Made by a program: the position numbers and the translations under genes. Below, one piece after another: positions 1-64,000 of a stretch of 64,000 nucleotides of DNA (positions are counted from its first letter, which is position 1; every line of letters begins with the position of its first letter). The notes under the pieces were generated by a model that saw nothing but the letters and a program-made list of their open reading frames with translations, was not told the DNA's origin and searched no databases. The stretch is from positions 205,007 to 269,006 of the forward strand of contig DAIDJL010000002.1 of NCBI GenBank assembly GCA_027450205.1, given 5' to 3'. This stretch comes from Candidatus Parcubacteria bacterium (GTDB taxonomy: Bacteria; Patescibacteriota; Minisyncoccia; UBA6257; 2-01-FULL-56-20).

Positions 1-163
1 CGGCCGTGATTTTATCAGTATCATTTTGCGCATCACTGAATTCAATCTTATCCCCAATATTTAAAAGCTTTCTTTTTTCGTCATAAAGACGACACTCAAT
101 GATTTTTGTGCCATTTTTAATCTTCTGGAAATATTCGGTTGCAAGTTTCATTGAGTGAATCAT
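1..163 (-). CDS. ASCH-domain protein (partial, C-terminus outside window)
   Basis: Reverse translation from ATG (revcomp of 161-163) gives MIHSMKLATEYFQKIKNGTKIIECRLYDEKRKLLNIGDKIEF..., ASCH-like; ORF runs off the window start. Confidence 0.45.
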   Translation of the reverse strand, partial: MIHSMKLATEYFQKIKNGTKIIECRLYDEKRKLLNIGDKIEFSDAQNDTDKITA

Positions 164-292
164 ATTAATCAAGTATAACAGTTGGTTCTACTATCATCTA
201 CTTGTAGTGTCAGGGCAAGTGGATACCGGTCGAACAAAAACGATTTTTGTCGATCTTCCGCAAGCCAACAAAACCAAGAGGTTCTACCCATA

Positions 293-427
293 CTAAGGGT
301 GTACTTTCTAGCCTGCGTTTTTACAGCATTAAAATCGATGAGCGGGTTAGTGGATGACGTCAGAACCTTTTTGATGGAAAAGCCCAGCAAATTTCACATT
401 TCAGATTTAATAAGCGAGAAATGTTGA
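293..427 (+). repeat. Conserved intergenic element, family 1 copy A (core GGATGACGTCAGAACCTTTTTGATGG)
   Basis: About 90 nt identical to 3188-3280, and the upstream roughly 45 nt is similar with paired substitutions. Followed by hairpin 438-461 (gaggctgg..ccagcctc). Confidence 0.7.
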
Positions 428-470
428 GATAAAATATGAGGCTGGAAATTAATCCAGCCTCCACAAGCAT

Positions 471-932
471 TCATGTTTTTGTCGGATCGGAGCATTCTTC
501 AGCATTCCTTGAAATCACGATGCCATATTGCTCCTTCATCAGCTCAAGGAAATTGCCTCCGGCCTCTTGCGCTACCGGACTGAAGTCTTCGTTATGCGTG
601 ATGGTGTAGACCGTACCGACGCACCATGCCCGCAGTACGGTAAGGGCAATTTCTAGGCGCGCGATATTGCCCGTGAAGCAGATGAACCGTCGCTTGCTTT
701 CCGGATTCTCGTGAATATGGATTGGCACATCCGGGTTGATCCTCTCCCACACCGGAGACGCCACAAGCTCTATTTCGTGATGGATTCCCCCGTGGAGTTT
801 GTTTTCAAACCCTAGGTAGAAAGCTGGATCGATCAACTGTTCTGACGGAGACTCGCTCCTGTGGATGCGAACGCGGAACGTATAGCTCTTGTCTCCCGCG
901 TCAATAACTACTATGCGATTTTGAGTTATCAC
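471..932 (-). CDS. hypothetical protein (153 aa)
   Basis: ORF with GTG start at 932, preceded by AAGGAG RBS at 8 nt spacing. Hairpin plus A/T run downstream at 438-461. Confidence 0.5.
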   Translation of the reverse strand: MITQNRIVVIDAGDKSYTFRVRIHRSESPSEQLIDPAFYLGFENKLHGGIHHEIELVASPVWERINPDVPIHIHENPESKRRFICFTGNIARLEIALTVLRAWCVGTVYTITHNEDFSPVAQEAGGNFLELMKEQYGIVISRNAEECSDPTKT

Positions 933-1042
933 GTCCTGCGCTCCTTCTTATGTGCCGTGCAAACAATAACACTTTACAATCCATCCGTCAAATGTTAGAA
1001 TGTGGGCGGATCCTAATAATCCAAAACGAAAGGAGGTGGCAC

Positions 1043-1612
1043 GTGAAAATCCAAGTCCGCTGGCCTAAGGAAAGCAACGTTTCACCCGATGACCTGATTA
1101 TCAGTTACTACAAGCCAGAATTCGTGTATGTCCACGAAAGGCTTTGGGCGGTGAACCTCAAGGTTTCCACGGTGCATGAGGCCTTGTTACACAGTTCATC
1201 CGTCATTTGGAAGATTCTAGAAGAAGGAGACCGCGTTCCGGGTCACCGCCCGTACGCAGTACGATCCTTCATCTCCGACGGCGAAAGCGATGAAGCCCTC
1301 GAGTTTCTGAACGAGTTCCTCACCTTGTACGACGGGAGAACTGGATATCTCGACGAAGCGATGAAGCAGGCGATCAACGACATCCAGCTAATCCCAGGCC
1401 CATTCTCGGACAAACATATCGGGTGGATTCGTCACGACCTGACTAATTGCCTGACGTTCGGAACCGAAGTCACACGCACCACCGGTGGGCAGTTTCGGAA
1501 GACGTCCATGCCGAAAACCCCCCAGCCGCATATCCGGCTCGTTTGGATTCGTGGTGAGCCACGTAAAGAGAGGAAGCTGTATACGAGAAAATCAAAAGCC
1601 GGTTCCACGTAA
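1043..1612 (+). CDS. hypothetical protein
   Basis: GTG at 1043 preceded by AGGAGG (1031-1036) at 6 nt spacing. Divergent from 471..932. Longer ORF-track start at 950 lacks an RBS. Confidence 0.5.
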   Translation: MKIQVRWPKESNVSPDDLIISYYKPEFVYVHERLWAVNLKVSTVHEALLHSSSVIWKILEEGDRVPGHRPYAVRSFISDGESDEALEFLNEFLTLYDGRTGYLDEAMKQAINDIQLIPGPFSDKHIGWIRHDLTNCLTFGTEVTRTTGGQFRKTSMPKTPQPHIRLVWIRGEPRKERKLYTRKSKAGST

Positions 1613-1784
1613 GGAGGAACGGGTCGAAGACTAACAAGTGCCTGATGCTAATCTCATTAGGCGCTTTTTTATCCGAATATCATCCATCCACCCCTAAGCC
1701 CCAACAAAATTCCACTCGGGCAAAAATAGCATTAACAGAATCGAATCTTTTTTAAAATCTATCCACCGGAAGCCTCTTGTGTTT

Positions 1785-1880
1785 GAGCGGGCTAGTGGAT
1801 GATGTTAGAACCTGCTTTAGAGAAAGTGCCAGCCAATTTGCGATTCCTGATTTAATGGCCGAGAAATGCTGAGATAAAAG
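1785..1880 (+). repeat. Conserved intergenic element, family 1 copy B (diverged, about 80% to copy A)
   Basis: gagcgggctagtggatgatgttagaacc...gagaaatgctgagataaaag aligns along the full length of copy A. Followed by hairpin 1883-1906 and a T-run. Confidence 0.65.
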
Positions 1881-1930
1881 TTTGACCCACCTCTTGCGAA
1901 GTGGGTCTTTTGTGCGAGCAGCAGTCCGAT

Positions 1931-2233
1931 TCATTGTTCGGCAGATACGCCGTGACGCAAATGCTTTGCATGTTCGAACAACTCGTCCTCAGGCGGTGCA
2001 CCATGTCGTAGGTTTTTAACATGTTCGAACACAATGCTGTTCTGAGGAGTCGCAGGGACTTCCCTGTGAAAGAGGGCGACGCCGATGATGGGCTTGCGTA
2101 CTGGATCACACATACTGCATGGTATCCATAGAGGGAGCGACATCAGCATGAACGCTCCGACCATCCACAGGCACTTGAGCGAGGCGTTAAGAAATCGTTC
2201 CATTTCGGAACCTCCATATTTGAAGAGCTTCAA
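1931..2233 (-). CDS. small membrane protein with internal LFEH.K.LRHG repeat
   Basis: 100-aa ORF, hydrophobic segment, duplicated FEHVKNLRHG/FEHAKHLRHG motif. Confidence 0.3.
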   Translation of the reverse strand: MKLFKYGGSEMERFLNASLKCLWMVGAFMLMSLPLWIPCSMCDPVRKPIIGVALFHREVPATPQNSIVFEHVKNLRHGAPPEDELFEHAKHLRHGVSAEQ

Positions 2234-2340
2234 TACTTCGCCATTATAGCACTTTACAAATATATAGTCAAATGGTACTATATGCCAAGAACCACAACAA
2301 TGGGAGGGCTATCCCAAAATAGCAGAAATGGAGTTGTCAT

Positions 2341-2997
2341 ATGACGACGAAGAAGCAGCGTGTTGTCGCGGACGATGTCCTTGGTCAAATTTCACGGAGA
2401 ACCTGGGATTTACAAAGACGAGTGATGGAAGGAACACTAGACCCACAACAAGTGCTTAACTCTTTGCAGTCATTCGCCGAGGGGCACCCGGTTGTTCCAA
2501 CTGACGCACCGCCATTTATTCTTGGCCAGCGCGTTTATGAGATCGAGCAGCCGCCTAGCGGTGTCGGAATTCTTGCATTTGCCCAGAGTTCGCAATTCGA
2601 GGTCTATGGTGCCCATTTAGCGGATCAATGGCCGAAAACTCAACGGGTTCTCGACGCGAGCCAAACCAGCAAGGTGCGAGTTGCGTATTTTCAGCAAACT
2701 TTCATTGCTCGTACTGCATTCTCGATTGTCCAAGATAGTGGGATCGAATGCGCTGACGCATGGGAATTGGTTGCCTTCTGTAAGCAGTCAAGTTTCATTG
2801 CGGCACGCGATTTCGGATTCCATAGTCCCGTGAGGTTTGTTTCGGCAGTCGGAATAGAAACCGGCGATGACTTTTTGGGTGATAGGTATATCTATCTTGA
2901 GTCCAGCACCCACGCGAGGAAATGGGGATTCAATAACGGATGCGAAGGGGCATTTTTCAAGATCAATGCCGGTGATTACGTTCTTGTTCACGCTTAG
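2341..2997 (+). CDS. hypothetical protein (218 aa)
   Basis: ORF with GGAG RBS 6 nt upstream of ATG; no recognised domain. Confidence 0.5.
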   Translation: MTTKKQRVVADDVLGQISRRTWDLQRRVMEGTLDPQQVLNSLQSFAEGHPVVPTDAPPFILGQRVYEIEQPPSGVGILAFAQSSQFEVYGAHLADQWPKTQRVLDASQTSKVRVAYFQQTFIARTAFSIVQDSGIECADAWELVAFCKQSSFIAARDFGFHSPVRFVSAVGIETGDDFLGDRYIYLESSTHARKWGFNNGCEGAFFKINAGDYVLVHA

Positions 2998-3143
2998 CAC
3001 GTGGGCTACTCATCTGAGTAGTTAACATTCCAGGCAGTCTTTGCATTATGCGGAGGCTGCCTGATTTTTTTACCCAACCGCACTACTCACTATTGTTTAA
3101 AAGATATTCTGAGTATCGCCCGTAGGTAAATAGGTTCGACCCG

Positions 3144-3280
3144 CACTAAGGGTGCACGATCCAGCCCGCATGATTGCAGGCCTAAAATTTAGGAGCGGGT
3201 TAGTGGATGACGTCAGAACCTTTTTGATGGAAAAGCCCAGCAAATTTCACATTTCAGATTTAATAAGCGAGAAATGTTGA
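3144..3280 (+). repeat. Conserved intergenic element, family 1 copy C
   Basis: 3188-3280 identical to 338-427. Upstream part cactaagggtgcac...gcaggcctaaaattt aligns to copy A with paired changes. Followed by hairpin 3293-3323. Confidence 0.7.
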
Positions 3281-3340
3281 TCATTAAAAGAATGGGCAGC
3301 AACCTCGTAATGAGGTCGCTGCCCTTCCTAGGTAAAGTGC

Positions 3341-3856
3341 CTAGACGTCCGTCTTTGATTCTGCGAGATAATCCTTGAAACTTCCTCTTACACCGAAATG
3401 TGCTTCTGCGGCAAGGGAATGAGCATCCCAGAATATCCGCTTCAAGTCTTTGATGATATCTCCAAGGTTGATAAACTCGGCGAGAGTCACATCAGCGTCG
3501 AGGGAAGGTTGTTTTGCAAGCTGTGCTTGTTGTTCGCAAACTCCCCAGAGCCGACGAGCGCGACGGGTAAGTTCATCAGTGATTGCTGCCTGGATATAAC
3601 TGTTGTTAGCGGACATGGGCCAGCCGAACACCAATTCGAAGCGGCCGCGTATATCGTTCCACCGTCGACTTTCCATCTTGCGGATTGCCAGTGTGATCAT
3701 CGCCTCGATAATAACTACGATGGTGACGGCAAGAATCATATAGAGAACAAACCGACCAAAAGAGATTTTGTCGGCATAGAGGAGATAGGCACAATACATT
3801 CCGATTATGCCACTCACAATGCGTCCGGGCCATACAACCTTTTTATCCAGCACCAT
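3341..3856 (-). CDS. membrane protein (two TM helices plus cytoplasmic domain)
   Basis: ATG at 3856 with GGAGAG RBS; hydrophobic helices in the N-terminal third. Confidence 0.5.
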   Translation of the reverse strand: MVLDKKVVWPGRIVSGIIGMYCAYLLYADKISFGRFVLYMILAVTIVVIIEAMITLAIRKMESRRWNDIRGRFELVFGWPMSANNSYIQAAITDELTRRARRLWGVCEQQAQLAKQPSLDADVTLAEFINLGDIIKDLKRIFWDAHSLAAEAHFGVRGSFKDYLAESKTDV

Positions 3857-3980
3857 AACATCCTGCTTTCTCTCCGCTCTCCGGAGTTGTTGAAATTGTT
3901 CGGCTGCTCTACAGCGGAACTGCGCACATCATATCATTTGACAATCCATCCGTCAAGAGGTAGAATGTGGGCAGTCGTTC

Positions 3981-4241
3981 ATGAGGTTTGAAATGACATG
4001 TGGCATCGTTGTTCCTCGACAGGAAGAAATCGTGGGCCATCGTCAAGATGGCTATTCGGCGGAATGTATTCTCAAGTCGGGAAATCACTCTCGGCATGTG
4101 ATAAAAATGCCGGAGGGAAAATTCTTTGCGTGGGAAGATGATTGGGACTGCGATTGCTGCGCGCCTGACGAAGACGATCGTTGTTATTGTTTTTGGGAAA
4201 TAAGCGAACAGGAGGCAATCAATCTCGGTGCCTCTTTGTGA
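3981..4241 (+). CDS. small Cys-rich acidic protein
   Basis: 86-aa ORF with CDCC..C.C cluster; weak support. Confidence 0.3.
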   Translation: MRFEMTCGIVVPRQEEIVGHRQDGYSAECILKSGNHSRHVIKMPEGKFFAWEDDWDCDCCAPDEDDRCYCFWEISEQEAINLGASL

Positions 4242-4517
4242 GCCTCGCGCTTCGGTGCGGGGCTTTTCTTATTTAAATATTGCGACGGCGATTGATACAA
4301 ATAAAGCAAGTATTGAAATCGCAAGTGTTACTAGGGAAAGATTTTTTTGGAAGCCTAGGGCGTAGCGATTTATCTCAAGCTGTAGCCGATTTGAGTGATA
4401 CAGCCAAAGGCGACACTTCGTGCATTCAGCAACTCCTGGGCCGCTTCGCTGATCGTAAGAAACTACCCTCCAATCGTGATCGCAATCAATTTGACGATCA
4501 GCCATGATTATCGGTCG

Positions 4518-4892
4518 CTAGCTAGTAGTCTTCGATTTCAAATCAATCATAAAGAGCTTGCCGAACTGAGGATCTTCTATCTCTATTGGAGAATATTTCC
4601 CCGCATATTTATTTAGATCTATGGAGTAGGCCTCAATGAATGACCACGCAGAAAAATATGCGCCTTTTTCATCTGCGCGTTTTTTCAATCTGAAAGTCCC
4701 GTCGGTTTCTTGCTCTAAGAGCTTGATGCCGATTTTCTGTTCGGCCTTGTCGAAGTAAAGTTTTACAGCGGCATATCGGTCAATTTCATATCGATGATGC
4801 ATGCCGGAGCTCAAACCAAAACCGCCAGATTTGTTGATGCTTACCTGGGGAGTGAATTTCCCTTTTCTCTTAGTGAATTCTTCAAAAGCCAT
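4518..4892 (-). CDS. hypothetical protein (124 aa)
   Basis: ORF; start next to an AT-rich region with TAATAAT near the ATG (possibly leaderless). Confidence 0.4.
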   Translation of the reverse strand: MAFEEFTKRKGKFTPQVSINKSGGFGLSSGMHHRYEIDRYAAVKLYFDKAEQKIGIKLLEQETDGTFRLKKRADEKGAYFSAWSFIEAYSIDLNKYAGKYSPIEIEDPQFGKLFMIDLKSKTTS

Positions 4893-4979
4893 TGTAAGAA
4901 TTATTAGTTTTTTTGTGTGAATACCTAGGGTTGTGGTATCCTAGGAAACATTCTAAACTTAAAGGGTGTGGATAAATTA

Positions 4980-5008
4980 TTGACAGTCAGTCCATTTTCA
5001 TTTAAAAT
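4980..5008 (+). promoter_or_regulatory. sigma70-type promoter (TTGACA-17-TAAAAT)
   Basis: TTGACA 4980-4985, 17 nt spacer, TAAAAT 5003-5008. Predicted TSS about 5016, right at the start of the long stem. Confidence 0.5.
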
Positions 5009-5016
5009 CTGTTCCT

Positions 5017-5140
5017 GAGCTTAGAAGCTCAATCTTGTGCCCGGCAGGGGGGACGATCCCCTTTTCCATAGTTCAAGGCTATGTGTCCTACCCACCGTAG
5101 ACGAGCCGGGCATAAGATTGAGTTTCTAAGCTCTTTTTTG
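5017..5140 (+). ncRNA. candidate small structured RNA (29-bp closing stem, three internal hairpins, U-tract end); alternatively a MITE-like element
   Basis: Arms 5017-5045 and 5105-5133 are reverse complements with two C-to-T changes that give G.U pairs. Inner hairpins ggggg/cccc and catag/ctatg. T6 at 5134-5139. No ORF. Confidence 0.35.
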
Positions 5141-5469
5141 ATATTCTTAGGGAAGTATACCATAAAATTCTAGCAAGTAATACCCCCAGAGATTTACCCT
5201 ATCTGATAATATCAAATGGTATCCGCTTGTCAAATGTCTGTTTTCTCACAGCATTTTGCTATGCAAATTGAATATGTGTCTAAGATACGATAAGTTTACT
5301 GCTTTATATTTTAAACATCTGTTCAATTTAATTCGGCGTTTATTCTTCAAATTCACGTGTTAATTTCCGAGTTCTTCCCCGCCTTTGTGCAATCTATCAT
5401 TTCAACCAGCGGACAGGGCAGAGACGGGTATAGGCGAAAAGAACCGCAGATTCACGTTTTATGCGGGGA

Positions 5470-5499
5470 TTGACAGATAAGCCAATTAAGGTGTATAAT
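5470..5499 (+). promoter_or_regulatory. sigma70 promoter (TTGACA-18-TATAAT) with a 110 nt leader containing a 9-bp hairpin
   Basis: Consensus hexamers at 5470-5475 and 5494-5499. Leader hairpin ggccgtagcc/ggctacggc at 5528-5574. AAGGAG RBS before ATG 5617. Confidence 0.55.
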
Positions 5500-5616
5500 A
5501 TAGTTGTTCTTTGAAATGGCGAATAATGGCCGTAGCCAAAAGGCATTGGAATGTCGATGCTTTCTGGCTACGGCTACGGATAGTAGTCCCTCTGGCAGAA
5601 AAAAGGAGAAAACACC

Positions 5617-6294
5617 ATGGCTAACACGGTGAAGACCTTTGATCGTCAGACCGCGCGGTTCCTTGCGGTCATCGCTGAAAACCTTCCGGAAATGCCTGCA
5701 GTATGTATGCAGATTTGGAGCGAACAACCCAAGCGAATCCAGGAAGTCTTACTAAAGGCTTTCGAGCCTCTTGTCCGCATCCCCCTGTGGTGGCACGAGA
5801 CAGTGAAGCCGGTCGTTCACGATGCCCGGAGTTGGAAAGAAGTGTTGCTGCAGCGCGGATTCACGATCAGTGATGAAGCACAAGCGATGCTTGAGAACGT
5901 TCTGCTCGTCCCGTTTCCCGAGACGGAGTACACTCAGGCCAGCGCGCATTCTTTCGGGTACGGCTTCGACGAGAAAAATCCACCTTCTCGCGCCGACTAT
6001 TACCGACGTGCGAAGATGTTGGGGCTCGAGCCAATTTCAGTTCAGGCGGCTCTCCAAGTTCTTCTGGAGGATCGCTACTCCAATCCCCCGAAGAATAATC
6101 TCAAGAAATTCCCTGAGCAGATTATCTTCGTTCTTGGGACAGAGCCCATCTCTGTCATCGACAAGGACGGCGCGACAACGAAGAAACTGTTTGTGTTCGA
6201 AAATTATGGCGGGCACAATTCGCTTCACGCCATGGATGTCGAGAGCAACAAGTTCCTTTATACACTCCTTGCCATACACAAGGATGAGCAGTAA
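5617..6294 (+). CDS. hypothetical protein (225 aa)
   Basis: Strong promoter plus RBS; ORF followed by a hairpin and T-run near 6330-6360. Confidence 0.6.
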   Translation: MANTVKTFDRQTARFLAVIAENLPEMPAVCMQIWSEQPKRIQEVLLKAFEPLVRIPLWWHETVKPVVHDARSWKEVLLQRGFTISDEAQAMLENVLLVPFPETEYTQASAHSFGYGFDEKNPPSRADYYRRAKMLGLEPISVQAALQVLLEDRYSNPPKNNLKKFPEQIIFVLGTEPISVIDKDGATTKKLFVFENYGGHNSLHAMDVESNKFLYTLLAIHKDEQ

Positions 6295-6775
6295 ACCATC
6301 AACCCATTATCGAAAAAGAGGAAAACCCTCTGCTTCGGTAGTGGGTTTTCTCTTTTTTATAATCCGGCCCCACAGTGCCACTCACTATATCTCCCCTGCA
6401 GACAATAGTGAGCGAGATGGGAGGGTCTTTAGAATTTCTTTACGAAATCTTTAACTTTTCTTTACCGCGAGGGCTACCAAATAAGCGTCCGCTTTGCTAT
6501 TTCCTCAATACTGTCCGCGAGCGGGTCGAACGTATAGCTCGCGCTTTTCTGCGGATTCTTGCGTATCGCGTATGGCGAGACAGGAAGGTTGTGGGCTGAA
6601 CGGATGTATTGGTCTACCCATATCATGCTCCGGCCATTTGCGTAAAAGCTTTTTTCAATTGAAAGATATTGTTCAGCTTCATTGATATCGATTGGGGTTC
6701 TCATGGGGTTTGGGTATCTTATATAATTACATTTTATGCATAAGTGTCGATGTTTTGTGCTGCCAAGGCCCACGT

Positions 6776-7240
6776 CTAAAGCATCCCTCTTTTTTTGATA
6801 TCCTTCCACCCGTGCTTTACCACGTTGCCATTTCGGTCGACGGAAAAGATGTATAGGCCAAGTCGTTTCGCTGCTTGCCATGGAATCCTGCGCAATGCGA
6901 TAGTTGCCGATGTTTCTGGCATTGCAATCCCGTAGTAGTTCGGCTCGAACGTCGTCATCCTCGTAACAATCTGGCCAAGGACGGCAACAAACGAACCATC
7001 ATCAGCGGAGCTTGCGTAGTGTGCTGACGAACCGCCTTTCACTTCGACTACAAAGTAGCGGGTATGCGGTGGTCTGCTGCTTCGGACGCGGATATCGACC
7101 CCTTTCTGATGGAGCGCAACCCTGCGGAGGTTATAGCCGAACCCATTGCGGAACAGCCAGTCCACCATTCTGTCGCCGACGAATTGCTCGGATTTTTTGT
7201 AATCCGCATGACGTACTCTTTTCGCTTTTGATTTTGCCAT
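6776..7240 (-). CDS. putative PD-(D/E)xK nuclease-fold protein
   Basis: 154 aa; motif GVDIRVRS...YFVVEVKGG resembles the D...(D/E)xK restriction-endonuclease-like core. Confidence 0.35.
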   Translation of the reverse strand: MAKSKAKRVRHADYKKSEQFVGDRMVDWLFRNGFGYNLRRVALHQKGVDIRVRSSRPPHTRYFVVEVKGGSSAHYASSADDGSFVAVLGQIVTRMTTFEPNYYGIAMPETSATIALRRIPWQAAKRLGLYIFSVDRNGNVVKHGWKDIKKRGML

Positions 7241-7245
7241 AGTTG

Positions 7246-7578
7246 TTAAAGACTAAGACAGAAGGTTGTTGGACTTCCACATGAGGCCTGCGGCGCGGGA
7301 GTCTCCCACGAGACGCCATTTGGCAGAGTGCTGGAAGTGAATATGGTGCCACTATTGGTATTGTCGGATGGATCTTCTAGCGTCGCTGCTAATACGTAGA
7401 CTGTTCCGCTCGCATCGGTGGCGTATGTATAATGGCGACCTTGGCTAGCTAGTGGATCGTTAGGGATGGTAATGCTGGAGAAATTACCGCCCGCGTTCGT
7501 TATCTTAGTTTGCAAATCCTGCCACGAGGTGATGCCGGTCGGGTACTGATTGTATTGGTTGTAATACACCTCAAGCAC
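7246..7578 (-). pseudogene. type IV pilin-like protein lacking the N-terminal signal and hydrophobic helix (probable remnant)
   Basis: R.A..DL.....L..YY...N.YP motif typical of pilins. In-frame upstream sequence runs into tRNA-Gly with no start codon or hydrophobic helix. GTG start only. Confidence 0.3.
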
Positions 7579-7717
7579 GGTTTGGGTCGTTAGAAGGTCG
7601 TTAATCCGCTGTGCGTCTCTTGCCCCCGTCGAGCAGGAAGTGGCAAGGTTCGAACACGGAGAAACACCTGATGAATCAGGCGGCCTAGAAGGATTCCATG
7701 AAATAAGTCCTAACTTG

Positions 7718-7788
7718 AGCGGGTAACGGGAGTCGAACCCGTGACTTCACCTTGGAAGGGTGACGTAATACCGTTATACAATACCCGC
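7718..7788 (-). tRNA. tRNA-Gly (anticodon TCC)
   Basis: Manual fold: acceptor GCGGGTA/TACCCGC, anticodon loop CTTCCAA, T-arm ACGGG-TTCGACT-CCCGT, discriminator T. CCA not encoded. Confidence 0.8.
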
Positions 7789-7860
7789 GGTATTTGCAGC
7801 ACGCATTGCGCTATCTGCGTGATTTAATCTACCATTCTTGCTTGCTTTTTTCAATCATTT

Positions 7861-8484
7861 TTGCTACAAATAGGTAATCCGAATATGTCCAAATTCTCGC
7901 GTCGCACCAAGATCATTGCGGCTTTCATCATACTCGTGGCGCTGGGATATGGGCTTGCCATCTTTTGGCAATCGCAGAACAAGGTGCCGGCGGACTTCAC
8001 CGCGGCACGGCTTCAGGGGGCGATCATCGCGCAGACGATCGTCAATACATCCAATCAGTCCACTGCGGCGCTCGAACAGATAAATAAATACGATCAGCAG
8101 GGCAATTATACCGCCGCGCTCGCTTCAACGACGGACCTTATCAATCAGAGCGCGGGGTTGCGCGACGAAGCGGTGCAGTTGTCCGCGCAGGTGAGCCAGA
8201 TGACGAAGGATCTCTCGAGTATCAACTCCGGCGCCGCACAGCAGGCGGCATTGGAATCCATTTCGAGCCGTCTTGCGCTCATCAACGAGCTTATCACGTA
8301 CAGCAACGATCTCGACCGCCTCCTCACCGTTCTCCAGGCGCGGTTTAGCGGCACGCTCGAACCGAATGGCGTCGTGCAGGGATTGGTGAACCAGATCAAT
8401 ACCGATGTGAATGCGATCAACAATTTCAATGCGCAGGCCGGGCAGGCGATGGATAAATTTGATTCGATAGAGAAGGGAAATTAA
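7861..8484 (+). CDS. membrane-anchored coiled-coil protein
   Basis: N-terminal TM (IIAAFIILVALGYGLAIFW), Q/A/L-rich helical remainder. Probable start at ATG 7885. Terminator-like hairpin plus T-run follows. Confidence 0.5.
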   Translation: MLQIGNPNMSKFSRRTKIIAAFIILVALGYGLAIFWQSQNKVPADFTAARLQGAIIAQTIVNTSNQSTAALEQINKYDQQGNYTAALASTTDLINQSAGLRDEAVQLSAQVSQMTKDLSSINSGAAQQAALESISSRLALINELITYSNDLDRLLTVLQARFSGTLEPNGVVQGLVNQINTDVNAINNFNAQAGQAMDKFDSIEKGN

Positions 8485-8729
8485 TAAAGAAGCTTCTTGT
8501 ATTTCTTCTTTTTTTAGGCGGCGGCGCGCAGCGTTCCGGCTTGCTGGCTGGCCGCCTCGGCGCTCGCCACTCACCACCCTGTGGCTCCGTAGCGCCCTTC
8601 AAAACATAAGAACATCCTTCTTTACTTCCCTCCGTCAATCTTTTATTCTGAACCAGTGGATGCGTTTGTAGCTCAGCGATAGCGTTGCTTCTCAAGGCAA
8701 CGGGATAAAGAATAGAAACGCAGCATTCA

Positions 8730-8801
8730 GGGGCGCGTAGCTCAATGGCAGAGCAGACGTCTTATACACGTCCGGTTCCAGGTTCGAGTCCTGGCGCGCC
8801 C
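8730..8801 (+). tRNA. tRNA with anticodon TAT (Ile-type, AUA decoder)
   Basis: Acceptor GGGCGCG/CGCGCCC, D-arm GCTC-AATGGCA-GAGC, anticodon stem GACGT/ACGTC with loop CTTATAC, T-arm CCAGG-TTCGAGT-CCTGG, discriminator A. Confidence 0.7.
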
Positions 8802-8820
8802 ACAATTTCTCTTTTTAGGT

Positions 8821-10650
8821 TTACGCCGCGATCGGCTTGATCTTGAACGGTTTTAGTACGGCGTTGAAGTCATCCTGTTCCAATACCTCTTTTTCGATCA
8901 ATGTGTCGGCGATCTTTTTAAGCGCAGCTTTATGCGTCTTTAATATTTTCTCCGCTATGTCATGTGCGTGCATAAGGAGTTTGCGTACCTGCTCGTCAAT
9001 TTCGGACGCGACACGCTCGGAATAGTTCTTTTCGTTGGATATTTCCTGGCCGAGGAACATCATCTGTTCTGTTTTGCCGAAAACGATAGGGCCGAGATCG
9101 CTCATGCCGTATTTGACCACCATGCGCCGCGCAAGCTCGGACGCTTCCTTAAGATCGTTCGACGCGCCGGTGGAAATATCGCCGAATGTAAGCTTTTCCG
9201 AGACATATCCGCCCATCATCATTGAAAGATCGGCAAGAAATTGATTGCGCGTCTTAAGATGCTGGTCTTCGCTGGGGAGCTTCATGGTATAGCCTCCGGC
9301 GAAGCCCCGGGAGATGATGGAAACTTTTTGCACGGGGTCGGCATCTTTGACCGATGCTGCCACAAGCGCATGGCCGCCTTCGTGATATGCGGTGATCTCT
9401 TTTTCTTTTTGCGAGATGACACGGCTCTTGCGCTCCGGTCCCATGATCACTTTTTCCGCCGCCTCGAGCAGCTCCGGCTGGCCGATCGATTTCTTGTTAT
9501 GCCGCGCGCTCGCGATGGCGGCCTCATTCATTAAGTTTGCAAGGTCGGCGCCGGAGAATCCCGGCGTGCGTGCCGCGACGCGGCGGAGGTCTACGTCCTT
9601 CTCGAGCGTCTTGCCTTCGGCGTGGATCTTTAATATTGCTTCACGGTCGTTCATGTCGGGGAGATCAAGGATGACGCGGCGGTCGAAACGGCCCGGGCGG
9701 AGCAGCGCCGGGTCGAGGATATCAGGGCGGTTCGTGGCGGCGAGGACGATGACGCGCGTGTCGCGGTCAAAGCCGTCCATCTCCACAAGGATCTGGTTCA
9801 GCGTCTGCTCGCGCTCATCGCTGCCGCCGCCCATGCCGGCGCCGCGCTGGCGGCCGACGGCGTCGATCTCGTCAATGAACAGGATCGCCGGCGCGGCGCG
9901 CTTGGCTTGCATGAAAGCGTCGCGCGTGCGTGATGCGCCCACGCCGACGAACATCTCTACGAATTCGGATGCGGAGATATAGAAGAAGGGAACATTGCTT
10001 TCGCCTGCGACTGCGCGCGCGACGAGCGTTTTGCCTGTGCCCGGAGGGCCCATCAAAAGAATACCGCGCGGGATGCGTGCGCCGAGATCAAGGAATTTTT
10101 GAGGATTTTTTAAGAAGTCCACAACCTCGATCAATTCCTCTTTTGCTTCCCTTAACCCCGCGACATCCTTAAAAAAGACCCGGTCTTTGACGTTGGAAAG
10201 CTTAAGGTTGGAACGGCCGAAGTTGAACGCCTGATTGACGCCGGTCTTCGCCTGGCGGAACATGAACCAGAACAGGATGCCGATGATAAGGAGTGTCAGT
10301 ATCGGATCGACCAAAATACCCGCCCAAAACTGCCATCCGGATTGGTTTACCACCTGGAGATCCACGGTTTGCAGGGCTTGCTGGTTTACGCCAAGATTCT
10401 TCAGCGTGTCGGAGATCCCGGACTCTGCCTCTTTTTGCGCGATCGCCGCACTGCCATCCGTCATGGTGATATCAAGTTCGTTGCCGTTCACCTTGATCTG
10501 CTTGACCTGGCCGGCGTTGATGTCCGCCACGAGCTGGTCAAGGTTAAGTGTCTTCGGCTGGGTTTGCGGCCCGACGAAATAGGAAAAGACGAGCGAGATG
10601 ACGATCAGTGTAATGACCGCCCAAATGATATTTTTGGTAAGGTTGGACAT
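8821..10650 (-). CDS. ftsH: ATP-dependent zinc metalloprotease FtsH
   Basis: N-terminal TM, AAA Walker A GPPGTGKT, second region of homology, HEGGHAL zinc motif; 609 aa. Confidence 0.95.
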
Positions 10651-10790
10651 GGGAGAGTTAATTAATGTATTACAATTATATGAATATTTCCTTACATGGT
10701 CAAAGATCTATGAATAAAAACTCCGTCATTTGTCGGGAAGAGCAAGGCTTTGGAAGCCCGTTTCCCGGGGTAAATGGCGTTTAGGGCGCA

Positions 10791-12551
10791 TTATCGCGCC
10801 GCGCGCAACGCGTTGAAGATCACCGCCACATCGATGCATTCCTGCAAAATAGCTCCGGTGACCGGAGGAATATAGCCGAGCGCCGCAAACATCATGCCAA
10901 CAACAGAAAGTCCGATGCCCCATATTATGCTTTCCTTCGCGATGCGCGTGGAGTCGTTCGCGATAAGAAGGATGGAGCGTACCCGCTCGATATCATGGCT
11001 GAGGATCGCGACCGATGCCGCTTCTATGGAGGCGCTGTTCTCGGTGCCGGAGAAAACTACGCCAACATCAGCGAGCGCGAGCGCGGGTGCGTCGTTCAAT
11101 CCGTCGCCGACCATCATCACCTTCCCCCCTCCGGCCTGTGCGGCTTTCACGATCGCAAACTTGTCTTCCGGGAGGCAGTGCGCGTGGATCGTTACGCCGA
11201 GATCTCCGAAAAGCCGCTCCGCATTCTCTTCTGAGTCGCCGGTAAGGATGGCGACCTTATAATATTTTTTTAATTGTTCGAGCAGCTTCGCGGTGCCGCC
11301 TTTTATTTGATCATCAAAGATGAGCCGCCCTGCGAGCGCGGCACCGGCGTACACATCGACAGCGATGCCATCAGCTGCCCTGGTACCCCTGGATTTTTCG
11401 ATGTGAAACACCGTGCCGTTGACCGTACCCGTGATGCCGTCACCGATCTTTTCAATGACGTCCGTTGCGGCATAGCTCGCCATGGCTTCGGAAAGGCCGC
11501 GTGCAGCCCTAGCCTGGACGACGGCCTTTGCGAGCGGGTGCAGGGAATGCAGTTCGATCGCCGCCGCCGCCGCGATGATCGCTTCTTCGGAAAATCCCTG
11601 TGCGAGATCTCTCACTTCCCGCAGGCGAGGCTCGCCGAGCGTGAGCGTCCCGGTCTTATCAAAAAAGATGGTCGTGATCTCGGAAAGCGTCTCGAGCGCT
11701 GCGGGCTTCTTTACCACGATATTTTTTCTTGACGCTTTATTGAGCCCGCCAAGGAAGCTTACCGGCGCGGCGATGAGCAGCGGACATGGCGTCGCCATCA
11801 CGAGCACGCCGAGCAGATTGCTCCACTGATGCGAAAAAAGATATGCGCCGGCGGCGAGCAAGAGTGTGATCGCCGTGAAGCCATAGTTGTAGCGCTCTGC
11901 CAGGCGTACGGTCCGCGCCGGATGTGCTTTCGCCTCTTGTACCAACCCCACGATCTTTTGGTATGTGGAATGCGAAAAATCCCCGACCACGCGCAATTCG
12001 ACGGATGATCCAAGATTGATGAGCCCGCTTTTTACGAGTCGGCCCTTTTGGTATTCTTGCGGTTCCAGCTCTCCCGTGAGGTTCGCTTCGTTCATCAGTG
12101 CGTGTTCGGAGGCAAGATATCCATCGAGCGGAACGATCTCCTCTGGCCGGATGAAGATAATATCACCCTCTTTTATATCGCGGATGCCGCGCGTTTCAAA
12201 TGTGCCGCTATCGGTCTTTACCTGGCAGGCCTTGGGTATCTTCTCGACGAAATTTTTGAGCGCGGCCTCCGCCTCGCGCGAACTGTATGCCTCAAGCGCC
12301 TCGCTTACGAGGATCATAATGGAGACGACCGCTCCGGCGATAAGCTCGTTCGTTGCGAGCGAGACTACCATTGCGAGGATGGCGATGTAGTCCAGCGAAT
12401 ACTGCCGCTGCCACATCTTTTTTACGGAATTATGTACGAGCACAAAAAGACCGATGCCGATCGCGGCAATAAAAAACAGGGAACGAAGTCCCGTTGCAAA
12501 TCCCGCGATGGTGAGCAGGAAGACGAATGAAGGGAGATAAAATTCCGCCAT
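10791..12551 (-). CDS. P1B-type heavy-metal ATPase with TPCP transmembrane motif (P1B-5-like), no N-terminal metal-binding domain
   Basis: DKTGTLT phosphorylation site, ATPCPLL in TM6, GDGLND hinge, about 8 TM helices; 586 aa. Confidence 0.8.
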   Translation of the reverse strand: MAEFYLPSFVFLLTIAGFATGLRSLFFIAAIGIGLFVLVHNSVKKMWQRQYSLDYIAILAMVVSLATNELIAGAVVSIMILVSEALEAYSSREAEAALKNFVEKIPKACQVKTDSGTFETRGIRDIKEGDIIFIRPEEIVPLDGYLASEHALMNEANLTGELEPQEYQKGRLVKSGLINLGSSVELRVVGDFSHSTYQKIVGLVQEAKAHPARTVRLAERYNYGFTAITLLLAAGAYLFSHQWSNLLGVLVMATPCPLLIAAPVSFLGGLNKASRKNIVVKKPAALETLSEITTIFFDKTGTLTLGEPRLREVRDLAQGFSEEAIIAAAAAIELHSLHPLAKAVVQARAARGLSEAMASYAATDVIEKIGDGITGTVNGTVFHIEKSRGTRAADGIAVDVYAGAALAGRLIFDDQIKGGTAKLLEQLKKYYKVAILTGDSEENAERLFGDLGVTIHAHCLPEDKFAIVKAAQAGGGKVMMVGDGLNDAPALALADVGVVFSGTENSASIEAASVAILSHDIERVRSILLIANDSTRIAKESIIWGIGLSVVGMMFAALGYIPPVTGAILQECIDVAVIFNALRAAR

Positions 12552-12618
12552 ACCATCCCATTATACATCTGCACCATGCAAATGCCGTTGCGCCGCCCGC
12601 GCGGAGTATACTTAATGG

Positions 12619-13167
12619 ATGAACAAAAAAAGATGGGCGGGCGCGGCGGCGGTGCTTGCGGTCGGTATTGGCGCGTATGTTCTTTTTGGAATGCACCGAC
12701 AGGCCAATGCGCCAACCATTGCGGCATTCGATCCGCTTGGCGCGACATATACGATCGACGGGCAGCCGGTCGCCCTGGCCAATGGCAGGTCGCAGGTGCC
12801 AGCTGCGCCGGGATCCGCGACGCAGGTGACAACCGTGGTATTCGGACAGCCCGCGGTCGGCGATCTGAATGGCGACGGAAGAGCCGATGCCGCTGTCATC
12901 CTCCAGCAGGACTCCGGTGGGAGCGGAACGTTCTATTATGCCGCTGTCGCCATCAACACTGCGGCGGGCGCGCGGGGATCGAATGCTATCCTCCTTGGCG
13001 ACCGCATTGCTCCTCAGAATATTTCCATTCAGAATGGGCGGGTCGTCGTGAATTACGCCGAGCGTAATCCCGGAGAACCAATGACCACGCCGCCCTCGCT
13101 TGGCGTGACAAAATATCTTATCTATCAAAATTCGGCGCTCGTGGAAGCCTCTTCGTCGGGCCAATAA
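12619..13167 (+). CDS. secreted hypothetical protein
   Basis: Signal peptide MNKKRWAGAAAVLAVGIGAYVLFG; 182 aa. Confidence 0.5.
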   Translation: MNKKRWAGAAAVLAVGIGAYVLFGMHRQANAPTIAAFDPLGATYTIDGQPVALANGRSQVPAAPGSATQVTTVVFGQPAVGDLNGDGRADAAVILQQDSGGSGTFYYAAVAINTAAGARGSNAILLGDRIAPQNISIQNGRVVVNYAERNPGEPMTTPPSLGVTKYLIYQNSALVEASSSGQ

Positions 13168-13210
13168 TTTTGTGCTCGTCGACTGCGCCGCTGGCGCATT
13201 GCGTCACTCA

Positions 13211-13780
13211 CTATCGTATCCCCGTGTCGCAGCTGATAGCGACGTTCTTGGCGTCTCCCGCGGCGATGGCGACGAGCTGCTCGTTGCACCGTGGATATGC
13301 TGATGAGGCCGGGGCATAAAAAAGATATTCACCGGCGGGAAGTGAAACGCTGAACGTACCCGAGGCGCTGCTCTGGATGGTCATGAGCGGCGTGGGGGTT
13401 TCGATGTTTTTGGAAACTGCGATCAACGTCTGATACGCGCGCGGGGCGCAGGCGGGGTCGGGCGGGATCCGTTCCACAGGGCACGTCGGCGAGAGTGAAA
13501 TAGTTCCATTTATGACGCCGTTACCCGGCGTTGGCGCGGGCGTTGAGCTTGTCGAGGATGTGGTGTTCGTCGCGCCGGGACATGCAGCAAACGCGCAGTT
13601 CGGGCCGGTACGGCCTACGTAGCTACCGTCGGGGCAAAGCATTGTCTCCTGCGTGCATGCCATGTCACCGCCAGGCGGCGGATTTGAGAAAATACCTTTT
13701 TGGAAAATAACGTACGACGTGGCGATGACAATAATAACGACGCCGATCCCGACGCCAAAAAGAAGCATCTTATTGTTCAT
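13211..13780 (-). CDS. secreted Cys-containing protein ending CDTGIR (paralog of 44097..44597)
   Basis: N-terminal TM, S/T/P linker, then conserved about 100-aa C-domain PTCPVE.IPP.P.CAPR.YQT...SKNIE.P.P.MT.QS.ASGTF...YPRC.EQLV..AAG...CDTGIR. Confidence 0.6.
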   Translation of the reverse strand: MNNKMLLFGVGIGVVIIVIATSYVIFQKGIFSNPPPGGDMACTQETMLCPDGSYVGRTGPNCAFAACPGATNTTSSTSSTPAPTPGNGVINGTISLSPTCPVERIPPDPACAPRAYQTLIAVSKNIETPTPLMTIQSSASGTFSVSLPAGEYLFYAPASSAYPRCNEQLVAIAAGDAKNVAISCDTGIR

Positions 13781-13817
13781 GCTGTAAGTATACCAAGTAT
13801 GACGATCGTAGCCGTCT

Positions 13818-14159
13818 CTAGTCGTCGTTTTCGCGGTGCTGCACGATCGTTGGGGGAGGAATCGGCGCAGGGGCTGGGGTTGCTGTCGGTGCGGAGGTTG
13901 GCGTAGAGGTTGCCGCTGCCGTGCTTGCCGGCGATGCGCTCTCTTGCGCAGAGACGTTGCCTGTTGTCGTGCTCGTTATGGATTGCGGCGCAGGCGTGAT
14001 CGGCTGGACCCCTGCGGCGTTCCCCCGCAGAAATGCCGCTGCCGCGATAAGGCAGATGAGGAGGGCTGTGTTTACAACAAAGAGATAATTGTCGCTTGAT
14101 GGTCGCTGTGTTGCCACGATATTAAAAACTATATTACGCGAATCCCGGGAAAAAGTCAC
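13818..14159 (-). CDS. small membrane-anchored Pro/Thr/Ala-rich protein
   Basis: TM followed by low-complexity TSTPTSAPTATPAPAP tail; overlaps upstream gene end; weak. Confidence 0.25.
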   Translation of the reverse strand: MTFSRDSRNIVFNIVATQRPSSDNYLFVVNTALLICLIAAAAFLRGNAAGVQPITPAPQSITSTTTGNVSAQESASPASTAAATSTPTSAPTATPAPAPIPPPTIVQHRENDD

Positions 14160-15651
14160 TCTTTATCTTAAAGCGCGAAACCCCCATATCGCGGAGCGTC
14201 GTCTCGAACGCGTCGACCATGGTGTGCGGTCCGGAGATATAAAACGTGCGGTCGCGGTAATCGGGGATCTGTTGCCGGATGAGGTCCGCGCTAACGGGCC
14301 CATTATACGTTCCCGGTACGGGGGTCTTTTCGTTGGTGAGCGCATAAATGGTCTTTATGCCGAGTTCGGTTTCCGCGCGATCAAAAACATCTTTATATGC
14401 GATGTCGCCGGCATTCCTGTTGGAATAGAACATGACGATGGGCCGCCGTTCTTTTTTATCAAGAAGATATTGGACCATGCTGCGGAACGGCGTCACGCCG
14501 ATGCCGCCGGCAATGAACACAAGTTTCTTGCGCGGATCTTTCGGGAGCGTGAATCCTCCTGCGATGTGCGCTGCGGAGATCTTGTCGCCGGCCTTCATTG
14601 CAGCGAGTGCTTGTTTGAATGTGCTGGATTGCGGATAGAATTTTACGCCGAGGTGTACGGAGTCTTCGGTCGGCGAGGAAGCGATGGTGAAATAACGCCG
14701 GTTTCCGCGATTATCCGGATAACGGTGTCCGAGAGTCCATTCCATATATTGCCCCGGCGCGAAAGAAAGCCTTCTGTCGGGTGCGAATATGAAATGGTAG
14801 ACGTCCTTTGCCACTTCTTCTATCTCTACCAGGGTGAGCATGAATCGCCCTTTGGGACTTACCGCATAGGAAAAAATATTACCAAGGAGCAGCGCGAGTT
14901 CGGGGCTGAAGTAGAATGATCCAATATGGACATTGGGTGCGAAGAATAACCCCACCAGTGCGCCGTATGCGATGCGGAGCGCGCGCGTAGGCGGTGTGGT
15001 AAGCGGTTCGGTAAGCATTACGAATGCAAAGAAGAAAAACGATGAACGGAGCAGGGTTTCCATGATCGGCGTCACATATCCGCCCGTCGGGCTTGTCAAT
15101 GCGACTGCTATGAGGGAAACGGCGGCAAAGCTTGCCACAAGGTCGAAACGCTGGACCTTCCGCACGATAAGCAGGCCGCCCACGAGTACGAAGGGCAGGA
15201 GCGGAAGATTTCCGGCGACCCACCATGTCGCCGACTGGCCGATGACGAGGGCCGAAAGCGCCACGCCGAACGCCGCAGGATTAAAAAGATGTTTTTTCCC
15301 GATCGCAAAAAGATATTTTGACGCCATCGCCCACGCCGATGCGAACACGAGGAAGCCGACGCCGGCGCTGTTTCCTGCAGTGACGGGAGTGATGATGAGG
15401 GCCAGGATGAGCGCGGTGATGTAGACTGATTCCACGTTCGTCACCGCATCAAAGATCTTTGCGCATATCCAGTTTGTTGCCCAGGAGACGGCGATGATAA
15501 CGATGGTTGAAAATGCGAGCGCGGTCGGATCGTAGGGAAGTATTCCGAAAAAGCCGAATACGAACGCGATGCCGAGAAGCGCCACAAGGTAATAGAGCAC
15601 GAGGCGGTACATCGTGACCCGATTGAGGAGATTATCTACCAAAGAGATCAT
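14134..15651 (-). CDS. polytopic membrane protein fused to an FNR-like FAD/NAD(P)-binding oxidoreductase domain
   Basis: C-terminal RRYFTIASS (RxYS FAD motif) and GGIGVTP (NAD(P) motif); N-terminal roughly 270 aa multi-TM; 505 aa. Confidence 0.75.
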   Translation of the reverse strand: MISLVDNLLNRVTMYRLVLYYLVALLGIAFVFGFFGILPYDPTALAFSTIVIIAVSWATNWICAKIFDAVTNVESVYITALILALIITPVTAGNSAGVGFLVFASAWAMASKYLFAIGKKHLFNPAAFGVALSALVIGQSATWWVAGNLPLLPFVLVGGLLIVRKVQRFDLVASFAAVSLIAVALTSPTGGYVTPIMETLLRSSFFFFAFVMLTEPLTTPPTRALRIAYGALVGLFFAPNVHIGSFYFSPELALLLGNIFSYAVSPKGRFMLTLVEIEEVAKDVYHFIFAPDRRLSFAPGQYMEWTLGHRYPDNRGNRRYFTIASSPTEDSVHLGVKFYPQSSTFKQALAAMKAGDKISAAHIAGGFTLPKDPRKKLVFIAGGIGVTPFRSMVQYLLDKKERRPIVMFYSNRNAGDIAYKDVFDRAETELGIKTIYALTNEKTPVPGTYNGPVSADLIRQQIPDYRDRTFYISGPHTMVDAFETTLRDMGVSRFKIKSDFFPGFA

Positions 15652-15664
15652 GTGGGTTTATTGA

Positions 15665-16228
15665 TTATGCTTTGGCCTGCGCGAGCGCCGATGCAAGCGA
15701 TTGCTGGAAGGCGATGCTTGTATCGGTCGCGCCGGAAACAATGTTCACGTTCGCGCTTTGCGCCTGGATGGCTTCCTGCTGCAGGTACGGCATTGCCTGT
15801 TGGTTAATATAGACGGATGTGCTGTGGGTGTCCGGATATTGGAGGAATTGCACGCTTGTGAGTCTGCCGTTTTGGATGGTCGCTTGGACCTGAACAAGGC
15901 CGTAATAGGCGTCGGCCGCCGATCCGGTATAGGTTCCGTTAACATACTGCCCTGCGGGTTTCGGGGCGGGAGTTGGAGCCGGAGCAGGCGTAGGCTTTTT
16001 CGCCGATGCGGAGGCTAGTTTTTGCGGCGTGGATTTTACCGCCGTCGGTGTCGGTGTTGGCACCGGGGCGCTCCCACTGCCGGCACTGTCGGCGATAGGC
16101 GAACTGGTTTGCTGTGTCGTTGCGGAAACGGCCGTTGTGGGGGCTATGGGCGCTGCGTTTTGATTGGCAAATAAGACATAAAACGCCGATGCCGCCACAA
16201 GTCCGAATGAAAAAAAAGCCTTCTTCAT
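15665..16228 (-). CDS. secreted FMN-binding-domain protein (paralog of 21752..22180)
   Basis: Signal peptide, PT-rich linker. C-terminal domain GTYTGSA.DA.YG.VQVQATI..G.....F...P.TH...S..INQQAMPYLQQEAI.AQSANVNIVSGATDTS.A. Confidence 0.7.
   Translation of the reverse strand: MKKAFFSFGLVAASAFYVLFANQNAAPIAPTTAVSATTQQTSSPIADSAGSGSAPVPTPTPTAVKSTPQKLASASAKKPTPAPAPTPAPKPAGQYVNGTYTGSAADAYYGLVQVQATIQNGRLTSVQFLQYPDTHSTSVYINQQAMPYLQQEAIQAQSANVNIVSGATDTSIAFQQSLASALAQAKA
15680..15850. repeat. about 170-bp near-identical segment shared (inverted) with 22020-22190
   Basis: Revcomp of 15713-15800 matches 22027-22115 base for base; two or three mismatches in the adjacent 50 nt. Confidence 0.85.
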
Positions 16229-16320
16229 GGTTCTTATCCACTAATACGCGACGCGGGGGCATTTTAGTGCGCCCTATGAATTATTTTTCCAGCGCGTGGC
16301 GTATTATATAGGATATTACC

Positions 16321-16923
16321 ATGAGCTCGAGTATTATTACGATGATGGCAGTCGATGATGGCGAGAGAGCGGAAAATTCCAATGCTTCCGGCGCGACCGA
16401 CGAAACCCTTGTTTCGCTCGCGCTCATTGATGACCGCTATTTTGAAGTGCTCGTCGAACGGTATGAGCGGAAGCTGCAGCATTATATCATGCGATTCATC
16501 AACTGCAGCGAGCAGGATGCACAGGACATCATCCAGGATGTTTTCATCAATGCGTACCGGAACCTGAACGGGTTTGACACCGGTCTGAAGTTTTCGTCGT
16601 GGATATACCGGATCGCGCATAACCAGGCGGTGAATCATCTGCGGCGCATCGCTGCACGGCCGACGGTGATCATGGACGACGAAGCGTTCGACGCGCTCGC
16701 GTCGGAGTTAAACGTTGAGCACGATGTCGGAAAAAACATGGAACATGCGGCGCTCCGCGCCGCGATCGGGCGGCTCGATGAAAAATATCGGGAAGTGATC
16801 GTGCTCCGTTATTTGGAGGGTAAGAGCTATGATGAGATATCGGATATTTTGCGAAAGCCGCGAGGAAGCGTCTCGTCGCTCATTACGCGCGCAAAAAAAC
16901 TTTTAAGAACATCGTTGCCGTAG
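16321..16923 (+). CDS. ECF-type RNA polymerase sigma factor (sigma-70 regions 2 and 4)
   Basis: Region 2 DIIQDVFINAYRNL...SWIYRIAHNQAVNHLRR; region 4 HTH at C-terminus; divergent from the FMN-binding operon. Confidence 0.8.
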   Translation: MSSSIITMMAVDDGERAENSNASGATDETLVSLALIDDRYFEVLVERYERKLQHYIMRFINCSEQDAQDIIQDVFINAYRNLNGFDTGLKFSSWIYRIAHNQAVNHLRRIAARPTVIMDDEAFDALASELNVEHDVGKNMEHAALRAAIGRLDEKYREVIVLRYLEGKSYDEISDILRKPRGSVSSLITRAKKLLRTSLP

Positions 16924-16933
16924 CGAAAATCCA

Positions 16934-17353
16934 ATGTCCGAAACCAGCAAGAAAATAATAGAGACGATCCATGAGCGGCACATCACGCACCGCCCGAAAT
17001 GGTATTTCTTCATTAGAAACGCTTTCGTGTGGGCCGCGCTCGTCGGATCGGTGTTCCTGGGCGCTCTCTCCTTCAGTATCGAAGAAACGGTGATAGAGAA
17101 GGGCATCGGCCTAAGCTGGTTCCCCGGTATCCCGTTGCTCTGGGTCGCATGCACGGCGCTCTTTGTGGTGCTCGCGTTCCTTAACCTGCGCCTTACCAAA
17201 GAAGGGTATCGGTATCGGGCGGTATGGATCATCCTCGGCCTTTTGCTCGTTGTCGCCACATTCGCACTGCTCTTTGGGCGGGAAGGCATCGGCGAACGGG
17301 CGGAATCGGTGATGGAACGTGCTTCGTTCTATCATGTTGCAGGAGAGCAATAA
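16934..17353 (+). CDS. membrane protein, putative anti-sigma partner
   Basis: Immediately downstream of the ECF sigma gene; 3-4 TM helices; 139 aa. Confidence 0.4.
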   Translation: MSETSKKIIETIHERHITHRPKWYFFIRNAFVWAALVGSVFLGALSFSIEETVIEKGIGLSWFPGIPLLWVACTALFVVLAFLNLRLTKEGYRYRAVWIILGLLLVVATFALLFGREGIGERAESVMERASFYHVAGEQ

Positions 17354-17506
17354 GAGCTTCGCCATATCACGGATCACGCATTAATTCCCCGGCACCCCGC
17401 GTAATAATAAATACAGAGATATGAACGCCGGTCACTCTGGCGTAATAATAGCCTCTTTTTAAACATCCGCTGCGCTTCCGGTGCGGACGGGGGTCATCTT
17501 AAAAAA

Positions 17507-18667
17507 TTGCTTACAGAAAAAATAAAGGATAACGGCCGCAGGCGGTCGTTTTGGAAAAAATGGCTATCTCTGGGTATTGGCGGCGCGATGCTTTTGTTGG
17601 TCGTTGCCGTGCTTTTTATCAAGCTTGATACTGCCGCCGCGGCGAATTTCACCGACCAAGTGCTGCGCCCCGTGATCGGAGACAGCCAGGTGATCTCTCT
17701 GGAGGGGCTGTTCTTCAATATTTCCGACAAGGTCAACCAGATCACATATCGGTTTATAAAGCCCGCGAATTCGTTCATTTTGAACGGCAGCGTGGCTATT
17801 TCGGCTTCCGATACTGCTGCGCAGTCGTCTGCATTGAACTTGTCGCCCCTGTCGGTTGCGACCGCCAGCATCTCGGCTGGAGAAGGAATATGGCGAAATA
17901 TTCCCCTAAGCTTGTTCCCGAACAATATCGTTCTTGCGGATACGTTCATTACTCCGGACCCCGCACGTCCGTATGCTTTTGTGACATTGGCACAGATGGA
18001 TATGTCCCGGCTGCGGCTTTGGAGTGTGGCAGGAACGCAGGAACCGGGTGGCAAGGTGGGAAAACCGGGGCCAGGCGTTATTCCCCGTAATGTCCAAGCC
18101 CAGGGTACGCTCGTCGCGGCGTTTGATGGGGGGTTCCAATATCGCGACGGGCAATATGGTATGGTGGTGGGGAACACTACATACCTGCCTCTTAAGAAAG
18201 ATCTGGCGACGCTCGTCGGGTATAATGATGGCCGGCTGGCCATCATAAAATACGAGGGGCAGGATCTGGGTGGTGGCGTCGCGTTCGTTCGTCAAAATTG
18301 TCCGATGCTTATCGAGAATGGGATCATTGAAACGCAGAACGAGGCAAATAGGAAGCTTTGGGGGCGGACGATAACCTCAAGCATCTATACGTGGCGGTCG
18401 GGGATCGGGATCACTGCAAAAGGAAATTTGATCTTTGCGGTAGGCAATTCGCTGGTTCCGTCAACGCTCGCCGCGGCGCTCGCTTCAGCCGGGGCGGTGG
18501 ATGCCATGCAGCTTGATATCAATCCATATTGGGTGCGATTCAACACGTTTAATAACTATGCCAATGGCGCGTATGCGCACGCAACAATAATGAACGGGGT
18601 CTTTGACGGATCGTATAATTATCTCCATGGATATCAAAAAGATTTTTTTTATATCACAAAAAAATAA
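17507..18667 (+). CDS. secreted protein, phosphodiester-glycosidase-like (DUF2233/NAGPA-like) C-terminal domain
   Basis: N-terminal signal anchor; C-terminal AAFDGGF...AMQLD pattern resembles phosphodiester glycosidase family; 386 aa. Confidence 0.45.
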   Translation: MLTEKIKDNGRRRSFWKKWLSLGIGGAMLLLVVAVLFIKLDTAAAANFTDQVLRPVIGDSQVISLEGLFFNISDKVNQITYRFIKPANSFILNGSVAISASDTAAQSSALNLSPLSVATASISAGEGIWRNIPLSLFPNNIVLADTFITPDPARPYAFVTLAQMDMSRLRLWSVAGTQEPGGKVGKPGPGVIPRNVQAQGTLVAAFDGGFQYRDGQYGMVVGNTTYLPLKKDLATLVGYNDGRLAIIKYEGQDLGGGVAFVRQNCPMLIENGIIETQNEANRKLWGRTITSSIYTWRSGIGITAKGNLIFAVGNSLVPSTLAAALASAGAVDAMQLDINPYWVRFNTFNNYANGAYAHATIMNGVFDGSYNYLHGYQKDFFYITKK

Positions 18668-19154
18668 CGGGGCAGAAGAGGAGATCCATGGGATATTCGA
18701 TGCCACGCTGTTGTTAAAAGGGGCTGGTGCGTTCGCCGAGCTGATCGGCGGGATGTTGCTCTATTTTATAAGCTCCGAGAACATATCCCGCATGGCAAAT
18801 TTCTTTCTGGGGGGAGAGCTCGTTGAGGATCCGCACGATCTTCTCGCCAATTATTTATTGCATGTTGCCCAGACGTTCGGCGGGGGTTCAAAGCTATTTG
18901 CGGCGCTTTATCTCGTGGGCCACGGGATCGTGAATGGATTGGTGGTGTTGGGATTATGGAAAGAGAAAATCTGGGCCTACCCGATATCGTTCGCCGTGAT
19001 CGGAGCGTTCGTCGTTTATCAGATTTATTCACTTATGTTCGGCTATTCATTATGGCTTGTGGTCCTGACGGTGCTCGATCTTATCGTGTTGCTCCTTGCC
19101 TGGCATGAGTACAAGATCTTAAAAAAGAGAAAAAGATTTATGACTTCCCACTGA
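18603..19154 (+). CDS. DUF2127-family membrane protein (paralog of 43624..44100)
   Basis: Shares ELxGG.LL......xxxxxxF..GEL.EDP.DLLAN.LLH..Q......F.A.YL..HG.....V..L...K.WAYP motif block with 43624..44100. Confidence 0.55.
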   Translation: MTDRIIISMDIKKIFFISQKNNGAEEEIHGIFDATLLLKGAGAFAELIGGMLLYFISSENISRMANFFLGGELVEDPHDLLANYLLHVAQTFGGGSKLFAALYLVGHGIVNGLVVLGLWKEKIWAYPISFAVIGAFVVYQIYSLMFGYSLWLVVLTVLDLIVLLLAWHEYKILKKRKRFMTSH

Positions 19155-19189
19155 AAAAAAAGGGGGGGGCGGAAACGAACCCGCCTACC

Positions 19190-20569
19190 CTACTTTGCTT
19201 TCCAAATTCGCTCCGCGAGGTGGAGTTTCTCCGGGAGACGGTTGATGTAGGGTAGAAACGGGAAGAGGACGAGAAGGAGTGCGAGCAGTCCCAGGATCTC
19301 GGCGCCGTCCCGATCTCCGTTGGTGTCATTTGCAAGGATGGTTTTGTCCAACAACCCTAACGGGGCAAGCCACCAGGCTCCCGGAGGGATGGATCGACCC
19401 TCTTCGTACATCATGCCCCACTGGTCGGTGGTGATATGGAGGCCGCTTGCTTCCGTATCCAATACTCCGGTGTCGGCAAGGAATCGCAGAGAATAGGCCG
19501 GATCCGAACCGGGGTTTTCATTGTTTAGCGCCGCTTGATAGAGACCGCTCTTCGCCATCACAACAAGGGAAGAAATGACGGAGGTCAACGTGTTTTGCGT
19601 GCCACCGCTCTGAAAATATATTTCCGCCTGGGCGACATCTTGGTCTTGAACCGCCGCTGGTTCCGCGGAAAAAATAGCGAGCTCATCCGTTCCTCCCGTG
19701 GCTTCAATAAAGCTTTTATACGGCACCGTGATATATATGGTGCGCGTATCGTAAGCATACGGATCGATGGAGTCCAGATAGGTTGCGGTATCCGATGTAT
19801 GGCTGAATTCACCGAGAAGGGTTTGTGCCATTAGCCCGGGATCCTGGCGCGCGATTTCCCCGATGGTGGTTTGTTCTACGAGCGGCGAGGGGAAAACGAC
19901 GGCGAGAAGGAGGATGAGCGCGACGAGTACGCCGCCACGGATAAAAAGACGGATATGGTTTGCGGGTACTGTCGGGACGGAGACGTCTTCGCGATAGGGC
20001 TTTGCGATGCCGCGTATTTTTACGAGAAGATAGTGGAGCGCAAGAAGTCCCAGGATGACGACGGGAATGATGATGACGTGGATCCCGAATACCTGCGCCC
20101 CGTTCAGCGTGTTTATAAACCTTCCAAGATATGACCCGTTATAGAAATCGGCTCCCTGCAGCGCCCGGTACTGCGAGGAAAAATCCCCGCGCAGGTCATA
20201 TCCGAATTCCGCCTCTAGGGCAATAAGGAGGAACGCGAGCGCGCCGAGCATCCACGTAAGACGCCGCGGCGTTTTGAACCCGCTGCTTAGAAACACGACG
20301 AGGCCGTGAAGTATGATGATAAGGATCAACGCCTGCGCCGCCCAAAGATGGATGCTCCGGAAAAAGATGCCGATAGGGTTTGCGATCCACCATGCCGATC
20401 CGAGAAAGACCATCACCAAGCCGGTGACGGCAAGGAGTGCGAGGCAGGTGAGCCCTAAAAATCCAAGCGAATAGAATATGCTGTTGCCGTACTGCGGCAC
20501 CTCCATGATGAAGAACTTCTCTTTGATGGCATCTACTATATTGCGGGGAGAGGTGTCGGTGTCGGGCAT
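19190..20569 (-). CDS. cytochrome b/b6-like membrane protein
   Basis: N-terminal domain pattern FRSIHLWAAQ...ILHGLVVFLSSGFKTPRRLTWMLG...FGYDL with paired His in TM helices; 459 aa. Confidence 0.6.
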   Translation of the reverse strand: MPDTDTSPRNIVDAIKEKFFIMEVPQYGNSIFYSLGFLGLTCLALLAVTGLVMVFLGSAWWIANPIGIFFRSIHLWAAQALILIIILHGLVVFLSSGFKTPRRLTWMLGALAFLLIALEAEFGYDLRGDFSSQYRALQGADFYNGSYLGRFINTLNGAQVFGIHVIIIPVVILGLLALHYLLVKIRGIAKPYREDVSVPTVPANHIRLFIRGGVLVALILLLAVVFPSPLVEQTTIGEIARQDPGLMAQTLLGEFSHTSDTATYLDSIDPYAYDTRTIYITVPYKSFIEATGGTDELAIFSAEPAAVQDQDVAQAEIYFQSGGTQNTLTSVISSLVVMAKSGLYQAALNNENPGSDPAYSLRFLADTGVLDTEASGLHITTDQWGMMYEEGRSIPPGAWWLAPLGLLDKTILANDTNGDRDGAEILGLLALLLVLFPFLPYINRLPEKLHLAERIWKAK

Positions 20570-20580
20570 GAAAATATAGA

Positions 20581-20784
20581 TCAGTTCCTTCCCCAGCGAA
20601 CGGCGACCCAGGCGCGTTCGTGGATATAGTAGGTGAGCACTTTAATAGTGAAATCGAGAACGCCTATGCCCAACGAAAGCCCCCACTTCCTCGTGAACGC
20701 AAAAATAAGAAATGCAGTGATGAACGTTCCGATGATCCTCCAGCTTACCGCCTTGGCGATGCTCCGCCGGTGTTTATCGTCCAT
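20581..20784 (-). CDS. small membrane protein (DUF2061-like)
   Basis: 67 aa, two TM helices, KAVSWRIIGT pattern. Confidence 0.4.
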   Translation of the reverse strand: MDDKHRRSIAKAVSWRIIGTFITAFLIFAFTRKWGLSLGIGVLDFTIKVLTYYIHERAWVAVRWGRN

Positions 20785-20937
20785 GGGCTGTTATATATTT
20801 AAATTGTCCGGCGTGGATACCATAATCATACCAATAAAACCTCGCTATTCAAGTATGATAAGCTGCCTGCCCGCGCCTTGACACGGGAATGGCAAAACCC
20901 GATAGTTACGGTGGTATTCTTACCATAAGGAGAAGGA

Positions 20938-21561
20938 ATGAACTATCTGCAGAAGATCGAAGATGCGAAGCGATTGATCGAGCAGGCAATCAGAGATTAT
21001 CCGAATATCTGCCTTGGGTGCTCCTTCGGCAAGGATTCAATGGTGACGCTTGACCTGGTTTGGTTCGTGAAACCGGACATTCCAGTCTTTGCGATCATGG
21101 CGAATACGGAATTTCCTGAGACGTATGCGTTTGCAGAGCGCATGGTGAAGAAATATCACCTGAACTACACCGATTATCGATTTATCCAGGACGGTGGAAA
21201 GTGCTGCGGGCGCCCAAAAGTCGAAAAGACCAAAGAAGCTTTACGCAGATATGATGCGTGGATCTCGGGCGTACGTTCAACGGAGGGCATCACGCGGTCC
21301 GATTTTGAGCCAGTGGAAGAAAAGGGCGGCTTGATGAAGTTCAACCCGATCCTCGGATTCACCGAGCTCGACGTCTGGCGGTATCTTGCCCTCAACCAGA
21401 TCCCGATCAACCCGATGTATCAATTGGGATATCGCAGCCTGGGGTGCAGTTTATGTTCCTTCCCCGAGGAAGACGAGGCTGAGACCGAACGCGCCGGCCG
21501 CTGGAAGGGTACGGAAAACGCTTGCGGTGAATGCGGCATTCATACCCAACCTCTCCGGTAG
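20938..21561 (+). CDS. phosphoadenosine-phosphosulfate reductase family protein (CysH-like)
   Basis: PP-loop-like CSFGKDS, C-terminal Cys cluster CC....C..C and CGECG; 207 aa; hairpin terminator follows. Confidence 0.7.
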   Translation: MNYLQKIEDAKRLIEQAIRDYPNICLGCSFGKDSMVTLDLVWFVKPDIPVFAIMANTEFPETYAFAERMVKKYHLNYTDYRFIQDGGKCCGRPKVEKTKEALRRYDAWISGVRSTEGITRSDFEPVEEKGGLMKFNPILGFTELDVWRYLALNQIPINPMYQLGYRSLGCSLCSFPEEDEAETERAGRWKGTENACGECGIHTQPLR

Positions 21562-21586
21562 TAATAGAAGAGCGAAGCAGACAGCG

Positions 21587-21620
21587 GGGCGGATGAGACA
21601 TCATCCGCCCCCTTATTATT
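21587..21620 (+). terminator. rho-independent terminator-like hairpin
   Basis: ggggcggatga-gacatc-atccgcccc followed by a T-rich run. Confidence 0.5.
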
Positions 21621-21751
21621 CTATTTAAGGGTGTAAATCGGGGGCTAATTTAGGTGGTTAAGCGGGAGGGGGCCGAATCGCGAGACTGTTTCGTCGACAC
21701 GGATCCGTTGGGGTTTCCCGCTGCATAAAAAAGCTGTCGGCATGCGTATTA

Positions 21752-22180
21752 ATGGGAAAGAGCAATAATACCATGAAAAAATACATCATCGGTTTTGCGG
21801 CGGTCGTCGTTATGGGAGGGTTCTATCTGCTTTATGAAAATCAGCACGCGATTTCCGCGCCCAAAACCCAACCGGTCAACAAAAGTTCGTCGGTTGTTTA
21901 CAAAAACGGGACGTATACGGGAAGCGCCGTAGACGCGTTTTATGGGAACGTCCAGGTGCAGGCGACCATCCATGGGGGCAACATCACTAATGTGGCGTTT
22001 TTACAGTATCCGAATACCCACAGCGCATCCGTCTATATTAACCAACAGGCAATGCCGTACCTGCAGCAGGAAGCCATCCAGGCGCAAAGCGCGAACGTGA
22101 ACATTGTTTCCGGCGCGACCGATACGAGCATCGCCTTCCAGCAATCGCTTGCATCGGCGCTTACCAAGGCGCAGGGTTGA
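21752..22180 (+). CDS. secreted FMN-binding-domain protein (paralog of 15665..16228)
   Basis: Signal anchor plus the same FMN-binding domain; C-terminal about 55 codons almost identical at DNA level to the paralog. Confidence 0.7.
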   Translation: MGKSNNTMKKYIIGFAAVVVMGGFYLLYENQHAISAPKTQPVNKSSSVVYKNGTYTGSAVDAFYGNVQVQATIHGGNITNVAFLQYPNTHSASVYINQQAMPYLQQEAIQAQSANVNIVSGATDTSIAFQQSLASALTKAQG

Positions 22181-22286
22181 TCGATCCCCCCCCGAGGGGC
22201 ACAAGCTTTAAACGTGGGGCCGGCAGTAGGATGATGGGGCGGGGGGGGGGTGGCAAACCCCAAGTGCAAAGATGTATAATGGGACT

Positions 22287-22703
22287 ATGAAAATTTTCAT
22301 TGCTTCTCCATGGAGAAACCAAGAAAAAGTTTTTGAGGCAAGTAAGCGACTGACCGAGCAGGGTCACGAAGTGTATTCTTTTCTGCAGAACGGCGCGAAT
22401 CTTTTAACGGGCAGTTCTATTGGAGAAGAGTTGCGAACATTTGGCGAAGCTTTGCAGAATTGGGAAAACAATCCGAATATAAAGCAAATTTTTGAATCGG
22501 AGCTTCAGGGGCTTAAGAACAGCGATATGGTGGTACTTCTGCTTCCGGCGGGACATTCATCGCTCATCGAGGCGGGCATCGGCTATGGTGCCGGCAAAAG
22601 GATCGTGATCATCGGGGAAGTTGAGAAGCCGGAAGTGTTTTACCTGATCTGTGAAAAAATATATCCCGATCTCGAATCTTTTTTGAAAGAAATAAAATCC
22701 TAA
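22287..22703 (+). CDS. nucleoside 2-deoxyribosyltransferase-like protein
   Basis: MKIFIASPW...LLLPAGHSSLIEAGIGYGAGKRIVII matches the family signature. TATAAT at 22275-22280 directly precedes the ATG (leaderless). ORF track starts at 22272. Confidence 0.5.
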   Translation: MKIFIASPWRNQEKVFEASKRLTEQGHEVYSFLQNGANLLTGSSIGEELRTFGEALQNWENNPNIKQIFESELQGLKNSDMVVLLLPAGHSSLIEAGIGYGAGKRIVIIGEVEKPEVFYLICEKIYPDLESFLKEIKS

Positions 22704-22811
22704 AACTTTTCCCGGGGCATACCGGGGGGAAGTTTTAGTTGTCGGGCGAATGATAAGGTGCTAGCATATCACTAGCATCCAACGCTTCCCAAGAAGCTCA
22801 AAGGAGTCCAT

Positions 22812-23495
22812 ATGAGTGAATTTCCGCAATCTACCCCACGGAATAGCGGCGCTTCTCTCGTTGTGCCCGTTCCGCCGGAATCAGCCAATGTTGATCAGCG
22901 AGAGCGGTCAAGGTGCGTGAATAAAAATTGTCTTTTGGTGCAATATCGCACGGATCGCGGCATGTGCAAAAAGTGTGGTATGGCATTGCCCGCTCCGAAA
23001 AAAGCTTCAAATTCGGGCAAGCCATGCATTCTTCTGGAAAACATGCTTACCCGGAAAGAGATGGTCATTGGCGAACTGCTTGCGAAGGGGGATGATATCA
23101 CAAGCATCGCAGAAAAACTCCGCACTTCGCGACAGACTGTCAAAAACTGCTTAAATGTCATTTATAAGAAACTTTGCATAACCAGGGGGTCGAAGTGGGT
23201 CATTTTCGCATGCAAGGTTTTTGCAGAAACTATGGAGCGGGAAGCGGAGGAGATTCGCGCGAGCGGATATCCGTGCGGCCGGAGGCTTCCGGAGATACTG
23301 ACAAAAAGAGAGATGGTCATCGTTCGGTGTATCGCGGGGGGAATGGCCAATAAGGATATTGCCCACGAAATGAACATTTCGGAGCAAGTGGTGAAAAACT
23401 ACATATGTGCGATCACCAGGAAGCTTGGCTTTTCTGACCGCCTGGAAGTTGCGCTCAGGTTCCATTACGAAGAATTTTACGCAAGCCGGGGATAG
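22812..23495 (+). CDS. regulator with N-terminal zinc-ribbon-like Cys cluster and two tandem LuxR/GerE-type HTH domains
   Basis: Two copies of the LT.(K/R)E..(I/V)......G.....IA..L..S..TVKN....I..KL HTH pattern; CVNKNC...CKKCG near the N-terminus. Confidence 0.65.
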   Translation: MSEFPQSTPRNSGASLVVPVPPESANVDQRERSRCVNKNCLLVQYRTDRGMCKKCGMALPAPKKASNSGKPCILLENMLTRKEMVIGELLAKGDDITSIAEKLRTSRQTVKNCLNVIYKKLCITRGSKWVIFACKVFAETMEREAEEIRASGYPCGRRLPEILTKREMVIVRCIAGGMANKDIAHEMNISEQVVKNYICAITRKLGFSDRLEVALRFHYEEFYASRG

Positions 23496-23679
23496 TCGCC
23501 TGATGGGGGGGGCGCAGCCGGCATATGCACTCCCTGCCGTTCCAGGGACGCTTGGTTGTCGGGAGGGATTGATCAATGTTTCCTACGGGCCCCGCAAAAC
23601 AGCGGGGCTCTTTTATATATAAAAAACCGAACGCCATTCCGATTGCCGAAGATCAAAAAATCCGCCCATAAAGAAGCGT

Positions 23680-24138
23680 ATGACATCCATCGGCGGCGTT
23701 TGCTATACTAAAAATATGAAACATACACAGGCGGTGCGAGAAGTGGGGAAATTCGTTTCGGGCCTTGTGACCGCCGACCTTATTACGGGGCTTTGGTTCC
23801 TTGCGTCCGGCACTCTTCCGCAGTGGCTTTTCGGGGTATATGTTACCGCACCGTTTGCATGGCTTTGGGTCGGATGCGATGTTTTCATACTGCTTGTGCT
23901 AGTGCATTATTCATGGCATCCAAAGGCACTCGAACCGCATACCTCAAGCCGTATGCTCTTTTCGGTGGTTGGCGTGATTATGGCTGCGGTCGCCCTCATC
24001 CATTTCCTCCGCCTCGTTTTCGGATGGTCGGTTGTGATCGGTGCATGGGATGCTCCGCTGTGGATCAGCTGGATCGGCGTGCTCGTCGCCGGATATATCT
24101 CGTACGCAAGTTTTCACCTTGCGTCTCGTAAAAATTGA
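23680..24138 (+). CDS. membrane protein (4 TM)
   Basis: Hydrophobic helices throughout; 152 aa (start may be 23716). Confidence 0.45.
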   Translation: MTSIGGVCYTKNMKHTQAVREVGKFVSGLVTADLITGLWFLASGTLPQWLFGVYVTAPFAWLWVGCDVFILLVLVHYSWHPKALEPHTSSRMLFSVVGVIMAAVALIHFLRLVFGWSVVIGAWDAPLWISWIGVLVAGYISYASFHLASRKN

Positions 24139-24215
24139 TTCAGCGTACATGGCGTTTAAAAGCCCCGAAGGGTCGGGGCTTTTAAACGAAATTTGTCCGG
24201 TATATTTTCATATGG

Positions 24216-24632
24216 TTATGACGAGAGCATGTTGTTGGCGGCAACTAGGTCGTTTTTTGCAGTGCCGAGCAATATGACCTCTCCGGTTCGTAGGTCAACA
24301 AGGCCGGAGACGATCGGGGCCAAGCCATTGATTTGTGATGTGATCGTTTTGATTTGCGCAGAGACTGCCGCTCGTTCGTCCGTCGTCGCAAGTGGCATGC
24401 CCGCGAGCGCGCTCGTTTCTTTGGCTGCCGCCGCAAGTTGTACGGTTGCGATCGCGGAAATGCTTTCCCTTTGGGCTTCAATTTTTGTCACCGAGGCGAT
24501 GATGTTACTTGCCTCGGACACCATATCTGCGGGAGTTTTTGCCGTGACGGTTGTTTGAGCGACGACACTCTCTGCAGTTGCAAGAATGGCAAGAACTCCG
24601 CACATCAATACCGACACACAGATTTTTTTCAT
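24216..24632 (-). CDS. secreted Ala-rich protein
   Basis: Signal peptide MKKICVSVLMCGVLAILATAESVVAQ; 138 aa. Confidence 0.45.
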   Translation of the reverse strand: MKKICVSVLMCGVLAILATAESVVAQTTVTAKTPADMVSEASNIIASVTKIEAQRESISAIATVQLAAAAKETSALAGMPLATTDERAAVSAQIKTITSQINGLAPIVSGLVDLRTGEVILLGTAKNDLVAANNMLSS

Positions 24633-24730
24633 TGCAATACGTGCGATATTTTATTTGCCGACCTTTCCCCTGCTTAGTAAGGAACGGAACAGCATTAAAA
24701 AATGTTACGTAGGGATAGGAGCTTGTTTTT

Positions 24731-24768
24731 GGGTGCCTGGGTGGAGGAAGTCAGAACCTGTTTGGGGG
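24731..24768 (+). repeat. Conserved intergenic element, family 2 copy D (GGGTGCCTGGGTGGAGGAAGTCAGAACCTGTTTG)
   Basis: Shares gggtgcctgggtg.agga.gtcagaacctgtttg with copies at 25794 and 27431. Confidence 0.65.
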
Positions 24769-24786
24769 CAAAGGGTTGAAAGTTTT

Positions 24787-25629
24787 CTAGAAACAGCCGC
24801 CGGAATCCATTTGTGCGGGGGCTAAATGCATATTCACCCAACCCTGCGGCGTATTTTCCATCGCACTGGTAAATTCTCCGTCGCCATTGATATATTCAAA
24901 TCTTACGGTGGCTTTGGAGGTATCAGAGGGGCAGAGCTGGTAATCTTTTACTGCCAGAGTGGTACTCGCATATTGAGCACCTAACCCTTTTATAAAAGGA
25001 GCTTCATTGTTATAGGCGGTTTGATAACTTATTTGGTCAATACAGGTGAGACTTCCCAAATAAGGGGTCTCTAAATCTAATCCCTCAGGACCTGCATTAA
25101 TCCAAACTTGAATCCTGCACCGCAGGCCGGACTGTGAACTATAATATGCGTTCGAGAACACAAAGCCGCCCACAGCCGAATAATCAGAATTGCCCGTTGA
25201 CTGATTTGTCTGTAACACAAAGCCATGTAGACCCATGTAGCCATCCACAGTTTTAATCAAGGCCGTATTGAAGTTATATGCGATCTGAGGTGAAAGCGAA
25301 GTTGTCGTGGGGGCAGATGATACGGAGATTGTCGCCGCGGCAAAAGTTAATGAGCTCGAAGCGTGAACATCGATTGGCGTGCCATCCTGGTCGATCCATA
25401 CCAGGTCGCCTAATGTTGCGTTGGTGGTATTGTACCCGAGTGTGGCAATCTTGCCTTGCAGATCCGCCGTGACTCCGGCGATGCTTGTAGTTGAACTAGC
25501 TGACTCACCCTGGGAAGAAGTGGAAATGATTCCGTTATGTTGCGATGTATAATACCAAAATCCTACCGCGGCAATGACGACGATCACTAAAACGATTACA
25601 ATAATCGTCGCGAAGCCATCCTTTTTCAT
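24787..25629 (-). CDS. membrane-anchored extracellular protein
   Basis: N-terminal signal anchor IIVIVLVIVVIAAVGFWYY; S/T-rich; 280 aa. Confidence 0.5.
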   Translation of the reverse strand: MKKDGFATIIVIVLVIVVIAAVGFWYYTSQHNGIISTSSQGESASSTTSIAGVTADLQGKIATLGYNTTNATLGDLVWIDQDGTPIDVHASSSLTFAAATISVSSAPTTTSLSPQIAYNFNTALIKTVDGYMGLHGFVLQTNQSTGNSDYSAVGGFVFSNAYYSSQSGLRCRIQVWINAGPEGLDLETPYLGSLTCIDQISYQTAYNNEAPFIKGLGAQYASTTLAVKDYQLCPSDTSKATVRFEYINGDGEFTSAMENTPQGWVNMHLAPAQMDSGGCF

Positions 25630-25793
25630 ATACTCACTGTATCACACCCCAGATACAGTTCTTTAATGGCGCAAGGGGATGGCAGGTCGCTGGCCAGAAC
25701 GTCGAGGTGTAATAGGCGGACTCGGGCACGTGAAGTTCTATTTCCCGTTAGGGGTATGCAAAATTAGCCCCATAAAATCTATCTAAAAATCGA

Positions 25794-25840
25794 TGGGTGC
25801 CTGGGTGAAGGATGTCAGAACCTGTTTGATCGGATTATAA
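25794..25840 (+). repeat. Conserved intergenic element, family 2 copy E
   Basis: gggtgcctgggtgaaggatgtcagaacctgtttgatcggattataaa; intergenic. Confidence 0.65.
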
Positions 25841-25891
25841 AAATGCGGCTTGCCCCTTTCGAAGCAAGCCGTTGATACATGCAGAGGAGTT

Positions 25892-26599
25892 CTAGAGAGA
25901 CACTCCCATTTTCCTGTCGTTCTCGTTGCGAAGCTCAATGTCCACGAATAGATTTCGCGAGTCGTTCCGGACGCGGGCAATCGCGAGAAGATGCGCGAGT
26001 TCATATCCCCAGAGGGACGCTGGAGAATCCTTCTGTAGGTATTCTCTGAGTTCCGTAAGCCAGGCCCGCGTTACCCGTTCGTTGAAGTCTCCCGTATGCT
26101 TGAGTCGTTCGCGGAGGATTCCAAGGACCATTTCCTTCTCGGCGGAAAGCAGCTCAACGTGATCCCTGCCGGGCATGATTGCTTCCCACAAGAACCGGAA
26201 GATCGCCTTTCCGAAATCGTCAAAGTTCTGCCCCCACTTGAAGGACAGGCGCTTCAGGATGTCCCCTCGGATTCCCATGAGGGATGGTTTTTCGGTGTCC
26301 TGAGGATCTTTGCGTCGGATGCTTCCTTTTGGGTAGGCATACATGAGCGCGAAGCAAAATTCGCGATCAATCCTCTCAACTTCATCGAAGTACTCGCGAT
26401 CTCCGGCGTGCTTCGGGTTGCCATCGGGCTTGATGAGTTCCGGTATGGCGCGAACTAGCTCACGGGCATAATCCTCTTGCGATTTGACGATCGCCTCCCG
26501 CAATGCACCAGAGAGGACGAGGAGGCGTTCGGATGAAGTGAGCCCTCCTGCGAGGCGCTTCACTAACGCAAGGTTTGTGGAATCACTAAACTGAGACAT
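25892..26599 (-). CDS. hypothetical cytoplasmic protein
   Basis: ORF, likely start MSQFSDS at 26599 (track extends to 26674); no recognised domain. Confidence 0.45.
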   Translation of the reverse strand: MSQFSDSTNLALVKRLAGGLTSSERLLVLSGALREAIVKSQEDYARELVRAIPELIKPDGNPKHAGDREYFDEVERIDREFCFALMYAYPKGSIRRKDPQDTEKPSLMGIRGDILKRLSFKWGQNFDDFGKAIFRFLWEAIMPGRDHVELLSAEKEMVLGILRERLKHTGDFNERVTRAWLTELREYLQKDSPASLWGYELAHLLAIARVRNDSRNLFVDIELRNENDRKMGVSL

Positions 26600-26716
26600 G
26601 GAATAGATGCTCCTTTCAAGATCTTTTCCCCTTGGAGAAAAGAGCGCTGTTTTGCCCTTGGGCAGAAACAACACGCTGATATCCGTATATCACTTAACTA
26701 CTTAAAAGTCCAGGAA

Positions 26717-27247
26717 ATGAAGCTGGGCCAGTTGATTGTGTGGTTCTACGGTAGCAAGCTTTCTGCTATGGATGATCTCTCGAATTACGACAAACTAAAG
26801 GAAGATGCCCAGCGATTTTATAGCAGCACTGGCCGGATTACCTCACCGGCATTTAATGAAGACATCTATTTTACCGCCGAGGGGTTCAACCACATCATCT
26901 ATAAGAGAGCCCGATCCGAGCGGGAGAAATCCTCGCAGATATTGCGTTTTAAACTCCTTCCTCTTGCGGTTAAGCTCATAAAACTTTCGACGACATTTCA
27001 GGAGTTTGAAGAAACACTCCAACAGTTTGAGGTAAAGAGCTTCAAGAAACGGGTGACGAAGAGTAAGCCGGTGAAGTACTGGGGTATCATCGCGATCATC
27101 GAGGGAAGAAAGATAAAAGTCATACTTCGCAAGATAGGCGATAACGGCCAGATGCATTTCTGGAGCATTGTTCCGGCGTGGACAACAAACAAATTCAGGG
27201 ATACGAGATTTTTCACAACGATGAAGGGCAACCCTGACGAAGACTAA
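26717..27247 (+). CDS. hypothetical protein (176 aa), divergent from 25892..26599
   Basis: ORF; basic C-terminal half; no recognised domain. Confidence 0.45.
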   Translation: MKLGQLIVWFYGSKLSAMDDLSNYDKLKEDAQRFYSSTGRITSPAFNEDIYFTAEGFNHIIYKRARSEREKSSQILRFKLLPLAVKLIKLSTTFQEFEETLQQFEVKSFKKRVTKSKPVKYWGIIAIIEGRKIKVILRKIGDNGQMHFWSIVPAWTTNKFRDTRFFTTMKGNPDED

Positions 27248-27414
27248 AAACAAAAACACCGCCAAAGGCGGTATCTTTGTCGTGCCTGCCTTCGGCTTAT
27301 GTATTAGCCGAATAGGGCTGACGCCCCACAAGCACATTTACATATTACACTTTTGGGGCGAAAATGCAACACGCATTTTATATGGATTTAATGAGCTTTC
27401 CATACCCCTCGGAC

Positions 27415-27476
27415 TAGGAAGTCAGAACTTGGGTGCCTGGGTGAAGGATGTCAGAATCTGTTTGATGAGATTATAA
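27415..27476 (+). repeat. Conserved intergenic element, family 2 copy F with partial internal duplication
   Basis: ggaagtcagaac (27417-27428) immediately precedes the full unit gggtgcctgggtgaaggatgtcagaatctgtttgatgagattataaa. Confidence 0.65.
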
Positions 27477-27743
27477 AAAAAAGCGGCCCGGATCGCTTAA
27501 TGCAACCCGAGCCATGGCCGCTCTTGGTCAGTAAATGTATTCACTGCGGTTAAGAGTGTTTTATCGCATATTCGTGTTATGGGTGGGCTAGTGGGGAAAA
27601 TTGGAAATTATCTTACCTCTTCGTCTCAATCCCTTTTTCTTACAGTCCAATCCATAACAATTGAGGCGTATACATCTCTAGGGACATTATTAATGCGAGG
27701 AGCTATTACAGGATTGATGGTTCGGGAGTCATTAACAACGTCA

Positions 27744-27773
27744 CGAGAGCTCATTTGACACCAAATACCCACT
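27744..27773 (+). promoter_or_regulatory. promoter with embedded CsoR-type operator palindrome (ATACCCACTAGGGGTAT)
   Basis: TTGACA 27744-27749, palindrome in the spacer, TATCAT -10; drives the csoR-like gene. Same architecture at 39104-39133. Confidence 0.6.
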
Positions 27774-27791
27774 AGGGGTATCATATGCTAT

Positions 27792-28061
27792 ATGAACCAG
27801 ATTATTAAGAAAAAAGCTTTGCGGCGCCTCCAGATTGTGAAAGGCCAAATTAAGGGCCTTGAAAAGATGATCGGTGATGAAAAATATTGTATTGATATTA
27901 TCACGCAATCATCTGCAATCAAGCAAGCACTTTCCGGCGTTGAGGGGTTGCTGCTCGAAAATCACCTCGCCACCCACGTAGCGATGCAGATGAAGGCCGG
28001 GCATGGCAAGAAAGCCGCTGATGAAATATTAAAAGTCTATAAATTATCACAACGAAGATAA
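27792..28061 (+). CDS. csoR: CsoR/RcnR-family metal-sensing transcriptional repressor
   Basis: 89 aa; family pattern ...L.RL.R..GQ..G...M......C.D...Q..A...AL......L...H. Confidence 0.75.
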   Translation: MNQIIKKKALRRLQIVKGQIKGLEKMIGDEKYCIDIITQSSAIKQALSGVEGLLLENHLATHVAMQMKAGHGKKAADEILKVYKLSQRR

Positions 28062-28816
28062 TGACAAAAAGAATAATTACCTATATCGGGTTATCGCTTG
28101 CAACATTCTCCGTATTTCTTGTCGTGGGAACGGCGAACGCGCAAATGATGGGAGGATATAACGGATCGTACGGTTCTATGATGGGCGGCTGGACTTACCC
28201 GGGCGCGTCTTCAACGACAATGTCCGCAAGCGACACGCAGGCGATCGCGGACGGTAAGGCGCTATACGGGCAGTTGCAAGCAGGGCAGGCGCAGTGCAGC
28301 CAGCTCACGCAGGATAACTATGATCAGCTCGGCGAATATTTTATGGACCAGATGACGGGATCGGGCCACGCGGCGATGGATTCGATGCTCTCATCCATGA
28401 TGGGCCAGCAGGGTGACACGGCGATGCACATCGCGCTCGGCGAACGATATTCGGGCTGCGATCCGAACGCCGCGCTCCCCGCGGGCGCGATGATGGGTTA
28501 TGGCAATTACGACAACGGAGCTTCGTCGACTCCGTATCAAAATAATTTTTTAAACAACATGATGGGATATGGATACGGCGGGTACGGACCCATGGGGTAT
28601 GGCTACGCGGATCCGCTGGGGTGGATCTTCATGCTCCTTTTTTGGGCACTGATCGTCATCGGCGTCATCGTGCTCATTCGCTGGCTTGGCCACGGCAGGC
28701 ATCGGCACGGATGGCATGAACACGGCCATTCGGCGATGGACGTTCTCAAAGAGCGTTACGCGAAGGGCGAGATCGACAAGAGGGAGTTTGAAGAAAAGAA
28801 AAAAGATCTGGAATAA
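28061..28816 (+). CDS. membrane protein with Met/Gly/Tyr-rich repeats and C-terminal SHOCT domain
   Basis: Repeats MMGGYNGSYGSMMGG, MMGYGNYDNG, MMGYGYGGYGPMGYGYADP, one TM, His-rich HGRHRHGWHEHGH, then SHOCT-like DVLKERYAKGEIDKREFEEKKKDL. Start overlaps csoR stop (TAATG). Confidence 0.6.
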   Translation: MTKRIITYIGLSLATFSVFLVVGTANAQMMGGYNGSYGSMMGGWTYPGASSTTMSASDTQAIADGKALYGQLQAGQAQCSQLTQDNYDQLGEYFMDQMTGSGHAAMDSMLSSMMGQQGDTAMHIALGERYSGCDPNAALPAGAMMGYGNYDNGASSTPYQNNFLNNMMGYGYGGYGPMGYGYADPLGWIFMLLFWALIVIGVIVLIRWLGHGRHRHGWHEHGHSAMDVLKERYAKGEIDKREFEEKKKDLE

Positions 28817-28818
28817 AA

Positions 28819-29234
28819 GCATGAAATCGGCGCTCGCAACCATGGTCATCGTAACGGCTGTTCTCGCCCTTGTGGCGGGCGGCTTTGCGATGGCCACTAT
28901 GGGGGCGGGCAATCATACGAATTGTCTTGCGGCGATCCCGGGAAGTCCGGAGTGCGTGAACGGCATGAGCCCGATCCAGTTCGTGGAGATGCACATCAAC
29001 ACCCTCCTCGGCGCTTCACTGGGCATCGTGGGCTCTCTTGCGTTTTCATTTTTTGCATTGCTCGTGGCATTTATGTGGCTTACGATTTCTGCCGCCACAG
29101 ATCCGTTGTTTATGGTTTCGCGTCGGTTAAGTATTATCAGCAACGCAAGGGCGAGCGGCATTGGTAAACAGCGTCATTGGATTTCCCTCCTCGAAAAGCG
29201 CGATCCGTCTCTGTTGTGCGCTATGAACGCCTAA
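28819..29234 (+). CDS. membrane protein
   Basis: Internal Met start of ORF 28686..29234; 3 TM helices. Confidence 0.35.
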
Positions 29235-29290
29235 GCGAACCAGATTCGCCGCGTCGTTTGTAGCGCCCTAAACCGCAGAAATGCGGTTTT

Positions 29291-29809
29291 TTGGTTCGCA
29301 ATCAATTCACAATTACCATGAACACAAAACCAACGCTGGAAGAATTTCTCAAAAAAATAGCATCAATCAAGGAAAAAGCGGGCGTCGATCTCTCGACGAC
29401 GGAAGATCTGAGCGTCGCCGTCATGAATCTCGTGAGCCTCGAAGAGCACTTTTTCTTTACGGGGGTAAAAATAAATAAAGACGAGTATTTCGATACGGCG
29501 CAAGAGATCAGGGAATTGCGCAAGCAATTCCTCGCTCAGCTTATGCCGGAGAATGAAGGCGAGACGTGGTGCATCGCAAAGCATCTCCTCGCGGCGACCA
29601 TGCGCCTCATCGAGGTCGGGAACAAACTGCAATCGGAAGGAGAAAAGCAGCGGGCGAAGCAAACGTTCGAGGGCGCGTACAAGGTGTATTCGATCTTTTG
29701 GGCGCTGAAATTGAAGCTGGTCACGGGAGGGAAAATAAAAAGGATTGCCAAGGGCAGTCCGCAATTCGAGGATCTCGTCAATAAACTTGCCGCGTGCTGC
29801 GACGAATAG
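29291..29809 (+). CDS. hypothetical cytoplasmic helical protein
   Basis: 172-aa ORF; no recognised domain. Confidence 0.45.
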   Translation: MVRNQFTITMNTKPTLEEFLKKIASIKEKAGVDLSTTEDLSVAVMNLVSLEEHFFFTGVKINKDEYFDTAQEIRELRKQFLAQLMPENEGETWCIAKHLLAATMRLIEVGNKLQSEGEKQRAKQTFEGAYKVYSIFWALKLKLVTGGKIKRIAKGSPQFEDLVNKLAACCDE

Positions 29810-29812
29810 CTC

Positions 29813-30811
29813 ATGAACAATATGGAACACGAACAACATCAGCACGAATCAGAGCCGACAGATAATCTTCCTTCGGCAGCGGTGGCAAAGAGTGACAAAA
29901 AAGATCTGTTTTTGCCGCTCAGCATTCTTGCGTCCGCGCTGCTTATCGCTTCGGCGTTTGTGTATATCGGCAACCAACGGGAGGCGGGAGGACAAGCTGC
30001 CTTTGTGGCGAAAGGGGTTTCGGCCACGACAACGCGAGAAGTAGCATCCGTTTCCGCGCTTCAAGAAAAAGTGATTCCGGCGAACGGCGTGACGCTGCCT
30101 GCACGTTGGGGAGATTTGGGGAAACAGTTAGTTTCTGCGGGTGTGATCGACGAGTCGCAATTTGAGGCGCTCTATGCGCAGCGCGGCGGATTGCCTCCCG
30201 ATATGAGGGCGCTGCTTGGTAATGCAGACAATGGCAATCTCGTCATCACGCCCCAGAATTCAGGCGTTCTCCTGAACCTTTTGTGGGCGCTTGGCTTGGG
30301 GAATAACAACCCGGTTCTCACGAGCGGCCAGATGCAGAATCCGCAATACGGCGGGGCGAAGAACTTCGCCTCGACGGGCGGTTGGACGCTTTCGGTCGGC
30401 GACGCGATGAGCCACTACAGCGCCCATTCGTTCATAACCCTTACCGCCAATCAGCAGGCCCTCGTCGATCGTGTCGCGCAGAACATTTACCGTCCGTGCT
30501 GCGGCAATTCGACCTACTTCCCGGATTGCAATCATGGCATGGCGATGCTGGGACTCCTCGAGCTCATGGCCTCGCAGGGCGTCTCCGAAACGGATATGTA
30601 CAAGGCCGCGCTCACAGTGAACTCCTACTGGTTCCCAGGCACCTACATGACGCTTGCGACCTACTTCCAAAGCCAAGGCGTTGATTGGGGCGCGGTTGAC
30701 CCGAAGACGGTCCTCGGTGCCGCGTATTCAAGCGCCCAGGGATATCAGCAGATAGAGAACAAAATTATCCCGGTGCAGACGCAATCGTCGGGCGGCTGCG
30801 GGGTGCAGTAA
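29813..30811 (+). CDS. membrane-anchored secreted protein ending ...SSGGCGVQ
   Basis: TM anchor LPLSILASALLIASAFVYI; 332 aa; C-terminus GCGVQ shared with the next gene, including the DNA motif ggctgcggggtgca.taa. Confidence 0.5.
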   Translation: MNNMEHEQHQHESEPTDNLPSAAVAKSDKKDLFLPLSILASALLIASAFVYIGNQREAGGQAAFVAKGVSATTTREVASVSALQEKVIPANGVTLPARWGDLGKQLVSAGVIDESQFEALYAQRGGLPPDMRALLGNADNGNLVITPQNSGVLLNLLWALGLGNNNPVLTSGQMQNPQYGGAKNFASTGGWTLSVGDAMSHYSAHSFITLTANQQALVDRVAQNIYRPCCGNSTYFPDCNHGMAMLGLLELMASQGVSETDMYKAALTVNSYWFPGTYMTLATYFQSQGVDWGAVDPKTVLGAAYSSAQGYQQIENKIIPVQTQSSGGCGVQ

Positions 30812-30827
30812 TCGGGAATGAAAAAGC

Positions 30828-31028
30828 ATGAAACCAACCAATGATAATTTCTGGCTCTTCATCAGCATCGCGCTCTTTGTGATGATCGTCGGCACGGCAT
30901 GGGTTTACGCATTCCGGCCGTTCAGCGCGAACGCGGTGACGCAATCACAGGATAGTGCCACTGCATCGTCGCAAGCCCAGACCGCACCCCCATCCTACGG
31001 CCAAAGCAGCGGCTGCGGGGTGCAATAA
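30828..31028 (+). CDS. small membrane protein ending ...SSGCGVQ
   Basis: 66 aa, one TM, same C-terminal GCGVQ. Confidence 0.4.
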   Translation: MKPTNDNFWLFISIALFVMIVGTAWVYAFRPFSANAVTQSQDSATASSQAQTAPPSYGQSSGCGVQ

Positions 31029-31033
31029 CAATT

Positions 31034-31894
31034 ATGGAACTCCTCATCAGCACATCATTAGTAGCAGCATTCGTGGCGGGCGTGGCGGCATTGTTCGCGC
31101 CGTGCTGCGTCACAGTTCTTCTGCCCTCGTACTTCGGGTCAATCTTTGAGACGCGGAGAAAGGTATTCCTCATGACCTTCATCTTCTTCCTCGGCATCCT
31201 GACCGTATTCTTGCCGCTCGGATTAGGATTTTCGTCATTAAGCACCTTCTTTGGACACTATCACCACGAAATCTTTACGATCGTCGGTTTACTGCTCCTC
31301 GCTTTGGGCATCTCGCTCCTTTTCGGGAAGCGATTGCCCATGCCGTCCTCGTGGAAACCAAAGTTTGAAATGAAGGAAAAGGAAACAGCGGCGTCGGTCT
31401 ATGTCCTCGGCATTTTCTCCGGCATCGCGACGACCTGCTGCGCCCCCGTGCTCGCGGGAGCGCTTGCGCTTTCCGTGCTTCCGGGTTCGTTCACGTGGGG
31501 CATTATCTACACCTTGGCTTACGTGCTCGGCATGGTGACGCCGCTCTTCATCTTGGCCACCGTCATTGATCGTACGCATCTCACGAACCGGCTCTTCGAG
31601 GCACGGAAGCCATTTACGTTCAACTTGTTTGGAAAGGAATTCAAGACACGATTCTCCGACCTCTTGGCGGGCGCGACCTTCACTATTATGGGCGTCTTCA
31701 CGCTCATCTGGGCGGCGAACAACCCGATGGGATACTCGGCCACTGCTGTGGACATCAACATCTTCATTACGCAGGCATTGCAGTCCGCAAACCGATTCAT
31801 CGGATGGGTGCCGCAGTTCGCATGGGCGATCGTCATTGTCGGACTTCTCGCGTGGCTTACGGTAATGGCCACAAAACAAAACAAAGAAAATTAA
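31034..31894 (+). CDS. CcdA/DsbD-like transmembrane thiol-disulfide transfer protein
   Basis: Polytopic; Cys pairs inside TM helices (APCCVTVLLP, TTCCAPVLAG) as in the DsbD/CcdA family. Confidence 0.5.
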   Translation: MELLISTSLVAAFVAGVAALFAPCCVTVLLPSYFGSIFETRRKVFLMTFIFFLGILTVFLPLGLGFSSLSTFFGHYHHEIFTIVGLLLLALGISLLFGKRLPMPSSWKPKFEMKEKETAASVYVLGIFSGIATTCCAPVLAGALALSVLPGSFTWGIIYTLAYVLGMVTPLFILATVIDRTHLTNRLFEARKPFTFNLFGKEFKTRFSDLLAGATFTIMGVFTLIWAANNPMGYSATAVDINIFITQALQSANRFIGWVPQFAWAIVIVGLLAWLTVMATKQNKEN

Positions 31895-31913
31895 TCGATA
31901 GAGAAGTAAAAAA

Positions 31914-32540
31914 ATGAAAACATATCAGAAAAAGAACAATACGACAGCAATTGTGGCGATCATCGCTATCGCGGTGTTCGCCATCGGTGGCATCTACATG
32001 CTAAGTCGCGGCAGCGGTGGCCCGCAGACAGGCGGCGACCCCATGCATTCGGGAAGCGCGGCAGCGTCATCGGGATCGCCGAACGATCTTGTCGGCAAGC
32101 CCGCTCCGCAGTTCTCGCTCCAAGACCGGAACGGCACGATCTACACGAACGAAAGCTTGAAAGGAAAGGATGTAGTGCTGTTCTTCAATGAGGGCATCAT
32201 GTGCTATCCGGCATGCTGGAATCAGATGGTGGCGCTCCCGCAGCTCGACAGCTCGAATACCGTCGCACTGTCGGTGGTGATCGATCAGCCAGCGGATTGG
32301 GCCAGCGCAATCCAGAAGATGCCTCAGCTTGCCTCTGCGACGGTGCTCTTTGATACGGACAAGAGCGTATCGAATGAGTACGGCATGCTCACGGTAAATT
32401 CCTCGATGCATTACGGATCGTACCCTGGCCACACATTCGTTCTTATCGACAAGCAAGGCATCGTCCGTTACGTTTTCGATGATCCAAATATGGGCGTCGA
32501 CAACGATAAGGTCGCGAGTGAACTCGCACAGCTGAATTAG
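31914..32540 (+). CDS. thioredoxin-fold thiol:disulfide oxidoreductase (TlpA/ResA/redoxin-like)
   Basis: Signal anchor; VVLFFNEGIMCYPACWNQ with CxxC active site; 208 aa. Confidence 0.65.
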   Translation: MKTYQKKNNTTAIVAIIAIAVFAIGGIYMLSRGSGGPQTGGDPMHSGSAAASSGSPNDLVGKPAPQFSLQDRNGTIYTNESLKGKDVVLFFNEGIMCYPACWNQMVALPQLDSSNTVALSVVIDQPADWASAIQKMPQLASATVLFDTDKSVSNEYGMLTVNSSMHYGSYPGHTFVLIDKQGIVRYVFDDPNMGVDNDKVASELAQLN

Positions 32541-32541
32541 C

Positions 32542-32985
32542 ATGAACCGCACCATCATCACATCGATTGCGAAGGGAGCAGCCGCGACGCTGGTTTTGGT
32601 CGGCGCATATTTCCTGGTCGTTGGCCTTATCTCTGGCGTTGGATTTGCCGCGAGCCAATTCACAAGTTACTGGTACTATCTTGGAAGCCTCGCCGTTGGG
32701 TTCGGTATCCAGATCGGGCTATACAGCTACCTGAAAGCCGCGATCCACGCCAAAGGTCCGAGCGGTAAGATGCTTGCCGTGACGGGGACAACGTCCACGG
32801 GCGCGATGGTCTCCTGCTGCGCCCACTACCTCGTGAACATTTTGCCCGTCTTGGGCGTGAGCGCATTCGCCTCATTTATCGGGGCGTATCAAGTGCAGCT
32901 TTTCTGGGTCGGCATCGCATTCAATCTCGCGGGCATTGCTTACATGATCAGTCGGATCGTGAAATTCAAGAAACAAATTGTATGA
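32542..32985 (+). CDS. membrane protein (4 TM, CC pair)
   Basis: 147-aa hydrophobic ORF, ATGA overlap with upstream stop. Confidence 0.4.
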   Translation: MNRTIITSIAKGAAATLVLVGAYFLVVGLISGVGFAASQFTSYWYYLGSLAVGFGIQIGLYSYLKAAIHAKGPSGKMLAVTGTTSTGAMVSCCAHYLVNILPVLGVSAFASFIGAYQVQLFWVGIAFNLAGIAYMISRIVKFKKQIV

Positions 32986-33455
32986 ATACAAAAAACGCAA
33001 TTCTCATTGGACTTGCTGTTCTCGCGGTCATGTTTTTCCTCTATACCTTGAGCGTTCCGCGAGGCACGCCTACGGAATACGGAGGAACGACAAGCCAAAC
33101 GCAGCAATCGTCCGGCAAGGCATCGGCGCCCTACGGATCGCAAACCAATTCCGAGGGTACGGCGGAAGTCGTCGCGCAACCGCGCGCGCCCGGCACCAGC
33201 ACATGGACGTTCAGCTTCGGCATCGACACACACATGGGCAGCCTCGACATGGATATGACGAAAGTGGCCGTGCTGACCGATGATCGCGGTGACTCGCTTG
33301 CACCCATCGCATGGGATGGCCCTGCTGCCGGAGGGCACCACCGCAACGGTACGCTTACGTTCCCTGCGCCATCGTCCACGCCGAAGACGATAACGCTCAC
33401 GGTGAGCAATGTCGGTGGGGTTGCGACAAGGACGTTCACATGGAATGCGCAATAA
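32982..33455 (+). CDS. secreted protein
   Basis: Signal peptide MNTKNAILIGLAVLAVMFFLY; 157 aa. Confidence 0.45.
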   Translation: MNTKNAILIGLAVLAVMFFLYTLSVPRGTPTEYGGTTSQTQQSSGKASAPYGSQTNSEGTAEVVAQPRAPGTSTWTFSFGIDTHMGSLDMDMTKVAVLTDDRGDSLAPIAWDGPAAGGHHRNGTLTFPAPSSTPKTITLTVSNVGGVATRTFTWNAQ

Positions 33456-33487
33456 AGGCCGAACAAAGAAATTAACCAAGCAAAAAT

Positions 33488-33808
33488 ATGGAAAATCAAA
33501 ATAATAACACTACTCATGACCATGAAAGTGGCCATAGCTCATCAATGATGTGGATGATGATCGCCTGTTGCGCGGTACCGATTATCGCCATCTTGCTTTT
33601 GGGTGGGGGAGCGGCAGCGTTCGGCGGAACAGCACTCCTGCCGCTCATCGCGCTCGTGCTTCTCGCGGCGTGCGTCATCATGATGATGCGGCATCGGAAG
33701 TCGTCGCACAGTGACGCGCCGCATGATAGTCACGTCGTGGATATTGAGCAATCCTCAAAGGCCGAAACTCATGACGATACAAAGCAGGATCATTCCTGTT
33801 GCCACTAG
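33488..33808 (+). CDS. His-rich small membrane protein ending SCCH
   Basis: N-terminal HDHESGHSSS, two TM, C-terminal HSDAPHDSHV...THDDTKQDHSCCH. Confidence 0.4.
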   Translation: MENQNNNTTHDHESGHSSSMMWMMIACCAVPIIAILLLGGGAAAFGGTALLPLIALVLLAACVIMMMRHRKSSHSDAPHDSHVVDIEQSSKAETHDDTKQDHSCCH

Positions 33809-33812
33809 CTTT

Positions 33813-34454
33813 ATGGACAACGCCTACGGCCTCTGGCCACTCGTCATCATCAATTCTGCCATCTTCATCGTATTCGCATTCAGCTTTACGAAGCCGAAAA
33901 CCCCGCGCGACTGGCGCTCGTTCGGAGCGTTTTCGGCATTCATCGTCGCGCTTTTCACGGAGATGTATGGGTTTCCTCTCACGATCTATCTTCTCTCGGG
34001 GTGGCTTACGAAAGCACTGCCGGGCGTGGATCTCTTAAGTCATAATTCCGGCCATCTTCTTGAAGACTTCTTCGGCTGGGGCGGCGATCCCCACTTCGGG
34101 CCGTTCCATCTCTTGAGCTATGTCCTGATCGGCATAGGAGTCTTTCTCTTGATGGATGCATGGACTGTCCTCTACAAAGCGCAGCGTGAACATACGCTTG
34201 CGACCACCGGGCCGTATGCCCGCATCCGCCATCCGCAGTATGCGGCGTTCATCCTCATCATGCTCGGGTTCCTGTTCCAGTGGCCGACGATCCTCACGCT
34301 CGCCATGTTCCCGGTGCTTGTATGGATGTATATCCATCTTGCGCGGACCGAAGAGCGGGAAGCAAAAGAAGTGTTTGGTGTTACATGGGATATCTACGTG
34401 GCGCGAACGCCCGCATTCATTCCTCGGTGGGGGAGAAATAAATCATCGAAATAA
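33813..34454 (+). CDS. isoprenylcysteine carboxyl methyltransferase (ICMT/PEMT) family membrane protein
   Basis: RIRHPQYAAFILIMLGFLFQ...E.E...FG..W..Y pattern of the ICMT family. Start at Met 33813, right after the upstream stop. Confidence 0.65.
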   Translation: MDNAYGLWPLVIINSAIFIVFAFSFTKPKTPRDWRSFGAFSAFIVALFTEMYGFPLTIYLLSGWLTKALPGVDLLSHNSGHLLEDFFGWGGDPHFGPFHLLSYVLIGIGVFLLMDAWTVLYKAQREHTLATTGPYARIRHPQYAAFILIMLGFLFQWPTILTLAMFPVLVWMYIHLARTEEREAKEVFGVTWDIYVARTPAFIPRWGRNKSSK

Positions 34455-34460
34455 AAATCT

Positions 34461-34637
34461 ATGCTCAGAATCTTCAAGAAAAAATGTCCGATTTGCAGGA
34501 TGACGCTCGAAGAAGGGAAGGAATATCCGGAAGGGTTCGGTAAGCGATTCTATTCCGAGAGATGCAAAGATCAATATCGGTTGCTGTTAGATAAACAACA
34601 GCAACCCCGCAGATCCAAAGGCGGCGGATGCTGCTGA
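34461..34637 (+). CDS. small Cys-rich metal-binding-like protein (CPICRM...) ending GGCC
   Basis: 58-aa ORF below the 60-aa track cutoff: MLRIFKKKCPICRMTLEEGKEYPEGFGKRFYSERCKDQYRLL...SKGGGCC. Confidence 0.35.
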   Translation: MLRIFKKKCPICRMTLEEGKEYPEGFGKRFYSERCKDQYRLLLDKQQQPRRSKGGGCC

Positions 34638-34649
34638 CCGCATAAAGGT

Positions 34650-35954
34650 ATGCGAGGGCTGCCTGTCTCTCTCGGGTTCGGATTTATCGCGGCCATGGTC
34701 GTAAGTATTCTTTTTATTCCTTACGTGAAGGCGGCGGCAATACAGACTGCGACGAGTACGGGCAGCGATTCTGCACAGGCCCAGCAAATCAGCACGGACA
34801 ACCAGCAGATTGCCACCCTCAATCAAGAGATCGCGACATACCAAGCGCAACTCCAAAAAGTCGGCGCGGACAAGAAGACCCTCCAGTCCGCTATCAATGC
34901 GCTCGATCTTGAGCGAAGCAAGGGACGGGCACAGGTCGCCCTCACTCAAGTGCAGATCAATACCACCCAGGCGCAGATTTGGCAGCTGGGTGGGGAAATG
35001 ACAAAGGCGAAGCAAACGATCGCCACGGATCAGGCGGCGCTCGGGGGATACTTGCGAAGCCTTCAAAAAGCCGATGGTAAGCCGCTCATCGTGCAGATGC
35101 TTTCGTCGGGCAGCCTCGTTGCAGTATGGGATGACATTAATGCGACGTTGAAAATGCAAAATGCCGTCCAAGGCCAAATGCAAACATTACGTATTCAGGA
35201 GGGCAACCTCGCGGATTCGCAGGCTGCGTCGAAACAGAAACAGGAGACGCTCACATCCCAAAAGCAAACGCTCGCATCACAGCAGCAATCGCTCGTCGCG
35301 ACGGAGCAATCGAAAACCCAGCTGCTTGCCGAAACGAAATCACAGGAGGCGATCTACCAGAAATTACTTGCGGCGGCGGAAGCGGAACTCAATAGCTTCT
35401 CGACGTTCACCCAGAATGCCGGTGGTCCAAAACTGCTTGCCGATCAGACGAGTTGCAATGCGTCGGGTTGCTATTACAATCAGCGCGATGTTGCGTGGGG
35501 AAGCGACACGCTTGACGGGACGAAATACACCCTTGCGAGCGCCGGGTGCCTCATCGCATCCGTGGCGATGGTGCTCACCCATTACGGCTACCGCGACGTA
35601 ACGCCCGCGACCATCAATGCGGACCCGGATAATTTTGCCGCGTACTCTCCCGATCTACTGCTCGCGACGATCAGCGTGGATGGCGCGACCGTCACGCGGA
35701 AGGCCGTGAATGTGCGCGGCGCGGCTGTCGCACGCAAGGTCGACGTCATCGACGCGATGCTTGCGACCGGCCATCCGGCGATCGTCGGTATGAACGCCCT
35801 CGGCGGAACACACTTTGTCGTGCTCACGAGTGGGAGCAACGGCGATTACCTCATGCGAGATCCCTACGTGGCGAACGGCAATAATATCAGTTTCTCTTCG
35901 CATTACTCTCTGAAAGAAATATACAGTGTTGCGAGGGTTGTTGTTAGTAATTAG
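34650..35954 (+). CDS. secreted coiled-coil protein with C-terminal papain-like (C39-like/CHAP-like) peptidase domain
   Basis: Signal anchor, Q-rich coiled coil, then ...LASAGCLIASVAMVL...GTHFVVL (Cys/His pair). Confidence 0.5.
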   Translation: MRGLPVSLGFGFIAAMVVSILFIPYVKAAAIQTATSTGSDSAQAQQISTDNQQIATLNQEIATYQAQLQKVGADKKTLQSAINALDLERSKGRAQVALTQVQINTTQAQIWQLGGEMTKAKQTIATDQAALGGYLRSLQKADGKPLIVQMLSSGSLVAVWDDINATLKMQNAVQGQMQTLRIQEGNLADSQAASKQKQETLTSQKQTLASQQQSLVATEQSKTQLLAETKSQEAIYQKLLAAAEAELNSFSTFTQNAGGPKLLADQTSCNASGCYYNQRDVAWGSDTLDGTKYTLASAGCLIASVAMVLTHYGYRDVTPATINADPDNFAAYSPDLLLATISVDGATVTRKAVNVRGAAVARKVDVIDAMLATGHPAIVGMNALGGTHFVVLTSGSNGDYLMRDPYVANGNNISFSSHYSLKEIYSVARVVVSN

Positions 35955-35994
35955 TGTTGATCACGAGAGTACATGACGAATAAAAACCGTGATA

Positions 35995-36486
35995 TTATTT
36001 TTTTACGGCGTAAGAGATGACGATCTGGTCATTATCGTGCATCACGGTATTCTCGTAAGTGTCCACCGGACTGCCGTTCACCGTCACGGTGATCGTGTGG
36101 CTCGCATCGACCACGCTGTTGAGAATTTGGTTCTGATTGAATGTTTTGCCCCAGACGGCGAAGAAATCCCCGAGCGTGAAGTCGCGTGCCACCGGGGACT
36201 CGATGTGGATGGTGCCACTGTCGTCGTGAGTGTGGATTGGGTGCATACAGGCCAAACTAATCCCGATATCCGCGGGAATGGTTTGCGTCGCGTTGTTCAC
36301 GACGATCGTGAGATGCGGGTGGATATGGAATCTCGTCAATGGATCGGTCGTACAACTCAATGCCAGTTGCCGCGTCGTGAGCGTGGATGCGGAATGATTG
36401 CCCCAGACTATTAGTCCGACGGCGGCGAGAACGACCCCTCCCGCGATCCACCACCCTGAATATGATTTTTTGTGAGAGTATTTGTT
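35995..36486 (-). CDS. secreted protein with His-rich motif (HIHPHL...CMHPIHTHDDSGTIHIE)
   Basis: Signal peptide after MNKYSHKK start (36486); track ORF extends to 36558. Confidence 0.45.
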   Translation of the reverse strand, partial: NKYSHKKSYSGWWIAGGVVLAAVGLIVWGNHSASTLTTRQLALSCTTDPLTRFHIHPHLTIVVNNATQTIPADIGISLACMHPIHTHDDSGTIHIESPVARDFTLGDFFAVWGKTFNQNQILNSVVDASHTITVTVNGSPVDTYENTVMHDNDQIVISYAVKK

Positions 36487-36496
36487 CATGGTTTTG

Positions 36497-37189
36497 TCAT
36501 CCGCAAATGTCCGATGCATCCCAATATGCAGCAATTTTTTGCGCGTCCCATGTGCCATCGATGATCATTTTTTTGGCGATGCCTTCGTTTGTGAAATAGT
36601 GCCAGCACTTGCAGCAGCAGGGCTTTTCTTTCGAGATCGCATATGCCTGGTCATAGATGGCTTGTTGCGCAGGCGTAAGCGTCGTCGCATTATCGTAGTC
36701 AATCCAATATTTTGCCATCGCGATCGGCGTATGCATCGGGTCGAGCGGGATGTTTGGCGTATCCCTAAATGCCTGGAGCTTCTGCAGGTTCGCGTGATAA
36801 TCGACAGTGTCTTTCATCGCACCACAGCATTGGCCGCCCATAAAGAGGCCGGTCGTGCTTGCGAGGGTCGTAGGACCGGCCGCACAGCTCCCTCCTGTCG
36901 TGGGGTTATTACTGAGCAACCCGTCAACGTTCGGGGCGCAGCTTATGATCTGGCTGTCGAGATCGACGAGTTCCGGATCGACGGGCTTTGTGAGGCTTGC
37001 GCTTTGTTGGACGAAGTTCGCTTTACCCGCCGCCGTGGGAATTTTGTCGTAAGCGGCCTGATCTGCGGCAAGTGCGGTGCTGGCGTTTTTGCCACTTCGG
37101 CTTGTTATGACCCACGCGCCTGCGATTACCGCTACTGCAATAATAGCGATAGGGAGCAGTTTATTCTTTTGTTTTTTAATGAGTTTCAT
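36497..37189 (-). CDS. secreted Cys-rich protein (CCGAM, CCCKCWHY)
   Basis: Start MKLIKKQ at 37189; signal anchor; multiple Cys clusters. Confidence 0.45.
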   Translation of the reverse strand: MKLIKKQKNKLLPIAIIAVAVIAGAWVITSRSGKNASTALAADQAAYDKIPTAAGKANFVQQSASLTKPVDPELVDLDSQIISCAPNVDGLLSNNPTTGGSCAAGPTTLASTTGLFMGGQCCGAMKDTVDYHANLQKLQAFRDTPNIPLDPMHTPIAMAKYWIDYDNATTLTPAQQAIYDQAYAISKEKPCCCKCWHYFTNEGIAKKMIIDGTWDAQKIAAYWDASDICG

Positions 37190-37199
37190 GGTTGGTAAT

Positions 37200-37766
37200 T
37201 TATTTTTCATTTCGATGTTCGACGGGATCGCATACCTGTGGCGATCCGATCCGTTTGGCGACGAGGACAAGAGAAGTGCCGAGCAGGGCGACGCTTAGGA
37301 TGCCGAACTCGCCCCCGTGAAGCGGAAGGAGGGCGATACCGCCCGAGAGTCCGATTGCGGCAAATATGTTCATCAAGACGAATGATCCGCAGGCAGCGCA
37401 CCCTATCCCGAAAACGCCGCTCACCATGCCGCCCACGCTCGCCGCAACAGCTCCCTGCCGCCACGCGAACGCCCGCTCCTTCATGTAATACGCAATCAAG
37501 GCGATATCGATTCCCAAAAGAATGGCGCTCGCGATCGTTGACGCGGCGGAAAGCGCGCTGAAATTCGTTCCGATGCTCTCCGTAAGGCCGACGAGAAGCT
37601 GCAGCTTGATTGCGAACGGAATCGATTGCGGCATCATCTGTACCACGACGCCGAGATTCGGCAGCCATGTCGCGAACAAGAATGCGCCAACCGCGACGAT
37701 GACGGCAAGCGCGACGTATCGCGGCTTCGTAAATACTTCTTTTATTCCTCGTAACAACACGGACAT
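37200..37766 (-). CDS. membrane protein with intramembrane GCAACGS Cys pair
   Basis: 5-6 TM; adjacent to the DsbA-like gene; possible disulfide partner. Confidence 0.45.
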   Translation of the reverse strand: MSVLLRGIKEVFTKPRYVALAVIVAVGAFLFATWLPNLGVVVQMMPQSIPFAIKLQLLVGLTESIGTNFSALSAASTIASAILLGIDIALIAYYMKERAFAWRQGAVAASVGGMVSGVFGIGCAACGSFVLMNIFAAIGLSGGIALLPLHGGEFGILSVALLGTSLVLVAKRIGSPQVCDPVEHRNEK

Positions 37767-37769
37767 AGC

Positions 37770-38600
37770 TTATGATTTCTGCAATGACGCATCAATGACT
37801 GCCTTGAACGCGGAGTATGGCTGGGCGCCCACAACCTGCGTGCTGTTGATGAACACGGTCGGCGTCGAATCCACGCCTGCCGCGGCGGCGTCCGCTTTTT
37901 CCTGCGCCACTTGGCTTGCAAATTTATTGCTGTCGATACAGCTCGTGAATTGGGGGACGTTGAGGCCGACATGGCTTGCAAGTTTCAAGAAAAGTGTCCG
38001 GTTAAAGAACCCGTCGTCTTCGCTGCCTCCCTTCTGGACTTCTGCGACTTTCCCCGCATAGAGCGCGTCGTGGTACGGCCAAAGCTTGTTCTGATCTTCC
38101 GCACACTCTGCCGCCTGCGCCGCCGCCGTTGATTCGGGCCCGAGGAATGCTAAATTCCTGAATACCATCCTCACTTTGCCGGTATTTACGTAATTGGCGA
38201 CAATCTGCGGTTGGGTTTGAGAAAAGAATTCACCGCAGAACGGGCACTGGTAGTCGCCGTATTCGATGAGCGTTACGGGAGCGTTCGCGTTCCCTAAGAT
38301 ACTGTCATGCGAAGTAAGTTGCATGACTTGCGTGGCGGAGACGGATGGCTGCGGTTGCGCGTTCGGAACGGTAGCCCCCGCTGTTCCACTGGGAGCTGGT
38401 GCTCCCCCGTAAAGCGTAGCGAAGGTAATTGCACCGCCGATCATGACTGCCGCGACAAGGATTGAGATCGGCAGGAAGCGATCTTTCTTTTGCGCTTGCT
38501 GTGGTTGAAGCGGTTCATCTGGTTGAGGGTGATGAGGTTCGTGTTCCATGGTTAGAATTAATACATTAATTTTTATAGGAAAAAATCTAAAACGCCGCAA
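37770..38600 (-). CDS. DsbA-family thiol:disulfide oxidoreductase (membrane-anchored)
   Basis: TM anchor; YGDYQCPFCGEFF CxxC active site; 276 aa. Confidence 0.7.
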   Translation of the reverse strand: MRRFRFFPIKINVLILTMEHEPHHPQPDEPLQPQQAQKKDRFLPISILVAAVMIGGAITFATLYGGAPAPSGTAGATVPNAQPQPSVSATQVMQLTSHDSILGNANAPVTLIEYGDYQCPFCGEFFSQTQPQIVANYVNTGKVRMVFRNLAFLGPESTAAAQAAECAEDQNKLWPYHDALYAGKVAEVQKGGSEDDGFFNRTLFLKLASHVGLNVPQFTSCIDSNKFASQVAQEKADAAAAGVDSTPTVFINSTQVVGAQPYSAFKAVIDASLQKS

Positions 38601-38620
38601 TCAAAATGTGGCGGTAGACA

Positions 38621-39028
38621 TTAGAAACCAAAAAAGGGACGGTAGCACTTCGAATGAAGAATGCCTCTGCGGAATGCCAAACGGAGTGGGTCGAAAATAG
38701 AAAAAGCGAAACGGTTCTTGATGACTGAAAGCGCTGTTCCCGATAAACTGTTTTTGAGAAAACGTTCCAATATAGAAATTACGAGCGAAAGAACAAGTAG
38801 TAAAAATAGAAGGGCGATGGTGGGTGTGGTAGCCGTGAACAGCGATCCCCACGCATTGATGTGCTGCATGATGTTCATACTGCAAAGGGAGCCTGTGTCA
38901 TTCACCAAGGGGCACTGGGCCATGCTGTTGTGGGCGTCGGTCATCGCTATCGCCTGCGTACAGATAAACGGTGCAACCAAAAACAGCACAAGTATCAGAA
39001 TGGTAAAGATGGGCTTCGATAGCTGCAT
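38621..39028 (-). CDS. small membrane protein
   Basis: 135 aa, 3 TM. Confidence 0.35.
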   Translation of the reverse strand: MQLSKPIFTILILVLFLVAPFICTQAIAMTDAHNSMAQCPLVNDTGSLCSMNIMQHINAWGSLFTATTPTIALLFLLLVLSLVISILERFLKNSLSGTALSVIKNRFAFSIFDPLRLAFRRGILHSKCYRPFFGF

Positions 39029-39103
39029 GGATAAATTTTAACAGAATCGGGGGCAATTTTGAACCTTTATTGCGGTAGGTAAATAGCGCTGTCCACAGGA
39101 TCA

Positions 39104-39133
39104 TTTGACAAGAAATACCCTAGGGGGGTATAC
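39104..39133 (+). promoter_or_regulatory. second promoter with CsoR-type operator palindrome (ATACCCTAGGGGGGTAT)
   Basis: TTGACA 39104-39109, palindrome in spacer, TATACT 39128-39133, ATG 39140 (near-leaderless). Confidence 0.6.
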
Positions 39134-39139
39134 TGGCAA

Positions 39140-39851
39140 TATGATCACCTCCGCATACTACGCCTGGTTCTTCTGGAGCTTGCTCCTGCTCGTCGTTTGG
39201 GCGGTCATTTACCTGTTCCTTAAGACCAAAGCAAGCAAGCGGGAGATGCTCATTGTAAGCGCGTGGACATCGCTGCTCGGTCTCACCGAACCGATCTTCG
39301 TGCCCCGCTATTGGAATCCGCCGTCGCTCTTTGGCCTTGCATATCGCACCCACTTCGATCTTGAAAGCTTCATCTTCTCATTCGCGATCGGCGGCATTGC
39401 AGTCGTGCTCTACGAACTGTTCTTCTCGTATCGTCCCGATGCGATGGGCGGCATGGAGCGGCACCACGCGCGGCACCGGTATCATCTGTGGGCGCTCCTC
39501 TCGGCCCCGGTCGTCTTCGCAGCATTACTCCTTATCGCTCCGATCAATCCCATCTACAGCGCGTTCATCGCGATGATGGTCGGCGGCTTCGCCACCTGGT
39601 ATTGCCGCCCCGACCTCAAAAAGAAAATGATCGCGAGCGCGTTCCTCTTCCTCGGACTGTACTTCCTCTACTTCCTCACACTCATTGCCGCCTATCCCGG
39701 CTACGTCGAACGGGTGTGGAATTTGTCCGTGATCTCCGGCATTCTCATCGCGGGCGTACCGCTCGAGGAACTGATGTTCGCCTTCGGCCTCGGATTCTAC
39801 TGGTCGAGCGTGTACGAGCACGTCGGATGGCATAAATTGACGAAGGGATAA
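39140..39851 (+). CDS. polytopic membrane protein, first gene of operator-controlled operon
   Basis: Start MITSAYYAWFFW directly after the -10 (track ORF starts 39105); about 7 TM. Confidence 0.5.
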
Positions 39852-39856
39852 ATCAC

Positions 39857-40060
39857 GTGGATCACACTATTAAGAAAATCTACTGTTGCCCTGAATGTGG
39901 CTTGCACTACGAGGATGAGAAGCTCGCGAAAAAGTGTGAAGCGTGGTGCGGGGAACACAAAAGCTGCAATCTGGAAATTACGAGCCACGCAATCGAAAAC
40001 AAGGCCGAAAACAAAGTTGAAAATAATAATCAAAAATCCAATGAACAACGAATCAAATAA
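39857..40060 (+). CDS. small zinc-ribbon-like protein
   Basis: CCPECG...CEAWCGEHKSC; 67 aa. Confidence 0.35.
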   Translation: MDHTIKKIYCCPECGLHYEDEKLAKKCEAWCGEHKSCNLEITSHAIENKAENKVENNNQKSNEQRIK

Positions 40061-40205
40061 AACGATTTACACGTGCCCGATGCATCCGGATGTGAAACAG
40101 GATGCGCCGGGGAGGTGTCCAAAATGCGGCATGAATCTGGTAGCGGTGGATGCGGGTACGACAGAAAGTGGACATGCGCACAAATCTTCAGGCGGTTGCT
40201 GTTAA
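40041..40205 (+). CDS. small metal-binding protein (CPMHPD...CPKCGMNLV module) ending GGCC
   Basis: [37 protein letters not shown]...SSGGCC; paralogous to the N-terminus of the downstream ATPase. Track ORF 39897..40205 is an upstream extension. Confidence 0.5.
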
Positions 40206-40212
40206 CGATACA

Positions 40213-42315
40213 ATGAATAACGAATCCCAAAAACTTTATACCTGCCCCATGGATCCGGATGTCATTTCCGACCATCCCGGGGAATGCCCGAAGTGCGGCA
40301 TGAATCTGGTTCCCATGGACATGGGCGGCCATGATGGTAGTGATGCGCACGCCGGTCATGGCGGCGCCGAGCAGGATTTCAAGCGCCGCTTCTGGATCAC
40401 GCTTCCTTTCGTGCTGGTTGCCATGGCGCTCTCGCCGAACATCCAGCTATGGTTTCATTTTGAATGGACGGTTCCCGGCGGGAGCCTGTGGCTCTTCCTG
40501 ATCGGCGCCTTCGTGTTTTCCTACGGCGGCTGGCCGTTCTTCAAGGCGGCCAAGGGCGAACTGACGCATAAGAATCCTGCCATGATGACGCTCGTCGCTT
40601 TTGCCATCACCGTAGCATTTGCATTCTCCGTGGCCGCCACGTTCTTTTTCCCCGGATCATCACTCTACTGGGAGATGGCGACACTGATCTCCGTTTTCCT
40701 GCTCGGCCACTGGCTTGAGATGCGGGCGGTGCGCGGCGCGACCGGCGCTCTTTCGGAACTGGCGAAACTCATTCCGCCCTCCGCGCACCTCGCAAAAGAC
40801 GGCCAGCTTACCGACGTGCAGACTAGCCAATTGATGATCGGCGACAGGGTATTGGTAAAACCCGGCGAGAAGGTTCCGGTGGACGGCAGGGTTGTGGACG
40901 GTGAAAGTTCGGTGAGTGAAGCGATGCTCACTGGCGAATCGCGCCCGATCGGCAAAAAGGCGGGCGACGAGGTTGTGGGCGGATCGCTCAATCAGGACGG
41001 ATCGCTCACGGTCGAAGTGGCGAAGACCGGGGCGGATACGGCCATCGCTCAGATCATGAAACTCGTGCGCGAGGCACAGGGTTCCAAGCCGAACGTCCAG
41101 CATCTCGCGGATCGCGCGGCATCGGTGCTCTTTTATGTTGCCGTTGCGGCGGGTCTGATTTCGTTCGTGGTCTGGTATTTTGTGTTCCCGCAGGGGGCGA
41201 TCTTCGCCGCCACCGTGGCCGTTGCCGCGATCGTCATCGCCTGTCCGCACGCGCTCGGCCTTGCGATCCCCACGGTAACGTCCATCACGACGACCTTGGG
41301 CGCGAAGAACGGCATTTTAATCAAAGATATGAAGGGTTTGGAGATTGCGCGGAAACTTAACTACGTGGTATTCGACAAGACCGGCACGCTCACCAAGGGT
41401 GAATTCGGGGTTGTCGATATCGCCGCGTCCGGAACGTCCGATGTCCGCGATGAGAATGAACTGCTCGCGCTCGCCGCAGCCGTTGATGTGCCGTCGCAAC
41501 ATTCGATCGCGCAGGGCATCGTGAAGGCCGCCAAAGAAAAGAACCTCCGCATAGAGGAGGTCAAGGGCTTCAAATCGTATCCGGGCAAAGGGGTTTCCGG
41601 CATGGTCGGCGACAAAGAGGTTTTGATTGGCAACAAGGTGCTCATGCAGGAGCAAAATGTGGCAGGCGTAATGGACGTCGTGAGCCGCAGCGCCGAGGTG
41701 GGCACCCCGAACTACGTGGCAGTGAACGGAAAGTTTGCGGGGACGATCTTTCTCGCGGATATAGTGCGGGATGAATCCAAGGAAACCATCGCACGCTTGC
41801 GTGCGATGGGCATCAAGACGGCGATGCTCACGGGCGACACGCAGGACGTCGCCGATGCCGTCGGCCGTGAACTCGGCATCGACACGGTGTTCGCGCATGT
41901 ATTACCCGAAGACAAGGTCAACAAGGTGAAGGAGCTCCAGTATGGCGGCAATATCGTCGCCATGGTGGGCGACGGCGTGAACGACGCCGCATCACTCACC
42001 CAGGCGCACGTCGGTATCGCGATCGGGGCGGGCACAGACGTGGCGGTGGCATCGGCGGACATTGTCCTGATGAAGAGCAACCCGCTCGACGTGGCGAAGA
42101 CGATTACCCTCAGTCGCAAGACGAACCGCAAGATGGTCCAGAACCTCGCGTGGGCGACGGGGTACAACGTGTTCGCCATCCCTATCGCCGCGGGCGTGCT
42201 CTATCCTTCATTCGGCATCCTCCTCCCTCCTGCGTGGGCGGCGATCCTCATGAGCACATCGTCGGTGATCGTGGTCGGGAACGCGCTGCTCTTGAGAAAA
42301 GAAAAACTGGGATAG
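40213..42315 (+). CDS. copB: copper-exporting P1B-type ATPase, CPH subtype (CopB-like) with N-terminal CPMDPD...CPKCGMNLV domain
   Basis: [24 protein letters not shown], 8 TM; start [15 protein letters not shown] at 40213 (track 40150). Confidence 0.9.
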
Positions 42316-42363
42316 AAATATCACCCCAAAGGCCGATAAACATCATACATACAAAACAAAATC

Positions 42364-42561
42364 ATGAAACCGATTTGGAAAATATTAGCGTGGCTGTTTG
42401 CCGCGTGCGGCATCCTCGCATACCTCTCCGCGTGGGGCAATATATGGTTTGGATGGAACCTGTGGGGTTCGCCAGCGCAGGCGCTCTTTAGCGATGCAAC
42501 CGCCACAGGGATATTCGCCTTATTCTTCCTCGTGTGGGGCAAGTGGGGCGGCGAGCGGTAA
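42364..42561 (+). CDS. small membrane protein
   Basis: 65 aa, two TM. Confidence 0.3.
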   Translation: MKPIWKILAWLFAACGILAYLSAWGNIWFGWNLWGSPAQALFSDATATGIFALFFLVWGKWGGER

Positions 42562-42637
42562 GGGCCGTCATAAAAATGACGCTAGATAAAATAAAAAACC
42601 GATTAGCGCAGGTCGGGTTTTAATGGGCGGCGGCTTC

Positions 42638-43099
42638 CTATTTGTGGAGCAGATGCCCTGCATTATATGTCTCCCAGCTTTCACCTAAAAGAAGCGCAAC
42701 GAAGACGAGGATGTAAATGATTGCCACGCCGATGTCAGTCGATCCCGCCGCATACGGCCCGCCGAAGCCTTCAGCGGTTGACCAGATCACGAACGCCATG
42801 GCAATGCCGCCGTACATGGCGTATCGGCTTAAGACGCCGGAGATGAGGCTGAGCGCGATCGCGGTTTCCGCGACGGCGACGACGATGGCAAAGAAATGAG
42901 GATCGACGTTCACAACGTTGATCCAAAAATTGATCCATCCGGCAATGATCGGCGACTGGTTCTGCGCCCCCGTTTCCAGATAGCCGACAAAGTTGGAGAT
43001 GAAGTCGGGACTCCATTTGAAATACACGTCAATGAACCACACGAATCCGAAAACGATCCGCAAGATGCCGAACCCCTTACTTTTTGAGTTTTCCGTCAT
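42638..43099 (-). CDS. DoxX-family membrane protein
   Basis: Start MTENSKSKGFGILRIVFGFVWFIDVYFKW; 4 TM typical of DoxX. Confidence 0.55.
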   Translation of the reverse strand: MTENSKSKGFGILRIVFGFVWFIDVYFKWSPDFISNFVGYLETGAQNQSPIIAGWINFWINVVNVDPHFFAIVVAVAETAIALSLISGVLSRYAMYGGIAMAFVIWSTAEGFGGPYAAGSTDIGVAIIYILVFVALLLGESWETYNAGHLLHK

Positions 43100-43138
43100 G
43101 CGTTCATTATAACGTGATTTTTCATCCGTGTACCGACG

Positions 43139-43627
43139 GTGTATACTGAGCGGATGTTTTTGAACGCACTGGCGGTCTTCGTCGCTCAATATCTCTATCT
43201 CTTCGCCCTCCTCATCGCGGCGATTTTCTTTTTCACCCAGACGAAGGCAGTGATGAAAAATATGGCGATCTGCGGCGTCATCATCGCGCCGCTCGCGTAT
43301 GTCGTTTCGCGCATCTCATCCCTCTTCTATTACGACCCCCGTCCCTTTGTCGTCGGTCATTTTGTGCCGCTTATCGCCCATGCCGCCGACAACGGCTTTC
43401 CGTCCGACCACGTGCTTCTCACGGGAGCCGTGGCGATGATCGTGTGGTTCTATAACAAGAAATTGAGTGTTGTGCTTTGGGCGCTCGCGCTTCTCATCGG
43501 CTGGGCACGGGTCTTCGTCGGGGTTCATCACTGGACCGATATTATTGGGAACATTGTTATGGTGATCGTCTCCGGCGTGGTCTATTCTGTCATAATGAAA
43601 AATCAAAAAACTGTTACTGTCCAATGA
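43139..43627 (+). CDS. PAP2-family phosphatase (membrane)
   Basis: PSDH and GVHHWTDIIG motifs. Confidence 0.7.
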   Translation: MYTERMFLNALAVFVAQYLYLFALLIAAIFFFTQTKAVMKNMAICGVIIAPLAYVVSRISSLFYYDPRPFVVGHFVPLIAHAADNGFPSDHVLLTGAVAMIVWFYNKKLSVVLWALALLIGWARVFVGVHHWTDIIGNIVMVIVSGVVYSVIMKNQKTVTVQ

Positions 43628-44100
43628 AAGAAAGGACATGGCGCGACCTGTTTGACCTCGGCGTCGTCATTAAGGGGATCGATGGGACATTGGAGCTCGT
43701 GGGCGGAGTCGCCCTCTTTCTTGTTTCACCCACAACCATCAACACCATCGCCCTTTTCTTCATACGCGGAGAATTGAGCGAGGATCCAAAGGATCTTCTC
43801 GCGAACCTGTTCCTTCACGCGACCCAGAGCGTCATTCAGATGCAGGCCTTCGCGAGTATCCTCCTTATCGTCCATGGCGCGGTGAAGCTGTTCCTTGTCG
43901 CCGCACTGCTGCGCAACAAGCTCTGGGCGTACCCCGCATCCATTGCCGTCTTTGGCGGATTCGTGTTTTACCAGCTTTATCAACTGAGCATCGCCAATTC
44001 ACTCTTCCTTTGGGTCGTGACGATCGTCGATATTTTGGTCATCGGTCTTATTGCGCACGAATATCGGTATGTGCGGCGGCACGGTATACTAAAACAATGA
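43624..44100 (+). CDS. DUF2127-family membrane protein (paralog of 18603..19154)
   Basis: ATGA overlap with PAP2 stop; shared motif block with 18603..19154. Confidence 0.55.
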   Translation: MKERTWRDLFDLGVVIKGIDGTLELVGGVALFLVSPTTINTIALFFIRGELSEDPKDLLANLFLHATQSVIQMQAFASILLIVHGAVKLFLVAALLRNKLWAYPASIAVFGGFVFYQLYQLSIANSLFLWVVTIVDILVIGLIAHEYRYVRRHGILKQ

Positions 44101-44597
44101 ACAAGGAGTCTATCATTACCGTCGTTATCGCCGTCGTGTTGGTAGTGGGAATTTTCGTATTCTATGCGGCAAGTAAGCTGACAACTCCCTCGCCACCACC
44201 CGTTGTTTCGAGTACGCAATCGTCGGAAACCTCTTCGTCAACTTCAAGCACTATGCCGCCGACCCCGTCGCCGGTTCCCACGGAAAAAGGAACCGTGAAC
44301 GGGAGTGTCGTTCTCGGCCCAACGTGCCCCGTGGAACATATTCCGCCCTACCCGAACTGCGCTCCGAGGCCATACCAAACGTCAGTCACTATTTCAAAGA
44401 ATATAGAAAATCCTTCGCCGTTCATGACGGTCCAAAGCGATGCCTCGGGCACGTTCAGTGCATCCCTCCCTGCTGGCGAATATGTCTTTTCCGCGCAGGG
44501 AGGATCACCGTACCCGCGGTGCAGCGAGCAGCTCGTGGAAGTGGCCGCGGGACAGACTGCCAGCACCACGATCGATTGCGATACAGGAATACGGTAA
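44097..44597 (+). CDS. secreted Cys-containing protein ending CDTGIR (paralog of 13211..13780)
   Basis: ATGA overlap with upstream stop; TM anchor, S/T/P linker, conserved C-domain. Confidence 0.6.
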   Translation: MNKESIITVVIAVVLVVGIFVFYAASKLTTPSPPPVVSSTQSSETSSSTSSTMPPTPSPVPTEKGTVNGSVVLGPTCPVEHIPPYPNCAPRPYQTSVTISKNIENPSPFMTVQSDASGTFSASLPAGEYVFSAQGGSPYPRCSEQLVEVAAGQTASTTIDCDTGIR

Positions 44598-44631
44598 AAG
44601 GCGGTTAATAGATGAGCCCGATTGGTTACCG

Positions 44632-45903
44632 CTACCCTTCAAAAGCCTTTTTTAATATAGAGAAGACCACGAGTGCTGTAAATGCGATCACGGCAGCAAG
44701 CGCAAAAGCGTAGGACGGATCGATCGTCCACAGCCGTCCGGCAATGACGGATGCGGGCAGGTAGATAAGCCCGGTGACGAAGTTATAGAGGCCAATCGCC
44801 GAACCGCGTCGCGTGGGCTCCAAATCGGCAATGAACGCCTTGCTTTGTGCCTCATCGATGGCGTAGAACACGCCGAAGACGATAAAGAGGACGATAATCT
44901 CCCACTTGGCGAACGCGAACATGAACCCGGATGCCATTACGGCGTAGATGAGATAGCTCAGCATGATGACCCACGTGCGACCGATCCGATCGCCAAGCCT
45001 TCCCATTGGAATCGAAGCAATAACGAACGCGACATTGAACAGCGCATACAGAAGGATGACGTCCGCCACGGAAAAGCCGACAAGGTATGCTTTGAGGAGC
45101 AGGAATCCGAAGCTGAAATAGGCAAGCGAAAAGATGCTCGCGGGCACAAGATACCGCTTGAACGAGGGCGATAGCATCTTCCATGACACGAACATATTTT
45201 CTCGCTCATGCGGCGGGCCGGGGCGCTCTTTCATCACAAGGAGCACGACGACCGCGAGCGTGGCCACGATCGCCGCTCCGATAAAGAGAATATGGAAGCT
45301 ATGAAGGCTCTGCCCAAGCCAGGCAAAAAGAGCGAACGCCAAGAGCGGCCCCGCCACGGCGCCTGCCTTGTCCATCGCTTTATGCACACCGAACGAATAC
45401 CCGCGATCCGCTTCAGATGCAACTTCGGCAAGCCACGCATCCCGCGGCGGCCCGCGGAAGCTTTTCCCGAGGCGCTCGACGATGCGGAAGAGCGCGAGCG
45501 ACGATATCGAATTCGCCACGACGAGAAAGAATTTCGCGAGCGTGGAGAACCCATACCCCACGGCCGCAAGTGATTTTCGCTTGCCGCTGTGGTCGGATAG
45601 CCATCCCGAAAGATAATCGAGGGATGACGCCGAAAAATCCGCAAGTCCCTCCACGAGGCCGAGCAATGCTGCCGAGGCACCGGCGAATACAGTGAAGAAC
45701 ACCGCGAATACCGAAAATATTGCCTCCGAGCTCACGTCAGTGAGAAAACTCACGAGCCCGAGCCGTATCACGTCTGGATGAACCCCGAAACGGTGGCTAC
45801 CTTCATTCGTAGGCATATCGTCAATTATATCCGAGATTAATCGGTTGGGTATGCAAGCGGGTCGAGGTTGGAAATATAAGGCTCCAGTTGCCTTTTTGCG
45901 CAC
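44632..45903 (-). CDS. MFS transporter
   Basis: 12 TM; GRLGDRIGR (MFS loop 2-3 signature); 423 aa (start may be 45816). Confidence 0.8.
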   Translation of the reverse strand: MRKKATGALYFQPRPACIPNRLISDIIDDMPTNEGSHRFGVHPDVIRLGLVSFLTDVSSEAIFSVFAVFFTVFAGASAALLGLVEGLADFSASSLDYLSGWLSDHSGKRKSLAAVGYGFSTLAKFFLVVANSISSLALFRIVERLGKSFRGPPRDAWLAEVASEADRGYSFGVHKAMDKAGAVAGPLLAFALFAWLGQSLHSFHILFIGAAIVATLAVVVLLVMKERPGPPHERENMFVSWKMLSPSFKRYLVPASIFSLAYFSFGFLLLKAYLVGFSVADVILLYALFNVAFVIASIPMGRLGDRIGRTWVIMLSYLIYAVMASGFMFAFAKWEIIVLFIVFGVFYAIDEAQSKAFIADLEPTRRGSAIGLYNFVTGLIYLPASVIAGRLWTIDPSYAFALAAVIAFTALVVFSILKKAFEG

Positions 45904-46195
45904 GCAGGCGCTACACTTAACCCATAACTGAATATGATGGGGCGCAAGCCTCGGAGCCTAAACCTTCACCGGCATGGCTCATAAGACTCAAACCAGAATA
46001 CTGAACCCCGCGTTCAGCAACTCTGGTTTGAGCCGTACTGGGAAACTGGTACGGGACCGAAAGGTCTAGCTGACACGGGGTTCAGTGTTATTTCTTTCCG
46101 TGTCGGCTATCAAAGGCCGGCATTTTTGTTTATCAATTCGTGATCAAAATCAATCACAGAAAGAAAATTAAGGAGGATAGAAAATAACCAATACT

Positions 46196-47191
46196 ATGGC
46201 AAAAAGTAAAAATAAAAAGATTCCCGGGTGGGCATGGGCTGTCTCCGGCCTTCTTGTCGGCATTGTGGGTGCATGGATCGCGGTCGAATACACGGTTGCA
46301 ATAAACCAACCGACGAATAGCGGACAACCGATTACGGCGCCACAACCGGCTCAGAACCAGGCGGCCGTGCAGCAACAGCAAGCCCAACAGCAAATATCAC
46401 AGCAGGAGATCGCAAATCTCAAGACGGAGAATGCGCAGGCACAGACGACCTTGGCACAACAACAGGCCGAAATTGCGAAGCAGCAAGAGCTTTCGCAGCT
46501 CTTTACTATCGGCAACACGCTCCAGGACTATTACAACAAAATCCGTGATGCACAGAATCTCGGATCGGCATCATGTTCTTATGGGTCCCAGTGCGAAGTG
46601 AATTTCTGGGCAGTCTTGGCGAATAACATCAACAGTGGCACAAGCTATGAGGGAACGTACAACTCGCTCACTAACCAGGGTAATTCCGGCATGTACAGCG
46701 ATGCCGCGATGGCTGCGGGGAAGCAGCTCGATACCCTCGTATTCGCCCCGTATGCGGCTGATGTCATCTCAACGGATTCCGATGCGGTGAAGATCAAGAA
46801 AATCCTCGATTTCATCGATGCAAACCTCACCTATGAGCGTGACATGCAGGAAACGCCGCGGGCACCTGCCGAAACGCTCGGGCTAAGATCGGGGGACTGC
46901 AAGAGCTATTCAATTCTTGCGAGCGCGGCATTCTCGGTCGCCGGAGTACACTCGGCTGTTATGCAGGTGGAAAACGCAAGTGGGACGCTCGGCCATGCGA
47001 TGGTGCTTGTGCAGTCAAGCGAGAACTTACCACTTTCCGAATCATATTCTGATTTGACCTCGGTTGGCCTTCCTGCTGGGAGATGGTGGGTCATCGAGCC
47101 ACAGTACACCTATGAGGAGCAACAGCAGCACCCGGACTGGTTCTCGCAGTGGAAACTGGTACACGCCGCGCAGGTGGCGCTCAGGGGATAA
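46196..47191 (+). CDS. secreted Gln-rich protein with transglutaminase-like Cys-protease core
   Basis: Signal anchor, QQQ-rich coiled coil, then GDCKSYSILASAAF...GHAMV (Cys/His). Confidence 0.55.
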   Translation: MAKSKNKKIPGWAWAVSGLLVGIVGAWIAVEYTVAINQPTNSGQPITAPQPAQNQAAVQQQQAQQQISQQEIANLKTENAQAQTTLAQQQAEIAKQQELSQLFTIGNTLQDYYNKIRDAQNLGSASCSYGSQCEVNFWAVLANNINSGTSYEGTYNSLTNQGNSGMYSDAAMAAGKQLDTLVFAPYAADVISTDSDAVKIKKILDFIDANLTYERDMQETPRAPAETLGLRSGDCKSYSILASAAFSVAGVHSAVMQVENASGTLGHAMVLVQSSENLPLSESYSDLTSVGLPAGRWWVIEPQYTYEEQQQHPDWFSQWKLVHAAQVALRG

Positions 47192-47294
47192 AGATAAGGC
47201 GGGCTTATATAAGTTCCCTGCCCGATCTTACCCCATATATGCGGAAGGCAAAGTTGCTGATGTGAGGGGAAAGCGATACCGTTAAGGTATCCCA

Positions 47295-47660
47295 ATGGAC
47301 AATCAGCCCGTTAAAAAGTCCAAGAAAGCATGGTGGGTCATAGGTGGCATAGCGCTCGCCGTAACGATCGTTGGCATAGCGAGCGGTAATTCAAATACGC
47401 AAACTTCTGCACCTAACACTCAAACGGCGAATGTTTTCCAGCAGGTCGTTGCACCTACAGCGCCCACCCCACCAGCGCCAGCTATGCTTTCGAATAGCAA
47501 CTACTATACGAATTCCGACGGCAATACCGTTCACTCACCTGCGTATTCAAACGCTGTTCCTGTGGGAGCGACCGCGCAGTGCGCCGACGGGACATACAGC
47601 TTCAGCCAGCATCGCAGCGGCACGTGTTCGCATCACGGGGGAGTGGCGACGTGGCTATAA
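47295..47660 (+). CDS. DUF3761-like secreted protein
   Basis: TM, then YYTNSDGNTVHSP...CADGTYSFSQHRSGTCSHHGGVATWL. Confidence 0.5.
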   Translation: MDNQPVKKSKKAWWVIGGIALAVTIVGIASGNSNTQTSAPNTQTANVFQQVVAPTAPTPPAPAMLSNSNYYTNSDGNTVHSPAYSNAVPVGATAQCADGTYSFSQHRSGTCSHHGGVATWL

Positions 47661-47734
47661 ATCCCCCGTCCCTATTAATTTGCTGCTTGCCCTAGTCTGC
47701 TTACTTTGCGTGAAACATTACGCCGCCGTAGAAT

Positions 47735-50700
47735 GTGAGCATGAACGGCGATTTACAACCAAACACACAAGGGTTACCGGATGGGTTTAAGCGGGACGAT
47801 CATCAGGACTCAATTTATGAGCGCCTTAGGCGACTAGTAGGCCCCGGCCCTGCCGATTTTTACAATGACGCATGTAGGCATTTCGCTACCCAACCGCCTT
47901 TTTCCAGCGCCACCCACCTTATCGGGCATCTTATGCGCGAAATCGAAAGCGCCCTGCGAGATGTCTTAGAGCCGCTCGCCGATTCCACAAAATTGGCGGC
48001 GATCGATAAAAATAAAAAACACGACGGCACCATCAGGGTCATCTTGGACGCGCTCGGCATTCCCGAGTCAGATCCGATTGCGAAGGCCTGGCTGAGCATG
48101 GCCGGCGACGACGGATTGTACAGTCGGGCTCATCGGAATAATCTCGAGGCCGCGCGGCCGCTCGACGATGAATTTGTTGAATTTTGGGCGCAGTTCGAAT
48201 CGGTGTTGTCTGCGGTGCTCGACAAATTCGAGGGTCAGTATACAAAAGTATTCGAGACGATCGATGTTCTTGCGAAAAGATCGAATCCTACCGAGGGAGA
48301 TGCCAAGCTTTTCCTGTTGCATATCCCTAACGATTTCCTTTCCCGCACCCGTCTCTTCGATCAGATGATTGATCCCGGATGGCTGCCTTTATTGAAGGGG
48401 AAAGGGGTGTTCGATGAGGTGCCACGTCCAGAGCAGAATTTCGAAGAGCGTACCACGCGCTACTTGCCATGGCCGCCCGTGAATTACCTGATCAAAATGG
48501 CTCCACTGGATGGAAAGGCGGTGGCGGCCATCCTGCTTGCAGTGAAAGACAACGACAATGCCATAGCAAAAGGCAACCTTCTGACGATCGCTGCCAACCT
48601 TCCGAAAGAACAAAGGGAATCCATTCTGGAGAAGGCAAAGGAGTGGATGAAAACGCATCATCCGTTTTATGTAGTCGACGCAGCGAAGAAACTTGCCGGG
48701 CAATTTGCGGATGATGGGCAAACCGATTCAGCTCTCGAAATTGCGAGCACCCTCCTGGAAATTCTGCCCGATCCAAGATCGCAAGCCGGTGAGGAAAATA
48801 AGGCAGCATGGTTTTCTCCCGATCCCCAGACCCGCCTCGATGACTGGCAGTACGGAGAATTTTTGAAAAGGGATTTTCAGAAGATTGTTGCACTCGATCC
48901 GCAAAAAGCCTACGACCTCACGGCTCGGCTATTGTTGGATTTTGTGAACCTGAAGACAGGCCACTATCCCGATCACAATTTCGATGATGCGATGCACATC
49001 TCGTGCCCGTCTATCGGTGGAGGCGACGATCAGCGCGACTTCGATCGTCTGGAACGCATCTTGGTCCATGCGGTGCGCAGTACCGCAGAGGCCGTCGTGC
49101 AAAAAAATCCAGAGAAATTCCCCGCGGTAATTTCCGATTTGGAAGGCAAAAAATGGACCATCTTCCGGCGCATCGCCCTCTATATCCTGAGCGAAGCTCC
49201 TGATTCCATGCGAGATCTCATCGCGCAGCACCTCACGGACGATGCACTCTTTAATGATTCATCCTTTAGAGCAGAATACAAACTGCTTGCCGAGAAGAGG
49301 TTCCCATTGCTGACAAAAGAAGAGCAAGGCCTTATTTTCGGGTGGATCGAAAAAGCCGAACGGCCGAAGGAGATGATCGCGGCAGATAAAAACGAGTTCA
49401 CGCCGAAGCAGGCCGAAGATTATGTGAGACGGTGGCAACGAAATAAGCTCGATTATCTGGAAGGGCATCTTAACGACGATCTGAAGGAGCGCTACGCGAC
49501 GCTGCTGGCTACTCAGCCAGACCCCCCGGACGGCACCATCACCGAATGGTATGGTCCGACGAGCAGCCTGAACGCCCAGCAGTTGATCACTATGGATTCG
49601 TCCGCTATCATCGAGCACCTGAAGGCATGGGAACCGAAAAACGAGCATTTCGGTTTTGGTCCGACCAAAGAGGGGCTGGGCCGTGAAATTGTGTCTGCAA
49701 TCAAGCTGAAGCCGGAATTGTTCCGGGATCTCGCCGATGAATTTAAGGGGCTAGATCCGACCTATATCCGCTCTTACATCTCGGGATTTGAAGAGGTTGC
49801 CCGGAAAGGGACGGCGCTTGATTGGCCTGCAATGTTCTCGCTCATCCAGTGGGTTATGGATCAGCCGCGGGAGATGCCGGGCAGGAGGGGCGGCGATATG
49901 GATCAGGACCCCGACTGGGGATGGACGAGGAAAGCCATCGCTTCGCTTTTCACGCATGCGGCCAATGCGAACCAAATCCCATTCGAGATGAGAAAGCAGT
50001 TTTGGAAAGCGTTGGAGCCGCTTACCGACGATACGGATCCGACTCCAGGCAAGGAAAAAATCGATGAGAATTCATTTGCAAATGATGCCTACGGATGGAC
50101 GATCAACACAACCAGAGGGGAAGCGATGAGTGCACTGATCGAGTATGCATTGTGGGTATACCGCAACACGGAAAAACTCCCCAACGGGAAAGAGGAAATC
50201 AAAAAAGGATTCGGCATTATGCCCGAAGTGAAAGAAGTTCTAGAAAAACACCTCGATCCGAAGGTCGATCCTTCCATCGGAGTGCGTGCCGTCTATGGAA
50301 GGTTCTTGCCGTGGCTCATATTCATGGACGAACCCTGGGTCATTAAGAACCTCGAGAACATCTTCCATCGGGGTGAATTCGGCGAACCTCTTTACGCCGC
50401 CGCATGGGATACCTACATGATGCATGTCCCAGGCGCATACAATCGCCCTTTCGAAGTGCTGCAAGATCAGTACAAAGAAGCGGTGAGGAATCTCGGCAAG
50501 GTAAAAAGGAAACAGGGTCGGTTTACTGACCGCGATGAACGCGTCGCCGAACAATTAATGATCTTCTTTTGGCGCGACAAAGTTAAGCTGAGCGACAACC
50601 TTTTCAAGTCCTTTTGGGAGAATGCCGATGCCTCTCTCCGCGGTCATGCGATTAGCTTCGTCGGACGGAGCATCAAGAATATTGAAGATGTTCCGCCACC

Positions 50701-51139
50701 CGAGGTCATCGTCGCCCTAAAGGGACTCTGGCAGAACCGCATTGACGCACTCGCGAAAGCGGACGACAAAAAGCAATTCGCCGAAGAAATGGCTGCATTT
50801 GGCTGGTGGTTCGCATCGGGGAAGTTCGACGACGAATGGAGCGCGGCCCAGTATTTGGCCGCTCTCGACATCGGGACGAAATTCCAATCCGATCACTTCG
50901 TGCTGCAACGTCTTGTGGAATTGGTAAAAACAATGCCATTTGAAGCGGTGCGGATTTTGACCAAGCTGCTTTTGGCCAAGGATCAGGCGCAATGGAGGGT
51001 GGCAGGGAATAAAAATGAAATCACGCAAATCCTTTTGGCGGGGTTAGGCAGTGCAGATTCAACCGCTCAAAATGAAGCACGGGATTTGATCAATCGATTG
51101 GTGGCAAGAGGATACGACGATTTTCAGGCATTACTTTAA
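47735..51139 (+). CDS. large (1134 aa) cytoplasmic alpha-helical repeat protein of unknown function
   Basis: Uninterrupted ORF, no signal peptide, no P-loop recognised by eye; immediately followed by a protease gene. Confidence 0.7.
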   Translation: MSMNGDLQPNTQGLPDGFKRDDHQDSIYERLRRLVGPGPADFYNDACRHFATQPPFSSATHLIGHLMREIESALRDVLEPLADSTKLAAIDKNKKHDGTIRVILDALGIPESDPIAKAWLSMAGDDGLYSRAHRNNLEAARPLDDEFVEFWAQFESVLSAVLDKFEGQYTKVFETIDVLAKRSNPTEGDAKLFLLHIPNDFLSRTRLFDQMIDPGWLPLLKGKGVFDEVPRPEQNFEERTTRYLPWPPVNYLIKMAPLDGKAVAAILLAVKDNDNAIAKGNLLTIAANLPKEQRESILEKAKEWMKTHHPFYVVDAAKKLAGQFADDGQTDSALEIASTLLEILPDPRSQAGEENKAAWFSPDPQTRLDDWQYGEFLKRDFQKIVALDPQKAYDLTARLLLDFVNLKTGHYPDHNFDDAMHISCPSIGGGDDQRDFDRLERILVHAVRSTAEAVVQKNPEKFPAVISDLEGKKWTIFRRIALYILSEAPDSMRDLIAQHLTDDALFNDSSFRAEYKLLAEKRFPLLTKEEQGLIFGWIEKAERPKEMIAADKNEFTPKQAEDYVRRWQRNKLDYLEGHLNDDLKERYATLLATQPDPPDGTITEWYGPTSSLNAQQLITMDSSAIIEHLKAWEPKNEHFGFGPTKEGLGREIVSAIKLKPELFRDLADEFKGLDPTYIRSYISGFEEVARKGTALDWPAMFSLIQWVMDQPREMPGRRGGDMDQDPDWGWTRKAIASLFTHAANANQIPFEMRKQFWKALEPLTDDTDPTPGKEKIDENSFANDAYGWTINTTRGEAMSALIEYALWVYRNTEKLPNGKEEIKKGFGIMPEVKEVLEKHLDPKVDPSIGVRAVYGRFLPWLIFMDEPWVIKNLENIFHRGEFGEPLYAAAWDTYMMHVPGAYNRPFEVLQDQYKEAVRNLGKVKRKQGRFTDRDERVAEQLMIFFWRDKVKLSDNLFKSFWENADASLRGHAISFVGRSIKNIEDVPPPEVIVALKGLWQNRIDALAKADDKKQFAEEMAAFGWWFASGKFDDEWSAAQYLAALDIGTKFQSDHFVLQRLVELVKTMPFEAVRILTKLLLAKDQAQWRVAGNKNEITQILLAGLGSADSTAQNEARDLINRLVARGYDDFQALL

Positions 51140-51175
51140 GCCGCGCTTATAAAAATCTGATAGAGTTAATTTGTC

Positions 51176-51874
51176 ATGATCCCGGACTTAATTCTTACGG
51201 GTGTAACTCTCATTAAAACATTCTCGACCGAATTGGCGGGGCAGAAAACCCGGCCGATTCCGGTCGATATGGCAACGGGGTTCTTCTACTCGCGCACCGA
51301 AAAGCTTTATCTGATTACGAATAAGCACGTCATCTATGGAGATTATTTTTGGAGCGAGGCAGCCACGCCACAGGTCAGCCTGTTTAGTATTCTGCTATAT
51401 GAAAATCCAAAAGATTTAACGCAGAAAAAATGGGTTGATATGCCCTTGGTGGTGGACGACAGGAATATATGGCTGGAACATCTTCGAAGGGTTGATGTCG
51501 TAGCAATCCCGCTCCCGCCAGACATCAACCCGCAGAATTACGCGGTCACTCCGCTCGTCAGTTTTTCTTCGCCCGTTGCCAATACCGACATCTTCACCGT
51601 TGGCTATCGGCGAGATTTATTTAACGCGGCTACTCCGGAGCCGATCGATGAGATCGAGCCAATTATGACGACAGGCCGCCTGTTAAGAGTCGCTCCGACA
51701 AGGATGCCCGCAGATATAGAAACTCACGTCGGGATGAGCGGCAGTCCGGTCTTTGCGGGATTGCCGGACAGGAACAACGAACTCATCGGAGTCCATTCAG
51801 GCCAAAATTCGGGACTCGCCGTGGTTTGGAATGCGAAGCTGATATCGGAGATAATCGAGCAACTTCCGCAATAG
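51176..51874 (+). CDS. cytoplasmic trypsin-like (S1/chymotrypsin-fold) serine protease
   Basis: His (ITNKHVI), Asp (VDVVAIPL), Ser (GMSGSPVF) triad in the correct order; no signal peptide; 232 aa. Confidence 0.65.
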   Translation: MIPDLILTGVTLIKTFSTELAGQKTRPIPVDMATGFFYSRTEKLYLITNKHVIYGDYFWSEAATPQVSLFSILLYENPKDLTQKKWVDMPLVVDDRNIWLEHLRRVDVVAIPLPPDINPQNYAVTPLVSFSSPVANTDIFTVGYRRDLFNAATPEPIDEIEPIMTTGRLLRVAPTRMPADIETHVGMSGSPVFAGLPDRNNELIGVHSGQNSGLAVVWNAKLISEIIEQLPQ

Positions 51875-52030
51875 CAGATTTTATCTGCGAATCATCACTC
51901 ACCTATTTTGGAAAGGATCATCAAAGGTAGAAAACTTGATATGTGGAGGAAAGGGCAGGGCGTAATCACGAGTGACTAATAAGATTCCTGAAATATTGAC
52001 GGCCGTGATTTTCGCGGGTATGGTGCGGGA

Positions 52031-52414
52031 ATGACCCCGACTTCGACGGCCCAGTTTATCACAGATCTATTTCAAAAGACGGAGGTACTCGCGGAACAGC
52101 AGGCTGCAGTGTTTCTGAAGATGCTCTTGATATCGGTCTGGACATACTTCAAGCCATATCTTCCTTATGTCGTAACGATCCTCTTTGGCGGGCTGATCAT
52201 TGCGTCGGTGAAGGCGATGTTCGGGAAAACGGGCATGTTGGGCAGTCTGCTTTACCACATTTTCTATTTCGCCGTTCTGGGCATCGTGCTTTGGATCATG
52301 GGACTACAACTCGTTTTCAATCCCTATTTTGATTTGGTCTGTTTTGTCATCTATCGTCTGTGTTACTGGTTGACCGGCATTGTCTTGGAAAAATTTAAAC
52401 ATGCGCGATTATAA
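52031..52414 (+). CDS. membrane protein (4 TM)
   Basis: 127-aa hydrophobic ORF. Confidence 0.4.
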   Translation: MTPTSTAQFITDLFQKTEVLAEQQAAVFLKMLLISVWTYFKPYLPYVVTILFGGLIIASVKAMFGKTGMLGSLLYHIFYFAVLGIVLWIMGLQLVFNPYFDLVCFVIYRLCYWLTGIVLEKFKHARL

Positions 52415-52945
52415 TTTTATCTTCTCTTTCTTCTTTGATCGAATTTCCAATCGCGCGCCTCGCTTAGGGAAGACGATAACGTGCTCGGACTGGTATCTGT
52501 TTTGTCGATAATCCTCGAATTCAATCGTGAGCACAAGCACGCCGTCACCGCCGAAATCATCTTTGCTGATCGGAATCCGATAACCATCCGAAGGAACGGC
52601 GGCATAGTCCAATAACTGCGGCGTTCCTTTCTGGAACCAATAGCGGTTGAGATATACGGTATATGTGCCAACACTCTTCACGATAACATCCATGTTCTGC
52701 GGCTGGAAGTAGCCCGTCGCGGCGGCCTCTGGCAGAGAATTGACCGGGATTGCTTGTACCGACAGTTCCACGAAATGCTCGGCGTCCGTCTGCTTTGCCT
52801 GCAACGCCTTTATGCCTTCGTTGATTTCATTCTGCTTCTCGCCGATCTTCTTGGCGCAATAAGCTGCCCACCATGCGACGCCAACGGCGATTACGGCTGC
52901 GGCGGCAGCAACCCATGTGGCTACGGTCTGACTCGTGTTGTCCAT
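52409..52945 (-). CDS. membrane-anchored protein
   Basis: N-terminal TM WVAAAAAVIAVGVAWWAAY; 178 aa. Confidence 0.4.
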   Translation of the reverse strand: MDNTSQTVATWVAAAAAVIAVGVAWWAAYCAKKIGEKQNEINEGIKALQAKQTDAEHFVELSVQAIPVNSLPEAAATGYFQPQNMDVIVKSVGTYTVYLNRYWFQKGTPQLLDYAAVPSDGYRIPISKDDFGGDGVLVLTIEFEDYRQNRYQSEHVIVFPKRGARLEIRSKKKEKIKL

Positions 52946-52999
52946 ACGATAATTATATTCAAATCAGAAAAACATCCTAGGAAGTGGTAAAATATCCCC

Positions 53000-53476
53000 A
53001 TGAGTCGCCCATCAAAAAAGATTACCCCTAGCGAACCAAAGGCACTAGTCATTCAGAAAAGGCTAGAGTATGTCGTCGTGCCTAAGGAGTCCGCCTTAAA
53101 GATCGTGCGGGATATGCTCGGCGCGGATAAAGCAATCATTTTCAGCAAGGACGCTATACCGAAAGAGCTTTTCCTCACCAGATCCGGTGAATTATATCGC
53201 GGCGACAACCGTGCGCAGTTTTCATTCATGTTCGAAAACCGCCGTGCCGCTCTTATTAGGGCGTTCCTCGGAAATGGAAATGATTTTATTCCAGGCGTGG
53301 ACCTCCAGGAAGAGGCTGGGTATAAAACCAAGGAGTCGATGTATAAGGCCATCGACGCTATCAATATGAACGTACGGCGTCAGCTCGGCATCCAGGAAAA
53401 GGAATTGATTGAAAGTAGGGGTGCTAAGGGCTTCCGCATCACTCCCGCGTACAAAATTATCCGCGCAAAAGAGTAG
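53000..53476 (+). CDS. winged-helix DNA-binding protein (OmpR/CadC-type C-terminal effector-like)
   Basis: ...MYKAIDAINMNVRRQLG...ESRGAKGFRI resembles the trans_reg_C wing. Confidence 0.4.
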   Translation: MSRPSKKITPSEPKALVIQKRLEYVVVPKESALKIVRDMLGADKAIIFSKDAIPKELFLTRSGELYRGDNRAQFSFMFENRRAALIRAFLGNGNDFIPGVDLQEEAGYKTKESMYKAIDAINMNVRRQLGIQEKELIESRGAKGFRITPAYKIIRAKE

Positions 53477-54027
53477 GCTCCGCTCATTATCCGAGTGGAG
53501 TGTATAGTCGAACTGAAAACGCCCCTTTCAGGAGCTTTTTTGTCTTAAAACTCCACTCGCACTCCAATCGACCGCCTTGAAGGGTCGGGTTCTAATGAGT
53601 ACATGGAGCGTGATGGAAGAGACGTATCTAAAAAAAGGGGGTCAGGAAGCAAGTCAGCGAAAGAATCCGCTGAAAGGCAGGCTGGCGTAGCAGTGACCGT
53701 AGACCTGAATCGCTCGGACGGATTTTATGTTGCTCACTTCGGTCAATCACTCCCATGTTGACCGACGCCCAGGTTGAAAAATACCGGGCGCTTTATCGCA
53801 AACGCTTCGGTAAGGAGATCAGCAAGGAGGATGCCTTTGAACAAGGCACTAGGTTTGTGCGCCTCGTGGAGCTTATCCGTAGGCCGATGGCCACGGAAGA
53901 ATATAAGGCGATACCGACTCGCCACTTAGAAAAGAGTCGGGCCACCAATGAGCCTCCATAATGTCCCTATATAACGTGATCTAGAAGGGGTATCAAGGTC
54001 AAAAATCAACCACATTCAACAAAAAAT

Positions 54028-54456
54028 ATGAATGAAAACAATGAAGACGTGGATCTCGCGGCACTTTTAGCTAAGAATCGCGATGAAAGGGAAACAATAC
54101 GATGGCTGAAGCGGCGTCAAAAAAATAGAACCTATTATCTCGAACATAAGGGCGTGATTAAGGAGCGGTCGCTAAAAAATTATTACCTAAAGCGAGAGGA
54201 AAAAGAACAAGCGGAGAAAATACAAGGAATGGGTACTGAACAATCGGCGGAAAGGATTGGCAGGTACGTCATCCTGGTATTCTGGGCTTCATGCATATTT
54301 GCCGGGATGGCAGTCGCCGTGTGGTTGTCGAACAAGCAGAAAAAACCGGACGCGTTGTCCTTGAATCAAGGAAATAAGGAATCGGATGTCGAAGAGGGAA
54401 ATTCATCAAGTTTTCCGTTTGAAAAGCCTCAAGCCAAGTATTGGGGATTAGGGTAG
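54028..54456 (+). CDS. membrane protein with charged coiled-coil N-terminus
   Basis: 142 aa; one TM. Confidence 0.35.
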   Translation: MNENNEDVDLAALLAKNRDERETIRWLKRRQKNRTYYLEHKGVIKERSLKNYYLKREEKEQAEKIQGMGTEQSAERIGRYVILVFWASCIFAGMAVAVWLSNKQKKPDALSLNQGNKESDVEEGNSSSFPFEKPQAKYWGLG

Positions 54457-54653
54457 ACTATCCACTTTCATTATGCACTATTGATGGAAAATACCAATTG
54501 CGCCATAATAACAAGGCACACAGTCATCGGGTTCGCGGGCTTTTGTATTCAAAAAGGGGTAGCTCCGTACAAGCGTCCGCGAGGATGATTGTGTGCAACG
54601 GGGCTATCCCTTTTTGCGTATAAAGGCCGGAAAATAAAAACCAATAAATTACA

Positions 54654-56252
54654 ATGGAAAAATCAGCAGAGAAAATTAAATACTTCATGTACGCTCGCAA
54701 ATCGTCCGAGAGCGAGGATCGGCAGATGGCGTCTATCGAATCCCAGATTGACGAGCTGAAAAAGCTTGCCAAAGAAAACAATCTCGAGATCGTCGAGGTG
54801 TTTTCCGAATCAAAGTCGGCGAAAGCGCCGGGTCGCACGGAGTTCAGGAAAATGATCGAGCGCATTCAGGAAGGTGAAGTACAAGGTGTCATCTGCTGGA
54901 AGCTGAACCGGCTGGCGAGGAATCCTGTTGATGGCGGGGAAATCAGCTGGCTGCTTCAGCAGAGTGTCATCAAGCACATCCAGACGTATGGGCGGAGCTA
55001 TTACCCGACCGATAACGTCTTAATGATGAGCGTGGAGTTCGGCATGGCGAACCAATTTGTGAAGGACTTGAGCGTGGATACGAAGCGCGGCATGCGGGCA
55101 AAGGCGGAGCGAGGATGGTGTCCCGGTCCGGCTCCCGTCGGATATCTCCATAATCCCATTAAGAAACAGGGCGAAAAGGAGGTTCTTTCCGATGAAAAGC
55201 GTTTTGGCATCGTCTCAAAATGCTGGGCGATGATGCTCATGGGAGCGCATACGGTGCCACAGGTGTGGGAGGTTGCGGTGAACCGGTGGGGCCTTACCGG
55301 TCGCATGGGGAAGAAGCTCAGTTTGAGCAACATGTATGCTTTGTTTGCTAATCCCTTCTATTGCGGAGAGTTTGAGTATCCTCTTGGAAGCGGTATCTGG
55401 CATCAGGGGAAGCACGAGCCGATGATTACCCGGAAAGAATTCGAGCGCGTGCAGACCATTATGGGCTGGGGCAACAAGTCACGGCGGAAGACGCATGACA
55501 TTTCCATGCGCGGCCCGATCCTGTGTGGGGAGTGCGGCGCAATGATTACAGCCGAGGAGAAAGTCAAAATCCAAAAGAATGGAAATCGCCATGAATACAC
55601 TTACTACCACTGTACTGGGCGAAAAAACAAGAATTGCTTGCAGAAGCGCATCCGCATTGAAGAGAAGGAGTTAGAGCGACAGGTTAAGGAAATCTTTTCA
55701 AAGGTTGAAATCCCGCAGGAGTTTTATGAGTGGGCCATGGATGTATTACGCGAGTCGAATGAGGCGGAGTCGACAACTCGTGCGAAGATCACCGACAGTC
55801 AGCGGGCAGAATACGATCGTAGCGTGAAGATGATCGACGCCATCATCGATATGCGGGCGCGTGGCGAAATCACCGAGGAAGAGTTTACGCGACGCAAGAC
55901 ATCGCTGCTTACGGAAAAACATCACTTACAAGGGCTTATTAACGATGCCGACAAAGGTGTAGATGATTGGCTCGCAACGGCCGACAAGTATTTCAACTTC
56001 GCGGCGAATGCCAAGCGGAAGTTCGAAAACGGCACATCCGACGAGATCCGGGAGCTACTAACCCTCTTAGGTTCGGACCTCCTCTTAACGCAAGGAAAAC
56101 TCAGTGTTTCCTTGGCCGAACCACTCATCGTGATCGAAAAATTAGCGCCGGGAGCACGACTCATAAATGAGAGGTTTGGACCTGCAAAAAATGCAGAAGA
56201 TATAAAGGAATTAAGAACGTTATACGCTCAAAATTCAACAAGGGGTGCCTAA
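54654..56252 (+). CDS. large serine recombinase (resolvase catalytic domain plus recombinase and zinc-ribbon domains)
   Basis: N-terminal YARKSSESEDRQMASIESQ (catalytic Ser region), recombinase domain, Cys4 CGECG...C..C, C-terminal coiled coil; stop codon lies inside tRNA-His. Confidence 0.85.
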   Translation: MEKSAEKIKYFMYARKSSESEDRQMASIESQIDELKKLAKENNLEIVEVFSESKSAKAPGRTEFRKMIERIQEGEVQGVICWKLNRLARNPVDGGEISWLLQQSVIKHIQTYGRSYYPTDNVLMMSVEFGMANQFVKDLSVDTKRGMRAKAERGWCPGPAPVGYLHNPIKKQGEKEVLSDEKRFGIVSKCWAMMLMGAHTVPQVWEVAVNRWGLTGRMGKKLSLSNMYALFANPFYCGEFEYPLGSGIWHQGKHEPMITRKEFERVQTIMGWGNKSRRKTHDISMRGPILCGECGAMITAEEKVKIQKNGNRHEYTYYHCTGRKNKNCLQKRIRIEEKELERQVKEIFSKVEIPQEFYEWAMDVLRESNEAESTTRAKITDSQRAEYDRSVKMIDAIIDMRARGEITEEEFTRRKTSLLTEKHHLQGLINDADKGVDDWLATADKYFNFAANAKRKFENGTSDEIRELLTLLGSDLLLTQGKLSVSLAEPLIVIEKLAPGARLINERFGPAKNAEDIKELRTLYAQNSTRGA

Positions 56253-56315
56253 CGGGAATCGGACCCGTATTGCCGCTGCCACAGAGCGGAGCTTTACCAT
56301 TAAGCTATAGGCACC
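56244..56315 (-). tRNA. tRNA-His (anticodon GTG) with genomically encoded G-1
   Basis: G-1 plus acceptor GTGCCTA/TAGGCAC, D-arm GCTT-AATGGTA-AAGC, anticodon stem CCGCT/AGCGG with loop CTGTGGC, T-arm ACGGG-TCCGATT-CCCGT, discriminator C. Confidence 0.8.
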
Positions 56316-56494
56316 ATCATTGGTTGCGGCCACCATCATTGAATTTGCCGCCCCTGGCGGGCGGCCCATCCGCATCATTAATGTACACGGCTTTGGCTGA
56401 TTTTTCAATATTTTGGGAGTATGATTAGGGCATGGTGTAGTACTCATTACCGTTTTGAGGGGTCATATTAATCAGCTAATTTTACGCACATTCC

Positions 56495-57745
56495 ATGAAC
56501 TATTTCGAAGTACAAAAACACGATCCGCAGGTATACGAGATCATCAAGCGCGAGGAGCAGCGGCAGAAAGAAGGCATCGAATTGATCGCAAGCGAGAATT
56601 ATGTTTCCGCGGCGGTGCTTGAGGCGATGGGCTCCGTGCTCACCAATAAATATAGTGAAGGCTATCCGGGTAAGCGCTATTACGGCGGCAACGAGATCAT
56701 CGATCAGGCTGAGACATTGGCAATCGAACGCGCGAAGGAGTTGTTCGGTGCGGAGCATGTGAACGTGCAGCCGCTTTCAGGTTCGCCGGCGAATCTGGCT
56801 GTGTATATGGCGCTCTTACAGCCGGGCGACAAGGTATTGGGATTTTCGCTTGACCAGGGCGGACATCTTTCGCACGGGCACCCGCTCAATTTTTCCGGAA
56901 AGCTGTATACGATCATTCCCTATTTCGTAAATAAAGAAACCGAGATCATCGACATGGACGAAGTGGAAGCGATCGCGATGCGCGAGAAGCCAAAAATGAT
57001 CCTGGCCGGATTCTCCGCGTACTCGCGCTCGATGGACTGGGCGCGTTTCCGCGCGATCGCGGACAAGGTGGGCGCGTTCCTCTTCGCCGATATTGCGCAT
57101 ATCGCGGGACTCGTGGCGGGGAAGCAGCTTGAGAATCCGGTGCCGTTCTGTGATGTTGTTTCAACGACCACTCATAAGACCTTGCGCGGCCCGCGCGGCG
57201 CGATGATCATGTGCTGCGAGCAGTTCGCATCCGCGATCGATAAAGCGGTGTTTCCCGGAGTGCAGGGCGGCCCGCACGATCATATCAATGCCGCAAAAGC
57301 GGTGGCGTATGGCGAGGCGCTCAAGCCGGAGTTCGTGGAATATTCCAAAGCGGTGATCGCGAACGCCCGTGCGCTCGCGGCCGCACTGCAGGGGAAGGGG
57401 TACCGTATCATATCCGGGGGTACGGATAACCATCTGATGCTTGTCGATCTTTTTGGCAGCAAGAATATCACTGGCAAGGAGGCGGAAAAGGCTTTGGAAA
57501 AAGTCGGCATCTCGATCAATAAGAATATGATCCCGTTCGATCCGCGAAAGCCGCTCGACCCGTCAGGGATTCGTCTGGGCACGCCGGCACTCACCACGCG
57601 CGGCGCCGGTGAAGGCGACATGAAGACGGTTGCTGACCTGATGGACGAAACGCTTGCGCATCGCGAAGACGATGCGGCGCTTGCGGCGGTCCGGGAGAAA
57701 GTGAAGAAATTCTCGCTGCGATTCCCCGTGCCTGGGATTGAATAA
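56495..57745 (+). CDS. glyA: serine hydroxymethyltransferase
   Basis: Canonical SHMT sequence incl. PLP-Lys region VVSTTTHKTLRGPRG; 416 aa. Confidence 0.95.
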   Translation: MNYFEVQKHDPQVYEIIKREEQRQKEGIELIASENYVSAAVLEAMGSVLTNKYSEGYPGKRYYGGNEIIDQAETLAIERAKELFGAEHVNVQPLSGSPANLAVYMALLQPGDKVLGFSLDQGGHLSHGHPLNFSGKLYTIIPYFVNKETEIIDMDEVEAIAMREKPKMILAGFSAYSRSMDWARFRAIADKVGAFLFADIAHIAGLVAGKQLENPVPFCDVVSTTTHKTLRGPRGAMIMCCEQFASAIDKAVFPGVQGGPHDHINAAKAVAYGEALKPEFVEYSKAVIANARALAAALQGKGYRIISGGTDNHLMLVDLFGSKNITGKEAEKALEKVGISINKNMIPFDPRKPLDPSGIRLGTPALTTRGAGEGDMKTVADLMDETLAHREDDAALAAVREKVKKFSLRFPVPGIE

Positions 57746-58379
57746 ATCGGTTAATCTATTTTTAATGTCGGCAGTCGCGCATCATAAAAAAATCGCCCAC
57801 CTCAAAAAGAGTGATCCGATATTGGGAGCCGTCATCGAGGCGACCACGCTGCGCGAGATCACCATCACCCGCGCGCCGTTCGAAGCGCTCGTGGAGGCGA
57901 TCGTGAGCCAGCAGCTTTCGATCAAGGCGGCCGACACGATCTTCAGCCGGCTTGCCGCGCTTACGCCCGGGAAGAAGTTTCCGACGCCGCGCCAGATCCT
58001 CGCGATACCCGCATCCAAGATGCGCAAATGCGGCCTATCTAAAATGAAAGTGAGCTTTATAAAAGACCTCGCGCGCAAAACACTCGACGGCACACTCGAT
58101 TTTAGGCACATGGATACGATGAGCGACGAGGAGGTCATTGAGCATCTCGTGAATGTAAAGGGGATCGGGCGTTGGACGGCGGAAATGTTCCTTATCTTTT
58201 CGTTAAAACGCGACGATGTGTTTTCGTTCGGCGATCTTGGCTTGCGCAACGGCCTCAAAAAGATATATAAGTTGAAAGGCGCACCGACGCCCGCGCAGGC
58301 CGCGCGCATCACGGCAAAGTGGAAGCCGTATCGGAGCTTGGGTGCGCGCTATCTCTGGGCAAGTTTGGATAACAGATAA
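57738..58379 (+). CDS. alkA: HhH-GPD DNA glycosylase (AlkA/3-methyladenine glycosylase II-like)
   Basis: VKGIGRWTAEMFLIF...D (helix-hairpin-helix, Gly/Pro-rich loop, catalytic Asp). Confidence 0.75.
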   Translation: MNKSVNLFLMSAVAHHKKIAHLKKSDPILGAVIEATTLREITITRAPFEALVEAIVSQQLSIKAADTIFSRLAALTPGKKFPTPRQILAIPASKMRKCGLSKMKVSFIKDLARKTLDGTLDFRHMDTMSDEEVIEHLVNVKGIGRWTAEMFLIFSLKRDDVFSFGDLGLRNGLKKIYKLKGAPTPAQAARITAKWKPYRSLGARYLWASLDNR

Positions 58380-58411
58380 AGATTAAAAAAATCGTTAAAA
58401 TAAAAAACAGC

Positions 58412-59254
58412 ATGATCATTGACGGCAAACTCATCGCAAACGATATTATAGAGCGTCTGCGCGCATTGCCTCGGCCAGCCGGAAAGTTTTTCGGCGCGGT
58501 GGTGGTGGGCGACGATCCCGCATCACTCAATTTTTTAAAACAGAAAGAGCGCGTCGCGCGTGAGCTTGGCATTGAGTTCCGATTGCATCAGTTACCGTTG
58601 GGTATTACGACCGACGCTTTGCGCGCGGAGATCGGTCGGCTCGCATCGCCAAAAACATGCGGGGCATTTATTGTGCAGTTGCCGTTGCCGGAGTCGATCA
58701 ATCGATATTATGTTTTGAATGCGATCCCAAAGGAGAAAGATGTTGATTGTTTAAGCGAGGCGGCACTCGGCGCGTTCTACACGGAGCGCGGGAAGATCGT
58801 GCCGCCATCGGTGGCGACCGTTGAGAAAATTTTGGCGCACGCGCAACGCGACATTTCCGACGCGGCTGCGCCCGGCGCGTTGCGTGAGCTGAAGGCGGTC
58901 GTGATCGGCGCAGGGTTTTTGATCGGCAAGCCCGTCGGCTTTTGGTTGCAAAATCGCGTGGCGGAACTGGTGGTTCTGGATGCCGCGGTAAAAAATATCC
59001 ACGACAAGCTGGGCGACGCGGATATCGTGGTCGCGGGAGCGGGCCATGCCAAGCTCTTTAATGCGAACAACCTCAAGGATGGCGCGATTGTGATCGATTT
59101 TGGTTTCAATCACGATGCCAACGGCAAGATCGTCGGCGACTTCGACCCCGCCGGCGCGCACGATAAAAACATCGCGTACACCCGGACTCCCGGCGGCACC
59201 GGTCCGGTGCTCGTGGCTGAGCTGTACGAAAACTTTTACAAAATGAACTCTTAG
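58412..59254 (+). CDS. folD: bifunctional methylenetetrahydrofolate dehydrogenase/cyclohydrolase
   Basis: Typical FolD N- and C-domains (IIDGK..A, GRS..VGKP, PGGVGP.T); 280 aa. Confidence 0.9.
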   Translation: MIIDGKLIANDIIERLRALPRPAGKFFGAVVVGDDPASLNFLKQKERVARELGIEFRLHQLPLGITTDALRAEIGRLASPKTCGAFIVQLPLPESINRYYVLNAIPKEKDVDCLSEAALGAFYTERGKIVPPSVATVEKILAHAQRDISDAAAPGALRELKAVVIGAGFLIGKPVGFWLQNRVAELVVLDAAVKNIHDKLGDADIVVAGAGHAKLFNANNLKDGAIVIDFGFNHDANGKIVGDFDPAGAHDKNIAYTRTPGGTGPVLVAELYENFYKMNS

Positions 59255-59329
59255 TGGTGCGCGCTGAGGGAGTTGAACCCCCGACCCACTCGGTGTAAAC
59301 GAGTTGCTCTACCGCTGAGCTAAGCGCGC
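59255..59329 (-). tRNA. tRNA-Val (anticodon TAC), CCA encoded
   Basis: Acceptor GCGCGCT/AGCGCGC, anticodon loop TTTACAC, T-loop TTCAACT, 3' ACCA. Confidence 0.8.
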
Positions 59330-59979
59330 CGACGAAAAGAATAGTAGCGAAAATGGGCGCACTTTGCAATCGGCAAGAATTTTTATCCCCAGAAGAGTGT
59401 GGGTTATGCACAGCTTTTTCAGAAATATCATCTATAATGAATTTAGGCATTTTAATTTTTGATCAAACAAGCGGGGAGGCTGAATCATGACCGGTGTTTT
59501 GGTTACTGTGGAATGTGGGGGGAGATGCGGGCACGTTGCGAACATCCCTGGCAGTGCGGCTTGCGACCTGTTTCTCGAGAATGGAAAGAGAGATCCAGAT
59601 CGGCTGGTTCTCTGCGTCGACTGTCAGATATGGTTTGCGACGATGGTGGCTTGGGCCACTCCGAGCAGAATTAGCGAGCCAGTGCCGCTTGCAACGATCG
59701 AAAAATGATTCGCGACGTCTAGGTGGCGTTCGCGGGGCCCCGATTTTTTCGGGGCCTCTTTCTCGGGAAACAGTAACAGGATCGCCTTCTTGGACAATCC
59801 TGTTTTTGATCTGTCGGGCCGCAGGGAATTGGACCCTGTCTACCTGCTCCCAAAGCAGGCGTACTACCGGTATACGACGGCCCGTTATACATCGGCGCAT
59901 CACGCGCCGCACAAGCCTCTTTAAAGTATCCTACTTTTGGTTTAGAATCAATGCGACGAAAGCAATTCGTGCGATCCAT

Positions 59980-60051
59980 GCCCCTGTAGCTCAATGGATA
60001 GAGCAGGTCTCTTCTAAGGACTTGATGTGGGTTCGATTCCTACCGGGGGCA
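59980..60051 (+). tRNA. tRNA-Arg (anticodon TCT)
   Basis: Acceptor GCCCCTG/CGGGGGC (one G.U), D-arm GCTC-AATGGATA-GAGC, anticodon loop CTTCTAA, T-loop TTCGATT. Confidence 0.7.
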
Positions 60052-60071
60052 CAGGAAAAATATTATTAAAT

Positions 60072-60105
60072 AAAAATAGAGCAATGGTCCAGCCATGCTC
60101 TATTT
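60072..60105. terminator. bidirectional terminator hairpin between convergent tRNA genes
   Basis: aaaaatagagca-atggtccagcca-tgctctattttt; A-run on one side and T-run on the other. Confidence 0.55.
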
Positions 60106-60115
60106 TTACAAACTG

Positions 60116-60186
60116 TGCCGCGAGAGAGAATCGAACTCACTTACTCCGCTCTTCAGGCGGATGCTCTACCATTGAGCTATCGCGGC
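60116..60186 (-). tRNA. tRNA-Phe (anticodon GAA)
   Basis: Acceptor GCCGCGA/TCGCGGC, D-arm GCTC-AATGGTA-GAGC, anticodon stem TCCGC/GCGGA with loop CTGAAGA, T-loop TTCGATT, discriminator A. Confidence 0.8.
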
Positions 60187-60215
60187 CCTGCAATTTCAGG
60201 TATAAGGATACCCGA

Positions 60216-61312
60216 TTATTTCTTCGTTTTCAAAGTGATGCGCTTCTCTTCCTGTTTGACGGTGTCGATGACGAACGGATAGCTCTCGCCGATGGTGAGC
60301 GCTTTCTTCATCTCATCCTGGCCGCCGAATTCGGAGATGTGCACCATGCCCTGGAGGTCGCCATCAAGCGCGACCACTGCGCCGAACGGATTGAACTTAT
60401 ATACCTTGCCCTGGACGGTTTCGCCCGGCTTGAAGAGTTCGCCGGCTTTGACCCATGGATCTTCCTTGAGCGCCTTGAGAGAAAGGAAAACGCGGCCCTC
60501 TTTAATATCAATGATCTTCGCTTTGAGCGGATCGTTTACCTTAACGAGTTCCTTCGGGTTATCGATCAATTTGTAATCGAGCTCGGAGATGTGGATCATG
60601 CCCTCGATCTGCGGGTTATCGGTAAAGCGGACGAACACGCCGAAATCCGCGGTGCCGGATACCATGCAGTCCACTATCTGGCCGATCGTATACGCGTTGA
60701 GCAGTTCTTTGACGTTTGCCGAGAGCACTTCGCGCTCGGAGACGATCACTTTATTCGTGCGCGGATTGACGTCGATGATCTTGACGTTCAGTTCCTGCCC
60801 GACGAACTTTTTCAGCTCTTCGGCGATCTTGATGCGGTCGCCGTCCGGAACTTTCGGATAGTGCTCGAGTGAAAGCTGTGAGACGGGAAGGAACGCCTTG
60901 AGATCGTCCGCGACGACGGTCATGAGCCCGCCCGCGTTCGCGCCGGCGATTTTTGCCTTGATGACCTCGCCGGACTCGGCGAGGTCCTTTGCGAGCTGCC
61001 AGAGCTTCTGCTTGCCGGCTTCGGAGAGCGAAAGCTCGATATTGCCTTCTTCGCCGTCAAGCGCGACGATCTTTGCCTGGAGCGAATCGCCGGGCTTGAG
61101 AGCACGCAATGCCTCGCGCGCATTCGCGATCTCCACGCCGAACACGATGCCGGTGCCAAAGCGGCCCATGTCAAAATAGGCTTTGCGGGGGAGTTTCTTT
61201 AAGAGCGTGACCTCGACGACGCTGCCCTCTTTCGGCCAGTCGGTGGTGGAGATCTCCGTCTTGATGGCCGCCGCGACCGCGGAAGCCTTTGGTTCTTCTG
61301 TTTGTGGCATGA
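60216..61312 (-). CDS. rpsA: 30S ribosomal protein S1 (four S1 domains)
   Basis: Repeated S1-domain motifs (G.V......G.FV....GL.H.S.); start MPQTEEP at 61312. Track ORF extends to 61538 only because the upstream palindrome has no stop codons. Confidence 0.85.
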
Positions 61313-61334
61313 GGATGATTATATCAGCGATTTC

Positions 61335-61463
61335 CGCTTTTGCAAGAGCAGGGCACATCTTTCGAAAGGACGGCGTTCCGGTCTGCTGACCGGCCGCCTT
61401 GGCGCTCGGCACCTTCATGCCTCCGCGGCACCTTTCAAAAGATGTGCCCTGCTCTTGCAAAAG
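61335..61463. repeat. 34-bp near-perfect inverted repeat (one mismatch) around a 61-nt spacer holding a smaller hairpin
   Basis: Arm 61335-61368 gcttttgcaagagcagggcacatctttcgaaagg vs arm 61430-61463 cctttcaaaagatgtgccctgctcttgcaaaagc. Inner ccggtc-tgc-tgaccgg. Confidence 0.85.
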
Positions 61464-61527
61464 CGAAGACCTTCTACATATTTTGGGCTGGAATTTTGCT
61501 TCGGTTTCTGCTAAAATATATCCATAT

Positions 61528-62115
61528 ATGGTCATCAACTACTTCGGAAACGGCTGTTTTCGTTTGCAAAGCGGAGACACTTCCGTGCTCGTGAATCCCG
61601 AGAACAACAGGCTTAAGGCAGATGTGACGCTAAAGACCCTTACGGCGACCGTGCCTGATGCGGCGGCAGCCGGCGACGGTGAGAAGGGCGACGAGGTTGT
61701 GATTTCTTTTGCGGGCGAGTACGAAGAAAAGGAGATCGAGATTCTGGGATTTAGCGTACCGGAAGAGTCGACGGATAAATTTTTGAAGACGGCCTATGCG
61801 GTGTTGTGGGAAGGGATGAAGTTCGTGTTCCTCGGCCATCTTTCCAAGCCGATCGACGCGGCGCTGATGGAGGAATTCTCGGAGCCGGATGTGCTGTTCC
61901 TGCCGGTGGGCGGCGGTCACTTTCTGGAGCCGGAGGTCGCGGCGAAGATCGCGAAGCAGCTCGAGGCGCGCGTCGTGATCCCGAGCTTCTATAAAACACC
62001 GGCGGAATTTTTGAAGGCCTCCGGCAAAAAGGGCGAGGAGATGGAAAAATTCGTCTTTAAACAGAAGGATATCGCCGGCGATCGCGGCCGTGTGGTGATC
62101 CTGAACGCAATCTAA
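61528..62115 (+). CDS. MBL-fold-like metal-dependent hydrolase family protein
   Basis: Start MVINYFGNGCFRL 10 nt after a TAAAAT -10; fold-family pattern ...VLFLPVGGGHF...; low specificity. Confidence 0.45.
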   Translation: MVINYFGNGCFRLQSGDTSVLVNPENNRLKADVTLKTLTATVPDAAAAGDGEKGDEVVISFAGEYEEKEIEILGFSVPEESTDKFLKTAYAVLWEGMKFVFLGHLSKPIDAALMEEFSEPDVLFLPVGGGHFLEPEVAAKIAKQLEARVVIPSFYKTPAEFLKASGKKGEEMEKFVFKQKDIAGDRGRVVILNAI

Positions 62116-62468
62116 TGTTGGAAGAATTGCAGTCGCTTAGTCCGGAAAAGAAAAAGCAAGTGCTTATCGTCGCCACCATCATTATTATGGCTATTATCAT
62201 CGGAGTGTGGGTATCATATTTCAACAGCATTGTGATCGGATCGGTGCAGGAGACGGCTACGGAGTTAACATCAAGCGCGACGGCGACTCCGGCGTCCGCT
62301 CCGACTCCGGCTCCGGCTCCGGCTCCGGCGGCCGCGCCCGCCGTGTCCCAGGCAGGCGGCCCTGGCGTGTGGCAAAATATGGAGAACTGGTTCGGATCCG
62401 CCTTCGGATCCGTTGCGAACATTTTCCGGAAACCATCGCAATATAATATTCAACCGCAGGGCAATTAA
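62115..62468 (+). CDS. small membrane protein with (PA)n tract
   Basis: TM then [19 protein letters not shown] low complexity; 117 aa. Confidence 0.4.
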
Positions 62469-62488
62469 CAGAGAAAAATATCTTTACC

Positions 62489-64000
62489 ATGGCAGACATT
62501 GAACCACGAGAAATAACGAGCGAACTTGGCGAATCGTACCTGGATTACGCGATGTCGGTGATCGTCGCGCGCGCCCTGCCGGACGTCCGCGACGGCATGA
62601 AGCCGGTGCACCGTCGCGTGCTCTGGGCGATGTGGGACACCGGGCTCACGAGCACGGCCAAATTCCGCAAGTCGGCGAATGTCGTCGGTGAGACGATGGC
62701 GAAATACCATCCGCACGGCGACACGGCGATCTATGACACGATGGTGCGCATGGCGCAGGATTTTTCACTGCGTTATCCGCTCGTGCGCGGGCAGGGAAAC
62801 TTCGGTTCGGTGGACGGCGATCCGCCGGCGGCCATGCGTTACACCGAGGCGAAGCTTGCGGCGATCGCGAACGAGATGATGGGTGATATTGAAAAGGAAA
62901 CGGTCAACTGGATCCCCAACTATGACGCAACGCGCGACGAACCGACCGTGCTCCCGGCGCGGCTTCCGAACCTCCTTTTGAACGGCGCACTCGGCATCGC
63001 CGTCGGTATGGCAACAAGCATCCCCCCGCACAATCTCAACGAGGTTGCGGACGCCATTCTTCACCTTGCCGATAATGAGGATGCGACAAGCGAAGATCTG
63101 CTGCAGTTCATCAAGGGTCCGGATTTTCCGACCGGCGGCATCATCTACGACGCGAAGGCCATCAAGGAGGCATATGTTTCCGGGCGCGGTGCGATACTCG
63201 CCCGTGCGAAGGCGGAGATCGTGGAAAAGAAAAACAGCCGGCAGTTCGACATCGTCATTACCGAGATCCCGTACATGGTCAACAAGGCAGAGCTTATCAA
63301 GACGATCGCCGAGCTCGCGACGGAAAAAAAGATCGAGGGCATCCGCGACTTGCGTGACGAATCCGACCGCGAAGGCATGCGGATCGTGATTGAACTCAAG
63401 AACGATGTCGCGCCGCAGAAGGTGCTGAACTGGCTCTATAAGCACACTGACCTTGAGCGCAACTTTAATATGAACATGATCGCGTTGATGCCGGACCTTA
63501 CGCCGCAGCTCCTCACGCTCCGCGATGTCCTTGTGGAATACATCAAGCACCGGAAAGAGATCGTTACCCGCCGCACCAAGTTCGACCTTCGTAAGGCGGA
63601 GGAACGCGCGCATATTCTGGAAGGCCTCATGATCGCGCTCGATGCAATTGACCGTGTGATCGCTACGATCAGAAAGTCAGAGGATAAGGAGGTCGCGCAC
63701 ACGAACCTGATGAAGTTGTTCAAGTTGAGCGACCTGCAGGCGACGGCGATTTTGGAAATGCGGCTGCAGACGCTCGCGGCGCTCGAGCGGCTTAAGATCG
63801 AAGCCGAGCTCAAGGAAAAGCACGCGCTCATCGCGGAACTGAAATTGATATTAAAGAGCCCGGCGCGGATTTTGAAGATCATTAAGGATGAAGTGGCCGA
63901 GCTCAAAGAAAGATACGGCGATGAGCGGCGCACGAAGGTGGTCGTGCGCGCGGTGGAATCCGTGAGCGATGAGGACCTGATCCCGGAGGAGGAGGCGATC
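62489..64000 (+). CDS. gyrA: DNA gyrase subunit A (N-terminal part; continues beyond window)
   Basis: [26 protein letters not shown] active-site Tyr region, GyrA box-adjacent sequence. Confidence 0.95.

Follow-up and report, generated by a model that had tools for sequence, protein, structure and literature searches.

In the Mg2+-sensing M-box, the compact fold of the RNA decides whether a terminator forms. Riboswitch and attenuator platforms of this kind are promoter-proximal leaders with two exclusive conserved helices, one of which carries a U-tract. Phage antitermination offers a second set of structured leaders: HK022 put acts as RNA alone, lambda N-nut is protein-bound, and the short transcript of lambda PR′-tR′ works with Q. 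In these three cases, structured RNA stands just past the promoter and ahead of a terminator, in temperate-phage-like elements. Type III toxin-antitoxin loci (ToxIN), which are often found on mobile elements, also follow the order promoter, structured RNA, terminator and protein gene, the terminator being leaky.

LOOT is one of the 224 candidate RNA motifs that Weinberg et al. (2017; PMC5737381) obtained in a single screen. Rfam holds it as a metagenome-based family typed 'Gene; sRNA' (PMC7779021). We found no study of its function in the literature searched. Here, we report on a LOOT copy lying in a stretch of 64,000 nucleotides from a Candidatus Parcubacteria bacterium, hereafter the window, and on its relatives. 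Like the M-box and other riboswitch or attenuator platforms, LOOT appears as a promoter-proximal leader with two exclusive conserved helices, one with a U-tract, and one of the two states is probably favoured by a compact fold that a predicted tertiary contact would brace. It differs from riboswitch platforms, which rely on a local terminator hairpin, in that the strands of its predicted terminator stem lie ~70 nt apart, which is unusual for a terminator, in that its genes are functionally unrelated and in that it has no known ligand. With put, N-nut and PR′-tR′, LOOT shares the order of elements and the temperate-phage-like setting, but neither sequence nor structure; it also has a competing helix of its own, and no partner protein was identified for it. 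Finally, unlike ToxIN, LOOT has no tandem repeats and its downstream proteins belong to no single toxin family.

The LOOT copy of the window and its leader

A scan of the whole window against Rfam with cmscan returned LOOT (RF03000) at 45955-46067 of the + strand as the sole non-tRNA match, with 70.7 bits against a gathering cutoff of 46.4 and E = 2.8e-11. The match spans the full model (positions 1-121), and a permissive scan of 45850-46250 added one chance microRNA match and nothing else. The hairpin cluster is almost certainly a LOOT copy and, the match being full-length, it belongs to an already catalogued motif without known function. For 45950-46135, the fold of the + strand has -77.9 kcal/mol (z = -6.2), which no shuffle out of 200 equalled, and the minus strand is weaker (-69.8 kcal/mol, z = -4.9). 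That the RNA lies on the + strand follows from the agreement of the G-U pairs, the putative promoter and the strand of the Rfam match.

The first-pass annotation of this DNA had described four consecutive stem-loops, and all of them are found in the sequence, with the z-score of the fold and the Rfam match in their favour. Its first three hairpins are part of the Rfam model, while P0 and P1 were overlooked and hairpin 4 lies outside the model. The limits of its first hairpin (45982-46030) were a few bases off those of the actual P2 (45987-46032). The -10 box, the 5′ leader and the terminator with its U-tract were also absent from that account. Of the checks that it proposed, the Rfam/Infernal scan placed LOOT above its cutoff, and the search for covariation showed a structure conserved with compensatory changes among LOOT relatives. 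An intron or ribozyme fragment, another of its suggestions, was not borne out: Rfam yields only LOOT here and no covariance model of that sort matched. A chance cluster of intergenic hairpins, for which the general frequency of hairpins in DNA is the one argument, has a negligible probability and is refuted by the fold z-score, by the E-value and by ~200 homologues with compensatory changes.

All helices of the Rfam model are present in the window copy, in the order P1 (with an internal loop), P1a, P2, P2b, P3 and P4. P1 (45955-45979) contains the internal loop CCUAAAC / GCAUGG and is capped by P1a, which is only 2 bp long with a 6 nt loop and includes one non-standard pair in the Rfam alignment. 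P2 (45987-97 / 46022-32) has 11 bp and encloses P2b (46001-06 / 46012-17, loop CCCGC). P3 (46033-41 / 46046-54) has 9 bp and P4 (46055-58 / 46063-66) has 4 bp, both with a GAAA tetraloop. Conserved LOOT bases are thereby found at 45957-63 (CCUAAAC), 45972-77 (GCAUGG), 46042-45 (P3 GAAA) and 46059-62 (P4 GNRA loop). The window copy thus has the six helices of the family, their order, the CCUAAAC / GCAUGG loop and the GAAA loops; it departs from the family by the P1a cut to 2 bp and by an optional 5-bp hairpin, P0 (GGGGC-GCAA-GCCUC, 45939-45952), which is seen in constrained folds. Small hairpins resembling P0, with GNRA or UUCG loops and other stem sequences, occupy the same place in six relatives. 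Furthermore, the family usually has GGUGGGCUUUUUG after P4, which the window copy lacks; it has instead a 12-bp hairpin, H4 (46067-78 / 46098-109), and a separate intrinsic terminator called by a terminator scan at 46100-46133 (GUGUCGGCU-AUCAAA-GGCCGGCAU, then UUUUGUUUAU). The 5′ leader, the long-range helix described below, the terminator and H4 are all beyond the 121 nt Rfam model.

Upstream of LOOT, we read a putative promoter at 45888-45917 from the sequence, with a -35-like TTGCCT (45888-93), an 18 nt spacer and a -10-like TACACT (45912-17). This -10-like box is weak and a consensus promoter scan did not call it. It is followed at 45924-45934 by the conserved 5′ leader ATAACTGAATA, which corresponds to the family consensus ACAAYTRAATA and is the predicted 5′ end of the RNA; transcription would start at ~45924. 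Across the family, a -10-like hexamer (TATTAT, TATAAT, TATAGT and others) is present upstream in 61 of the 66 recognisable leaders, and in 47 of those 61 it stands 6 nt ahead of the leader, as in the window. ACAAYTRAATA always lies 6-8 nt past the -10 box, and P1 begins 0-11 nt after it. When the conserved leader was checked by eye for pairing with the tail of the RNA, neither covariation nor a partner was found.

The conserved loops of P1 and P3 recall a known tertiary motif. The 11-nt receptor of the GAAA tetraloop has the consensus CCUAAG...UAUGG. Of 101 relatives in a metagenome sample that was selected neither on P1 nor on P3, 100 have GAAA as the loop of P3; in this sample, the P1 loop reads CCUAA[A/C]C...G[C/U]AUGG. 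The LOOT loop (CCUAA-X-C / G-Y-AUGG) and the receptor have in common their flanking C-G pairs, and the exact receptor strand UAUGG is present in ~21 of 95 relatives; where the classic receptor has a G-U pair, LOOT has A:C (66), C:U (21) or C:C (5). The two strands of this loop (window 45959-62 / 45973-75) covary between the non-Watson-Crick combinations A:C and C:U, with no A:U. From this likeness, the P3 GAAA loop may dock on the receptor-like loop of P1 and stabilise the Rfam fold (fold 1). No ligand pocket is evident in LOOT, the tetraloop and the receptor-like motif accounting for most of its conserved bases.

Conserved helices of the LOOT family

Relatives were retrieved from genome, viral-contig and metagenome sets, about 200 in total. 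A pattern scan of species-representative genomes gave at least 120 loci; among the matches listed, 96 genome loci were searched with a covariance model built here, which recognised a full-length LOOT in 86, and another model recovered LOOT from 21 of the 24 remaining ones. A metagenome scan with another pattern, drawn from the a and a′ segments defined below, gave LOOT in 100 of 100 loci among the matches listed. A 15-base pattern was too unspecific, its >120 matches being mostly due to chance. As MAFFT aligned four LOOTs out of structural register, the models were built from near-gapless subsets. Since retrieval relied on exact-match patterns, the samples cover sub-families of LOOT.

In 90 sequences, 95.7% of the cells in the Rfam-fold helices are paired against ~29-41% in slid controls, and 37 of the 41 pairs change on both sides, such pair counts leaning towards the model because the alignments had been fitted to the very models under test. 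Ten of the 11 pairs of P2 covary (95% of cells paired), and so do all 8 modelled pairs of P3; P4 covaries too, and its loop varies over the family (UUCG, GCAA, GAAA).

The first-pass annotation had also noticed that the loop of hairpin 4 is complementary to the inside of the first hairpin. This complementarity is real, longer than described and conserved family-wide. In the window, segment a (45998-46017), which is the top of P2 with P2b and its flanks, pairs over 18 bp with segment a′ (46070-46088, CUGACACGGGGUUCAGUGU), with a duplex energy of -27.9 kcal/mol; this a′ has no U-run of its own. Likewise, ~20 nt at the top of P2 are complementary to ~20 nt after P4 at -18 kcal/mol or lower in 86 of 90 sequences. 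The a and a′ sequences vary between lineages while staying complementary. The family model of a:a′ has 20 pairs, 19 of which show changes in both strands; 93% of its cells are paired, a figure that drops to ~43% with a slid partner. An alignment-free control gave -23.8 kcal/mol for cognate segments, -14.2 for non-cognate and -9.3 for shuffled ones. On the opposite strand, the same segments reach just -16.7 kcal/mol (7 kcal/mol weaker), as many of the pairs are G-U.

The earlier proposal was that this pairing could form a pseudoknot. The conserved and covarying complementarity stands, but a helix of ~20 bp should be incompatible with a closed P2 stem. On geometric grounds, P2 and the full a:a′ should be mutually exclusive, because the ~20 bp helix would have to form in the loop of an 11-bp hairpin with linkers of 0-2 nt. 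Helix a:a′ is thus better read as an alternative, mutually exclusive helix than as a pseudoknot. If this exclusivity holds, the family conserves two exclusive folds. With tertiary contacts left out of the calculation, these two folds have equal mean energies over the family (-59.4 kcal/mol each, median difference -1.1, n = 90). In the window, fold 1 (P2, P2b and H4) is calculated at -86.5 kcal/mol and fold 2 (a:a′ and terminator) at -87.8 kcal/mol.

P2 is also the fastest-evolving part of LOOT, with 58% identity against 83% elsewhere in the RNA. In one MAG, two copies (L228 and L233) are 92% identical outside P2 and 59% inside. The arms of P2 contain almost no G-U pairs, with 4 among 923 paired cells in one sample (0.4%) and 8 among 965 in a second, independent one (0.8%), against 15-16% in P3 and P4. 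Two possible causes of this near-pure Watson-Crick pairing are a correction of the palindrome at the DNA level by template switching and a tuning of the energy of P2 against that of a:a′. No preferential pairing was seen between the P2 strands and their own upstream or downstream flanks.

Carriers, downstream genes and the recombinase island

Among the matches listed, the carriers of LOOT are almost all MAGs of Patescibacteria (Saccharibacteria, Paceibacterota/Parcubacteria, Kaiser-, Nomura-, Doudna-, Levy- and Woesebacteria), and no pattern match in ordinary phyla was confirmed by the covariance model. Full LOOTs also occur on MAG contigs labelled Gammaproteobacteria (four), Bathyarchaeota (one) and Pacearchaeota (one), some of which also have a serine-recombinase context; they are probably mis-binned or mislabelled contigs of Patescibacteria or phages. 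Seven IMG/VR contigs clearly bear LOOT, together with genes for terminase, portal, serine recombinase (a phage-type integrase), ParB and methylases. A BLAST search of the hairpin region against a phage collection gave no match. The organism of the window is itself a Patescibacterium, its SHMT sharing 91-92% identity with proteins named Minisyncoccia or Paceibacterota.

Downstream of LOOT, we found an ORF on the same strand in 82 of the 84 loci whose sequence extended far enough, at a median of 59 nt after P4; in the metagenome replication, this was the case in 69 of 91 loci, at a median of 42 nt after the U-tract, the ORF calls of these surveys being crude. Upstream neighbours are of mixed orientation (50 divergent, 29 co-oriented). 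In the window, the downstream gene codes for a membrane-anchored transglutaminase-like protein of 331 aa (46196-47191, + strand; Pfam DUF553 / Transglut_core), preceded by AAGGAGG at 46171-77. The first-pass annotation had left open for which of the two divergent flanking genes the structure could be a leader; the arrangement in the relatives speaks for the transglutaminase-like gene on the + strand and against the other one. Homologues of this gene at 49-82% identity also have LOOT directly upstream on the same strand, with scores of 74-84 bits in six loci. One homologue, on the contig L125, has no LOOT upstream. Compared with the bacterial model, the 16S rRNA gene of L125 (3879-5762) has two large insertions, one of ~270 nt and one of 41 nt, of a kind reported in Patescibacteria.

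The downstream proteins are heterogeneous, mostly without Pfam match, and share no function. The domains found include tRNA_anti-like, DUF4352, PG_binding_1, transglutaminase-like, trypsin-like, Mrr, Cap15, methylase and DnaJ. A crude test counted an N-terminal hydrophobic segment in 70% of them and in 21% of control ORFs. No conserved partner protein was found beside LOOT among the loci. Toxin-antitoxin and guide-RNA readings were discarded, since the loci share no constant partner gene and what varies in the RNA is a closed helix.

Could LOOT be what its Rfam type says, a stand-alone trans-acting sRNA for which a:a′ is the terminator or 3′-end structure, the downstream gene being expressed independently or by incidental read-through? 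The predicted promoter and U-tract terminator would suit such an RNA, and several copies can be found in one genome beside unrelated genes. The orientation data argue the other way, with a downstream gene co-oriented in 82 of 84 loci and a mixed upstream orientation. Moreover, the start codon lies just ~35-40 nt beyond the U-tract, and with an ORF starting ~35 nt past the U-tract there is little room for a separate promoter, although promoters of leaderless mRNAs could be concealed in this AT-rich stretch. That P2 and a:a′ are both conserved, while exclusive and equal in energy, is more than a simple terminator would need, and in the window a:a′ would be relayed through H4 to a second terminator. 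We therefore regard a free-standing sRNA as unlikely, while holding it to be the most serious alternative to a leader acting in cis.

Of 90 loci, 51 have a large serine recombinase gene within the stretch retrieved around LOOT, and so have 20 of the 39 metagenome loci that reach 6 kb. Among the 51, it is upstream and divergent in 45, whereas in 5, one of which is the window, it lies downstream and on the LOOT strand. In the window, LOOT is followed by the transglutaminase-like gene, a DUF3761 gene, an ORF of 1134 aa (47735-51139, without Pfam match), a trypsin-like gene and, at the far end of the island, the large serine recombinase (54654-56252, + strand; Pfam Resolvase, Recombinase, Zn_ribbon_recom), whose stop codon reaches into the 3′ end of tRNA-His (56242-56314, - strand). 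Homology with the related genome L262 starts exactly at the 3′ end of tRNA-His, which gives the right border of an island of ~10 kb. GC content goes down to 0.47-0.50 at 50-56 kb, and housekeeping genes stand on the far side of the island. The best explanation is that the LOOT of the window leads the first gene of a serine-recombinase island inserted beside tRNA-His, in line with the earlier remark that the hairpins lie at the left edge of a recombinase island, a position typical of the family. A search for an empty site among relatives could fix the right border alone, since synteny is lacking on the flank past tRNA-His; the relatives examined have no LOOT at that place.

In L262, a different gene, of 132 aa, abuts the same tRNA-His, which makes the site look like an integration hot spot. 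Further on, at 59255-60186, the window has four tRNA genes (Val, Pro, Arg, Phe) on mixed strands, and L262 shares the Val, Pro, Arg order. The 1134 aa ORF, the trypsin-like gene and the DUF3761 gene may form a surface or toxin-like cargo module. In L127, one of the loci with a transglutaminase-like homologue, a 2076 aa RHS/YD-repeat protein is encoded two genes downstream of the transglutaminase-like gene.

The position at the island edge, the association with serine recombinases and the near-purely Watson-Crick P2 arms could suggest that LOOT acts as DNA, as an att site of the recombinase or another palindromic site at the island border. An att-site region had indeed been among the first-pass suggestions. 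It is not supported in the window, where no meaningful direct repeats were found over 45.5-56.8 kb, so none with the other island end, and where the P2 arms occur nowhere else. LOOT is moreover intact in integrated elements, P2 is hypervariable and not conserved, and a:a′, P3 and P4 are G-U-rich and work on one strand only. A DNA site is accordingly very improbable.

A candidate two-state switch ahead of cargo genes

In 68 of 90 relatives, a′ is followed by at least four U, and most of the others are U-rich; such a run is missing in 22 of 90, among which is the window. Most relatives have RYGGYGGGCUUUUUG in the a′ region and, given this RYGGYGGGC followed by UUUUUG, a:a′ resembles an intrinsic terminator in which A-tract and U-tract are paired. 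The window has a second architecture. There, a canonical terminator (46100-23) stands ahead of the transglutaminase-like gene and its 5′ arm overlaps the 3′ arm of H4, with which it competes. H4 requires the 5′ part of a′ and is possible only when a′ is unpaired with a. The minimum-free-energy fold of the window copy contains the terminator at 46100-46133 together with a:a′. H4-like hairpins with covarying arms are found in many relatives, and second terminators like that of the window in four, one of which is among the relatives with an H4-like hairpin.

From these elements, we propose that LOOT is a cis-acting leader that works as a two-state transcription attenuator for a cargo gene of mobile elements, a reading that we favour with fair, though far from full, confidence. 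In the window, LOOT would be transcribed rightwards from its own promoter, from ~45924, as the 5′ leader of the transglutaminase-like gene. State 1 would be the Rfam fold, in which P1, P2/P2b, P3 and P4 are formed and which is probably held by docking of the P3 GAAA loop in the receptor-like loop of P1; the closed P2 stem would mark this proposed antiterminator state. In state 2, P2 would open and segment a would pair with the 20 nt past P4. In most relatives, state 2 with its direct U-tract would be an intrinsic terminator (OFF) and state 1 would allow read-through (ON). In the window, a free a′ would form H4 in state 1 and thereby sequester the 5′ arm of the separate terminator (ON), whereas in state 2 H4 would be blocked and the terminator would form (OFF). 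Termination itself, the assignment of ON and OFF and the mechanism are what we infer from the predicted folds. That two architectures follow one logic, in which formation of a:a′ means termination, weighed most in our preference for a cis-regulatory switch.

The first-pass annotation had mentioned a riboswitch. Taken broadly, as a two-state leader, this is possible: the position in a 5′ untranslated region and an exclusive terminator/antiterminator platform are both found computationally. The gene set expected of a metabolite riboswitch is not found, since the downstream genes share no function and no coherent set points to a ligand.

Phage antitermination has also to be weighed. LOOT could be an antitermination site of phages or mobile elements, at which the nascent folded RNA, alone or bound by a protein that the element encodes, either modifies the polymerase or keeps the terminator from acting, which would restrict the expression of cargo or late genes to certain stages. 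LOOT is promoter-proximal with a terminator after it, it is carried by prophage-like contigs with terminase, portal, serine recombinase, ParB and methylase genes, a serine recombinase lies near about half of the loci, and in three contigs LOOT stands ~300 nt upstream of a portal gene. On the other hand, a conserved partner protein was not found beside LOOT, and an action like that of put would need no conserved a:a′. We consider this doubtful, clearly more so than the sRNA; it is also largely a special case of the attenuator, with a protein or the polymerase as effector.

The three portal genes are P22-like, with LOOT ~270-330 nt upstream (L213, ~5000-5300; L223, ~1990-2300; L135, 3835-4100). 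In L213 and L223, the gap before the portal gene contains another promoter-like sequence, TGTGCTATAAT, as well as a GC-rich stretch that may be structured (gcctgacggcgtccgggtttaccgggctaaac). On one metagenome contig (L334), two LOOT copies lie on the same strand 1.3 kb apart (11386-11527 and 12737-12878), and LOOT-led genes can thus stand in a tandem array.

Returning to the attenuator, we can tentatively go one step further, to a proposal that we hold at somewhat less than even confidence. LOOT would represent a new class of cis-acting RNA switch, confined to the mobile elements and prophages that Patescibacteria carry, in which a signal tips the fine balance between antiterminator and long-range terminator and so sets cargo expression. 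The signal could be a small molecule, Mg2+, a host or element protein, or RNA polymerase itself, and the cargo would be such as envelope, exclusion or defence proteins of these ultrasmall epibiotic bacteria.

LOOT has been an orphan since 2017. What our analysis adds is a host range in Patescibacteria and their prophages, a genomic setting, in front of the leading gene of the cargo modules that serine-recombinase elements carry, and a testable mechanism in which two conserved helices compete, one of them a predicted terminator. A few Saccharibacteria are now open to genetic manipulation (PMC10633639). Gene regulation in Patescibacteria is almost unexplored, and a regulatory RNA that is widespread on the mobile elements of these bacteria would offer a useful way into it.

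Follow-up and report, generated by a model that had tools for sequence, protein, structure and literature searches.

The window analysed here, a stretch of 64,000 nucleotides from a member of the Patescibacteria (CPR), contains about 10-12 kb of defence-type and secreted-protein genes adjoining a tRNA-His gene, and this region is probably an island that owes its insertion there to the large serine recombinase (LSR) it encodes, with its right end at 56242-56246 and its left end between 44.60 and 45.905 kb. In the free element, attP would overlap the 3' end of the LSR gene, whose last 8-10 codons (..LYAQNSTRG) would form the P arm. As partner for this attP the LSR would use an attB in which the tRNA gene's acceptor stem and T-arm make up the right half (B'), and strands would be exchanged inside the terminal GGGGT, at tRNA positions ~71-75. 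Once integrated, the LSR gene would point into the tRNA gene and take its stop codon from the antisense strand, with the tRNA left intact. An earlier sequence-only reading had proposed an integrative element at this place; a variable, mobile island tied to an LSR at the tRNA-His 3' end is borne out, while the left boundary it proposed and the attL core it suggested seeking are not.

The recombinase and its proposed tRNA-His target

The LSR gene (54654..56252, plus strand) encodes an intact protein of 532 aa, recognised by Pfam, PHROG and PDB matches. The catalytic domain (PF00239, Resolvase; E 2.9e-21) covers residues 11-154 and is accompanied by PF07508 (Recombinase; E 3.5e-6) and PF13408 (Zn_ribbon_recom; E 1e-6), each of which passes its gathering score. 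The protein matches PHROG 95 'integrase' (E 2e-56) and, in the PDB, SPbeta SprA/YokA and the A118 integrase (A118 residues 67-182). Its catalytic Ser17 lies in the motif YARKSS; Y13-A-R-K-S17 is invariant in an alignment of 40 homologues, as are the zinc-ribbon cysteines C291, C294, C320 and C328. The catalytic serine and the recombinase and zinc-ribbon domains of a large serine recombinase are all in place. There is also resemblance to the CcrB and XisF models of NCBIfam, and since every NCBIfam match scores far under its cut-off, the protein is best regarded as a separate subfamily of these enzymes. Its homologues number 5272 at E<=1e-10, and it apparently belongs to a large family of tRNA-end integrases, of which no description was found in the searchable literature.

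The matches to PHROG 95, A118 and SPbeta SprA could suggest a prophage, or a phage remnant using a serine integrase, a reading to which we give almost no credence. Nine island ORFs were scanned against PHROGs (the Dsr1-like and Trypsin_2 proteins described below were left out) and the LSR was the sole match; IMG/VR, scanned with the LSR itself and with a profile built from 40 sequences, returned no close relative and a single match, 40% identical; and the cargo of related islands is made up of restriction-modification (RM) systems, plasmid-like replication genes and a reverse transcriptase, with no virion genes among them. The nine ORFs scanned against PHROGs thus include no recognised virion, packaging or lysis gene.

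The sequence-only reading had placed the TAA of the LSR, at the right edge of the block, inside a minus-strand tRNA-His gene, and the ORF, ARAGORN and Rfam agree. The tRNA-His(GTG) gene (56242..56314, minus strand, by ARAGORN; Rfam RF00005, 63.7 bits at 56244-56314) has G-1, an 8-bp acceptor stem and encoded C74 and C75. The TAA at 56250-56252 lies 9-11 nt within this gene in antisense, opposite tRNA positions ~65-67 in the 3' acceptor/T-stem strand. The same antisense overlap with tRNA-His is seen in the related loci L001, L004, L086 and L089, and a 55%-identical LSR (L096-L101) overlaps tRNA-Asn likewise, by 13 nt; because it recurs in this way the overlap is, judged from these comparisons, not due to chance.

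The tRNA-His, the presumed target, belongs to the host, since its body is identical at 50 of 73 nt between hosts that share a 95%-identical LSR (the window and L086). It also precedes SHMT in L007, which is free of the island, and in L088. A tRNA-His carried by the element, with the true insertion site elsewhere, for example on the tRNA 5' side, is very unlikely. Such an arrangement would fit the near identity of the tRNA-His genes of the window and L001 (71/73) despite SHMT proteins only 50% identical, as well as the short second copies of its 5' end that lie just to the right of the gene in the window (GGCACCATCATTG / GGCCACCATCATTG) and in L001 (19 nt, 139 bp away); but the tRNA-His type and right flank of L086 are those of L091, the two showing different occupants at one host locus, the tRNA-His genes of L007 and L088 hold the same syntenic place before SHMT, and L090 has the same LSR tail with no tRNA after it.

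The right junction

The attR that we infer (56217..56270) comes from a comparison of junctions among relatives, and its P and B' arms would be the LSR codons and the tRNA acceptor/T-arm already named. An LSR tail that is identical up to 56246 joins three different right-hand sequences, namely the tRNA-His of the window, the L086 type of tRNA-His and the tRNA-less DNA of L090. Movement of the LSR between hosts is established at the level of sequence. Identity between L086 and the window stops just beyond the common acceptor-stem sequence, through GGGGTGCCTA. In L090, of whose contig 1.2 kb was read and which may be a free element, a second site of integration or a composite island, the tail follows the window through 56246 and then runs into non-tRNA DNA; because this near-identical tail departs from the tRNA exactly after GGGGT, the crossover would fall within 56242-56246, the last nucleotides of the tRNA. 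Comparable tRNA-less junctions in L091 and L106 have mobile-element genes on both sides (primase, AAA_25, Phage_CRI, HTH_17 and methylases), and in L091 such a junction can sit within a larger integrated array. With the junction at 56242-56246, the element would re-supply at most ~5 nt (C72/A71 to C75) and no long 3' segment, which keeps the junction at the tRNA end, as the earlier idea of a re-supplied tRNA terminus had it, and trims the rest.

The crossover could instead lie near 56164, ~80 bp beyond the tRNA on its downstream side, in which case the final 29 LSR codons would be host DNA (B') and L007 a true empty attB. Homology between L007 and the window starts exactly there and, at 90% over 82 nt, exceeds that of the adjoining intergenic DNA. 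This placement is nevertheless very unlikely. The 29-codon tail (..RLEPxKN..LYSQSPxLLRG) is conserved as protein in 55%-identical LSRs, beside other tRNAs and across phyla, and is thus not host-encoded; it travels with the LSR where the tRNA-His type differs (L086) or the tRNA is absent (L090); the L007 copy is frameshifted by a 1-nt deletion; and L089 provides a second, different deletion endpoint within the LSR.

The proposed exchange within GGGGT was examined further in the tails of the best 120 of the 5272 homologues. In 33 of these the ORF enters the antisense T-arm (DSN/ESDP, always at Tyr+11), 54 have a stop codon no more than 6 residues from the junction, and at least 18 run on as ..DxVRT into a tRNA-less arm, with V always at Tyr+13. 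A T-loop-like heptamer starts at Tyr+35 nt in the window and at Tyr+40 in the tRNA-less junctions, where, from the Tyr+11 and Tyr+13 tail patterns, it lies exactly 5 nt further out. By analogy, this shift would match the attB/attP half-site geometry of LSRs; structural work on the A118 integrase with attP reportedly places the zinc-ribbon motif with a 5-bp offset between attP and attB half-sites. Recombination of attP with attB at a 2-bp crossover, without long homology, is the putative activity of the present enzyme, and both the lack of a flanking repeat and the confinement of the breakpoint to GGGGT are consistent with an exchange of that type. An ungapped dyad-symmetry test of the putative attP sites scored no better than shuffled sequence.

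Relatives, left end and cargo

Relatives retain the order LSR, tRNA-His, SHMT with differing cargo. The LSRs of L001-L005, L086 and L087, which are 92-95% identical, stand at tRNA-His with unrelated cargo, and what relatives carry at this tRNA includes either a type I RM system or one of the MmeI-like kind together with a reverse transcriptase. In L007 (SHMT 85% identical), which is collinear with the window at 27.8-43.1 kb and from 56.16 kb on, there is no island; the gap between DoxX and tRNA-His consists of 75 bp and a further 78 bp left over from the 3' end of an LSR, out of frame. Since it retains these 78 bp, this 'empty' locus is not a precise excision product. The LSR of L089 (SHMT 93%) is 5'-truncated and lacks its first 93 codons, and both states look like decay by deletion. 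The earlier reading had proposed looking for an uninterrupted tRNA-His in relatives; none was seen with an untouched attB, a tRNA-His with a naive 3' flank. Nor was the same block seen at another location, without the recombinase, in all relatives. Presence, absence and varying content at one locus mark the region, by comparison, as an island; of its ends, the attR is drawn from the junction comparison, and neither an attL nor an uninterrupted attB was found.

The left boundary had been put at 45.95-46.15 kb by the sequence-only reading, with an attL core to be sought at 45.9-46.2 kb. The feature found there is a LOOT RNA, and neither a direct repeat nor an attL core turned up in that segment. 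The LOOT RNA unit (45905..46133, plus strand) was delimited by Rfam RF03000, alignment and a terminator scan: the Rfam match at 45955-46067 reaches 70.7 bits, where the gathering score is 46.4, and covers model positions 1-121 of 121, an upstream block at ~45905-45954, which includes CATAACTGAATAT, is conserved in the alignment, and the 3' part (46100-46133) is a terminator-like hairpin with a T-run. Other LSR islands of this kind (L001, L004, L087, L091/L092 and L096/L098) also contain LOOT, directly upstream of their cargo operons, which is why it is counted as part of the island. The left end would then be at or left of ~45.905 kb and may reach 44.60 kb or 43.19 kb, where synteny with L102 (collinear with the window up to 44595) and with L007, respectively, breaks. 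The segment that is variable with respect to both L102 and L007 holds an MFS transporter gene (44632..45816, minus strand; Pfam MFS_1), whose start codon was set by the 100%-identical, 394-aa P0121 and whose island membership is uncertain; homologues 65-85% identical are common in Patescibacteria, in unrelated host contexts.

No attL, P'-like arm, tRNA fragment or direct repeat was found in the 64-kb window, in which the 25-mer from the tRNA 3' end has no match even when 3 mismatches are allowed, nor is any 14-mer shared. A serine recombinase would leave no long repeat anyway, and its attL can be too degenerate to spot without the known attP of the exact element. The copy in the window may be stranded, since no attL was found, though it could also still be mobile. 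A fixed relic, integrated in the proposed way and then deprived of its left attachment site, with an LSR of no current function, is a possibility to be taken seriously, if a doubtful one. Besides the missing attL, it would fit the lack of excisionase and replication genes and the stepwise deletion in relatives (the truncated LSR of L089, the 78-bp remnant of L007); on the other side, the LSR ORF is of full length with all family-invariant residues kept, the attR side is the same as in relatives, and the missing attL could be one too degenerate to recognise.

The cargo is, on its predicted functions, accessory. Pfam confirms the transglutaminase-like, DUF3761 and trypsin-like calls made earlier. 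The first gene after the LOOT leader encodes a transglutaminase-like protein (46196..47191, plus strand; PF04473, E 6.9e-8, and PF01841) and is followed by a DUF3761 gene (47295..47660, plus strand; PF12587, E 4.8e-28); hydropathy gives each protein an N-terminal transmembrane or signal segment, and both are probably secreted. The 1134-aa protein of the sequence-only reading (47735..51139, plus strand) is Dsr1-like: the C-terminal 60% matches Dsr1 (PADLOC PDLC04166, E 2.4e-41, residues 421-1034), the NCBIfam Dsr1 model gives 29 bits against a cut-off of 1400, and the N-terminal 420 aa have no SIR2, Pfam or PDB match. It is a candidate for anti-phage defence and is paired with a gene for a trypsin-like serine protease (Trypsin_2; 51176..51874, plus strand; PF13365, E 3.7e-9) that has weak PADLOC matches to LmuA and PDC-S45. 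Since RM systems and a reverse transcriptase are found in related islands at sites of this type, defence and accessory genes would be exchanged here.

The small membrane proteins noted earlier are present as two ORFs at 52031..52945, of 127 aa (plus strand, 3 predicted transmembrane segments) and 178 aa (minus strand, an N-terminal predicted transmembrane segment), neither with a family match in the Pfam, PADLOC and NCBIfam searches of the island ORFs. A winged-helix regulator, claimed by the same reading and possibly meaning the 158-aa ORF (53000..53476, plus strand), found no backing in Pfam (even at E<=1), PHROGs or the PDB, either in that ORF or in one of 142 aa with one predicted transmembrane segment (54028..54456, plus strand). 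By eye, the 158-aa product shows a motif-level resemblance near its C-terminus (...RGAKGFRITP...), the sole winged-helix support. The 68-aa ORF between them (53755..53961, plus strand) has no family match, PHROGs included, but counterparts in the module of related islands that lies nearest the integration site: by tblastn it is 56-63% identical to the ORF after DUF5659 in L001, L004 and L087. Its product may be an accessory protein or a directionality factor. No gene for replication, transfer or an excisionase could be recognised in the island of the window.

The lower GC content noted earlier holds to a modest degree: it is 0.506 at 45905-56241, compared with 0.543-0.550 in the flanks and 0.524 in the entire window, and the drop comes mainly from 50-56 kb, other stretches of the window being lower still. 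The small size of this difference belongs to the case against an island.

Comparison with known integrating elements

The LSR has the same architecture of resolvase, recombinase, zinc ribbon and coiled-coil as phiC31, Bxb1, A118, SPbeta SprA, CcrAB and XisF. As with known LSRs, there are no long flanking repeats and the outer motif of the attP-type arm lies 5 nt further out than that of the attB-type arm. The enzymes just named target protein-coding genes or intergenic sites, whereas here the target would be a tRNA gene at its very 3' end; also unlike them, the attP would overlap the last codons of the integrase, and the end of the ORF would depend on sequence across the junction. An attP within an element gene, with a product altered by integration, has parallels among tyrosine recombinases: in SSV1, which targets a tRNA gene, attP lies inside the int gene itself, and in the mycobacteriophages BPs and Brujita the C-terminus of the repressor changes upon integration. 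The difference is that here the last residues and stop codon of a serine integrase alone would be exchanged.

The filamentous Ralstonia phage phiRSM, reportedly described by Askora et al. in 2011 (reference 22 of PMC7192596), is said to use a small serine recombinase, resolvase-like and without recombinase or zinc-ribbon domains, with a tRNA-Ser 3' end as attB and a 13-bp core common to attP and attB. The likeness lies in a serine-family recombinase using a tRNA 3' end; the small enzyme and the 13-bp core are different.

Dehalococcoides ssrA-specific islands, with the CcrB-like LSR DsiB, are ~10-12 kb in size, lie at the tmRNA 3' region, which their integration module adjoins, form tandem arrays and carry varying accessory cargo (PMC3146451). 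Shared with them are the LSR, the size, a target at the 3' region of a tRNA or tRNA-like gene and, in L091, a tandem or composite array; the present island differs by its lack of a repeat, by a junction placed at the acceptor end and by the use of true tRNA genes (His, Asn) as targets. The ssrA-island type as such, with a 20-bp target repeat and the companion small serine recombinase DsiA, does not fit, there being no repeat; a tblastn search with the LSR found no second resolvase-domain gene in the window.

According to PMC4383910, serine-family integrases were not known to target tRNA genes. The Islander signature, in which a piece of the tRNA 3' end is displaced and forms a direct repeat at the far end, is absent and the enzyme is a serine, not a tyrosine, recombinase. 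Other features are shared with the tyrosine-integrase islands of the Islander type (PMC4383910): the island abuts the tRNA 3' end with its integrase tRNA-proximal and the tRNA functional, its cargo varies, and its occurrence among relatives is patchy.

The recombinase and its junction with tRNA-His

The enzyme at the right edge of the island is a genuine large serine recombinase (LSR) of 532 amino acids (window 54654-56252, + strand). Its domains are Resolvase (E 2.9e-21), Recombinase and Zn_ribbon_recom, and it has matches to the PHROG 95 integrase and to the solved serine integrases SPbeta SprA and A118. It runs into tRNA-His(GTG) on the - strand, placed at 56242-56314 by ARAGORN and at 56244-56314 by Rfam (63.7 bits). 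With ..aca agg ggt gcc TAA as the last codons of the LSR gene, the 3' end of the tRNA starts at the second base of agg, so that the stop codon is antisense to the 3' acceptor/T-stem strand; the sequence-only reading, which had put the stop inside the tRNA, was right on this point. Its wider interpretation of the block as an integrated element also largely stands, with corrections to the position of the junction, the repeat and the left boundary, and with the added possibility that the copy seen here is stranded.

The position of the crossover comes from comparison with related loci. Three loci share the window type of LSR tail, identical through ..CAACAAGGGGT, but each joins it to another sequence on the right: the window tRNA-His (GCCTAACGGGAATCGG..), the tRNA-His of L086 (GCCTATCGGGACTCG..) and non-tRNA DNA in L090 (CTTAGTTATGGACGTATT..). 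One tail with three right-hand partners puts the breakpoint no further right than window 56246/56247, inside the GGGGT encoding tRNA positions ~71-75; the junction thus lies at the very end of the tRNA, in its last few nucleotides. L091 and L106 have tRNA-less junctions of a similar kind, flanked by mobile-element genes on either side, and in L106 no tRNA was found within 10 kb. L091 10001-20613 is itself a composite or tandem island, in which a first LSR (76% identity to that of the window) precedes a tRNA-less junction resembling an element attachment site (attP); next come 8.7 kb of cargo (Dcm methylase, MutH, Phage_CRI, HTH_17) and then another LSR, of 43% identity, whose gene runs into tRNA-His. 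The same tRNA end is therefore used by two LSR subfamilies.

Related loci and the extent of the island

SHMT, the host gene beyond the tRNA, shares 85% identity with its counterpart in L007, a Candidatus Parcubacteria MAG, and 77% with that in a Doudnabacteria MAG, which places the window in a CPR/Patescibacteria genome. L007 is collinear with the window at 27.8-43.1 kb and again from 56.16 kb on, with only ~150 bp separating its DoxX-like gene from tRNA-His. The tRNA-adjacent 78 bp (L007 9755-9831) are 90% identical to the final 29 codons of the window LSR, with the frame broken by a 1-nt deletion, and in a closer relative, L089 (SHMT 93%), an LSR lacks its first 93 codons (2369-3689). The simplest reading is that deletions in earlier islands left both as remnants; the L007 remnant was also considered as a marker of the crossover, and rejected in that role. 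Islands appear in these two loci to have been eroded by deletion from the left side, the tRNA-proximal end being retained.

L001-L005, L086 and L087 carry LSRs 92-95% identical to the window's in the same orientation against tRNA-His, with cargo unrelated to that of the window, either a reverse transcriptase with an MmeI-like RM or a complete type I RM system. Only the LSR, the ~120 bp upstream of it and a small ORF (53755-53961) are common to the window and these islands. The L086 LSR is 95% identical to the window's, yet its tRNA-His is identical at only 50/73 nt, and the tRNA type and right flank of L086 are those of L091, where the occupants differ. The tRNA is therefore owned by the host, and the LSR module is mobile between hosts. 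The L086 island, with its type I RM, also has a tyrosine-recombinase (Phage_integrase) gene directly upstream of the LSR (1920-3029, -), which may serve for hsdS shuffling or as a second mobility function.

Likeness of tRNA-His does not follow host kinship: the window gene matches that of L001 at 71/73 nt (SHMT 50%), that of L088 at 67/73 (SHMT 93%) and that of L007 at 63/73 (SHMT 85%), a mismatch that may reflect exchange of the tRNA with island ends via homologous recombination. Immediately right of the gene, the 5' end of the tRNA and its leader are duplicated over a short stretch (GGCACCATCATTG / GGCCACCATCATTG, window 56308-56338), and L001 has a 19-nt exact repeat (11645-11663 and 11784-11802, 139 bp apart) with a degenerate tRNA 5' half. 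Recombination 5' of the tRNA may have left these duplications as scars.

The left boundary had been put at 45.95-46.15 kb. The feature found there is a LOOT RNA (Rfam RF03000; window 45955-46067, +; 70.7 bits), with a conserved, promoter-like upstream block from ~45905 (CATAACTGAATATAAG) and a terminator-like hairpin at its end (46100-46133); the true end of the island lies further left. LOOT is present in five of the nine distinct LSR islands examined, recurring in L001/L087 (L001 4889-5015, -; L087 6576-6702, +), L004 (2004-2128, +), L091/L092 (L091 6711-6828, -) and L096/L098 (L096 7712-7832, -). It is always co-oriented with the cargo operon and 33-130 nt upstream of its first gene, and the operons behind it vary (an RM system; PG_binding with Trypsin_2; transglutaminase-like with Dsr1-like). 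None of six island-free or host-only loci (L007, L088, L093, L094, L102, L103) has a LOOT RNA, and this recurrence inside islands, together with the absence from host-only loci, makes LOOT part of the island. The terminal 199 nt of L102 are LOOT-like by eye, a candidate rejected since they have no Rfam match at E<=0.01. We know of no function assigned to this RNA family, for which the islands provide a first genomic context.

On the left, collinearity of the window with L102 (DoxX, 89% identity) goes no further than 44595. The MFS gene that follows (44632-45816) is common in Patescibacteria, where it occurs in other contexts too, and it failed as a boundary marker because its homologues lie in unrelated host contexts. 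With LOOT inside the island, collinearity with L102 ending at 44595 and the MFS gene uninformative, the comparison places the left end at 44.60-45.905 kb; judged by L007, it could be as far out as 43.19 kb.

The attL core that was to be looked for near the left boundary was not borne out, no repeat, tRNA fragment or arm resembling P' (the right half of attP) being found within the window. Searches of the window with the tRNA 3' 25-mer (3 mismatches) and with all 10-14-mers of 56200-56340 gave chance-level matches only, as did blastn-short with 56100-56330 and with the L007 flank. Scans of the window for P' arms, using the right arms of L090/L091 and the reverse-complemented P arm, gave best scores not above those elsewhere in the window. 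Two candidates were rejected, a 13-nt inverted match at 48174-48186, inside the Dsr1-like ORF (E 0.17), and a 'AAGCGGGTCGA' match at 45853 as a P' arm, with a score below background. A repeat is neither expected nor found for the window element, and this copy may be stranded.

The recombinase family and its attachment sites

Homologues of the LSR number in the thousands at ~55% identity, many of them annotated Patescibacteria, and one of these proteins, P0029, overlaps tRNA-Asn by 13 nt. Among the best 120 homologues, a conserved tail (..RLEPxKN..LYSQSPxLLRG) is followed by three classes of C-terminus. In 54 of the 120 the protein terminates within 6 residues of the junction; 33 continue as xDSNxRP or RESDP, encoded by GATTCGAAC, the antisense of a tRNA T-loop, always at Tyr+11 residues; and at least 18 continue as ..DxVRT (GTTCGAAC), always 13 residues past the conserved Tyr. 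In the DNA, the start of the T-loop-like heptamer is Tyr+35 nt where a tRNA forms the junction (window, L096) and Tyr+40 nt where none does (L090, L091, L106). In the A118 integrase-DNA structures, attB (host) and attP half-sites of serine integrases differ in just this way, the outer motif lying a constant 5 nt further out in attP, and the match suggests that the tRNA side corresponds to B', the right half of attB, and the tRNA-less side to P'. A crude test for dyad symmetry in the putative attP sites gave no significant difference from shuffled sequences, and the symmetry is not used as evidence.

It is possible, if somewhat short of probable, that these enzymes form an LSR family, thousands strong and for the most part from Patescibacteria/CPR, specialised for extreme tRNA 3' ends, T-arm-reading, C-terminus-switching and LOOT-carrying. 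The zinc-ribbon domain would then read the tRNA T-arm as an attB half-site and attP would overlap the LSR's own last codons, so that the C-termini would differ, with 532 aa in the integrated and 555-605 aa in the free state, a difference that could serve the element as an in-built sensor of whether it is integrated, or as a switch. SSV1-type integrases and mycobacteriophage integration-dependent immunity are precedents for an attP within a gene. LOOT, for its part, would be a conserved leader before whatever cargo operon the elements deliver, and an element-borne cargo regulator rather than a host sRNA, as it is now filed.

No description of this LSR family was found in the searchable literature, and a search for Patescibacteria with serine recombinase returned nothing relevant. 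The closest described system is that of the Dehalococcoides ssrA islands, where a CcrB-like enzyme, DsiB, targets the tmRNA gene; their 20-bp target repeat, T-loop insertion and second small recombinase were not found in the window island. It is tyrosine integrases that classically insert at tRNA genes, and Islander-type tRNA islands, unlike that of the window, have such integrases and leave a displaced tRNA fragment behind. The small serine recombinase of phage phiRSM reportedly uses tRNA-Ser, a precedent for the target and not for the enzyme class. According to the Islander paper (PMC4383910), no serine integrase was known to target a tRNA gene, and the large LSR survey of Durrant et al. considered protein-coding targets only and never mentions tRNA. 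If our reading is true, a widespread LSR family at tRNA 3' ends would fill a gap in the known targets of serine integrases. It would also explain the exchange of defence and accessory genes among CPR bacteria, a group with little-known mobile elements, and genome engineering would gain integrases with a short, highly conserved and predictable attB, the tRNA acceptor/T-arm.

L093 has a group I intron (3328-3578, +; 3' exon ending near 3633) within a tRNA gene missed by ARAGORN, adjoining the S30AE/def/fmt genes, which in L096 lie beside the tRNA-Asn/LSR site. As an empty tRNA-Asn site it was rejected, the host and the tRNA sequence both being different. The intron fits the intron-containing tRNA-Asn and tRNA-Asp genes of Patescibacteria described in a published report (PMC13011429).

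Cargo and composition

The transglutaminase-like, DUF3761 and Trypsin_2 cargo genes were all recovered as first called; the 'winged-helix regulator' could not be confirmed. The C-terminal part of the 1134-aa protein matches Dsr1 (PADLOC, E 2.4e-41), and no SIR2 or other recognisable effector was found in its N-terminus. Its gene is followed by that of the Trypsin_2 protease (window 47735-51874), and the pair may be a Dsr1 variant with a protease effector.

No paralogue of the LSR was found elsewhere in the window. The lower GC noted for the block is real (0.506 vs 0.543-0.550 in the flanks), but the dip is modest. Two other stretches of the window have GC below that of the island, 24000-28000 (0.483) and 1-8000 (0.472), the latter carrying tRNA-Gln, tRNA-Gly and tRNA-Ile.

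Follow-up and report, generated by a model that had tools for sequence, protein, structure and literature searches.

A predicted HEPN-like immune protein with a Dsr1-type sensor and a neighbouring trypsin-like protease on a small integrative element of a Candidatus Parcubacteria bacterium

A giant helical protein and a small trypsin-like protease are encoded side by side in a 64,000-nt stretch of DNA from a Candidatus Parcubacteria bacterium (GCA_027450205.1 DAIDJL010000002.1:205007-269006), called the window here. Do these two genes make up one system, or is each of them a module of its own? The original prediction, drawn from the sequence alone, regarded them as a single candidate defence system that it did not recognise as described, in which a sensor-like large protein devoid of recognisable catalytic motifs was paired with a cytoplasmic protease.

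The gene pair and the element that carries it

The predicted open reading frames, of 1134 and 232 codons, are present on the plus strand and separated by 36 nt, as foreseen (Table 1). The large-protein gene has a GTG start, and a second, in-frame ATG lies at 47741. Neither promoter-like nor terminator-like sites were found when the intergenic gap was scanned. Such same-strand spacing without a terminator suggests co-transcription, and therefore leaves room for a local functional link with the protease.

Four small ORFs lie between the protease and a large serine recombinase. None of them has a significant match in NCBIfam or PHROGs, and the first three have none in Pfam or PADLOC; homologues of the four were not found in related loci, and they are presumed to be cargo or regulatory genes of the element. 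Past the tRNA-His that the recombinase gene overlaps, housekeeping genes follow (SHMT, FolD and ribosomal protein S1). A recombinase 3' end overlapping an opposite-strand tRNA is also seen in the close relatives L003 (tRNA-Asn) and L004 (tRNA-Trp). Homologous recombinases are located 2-3.5 kb downstream of the large gene in these two and in a third close relative (L001), and elsewhere within the fetched locus in L059 and L075. Integration probably took place at the tRNA-His gene, which would form the right end of the element. On the left, neither a tRNA fragment nor a direct repeat was found that would mark an end, and the GC profile has no sharp boundary. The large-protein and protease genes probably travel on a small integrative element, some 8.6 kb long or longer, beside tRNA-His, in agreement with the recombinase-bearing island that had been proposed.

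Table 1. Features of the locus, in window coordinates
Feature	Position (nt)	Strand	Evidence
Large-protein gene (HEPN-like effector + Dsr1/Avs7-type sensor), single-protein defence candidate	47735-51139	+	ORF, homologues, AlphaFold model
HEPN-fold domain, N-terminal, aa ~20-182, predicted effector	47792-48280	+	
Alpha-solenoid sensor region, aa ~200-1134	48332-51136	+	Dsr1 profile matches, split-form alignment, fold searches
Sensor core, aa 421-1034	48995-50836	+	Matches non-SIR2 part of Dsr1
232-aa trypsin-like serine protease gene, predicted cytoplasmic, judged independent cargo	51176-51874	+	Trypsin_2, triad, PDC-S45
Small ORF 1	52031-52414	+	
Small ORF 2	52409-52945	-	
Small ORF 3	53000-53476	+	
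Small ORF 4	54028-54456	+	
Large serine recombinase (integrase)	54654-56252	+	Pfam Resolvase, Recombinase, Zn_ribbon_recom, SHOCT; phrog_95 integrase E=2e-56
tRNA-His	56242-56314	-	ARAGORN; overlapped by recombinase 3' end

The large protein and its family

The 1134-aa protein has no Pfam match, and neither Pfam nor NCBIfam returned a P-loop, AAA, NACHT or nuclease family. Its AlphaFold model is all-helical (pLDDT 87.4, pTM 0.74), with the HEPN-like domain passing directly into the solenoid; the helical repeats anticipated earlier are borne out by this model and by the folds that it matches. Fold searches with the solenoid gave generic HEAT/ARM solenoids only (e.g. importins, CAND1 and PP2A-A), because the PDB copy used contains no solved Dsr1 or Avs7 structure, and the link between the solenoid and Dsr1 therefore rests on sequence profiles. 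In the PADLOC Dsr1 model PDLC04166, the sensor core aligns to profile positions 549-1129 of 1227 (E=2.4e-41), and all 40 members of the large-protein family that were compared match this model (best E=1.4e-60). The NCBIfam Dsr1 model (NF041818) is matched in part (E=2.3e-7), with 29 bits against a cut-off of 1400. Judged from these profiles, the solenoid is homologous to the C-terminal, non-SIR2 sensor part of Dsr1.

The Avs7/Dsr1 sensor recognises the phage major capsid protein, and disruption of the effector abolishes defence (PMC13581612, PMC12803255). By analogy, the trigger of the window protein is most likely an HK97-fold major capsid protein. Among Dsr1 proteins, phage protection with the major capsid protein as trigger is known for EcDsr1 only (PMC13581612). 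Homology to Dsr1 is no guarantee of a capsid trigger, as sensor specificity can drift and identity to the Dsr1 profiles is low.

The N-terminal domain has the helical-bundle fold of HEPN domains. Invariant or near-invariant residues are H61, H65, R68, E69, E71, S72, R75, H96, W119, H133 and R134; H65, R68, E69 and H133 do not vary, either among very distant members (about 25% identity) or in the split A7-type proteins. A conserved R-x(4-6)-H, the canonical HEPN catalytic motif (Rx4-6H), is missing from the family alignments A2 and A3, in which the conserved elements are H65-x2-R68-E69-x-E71-S72 and A-H133-R134. SIR2 was not matched in Pfam by the whole protein or by aa 1-420. The same N-terminal domain is found in a plasmid protein of Streptomyces sp. 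NBC_00212 (hhalign Prob 100%, E=2.6e-42). The earlier failure to see a catalytic motif holds in so far as no sequence motif is recognisable, but it overlooked an N-terminal region of ~180 aa with a HEPN fold and invariant His, Arg and Glu residues. The domain is predicted to be an effector with RNase chemistry; it could instead lack catalysis or act in a different way.

Some relatives have the effector fused to this sensor; in others it comes from a short gene just upstream that overlaps the sensor gene. Such a gene, with a product homologous to the window domain (hhalign Prob 88%, E=3e-6, collinear), is found in 34 loci, and the HEPN-like domain is therefore a separable module that takes the place of SIR2; split-form sensors align to the large protein from aa 207 on. 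In 7 loci a sensor gene of the same clade follows a separately encoded SIR2_2, mostly with an overlap of 1-4 nt, and this arrangement is a split Dsr1. Effectors are interchangeable on one sensor, which occurs with fused HEPN-like, split HEPN-like and split SIR2 domains. A haloarchaeal plasmid protein resembles Avs7 in combining AAA_16 with the same sensor.

More than 120 full-length homologues of the large protein were identified, and the N-terminal-domain profile matches 1551 representative clusters (50% identity). The family is patchily distributed over many bacterial phyla and an archaeon, with members in CPR bacteria, Chloroflexota, Actinomycetota, Acidobacteriota, Cyanobacteria and Bathyarchaeia, and was not found among 2.9 million viral contigs. 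Type I R-M operons enclose many of the relatives, and a BREX locus is also among the settings; others adjoin serine recombinases, Tn7-like genes or IS elements. The sensor-like character ascribed to the protein is upheld by its Dsr1/Avs7 homology and by the relatives that lie within operons of type I R-M and BREX systems, and the suspected defence island is upheld as a defence islet, on a mobile element that bears a recombinase. We predict the large protein to be an anti-phage immune protein that works as a single gene, with a HEPN-like domain fused to a sensor of the capsid-sensing type.

The protease and the competing explanations

The 232-aa protein matches Pfam Trypsin_2 (37.9 bits, gathering score 27.6, E=3.7e-9). 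Its triad, H51/D107/S188, with S188 in the GMSGSP motif, is invariant in an alignment with 13 relatives and as intact as it had appeared at first reading. At its N-terminal end the protein lines up with the mature start of leaderless relatives, although hydrophobic N-terminal extensions occur in the distant relatives P0131 and P0137. All 14 family members match the PADLOC model PDC-S45 (best 8e-35), 12 of them the LmuA protease type and 10 RT-Protease_XI; a role in defence, as originally suggested, accords with the listing of PDC-S45 as a phage-defence candidate. The window protease matches phrog_7688, and PDC-S45 at E=1.1e-5 over aa 31-118 only. Since this match is partial while all members match, the window copy is a divergent, shortened member; it is the shortest and most divergent of the family and has two internal deletions relative to it. 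The relatives of the protease occur singly, in P2-like prophages and in defence islands.

A genuine, locally evolved two-gene system would have the large protein as sensor and the downstream protease as second effector, activator or regulator; the substrate might be the sensor itself or a target in the host, on the model of Avs2-trypsin, Lamassu-protease and CHAT/caspase-linked systems. The shared strand and the short gap, free of promoter-like and terminator-like sites, agree with this, as does the recurrence of trypsin-like domains as defence effectors, seen in the LmuA and RT-Protease_XI matches of the family and in the fused trypsin of Avs2-trypsin-MBL. For P0122, at 74% identity the nearest relative of the protease, the contig begins 130 nt upstream, so that the neighbour on that side is not readable. 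Nevertheless, we consider such a system unlikely. A trypsin-like neighbour was found by protease-family HMM and tblastn in 0 of 154 large-protein/sensor loci, comprising 69 full-length genome loci (protease HMM, +/-4 kb) and 85 further loci (anywhere); tblastn for the protease across 83 large-protein loci was equally negative. The 69 genome loci have no conserved neighbour of any kind, and Trypsin families are absent from the 25 commonest Pfam families of the 124 nearest neighbours. Conversely, none of the 11 protease relatives with readable surroundings adjoins a large-protein homologue. Moreover, the large protein already has a domain of its own in effector position, trans-encoded effectors of this sensor lie upstream with overlapping stop and start, never downstream, and the protease family is listed in PADLOC as a one-gene candidate. 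Among the loci surveyed, the protease thus accompanies the large-protein family nowhere else, and we therefore see no new two-gene system here: the proposal that the genes form a single system failed on co-occurrence. The protease was probably acquired separately from the large gene, with which it may be co-transcribed by accident of position.

Another reading has the large protein as a defence sensor with a catalytically dead HEPN-like domain, serving oligomerisation, regulation or RNA binding, so that toxicity would come from a host factor or, at the window locus, from the protease. The missing Rx4-6H would fit, but the strict conservation of H65, R68, E69 and H133 is typical of an active site, the domain holds the exact position of SIR2 and alternates with it, and it has likewise been called a HEPN-like RNase by others (PMC13581612); a dead domain is accordingly improbable. 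We are just as doubtful of a combined reading, in which the HEPN-like domain is a new, capsid-switched catalytic type (H-x2-R-E and A-H, not Rx4-6H) and the protease has also been recruited as second output or sensor regulator; if true, this would be a rare hybrid two-effector system. It is very improbable that the large protein is not immune at all and acts as a housekeeping or element-maintenance HEAT-repeat scaffold, e.g. a transfer or replication factor of the element. The generic solenoid folds and the serine recombinases that repeatedly accompany the gene in its closest relatives could be read this way. However, the Dsr1 profile match is specific and strong, a recombinase is nearby in only 12 of 69 large-protein loci, the setting of many relatives is an R-M or BREX operon or an ordinary stretch of chromosome, the patchy distribution is consistent with horizontal transfer, and the N-terminal domain alternates with a SIR2 NADase effector.

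The explanation that we favour, and regard as likely, is that of two immune modules, each a single gene and independent of the other, which share a small serine-recombinase element inserted by tRNA-His, the first being the HEPN-like protein with its Dsr1-type sensor. In this module, the HEPN-fold domain (aa ~20-180) would replace the SIR2 NADase of Dsr1 as effector. The solenoid would bind a conserved phage structural protein, the likeliest, from EcDsr1 and SeAvs7, being the capsid protein named above. Binding would relieve autoinhibition or cause the HEPN-like domains to oligomerise; these would then cleave RNA (tRNA, rRNA or mRNA), and the resulting translation stop would lead to abortive infection or growth arrest. 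The second module would be the protease, as a divergent member of the stand-alone candidate family PDC-S45.

A large, widespread family of ~1,100-aa hypothetical proteins, for which no Pfam or NCBIfam model existed, is now placed in the Avs7/Dsr1 sensor superfamily, with RNase activity as its predicted output. Its fused and split forms offer a clear natural case of effector exchange on one sensor, and since they are often sited within type I R-M and BREX operons, defence at such loci may be layered. Both aspects could guide DefenseFinder and PADLOC models and the choice of experimental candidates, and a false lead is removed, the pair of sensor and protease being probably an accident of neighbourhood.

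Comparison with known systems

The window protease shares the Trypsin_2 fold and catalytic triad with PDC-S45, with the LmuA protease and with RT-Protease_XI of the UG/Abi reverse transcriptases; within PDC-S45, itself a candidate family, it stands apart by its length and divergence. Avs2-trypsin-MBL has its trypsin and its STAND ATPase sensor in one fused protein, a conserved association (bioRxiv 10.64898/2026.08.25.746987). A large repeat-containing sensor controlling a trypsin-like protease is what had been imagined for the window, where, in contrast, the protease has a gene of its own downstream and is not conserved together with the sensor.

HEPN RNase toxins and the HEPN anticodon nucleases of type I R-M loci include HepT/SO_3166, RnlA/LsoA, PrrC and RloC. 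Unlike these, the window domain lacks Rx4-6H, and it carries H-x2-R-E on a long second helix and A-H-R before the last long helix. The locus has no MNT antitoxin and the protein no ABC-ATPase domain, and the HEPN-like domain is presumably controlled by the fused solenoid sensor.

[quoted passage not shown] NBC_00271 as a variant of this sensor, its tests covering Avs7 and Dsr1 and not the HEPN-like variant (PMC13581612). Like other non-STAND proteins with an Avs7/Dsr1 sensor, the window protein has no STAND NTPase and a HEPN-like N-terminal domain. The NBC_00212 plasmid protein demonstrably has the same architecture, and the NBC_00271 protein, likened through it and through the published description, therefore very probably belongs to the same family. 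Avs7 possesses a STAND ATPase in addition and uses EF-Tu as a scaffold, and published AlphaFold3 models of the sensor are bilobed and sharply bent (PMC13581612).

The closest parallel is Dsr1, likewise a single gene of about 1100-1250 codons with an N-terminal effector and a homologous C-terminal sensor solenoid of ~700-900 aa; close relatives of the window sensor occur with a separate SIR2_2 gene. The window protein differs from Dsr1 in falling far under the NCBIfam equivalog cut-off, in aligning to the profile only from position 549 on, and in having a HEPN-fold domain in N-terminal position instead of the SIR2 NADase. Its predicted output is therefore RNA cleavage rather than NAD+ depletion.

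The gene pair and the protease family

The 1134-aa large protein combines a predicted HEPN-like effector with a sensor of the type shared by Dsr1 (defence-associated sirtuin 1, SIR2 plus sensor) and the STAND protein Avs7, and its module comprises a single gene in a defence and mobile-element context. The original prediction had joined this protein and the trypsin-like protease encoded next to it into a candidate two-gene defence system. Its description of the locus is confirmed by ORF, Pfam, alignment and model analyses, from both open reading frames and the intact protease triad to the all-helical large protein and the recombinase nearby. The gap between the two genes holds no promoter-like or terminator-like site in a consensus scan, and co-transcription is therefore plausible.

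Features of the locus and its surroundings in the window (empty cells: no entry)
Feature	Position	Strand	Remarks
tRNA genes (eight)	5037-8803; 56242-60186		two loose groups
Second P-type ATPase gene	10791-12551		
Heavy-metal P-type ATPase gene	40150-42315		begins with two 44-nt direct repeats, 75% identical (40107-40319)
Transglutaminase-like protein gene	46196-47191		directly upstream of large gene
DUF3761 protein gene	47295-47660		directly upstream of large gene
Large gene	47735-51139	+	1134 aa; GTG start, in-frame ATG two codons downstream
Protease gene	51176-51874	+	232 aa; 36 nt after large gene
Four small ORFs	between protease and recombinase		no matches
Large serine recombinase gene	54654-56252		3' end overlaps tRNA-His
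tRNA-His	56242-56314	minus	overlapped by recombinase 3' end

Homologues of the transglutaminase-like and DUF3761 genes (46196-47660) are absent from related loci. Beyond the tRNA-His lie housekeeping genes (SHMT, FolD, several tRNAs and ribosomal protein S1). The window is tRNA-rich for 64 kb, with five of its tRNA genes inside 4 kb around SHMT, FolD and rpsA. In the heavy-metal P-type ATPase gene, the two repeats code for tandem metal-binding (HMBD) motifs of the CPxC type.

In a collection of 5.8 billion proteins, the large protein has over 120 full-length homologues (1100-1170 aa), all of them unnamed. Eighty loci were taken from species-representative genomes and span Patescibacteria, Chloroflexota, Actinomycetota, Acidobacteriota, Planctomycetota, Cyanobacteria, Bacillota, Pseudomonadota and one Bathyarchaeia archaeon. 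The window protease had no tblastn match in 83 loci, the protease-family HMM matched none of the ORFs within +/-4 kb of 69 full-length large genes, and no protease-family ORF was found in 85 further, mostly metagenomic, loci. All-against-all clustering of the neighbours at the 69 full-length loci yielded no conserved partner gene, the commonest neighbours being the serine recombinase (12 loci) and type I restriction-modification (R-M) subunits (5-6 loci). The 124 nearest neighbours are heterogeneous, and the trypsin-like family is absent from their 25 commonest Pfam families. The pair thus does not co-occur in the loci searched, and the proposed two-gene system is not supported. Two of the 124 nearest neighbours (in loci within L004-L077) match Peptidase_U49, the family of the Lit protease; its classical member is set off by EF-Tu and a phage capsid peptide in combination.

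The protease itself scores above the Pfam Trypsin_2 gathering cut-off, and H51, D107 and S188, the last within GMSGSP, are invariant in its alignment with 13 relatives. PDC-S45, a PADLOC single-gene phage-defence candidate, is matched by all 14 family members (14/14; best E=8e-35), most of which also match the protease-type LmuA and RT-Protease_XI profiles; the window protease is a shortened, divergent PDC-S45 match (E=1.1e-5). Relatives of the protease occur in several unrelated places. One of them (P0122, 74% identity) adjoins conjugative coupling proteins on the downstream side, which was the side read, another follows a Hypoth_Ymh gene within a defence island, and others are solitary genes in P2-like prophages, neighboured by integrase, replication gene A, tail and baseplate genes, or an S24 repressor. 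A conserved pairing of HEPN and protease genes was considered and abandoned, because the Hypoth_Ymh protein (locus L084) shows no likeness to the N-terminal domain of the large protein by BLASTP. On balance, the protease gene is best taken as separate cargo of PDC-S45 type, a second gene independent of the first. Taken together, the remaining novel readings, a new HEPN catalytic variant and a local recruitment of the protease, are unlikely.

Domain architecture of the large protein

Searches of Pfam, NCBIfam and PHROGs with the whole large protein and its halves gave nothing past a weak Dsr1 match; the NCBIfam Dsr1 match is partial and far under its cut-off. Sequence and profile matches in the PDB were rejected as chance or repeat-type only (designed PPR proteins, kinesin coiled coils). 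Residues 421-1034 strongly match the PADLOC Dsr1 model (E=2.4e-41), covering only profile positions 549-1129 of 1227, which are its non-SIR2 part, and the same model is matched by 40 of 40 aligned family members. The structural model is confidently all-helical (pLDDT 87.4, pTM 0.74).

The most conserved stretch of the family is the N-terminal ~180 aa, with the motifs HL(L/M)REIESALR and (R)AHR and the invariant residues H65, R68, E69/E71, S72, H133 and R134. HEPN proteins listed for this domain include HI0074, RnlA, LsoA, the sacsin HEPN domain and AF0298, together with the HEPN domain of AbiA, Cas13b, Csx1, Csm6 and Las1, and the HEPN match recurs with the full-length model as query. The canonical Rx4-6H motif was not found in the N-terminal domain, which is therefore called HEPN-like, its conserved constellation being non-canonical. 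For the rest of the chain, the matches are confined to generic HEAT/ARM solenoids, and the link to Dsr1 comes from sequence profiles rather than structure comparison. Three homologues of 1185-1310 aa (P0026, P0089 and P0090) carry an extra Xre-type HTH (HTH_3, HTH_31 and HTH_37 in precomputed Pfam), which would be an additional N-terminal fusion. Partial N-terminal matches (L064, L068, L071 and others), considered as alternative architectures, are fragments, frameshifts or contig ends.

Effector exchange and genomic context

A profile of the C-terminal 714 aa recovers the ~1130-aa proteins and a second population of ~955-990 aa, which aligns to the window protein from residue ~207 on and whose start is overlapped by an upstream gene. 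Sorting 85 loci by domain coordinates gave 29 with the fused HEPN-like form (1083-1201 aa), 34 with a split form preceded by a 221-276-aa protein and seven with a split form and a separate, Pfam-confirmed SIR2_2 protein (299-346 aa); likely frameshifted fused forms (four), another or unknown upstream gene (six) and contig edges (five) account for the others. The short protein encoded upstream is homologous to, though divergent from, the N-terminal domain of the window protein (hhalign Prob 88%, E=3.2e-6, 139 collinear columns), with which it has H-x2-R-E and A-H elements in common, and its gene overlaps the start of the ~960-aa sensor, commonly by ~26-59 nt. The SIR2_2 gene lies directly upstream of a ~980-aa sensor (L101 2569-6464; also L142, L161, L173, L175, L176 and L182), with an overlap of 1-4 nt in most; this arrangement is effectively a two-gene split Dsr1 built on the sensor clade to which the window protein belongs. 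Since fused HEPN-like, split HEPN-like and split SIR2 forms are found on one clade, its effectors are interchangeable, HEPN-like ones being used fused or in trans and SIR2 in trans. In a haloarchaeal plasmid protein this sensor is fused to an AAA_16 ATPase, the layout expected of Avs7-like STAND proteins. At four loci (L157 295-1023, L164 1253-1702, L165 7-507 and L171 235-1074) the upstream gene matches neither the HEPN-like profiles nor the SIR2 query and may encode a further alternative effector; one of these genes has a sub-threshold match to pP_pnuc_1, a predicted pPIWI-associated nuclease (E=0.004).

Split forms are embedded in type I R-M operons (L087, L088, L089, L090 and L100), reminiscent of PrrC in EcoprrI. 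The small and sensor genes lie there between hsdS and hsdR or Mrr-like genes, in the orders HsdR-HsdM-HsdS-[small]-[sensor]-Mrr_N and HsdM-HsdS-[small]-[sensor]-HsdR. Another split form follows PglZ in a BREX locus (L102), more occur among L103-L182, and fused forms follow HsdS in several genomes too.

At 44-57% identity, the nearest relatives of the window protein belong mostly to candidate-phyla-radiation bacteria. The retrieved loci of several of them also contain a homologue of the large serine recombinase gene, which in L001, L003 and L004 is located 2-3.5 kb downstream of the large gene. In both L003 (12537-14180, Asn) and L004 (13549-15332, Trp), as in the window (54654-56314, His), the 3' end of the recombinase gene runs into a tRNA gene on the other strand. 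This suggests that small tRNA-targeting serine-recombinase elements form a family with the HEPN-sensor gene as cargo. A search of the window for the island's left end turned up neither an att repeat nor a displaced fragment of tRNA-His, and GC content has no sharp boundary there. A Streptomyces plasmid copy adjoins Tn7-like genes. On a conjugative plasmid of Legionella pneumophila (L184, NZ_CP016871.1, 3010-5379), a 789-aa sensor-only relative is flanked by IS3 and IS256 transposases and has probably lost its N-terminal effector to IS insertion. No member of the family turned up in the viral contigs of IMG/VR. Taken with the R-M and BREX operons, the recombinases, Tn7-like genes and insertion sequences, this is the pattern typical of a mobile host defence gene; on the defence character of the locus the original prediction was right.

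Comparison with known defence systems

The Avs7 sensor is common to defence proteins without a STAND NTPase, Dsr1 among them (PMC13581612; preprint PMC12803255). Both SeAvs7 and EcDsr1 are triggered by the phage major capsid protein, and defence is lost on effector disruption (PMC13581612; PMC12803255). The same work includes a 'HEPN-like RNase' protein of Streptomyces sp. NBC_00271 (PMC13581612). WP_331721222.1, a 1090-aa protein annotated as hypothetical on a plasmid of Streptomyces sp. NBC_00212, shares its N-terminal domain with the window protein (hhalign Prob 100%, E=2.6e-42), and the published variant is thus very probably of the same family as the window protein, a reading drawn from the NBC_00212 protein and not from the published sequence.

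By analogy, the solenoid would bind a structural protein conserved among phages, with the major capsid protein the likeliest candidate, and binding would switch on the HEPN-like domains. HEPN active sites are usually built across dimers, and oligomerisation is therefore proposed as the likely route of activation. The activated domains would then cut RNA, leading to abortive infection or growth arrest. The architecture of HEPN-like domain plus sensor is pictured in the literature, where the experiments are on Avs7 and Dsr1, and it forms no family of its own in Pfam, NCBIfam or PADLOC; the large protein is an Avs7/Dsr1-sensor defence protein with a HEPN-like effector, of a kind already known.

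Follow-up and report, generated by a model that had tools for sequence, protein, structure and literature searches.

A conserved three-way-junction core on locus-specific hairpin stems, dispersed in Patescibacteria and present upstream of rpsA

The long inverted repeat upstream of rpsA is one copy of a dispersed family of Patescibacteria, found in MAGs of Paceibacteria, Parcubacteria and Minisyncoccia. The conserved unit of this family is the interior of the palindrome, where two covarying hairpins and an inner stem of about 10 bp form a three-way junction. The long outer stem is locus-specific sequence that is nearly perfectly paired. The core is usually found on a hairpin that follows immediately on a stop codon or on a tRNA or tmRNA 3' end, and relatives bear ordinary short hairpins where hairpins capped by the core occur. 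In the window (the whole stretch of DNA analyzed, 64,000 nucleotides), the element sits between two divergent, essentially leaderless promoters, and the rpsA -35 hexamer lies inside one of its arms. The family is apparently undescribed and has no Rfam family. The features are listed here with their coordinates in the window, except for the last line, and with the basis of each assignment.

60216 to 61310, minus strand: rpsA, encoding a short ribosomal protein S1 that has S1 domains and 364 aa (homologues, promoter)
61318 to 61345, minus strand: rpsA promoter, predicted, sigma-70 type (promoter search, relatives)
61335 to 61369, no strand assigned: rpsA-proximal arm of the 35-bp stem (repeat search, promoter, relatives)
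61370 to 61430, minus strand: conserved 61-nt core, forming a three-way junction with the stem (covariance model R1)
61372 to 61398, minus strand: hairpin B of the core (alignment, covariation)
61403 to 61427, minus strand: hairpin A of the core (alignment, covariation)
61431 to 61465, no strand assigned: distal arm, the reverse complement of the proximal arm save for A61437 (repeat search, relatives)
61509 to 62115, plus strand: divergent metallo-beta-lactamase (MBL)-fold gene with its ATG at 61528 (ORF, domain assignment)
8485 to 8624, minus strand: second, degenerate copy of the family (R1 match at 8504 to 8613, 36.8 bits)
Other loci: composite copies at L011 4437 to 4752 and L077 874 to 1466, and also in L013, L093, L094, L107, L123, L081 and L141

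A repeat search of the window placed the two arms at 61335 to 61369 and 61431 to 61465, each 35 nt long and separated by a spacer of 61 nt. They are complementary at 34 of 35 positions (97%); the sole mismatch, C61363 against A61437 on the plus strand, is a G.U pair on the minus strand, and the closing stem accordingly counts 34 Watson-Crick pairs and one G.U pair. The first-pass annotation had described a near-perfect 34-bp inverted repeat, which is real and 1 to 2 bases longer than it had claimed, and the further 6-bp hairpin that it had seen in the interior is present as well (CCGGTC/GACCGG, 61378 to 61383 and 61388 to 61393). No inverted repeat elsewhere in the 64 kb reaches this length within 400 nt. 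Further copies of the 34-mer, which the same annotation had proposed to look for, do not occur in the window: with up to three mismatches allowed, the two arms are the only occurrences of the 35-mer, and the pair was reproduced in 0 of 100 shuffles. RNA folding of 241 nt gave -110 kcal/mol, with z about -9 for either strand against shuffles, and DNA folding of the 131-nt element gave -59 to -60 kcal/mol (z -12 to -14 against shuffles) on both strands alike. The rpsA-proximal arm is a composite of three parts. Its outer part, CGCTTTTGCAAG, includes the rpsA -35 hexamer, its middle 13 nt are found in this genome alone, and its inner 10 nt (the CTTTCGAAAGG region) correspond to the semi-conserved inner stem of the family. 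Because the distal arm is the reverse complement of the proximal one, it bears a mirrored copy of the -35, for which there is no conserved partner -10.

The rpsA promoter on the minus strand is the only sigma-70-type promoter detected in 61000 to 61800. It consists of the -35 TTGCAA (61345 to 61340), a 16-nt spacer with TG and the -10 TATAAT (61323 to 61318; TGnTATAAT), which lies 7 nt from the ATG. We compared 67 related rpsA loci, drawn from MAGs of Patescibacteria that are labelled Paceibacterota, Parcubacteria or Minisyncoccia; more than 25 related genomes retain the block CTTGCAAAAGCGG...TATAAT-N7/8-ATG, whether or not they have the repeat, and most of them do not. As this conserved promoter ends 7 nt before the ATG and a Shine-Dalgarno sequence is absent, rpsA is predicted to be leaderless, and the arrangement implies an rpsA mRNA that begins, by its predicted start site, at or next to the coding sequence. 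The palindrome is upstream of, and overlaps, the -35 and therefore falls outside the transcript from the predicted rpsA promoter. Homologues and the promoter together place the true start of rpsA at the ATG 61310 to 61308 (MPQTEEP...). The ORF 60216 to 61538 (440 aa) runs across the repeat and has 76 spurious N-terminal codons, which bears out the spurious extension of 75 codons suspected earlier. On the other side, the divergent MBL-fold gene has a putative extended -10, TGCTAAAAT, at 61509 to 61517, read from the sequence 10 nt before the ATG. Both genes have their -10 boxes 7 to 10 nt from the ATG and lack a Shine-Dalgarno sequence, and the spacing TATAAT-N7/8-ATG across more than 25 genomes points to leaderless S1 translation in the clade.

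When the intergenic region was searched by BLAST against related loci, the matches covered the interior together with the inner stem; the matched interiors lie upstream of rpsA and elsewhere in relatives, with different arms. Hairpin A has the minus-strand sequence CGC-GGA-GGCAU-GAAG-GUGCC-GA-GCG. Its consensus in the family, CUC-GGA-stem-GAAG-stem-GA-GAG, includes a tandem G.A type internal loop between two stems that both covary. Hairpin B reads GGCG-G-CCGGUC-AGCA-GACCGG-AA-CGCC in the window and takes the form GGCG-G-6 bp-AGCA-6 bp-AA-CGCC in the family, where all pairs of the 6-bp stem covary. The inner stem is semi-conserved, with the variants TTTTGAAAGG/CCTTTCAAAA or TTTGAGGGG/ACCCGAAA. 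An alignment of nine copies has compensatory changes at 23 of 33 pairs.

The covariance model R1 was constructed from 9 seed copies on the minus strand (the rpsA sense) and located 143 copies in total, 2 in the window, 15 in related Paceibacteria genomes and 126 in metagenomes. The first 17 come from a scan of the window and the rpsA loci. The metagenome loci (peat, soil, groundwater) were retrieved by a pattern of the core and then scanned with R1, which found 81 copies in 80 loci and then 45 in the remaining 40 loci. The rpsA-upstream copy scores 100.4 bits (E 5e-28, full length 1-96, 61354 to 61448, minus strand), a score that is partly given by construction because this copy is among the nine seed sequences; the 134 non-seed copies match R1 independently. 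In the 81-copy alignment, 94.7% of the cells are paired, both-side changes occur at 31 of 32 pairs and covariation scores 0.682, compared with 0.172 for shuffles (0/500); slid controls on the same alignment reach at most 51.5% paired. The unbiased set of 17 copies behaves in the same way (91.9% paired, both-side changes at 26 of 32 pairs). The retrieval pattern fixed CTCGGARSC, GAGAG, CAGCAG and AC, so the invariance of these letters in the metagenome set is by construction; among the 31 copies that were not chosen via the pattern, CAGCAG is kept in 20 and CGGA in 22.

The second copy in the window, at 8485 to 8624, has an enlarged hairpin A and decayed arms; it lies at the 3' end of a plus-strand ORF and 106 nt from tRNA-Ile(tat). 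Other degenerate copies are found in loci L031, L003 and L021. None of the families of Rfam 15 matches, be it in the window at the gathering threshold, in the locus at E<=10 or in 20 related loci at E<=0.1 to 1; the best signals are sub-threshold microRNA precursors (mir-266, 40 bits against a gathering score of 80), as is usual for long hairpins. A search of 2.9 million viral contigs with the core pattern gave no match, and full-text literature searches returned no account of such an element in Patescibacteria. We also considered a tRNA-like interior, which was called neither by ARAGORN nor by the Rfam tRNA model.

The outer stems are long and nearly free of mispairs. Their arms have a median length of 26.5 nt in the first 98 copies and 27 nt in the next 45; most measure about 15 to 40 nt, with two outliers of 55 and 79 nt, and 42 of the first 98 copies have perfect arms. 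Arm pairs in the first set are 2343 Watson-Crick, 52 G.U, 31 A.C and 26 other, and in the second set 1135, 14, 12 and 6. Arm sequences are unrelated between loci, to the extent that identical 69-nt cores carry unrelated arms. Genomes with an rpsA-upstream copy share the inner stem and the outer section of the arm, which is promoter sequence; the middle 12 to 18 nt are unalignable between genomes and unequal in length, still perfectly paired, in genomes that differ at only about 0.3 of rpsA 4-fold sites. The divergence of these mid-arms would be due either to replacement or to concerted change of unusual speed. The median stem of coreless 3'-end hairpins in these loci measures 12 bp, against about 27 bp for the capped ones, and such hairpins are equally poor in G.U. 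We also asked whether arms resemble spacer-like phage matches. For two arms, the 16-mers had 1 and 12 matches in viral contigs, no more than a rough chance estimate predicts (the size of the viral collection is not stated), and the one match examined (window arm, L188) does not extend past the 16-mer.

A gene 3' end lies no more than 30 nt from the start of the hairpin in 48 of the first 98 copies and in 25 of the next 45; such hairpins often take in the stop codon or have the tRNA discriminator base as their first position. In both sets, most host genes are antisense to R1 (38:6, p about 1e-6, and 19:2, p about 2e-4; 57:8 together). Where the kind of host was tallied, 16 of 61 are tRNA or tmRNA genes, and the 382 flanking ORFs that were clustered are of the housekeeping kind (fusA in five loci, rpsA, release factor, L11, S13, SSB). 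The window copy adjoins no gene 3' end and lies between two gene starts, as do the orthologous rpsA-upstream copies except that in L096, whose arm is preceded at a distance of 8 nt by the end of a co-directional ORF. A comparison of rpsA upstream regions in relatives, which the first-pass annotation had recommended, thus gives the promoter block in more than 25 genomes and the same element, with different arms, in at least 10 other genomes and metagenome contigs. Its suggestion of a recent inverted duplication does not agree with an element that occupies the same site in all of these with arms that all differ.

Sites with and without the core can be compared directly at three places. Downstream of rpsA, a short A/T-tract hairpin, AAATAAAAATGGCCC-TTTG-GGGCTATTTTT, is present in L038 and L003, and its outer arms recur in L009, L012 and L021, where they enclose the core. 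The trailer hairpin of tRNA-Arg(tct) is plain in the window (60072 to 60107) and capped in L011, L013 and L006; in the window it is an ordinary A-tract/T-tract hairpin between the convergent tRNA-Arg(tct) and tRNA-Phe. At the third place, upstream of rpsA, the -35 box of L012 is covered by a coreless 14-bp palindrome with a TGCG loop, and other genomes have long coreless hairpins at this position, in the 150 nt before the gene (31-bp arms in L045, 26- to 30-bp arms in L035 and L018). A canonical terminator was rejected as a description of the family, as only about 29% of the capped hairpins at gene ends have a U-tract, no gene ends at the window copy and no U-tract is present there. There are 0 terminator-like sites in 61000 to 61800, with at most 2 to 3 T per 8-nt window at either tail, and for these reasons the label "terminator" is not established.

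Pairs of cores from one contig are no more alike than pairs from different contigs (the two window copies are 64% identical), which disfavors recent transposition and suggests that the copies are old residents, each keeping its fold by compensatory change. No transposase or integrase family recurs beside the copies among the 382 clustered flanking ORFs, and no target duplication is visible around solo copies, the window copy included. Identical cores with unrelated arms occur in samples from related sites, and closely related genomes have different core subtypes at the rpsA site; together, these observations point to occasional copying. Copies linked to tRNA or tmRNA genes have a composite order, namely the RNA gene, the capped hairpin, a T-loop complement, a second structured core and a direct repeat, which is an exact copy of 12 to 18 nt of the 3' end of the RNA gene. 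The second core is conserved, comes in two types and has no Rfam match. Such a composite looks like an insertion with target duplication or like a direct-inverted-direct product of template switching. The idea of a small palindromic mobile element, raised in the first-pass annotation, therefore holds in part: there is a dispersed palindromic family of 143 copies, but the interior is conserved rather than the arms, copies on the same contig are old and divergent, and neither a transposase nor a target duplication of solo copies was seen.

The R1-sense strand has the tandem G.A type internal loop and purine loops (GAAG, C-AGCA-G), and in its arms G.U pairs outnumber A.C pairs (66 to 43). The host transcripts carry R1 in antisense, and there the unpaired residues are pyrimidine loops (CUGCUG, CUUC, UC/UCC). 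GC skew in the R1 sense is negative in 49 of 69 loci; a replication-strand rule was nevertheless discarded, as the ratio is only 49:20 and the rpsA loci themselves contradict the rule. No rule based on transcription or on replication accommodates all copies. We also discarded the scarcity of G.U as proof of DNA folding, because the coreless 3'-end hairpins have the same composition.

Why would a conserved fold sit on stems of free sequence? We tentatively favor the reading that the core is a self-folding insert at the tip of transcription-barrier hairpins, located in the window between divergent promoters. The core would have been copied into the tips of pre-existing barrier hairpins, and as it folds on itself it would let the long stem close, such that the insert persists, tolerated or kept; the longer stems of hairpins with the core (about 27 vs 12 bp) would compensate for the large loop. 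At the window locus, the element would provide at most a factor-independent block to transcription from either divergent promoter. What the sequences show directly is the family, its fold, its position and the promoter geometry; a barrier role, a way of copying and a possible benefit to the host are what we infer. Several observations sit uneasily with tip insertion. The neighbors are housekeeping genes with no recurring transposase or integrase, solo copies lack a target duplication, copies on the same contig are not more alike, a U-tract accompanies only a minority of the copies at gene ends and is missing here, and compensatory conservation across 41 to 78% GC suits a host function at least equally. 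Moreover, tip insertion leaves unexplained why the strand of the host transcript lacks the RNA-like purine loops and the tandem G.A. It is conceivable, but on balance improbable, that the core spreads without an encoded transposase via template switching during replication, building or extending palindromes from adjacent sequence, a process of which the direct-inverted-direct copies of tRNA and tmRNA 3' ends would be the footprint. A host function is an alternative that is likewise unlikely: the core may instead be a cis-acting RNA module in the sense of the host gene, a Patescibacteria-wide cap that binds a protein or protects the 3' end on the terminal hairpins of highly expressed RNAs. The orientation bias toward the host gene in two independent sets, the covariation together with conserved unpaired letters, the old copies that evolve independently within contigs, the enrichment of tRNA/tmRNA and translation genes among the hosts and the single orientation of all rpsA-upstream copies all speak for such a module; its loops in the host sense are, however, pyrimidines without a recognizable RNA motif, and the window copy has neither an adjoining gene 3' end nor a detected promoter reading through it, so that the rpsA-upstream copy would have to belong to a divergent or upstream transcript.

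Readings that place the function on DNA or on the opposite strand have less in their favor than tip insertion. A DNA-level structure, either a cruciform with a three-way junction per strand or one strand folded as single-stranded DNA, is a rather remote alternative. In the window it would absorb negative supercoils between the divergent promoters and hide the rpsA -35 when extruded, and in a variant it would be the recognition site of a single-strand-specific enzyme that also spreads the element. Helices that are almost purely Watson-Crick on both strands, the equal folding of both strands as DNA, the -35 in one arm with a mirrored copy that has no evident function, the prevailing negative GC skew, and the direct and inverted target duplications of the tRNA/tmRNA-linked copies are consistent with it, but the Watson-Crick argument is weak because coreless 3'-end hairpins are equally poor in G.U, extrusion from duplex DNA would be slow because of the 61-bp spacer, no replication or transcription rule fits all copies and no enzyme was identified. 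A shade more remote is a small RNA gene whose R1-sense strand would be transcribed and cut in the stem by RNase III to release an RNA of about 70 to 90 nt acting in trans. RNase III cleaves long double-stranded stems of about 20 bp or more. Stems of 25 to 40 bp suit the enzyme, and the purine loops, the tandem G.A type loop and the excess of G.U over A.C are all on that strand; against this, we found no -10-like hexamer at a constant distance upstream in either orientation among 77 copies, the strand is antisense to the adjacent gene in most copies and has no Rfam relative, and at rpsA the 3' arm holds the -35 of the next promoter with no terminator after it. By its length, the window helix would qualify as a putative RNase III substrate; as a site on the rpsA mRNA, which the first-pass annotation had in mind, it falls outside the transcript from the predicted promoter. 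The same geometry bears on the wider proposal that the repeat is an rpsA 5' leader helix for S1 autoregulation or RNase III processing, a proposal that we regard as very improbable. It draws on the proximity to rpsA, the helix length and the constant orientation to rpsA in all orthologous copies. However, the -35 of the window copy lies within an arm, and the promoter ends 7 to 8 nt from the ATG in more than 25 genomes, many without the element, which puts the repeat outside the mRNA from the predicted start site and leaves no predicted 5' UTR in which an S1 operator could reside, and the same family also follows fusA, tRNAs, tmRNA and many other genes. Least credible of all is an invertible promoter switch, with arms that serve as recombinase sites to flip the 61-bp interior. 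Inverted repeats do flank a short segment between divergent genes, but the interior is itself the conserved fold and contains no promoter, the rpsA-upstream copies all point the same way, arms that differ between loci provide no common recombinase site, and both orientations of the interior were not seen at any one locus.

Among known systems, the REP, BIME and REPIN elements of Enterobacteria and Pseudomonas are dispersed intergenic hairpin repeats, typically after gene 3' ends and with orientation preferences. They are present in many long-lived copies per genome and have been proposed to stabilize transcript ends, to terminate transcription or to act as binding sites at the DNA level. REP sequences conserve the stem itself, whereas the family described here conserves the apical three-way junction on a locus-specific stem; a conserved palindromic stem is thus lacking, and no RAYT-type gene was seen among the ORFs flanking the copies. 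The Correia elements (CREE or NEMIS) of Neisseria are palindromes of about 100 to 150 bp next to genes, which may overlap or supply promoter hexamers, form long transcript hairpins cut by RNase III and have 26-bp terminal inverted repeats and a TA target duplication. In our family semi-conservation is limited to about the inner 10 bp, the outer arms bear no relation to one another between loci and the -35 is older than the element; terminal repeats, as in Correia elements and other MITEs, are not conserved between copies even where the cores are identical. Intrinsic bidirectional terminators share with the family the sites that they occupy in relatives and near-pure Watson-Crick stems, but the stem of the family is about twice as long, its "loop" is a structured 61 nt and a U-tract is present in only about 29% of the copies at gene ends.

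The attC sites of integrons have conserved R/L (R''/R') boxes at the base of the stem, a variable center and extrahelical bases, and occur in cassette arrays with an integrase alongside. Our family resembles them in keeping structure while sequence is free, in its position at ORF 3' ends and in being orientation specific, and differs in its variable base, conserved center, perfect stems and housekeeping hosts; no motif is conserved at the stem base, and the copies flank rpsA, fusA, tRNAs and the like. Organelles offer another parallel, as the GC clusters of yeast mitochondria are hairpin-forming repeats. We know of no organelle repeat described as having a conserved three-way-junction core on locus-specific stems. 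The organelle repeats and our family are both small self-folding elements that colonize intergenic regions without an encoded enzyme; their sequences and hosts are unrelated. Repetitive hairpin-forming elements of organelle genomes are the subject of a published account (PMC2800124). The translational operator of E. coli rpsA also adjoins rpsA, but it is a 5' UTR structure, and none is predicted here.

Patescibacteria have tiny genomes with little non-coding DNA, yet in the loci examined there is about one copy per 25 to 30 kb of an element of 110 to 150 nt, often beside the most highly expressed genes (rpsA, fusA, tRNAs, tmRNA). Dispersed intergenic hairpin repeats are a known feature of bacteria; what differs here is the inverted architecture, in which the tip is conserved and covarying and the perfectly paired stem is free, the opposite of the classical repeats of bacteria. 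A functional element would mark an unrecognized step in how transcript ends form, or in DNA topology, within a major lineage that is uncultured; a selfish one would be DNA that spreads by residence inside terminator hairpins. In either case it affects annotation, by giving false N-terminal extensions (76 codons on rpsA, for example) and by misleading calls of leaders, terminators and tRNA-like genes in such MAGs.

The window holds a few further features. About 480 nt between tRNA-Val and tRNA-Pro (59330 to 59812) contain no convincing ORF and no Rfam match at E<=1, and their folding exceeds that of shuffles by only a modest margin (z -2.8). At 5017 to 5133, within AT-rich non-coding DNA (4893 to 5450), a 29-nt inverted repeat (93%) encloses a tRNA-Gln(ttg) called by ARAGORN at 5037 to 5111 on the minus strand, a cloverleaf with an aberrant T loop that the Rfam tRNA model does not report at E<=1. 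The geometry of this palindrome is like that of the rpsA element (a long stem with a structured interior of about 60 nt), and its core is unrelated. Positions 1 to 8000, which contain the tRNA-like palindrome and end just before the degenerate copy at 8485 to 8624, have a G+C content of 0.45 to 0.49, compared with mostly 0.52 to 0.58 elsewhere and dips to 0.48 to 0.50 at about 24 to 28 kb and 50 to 56 kb. Finally, a LOOT RNA (RF03000) is present at 45955 to 46067 on the plus strand, with 70.7 bits against a gathering score of 46.4.
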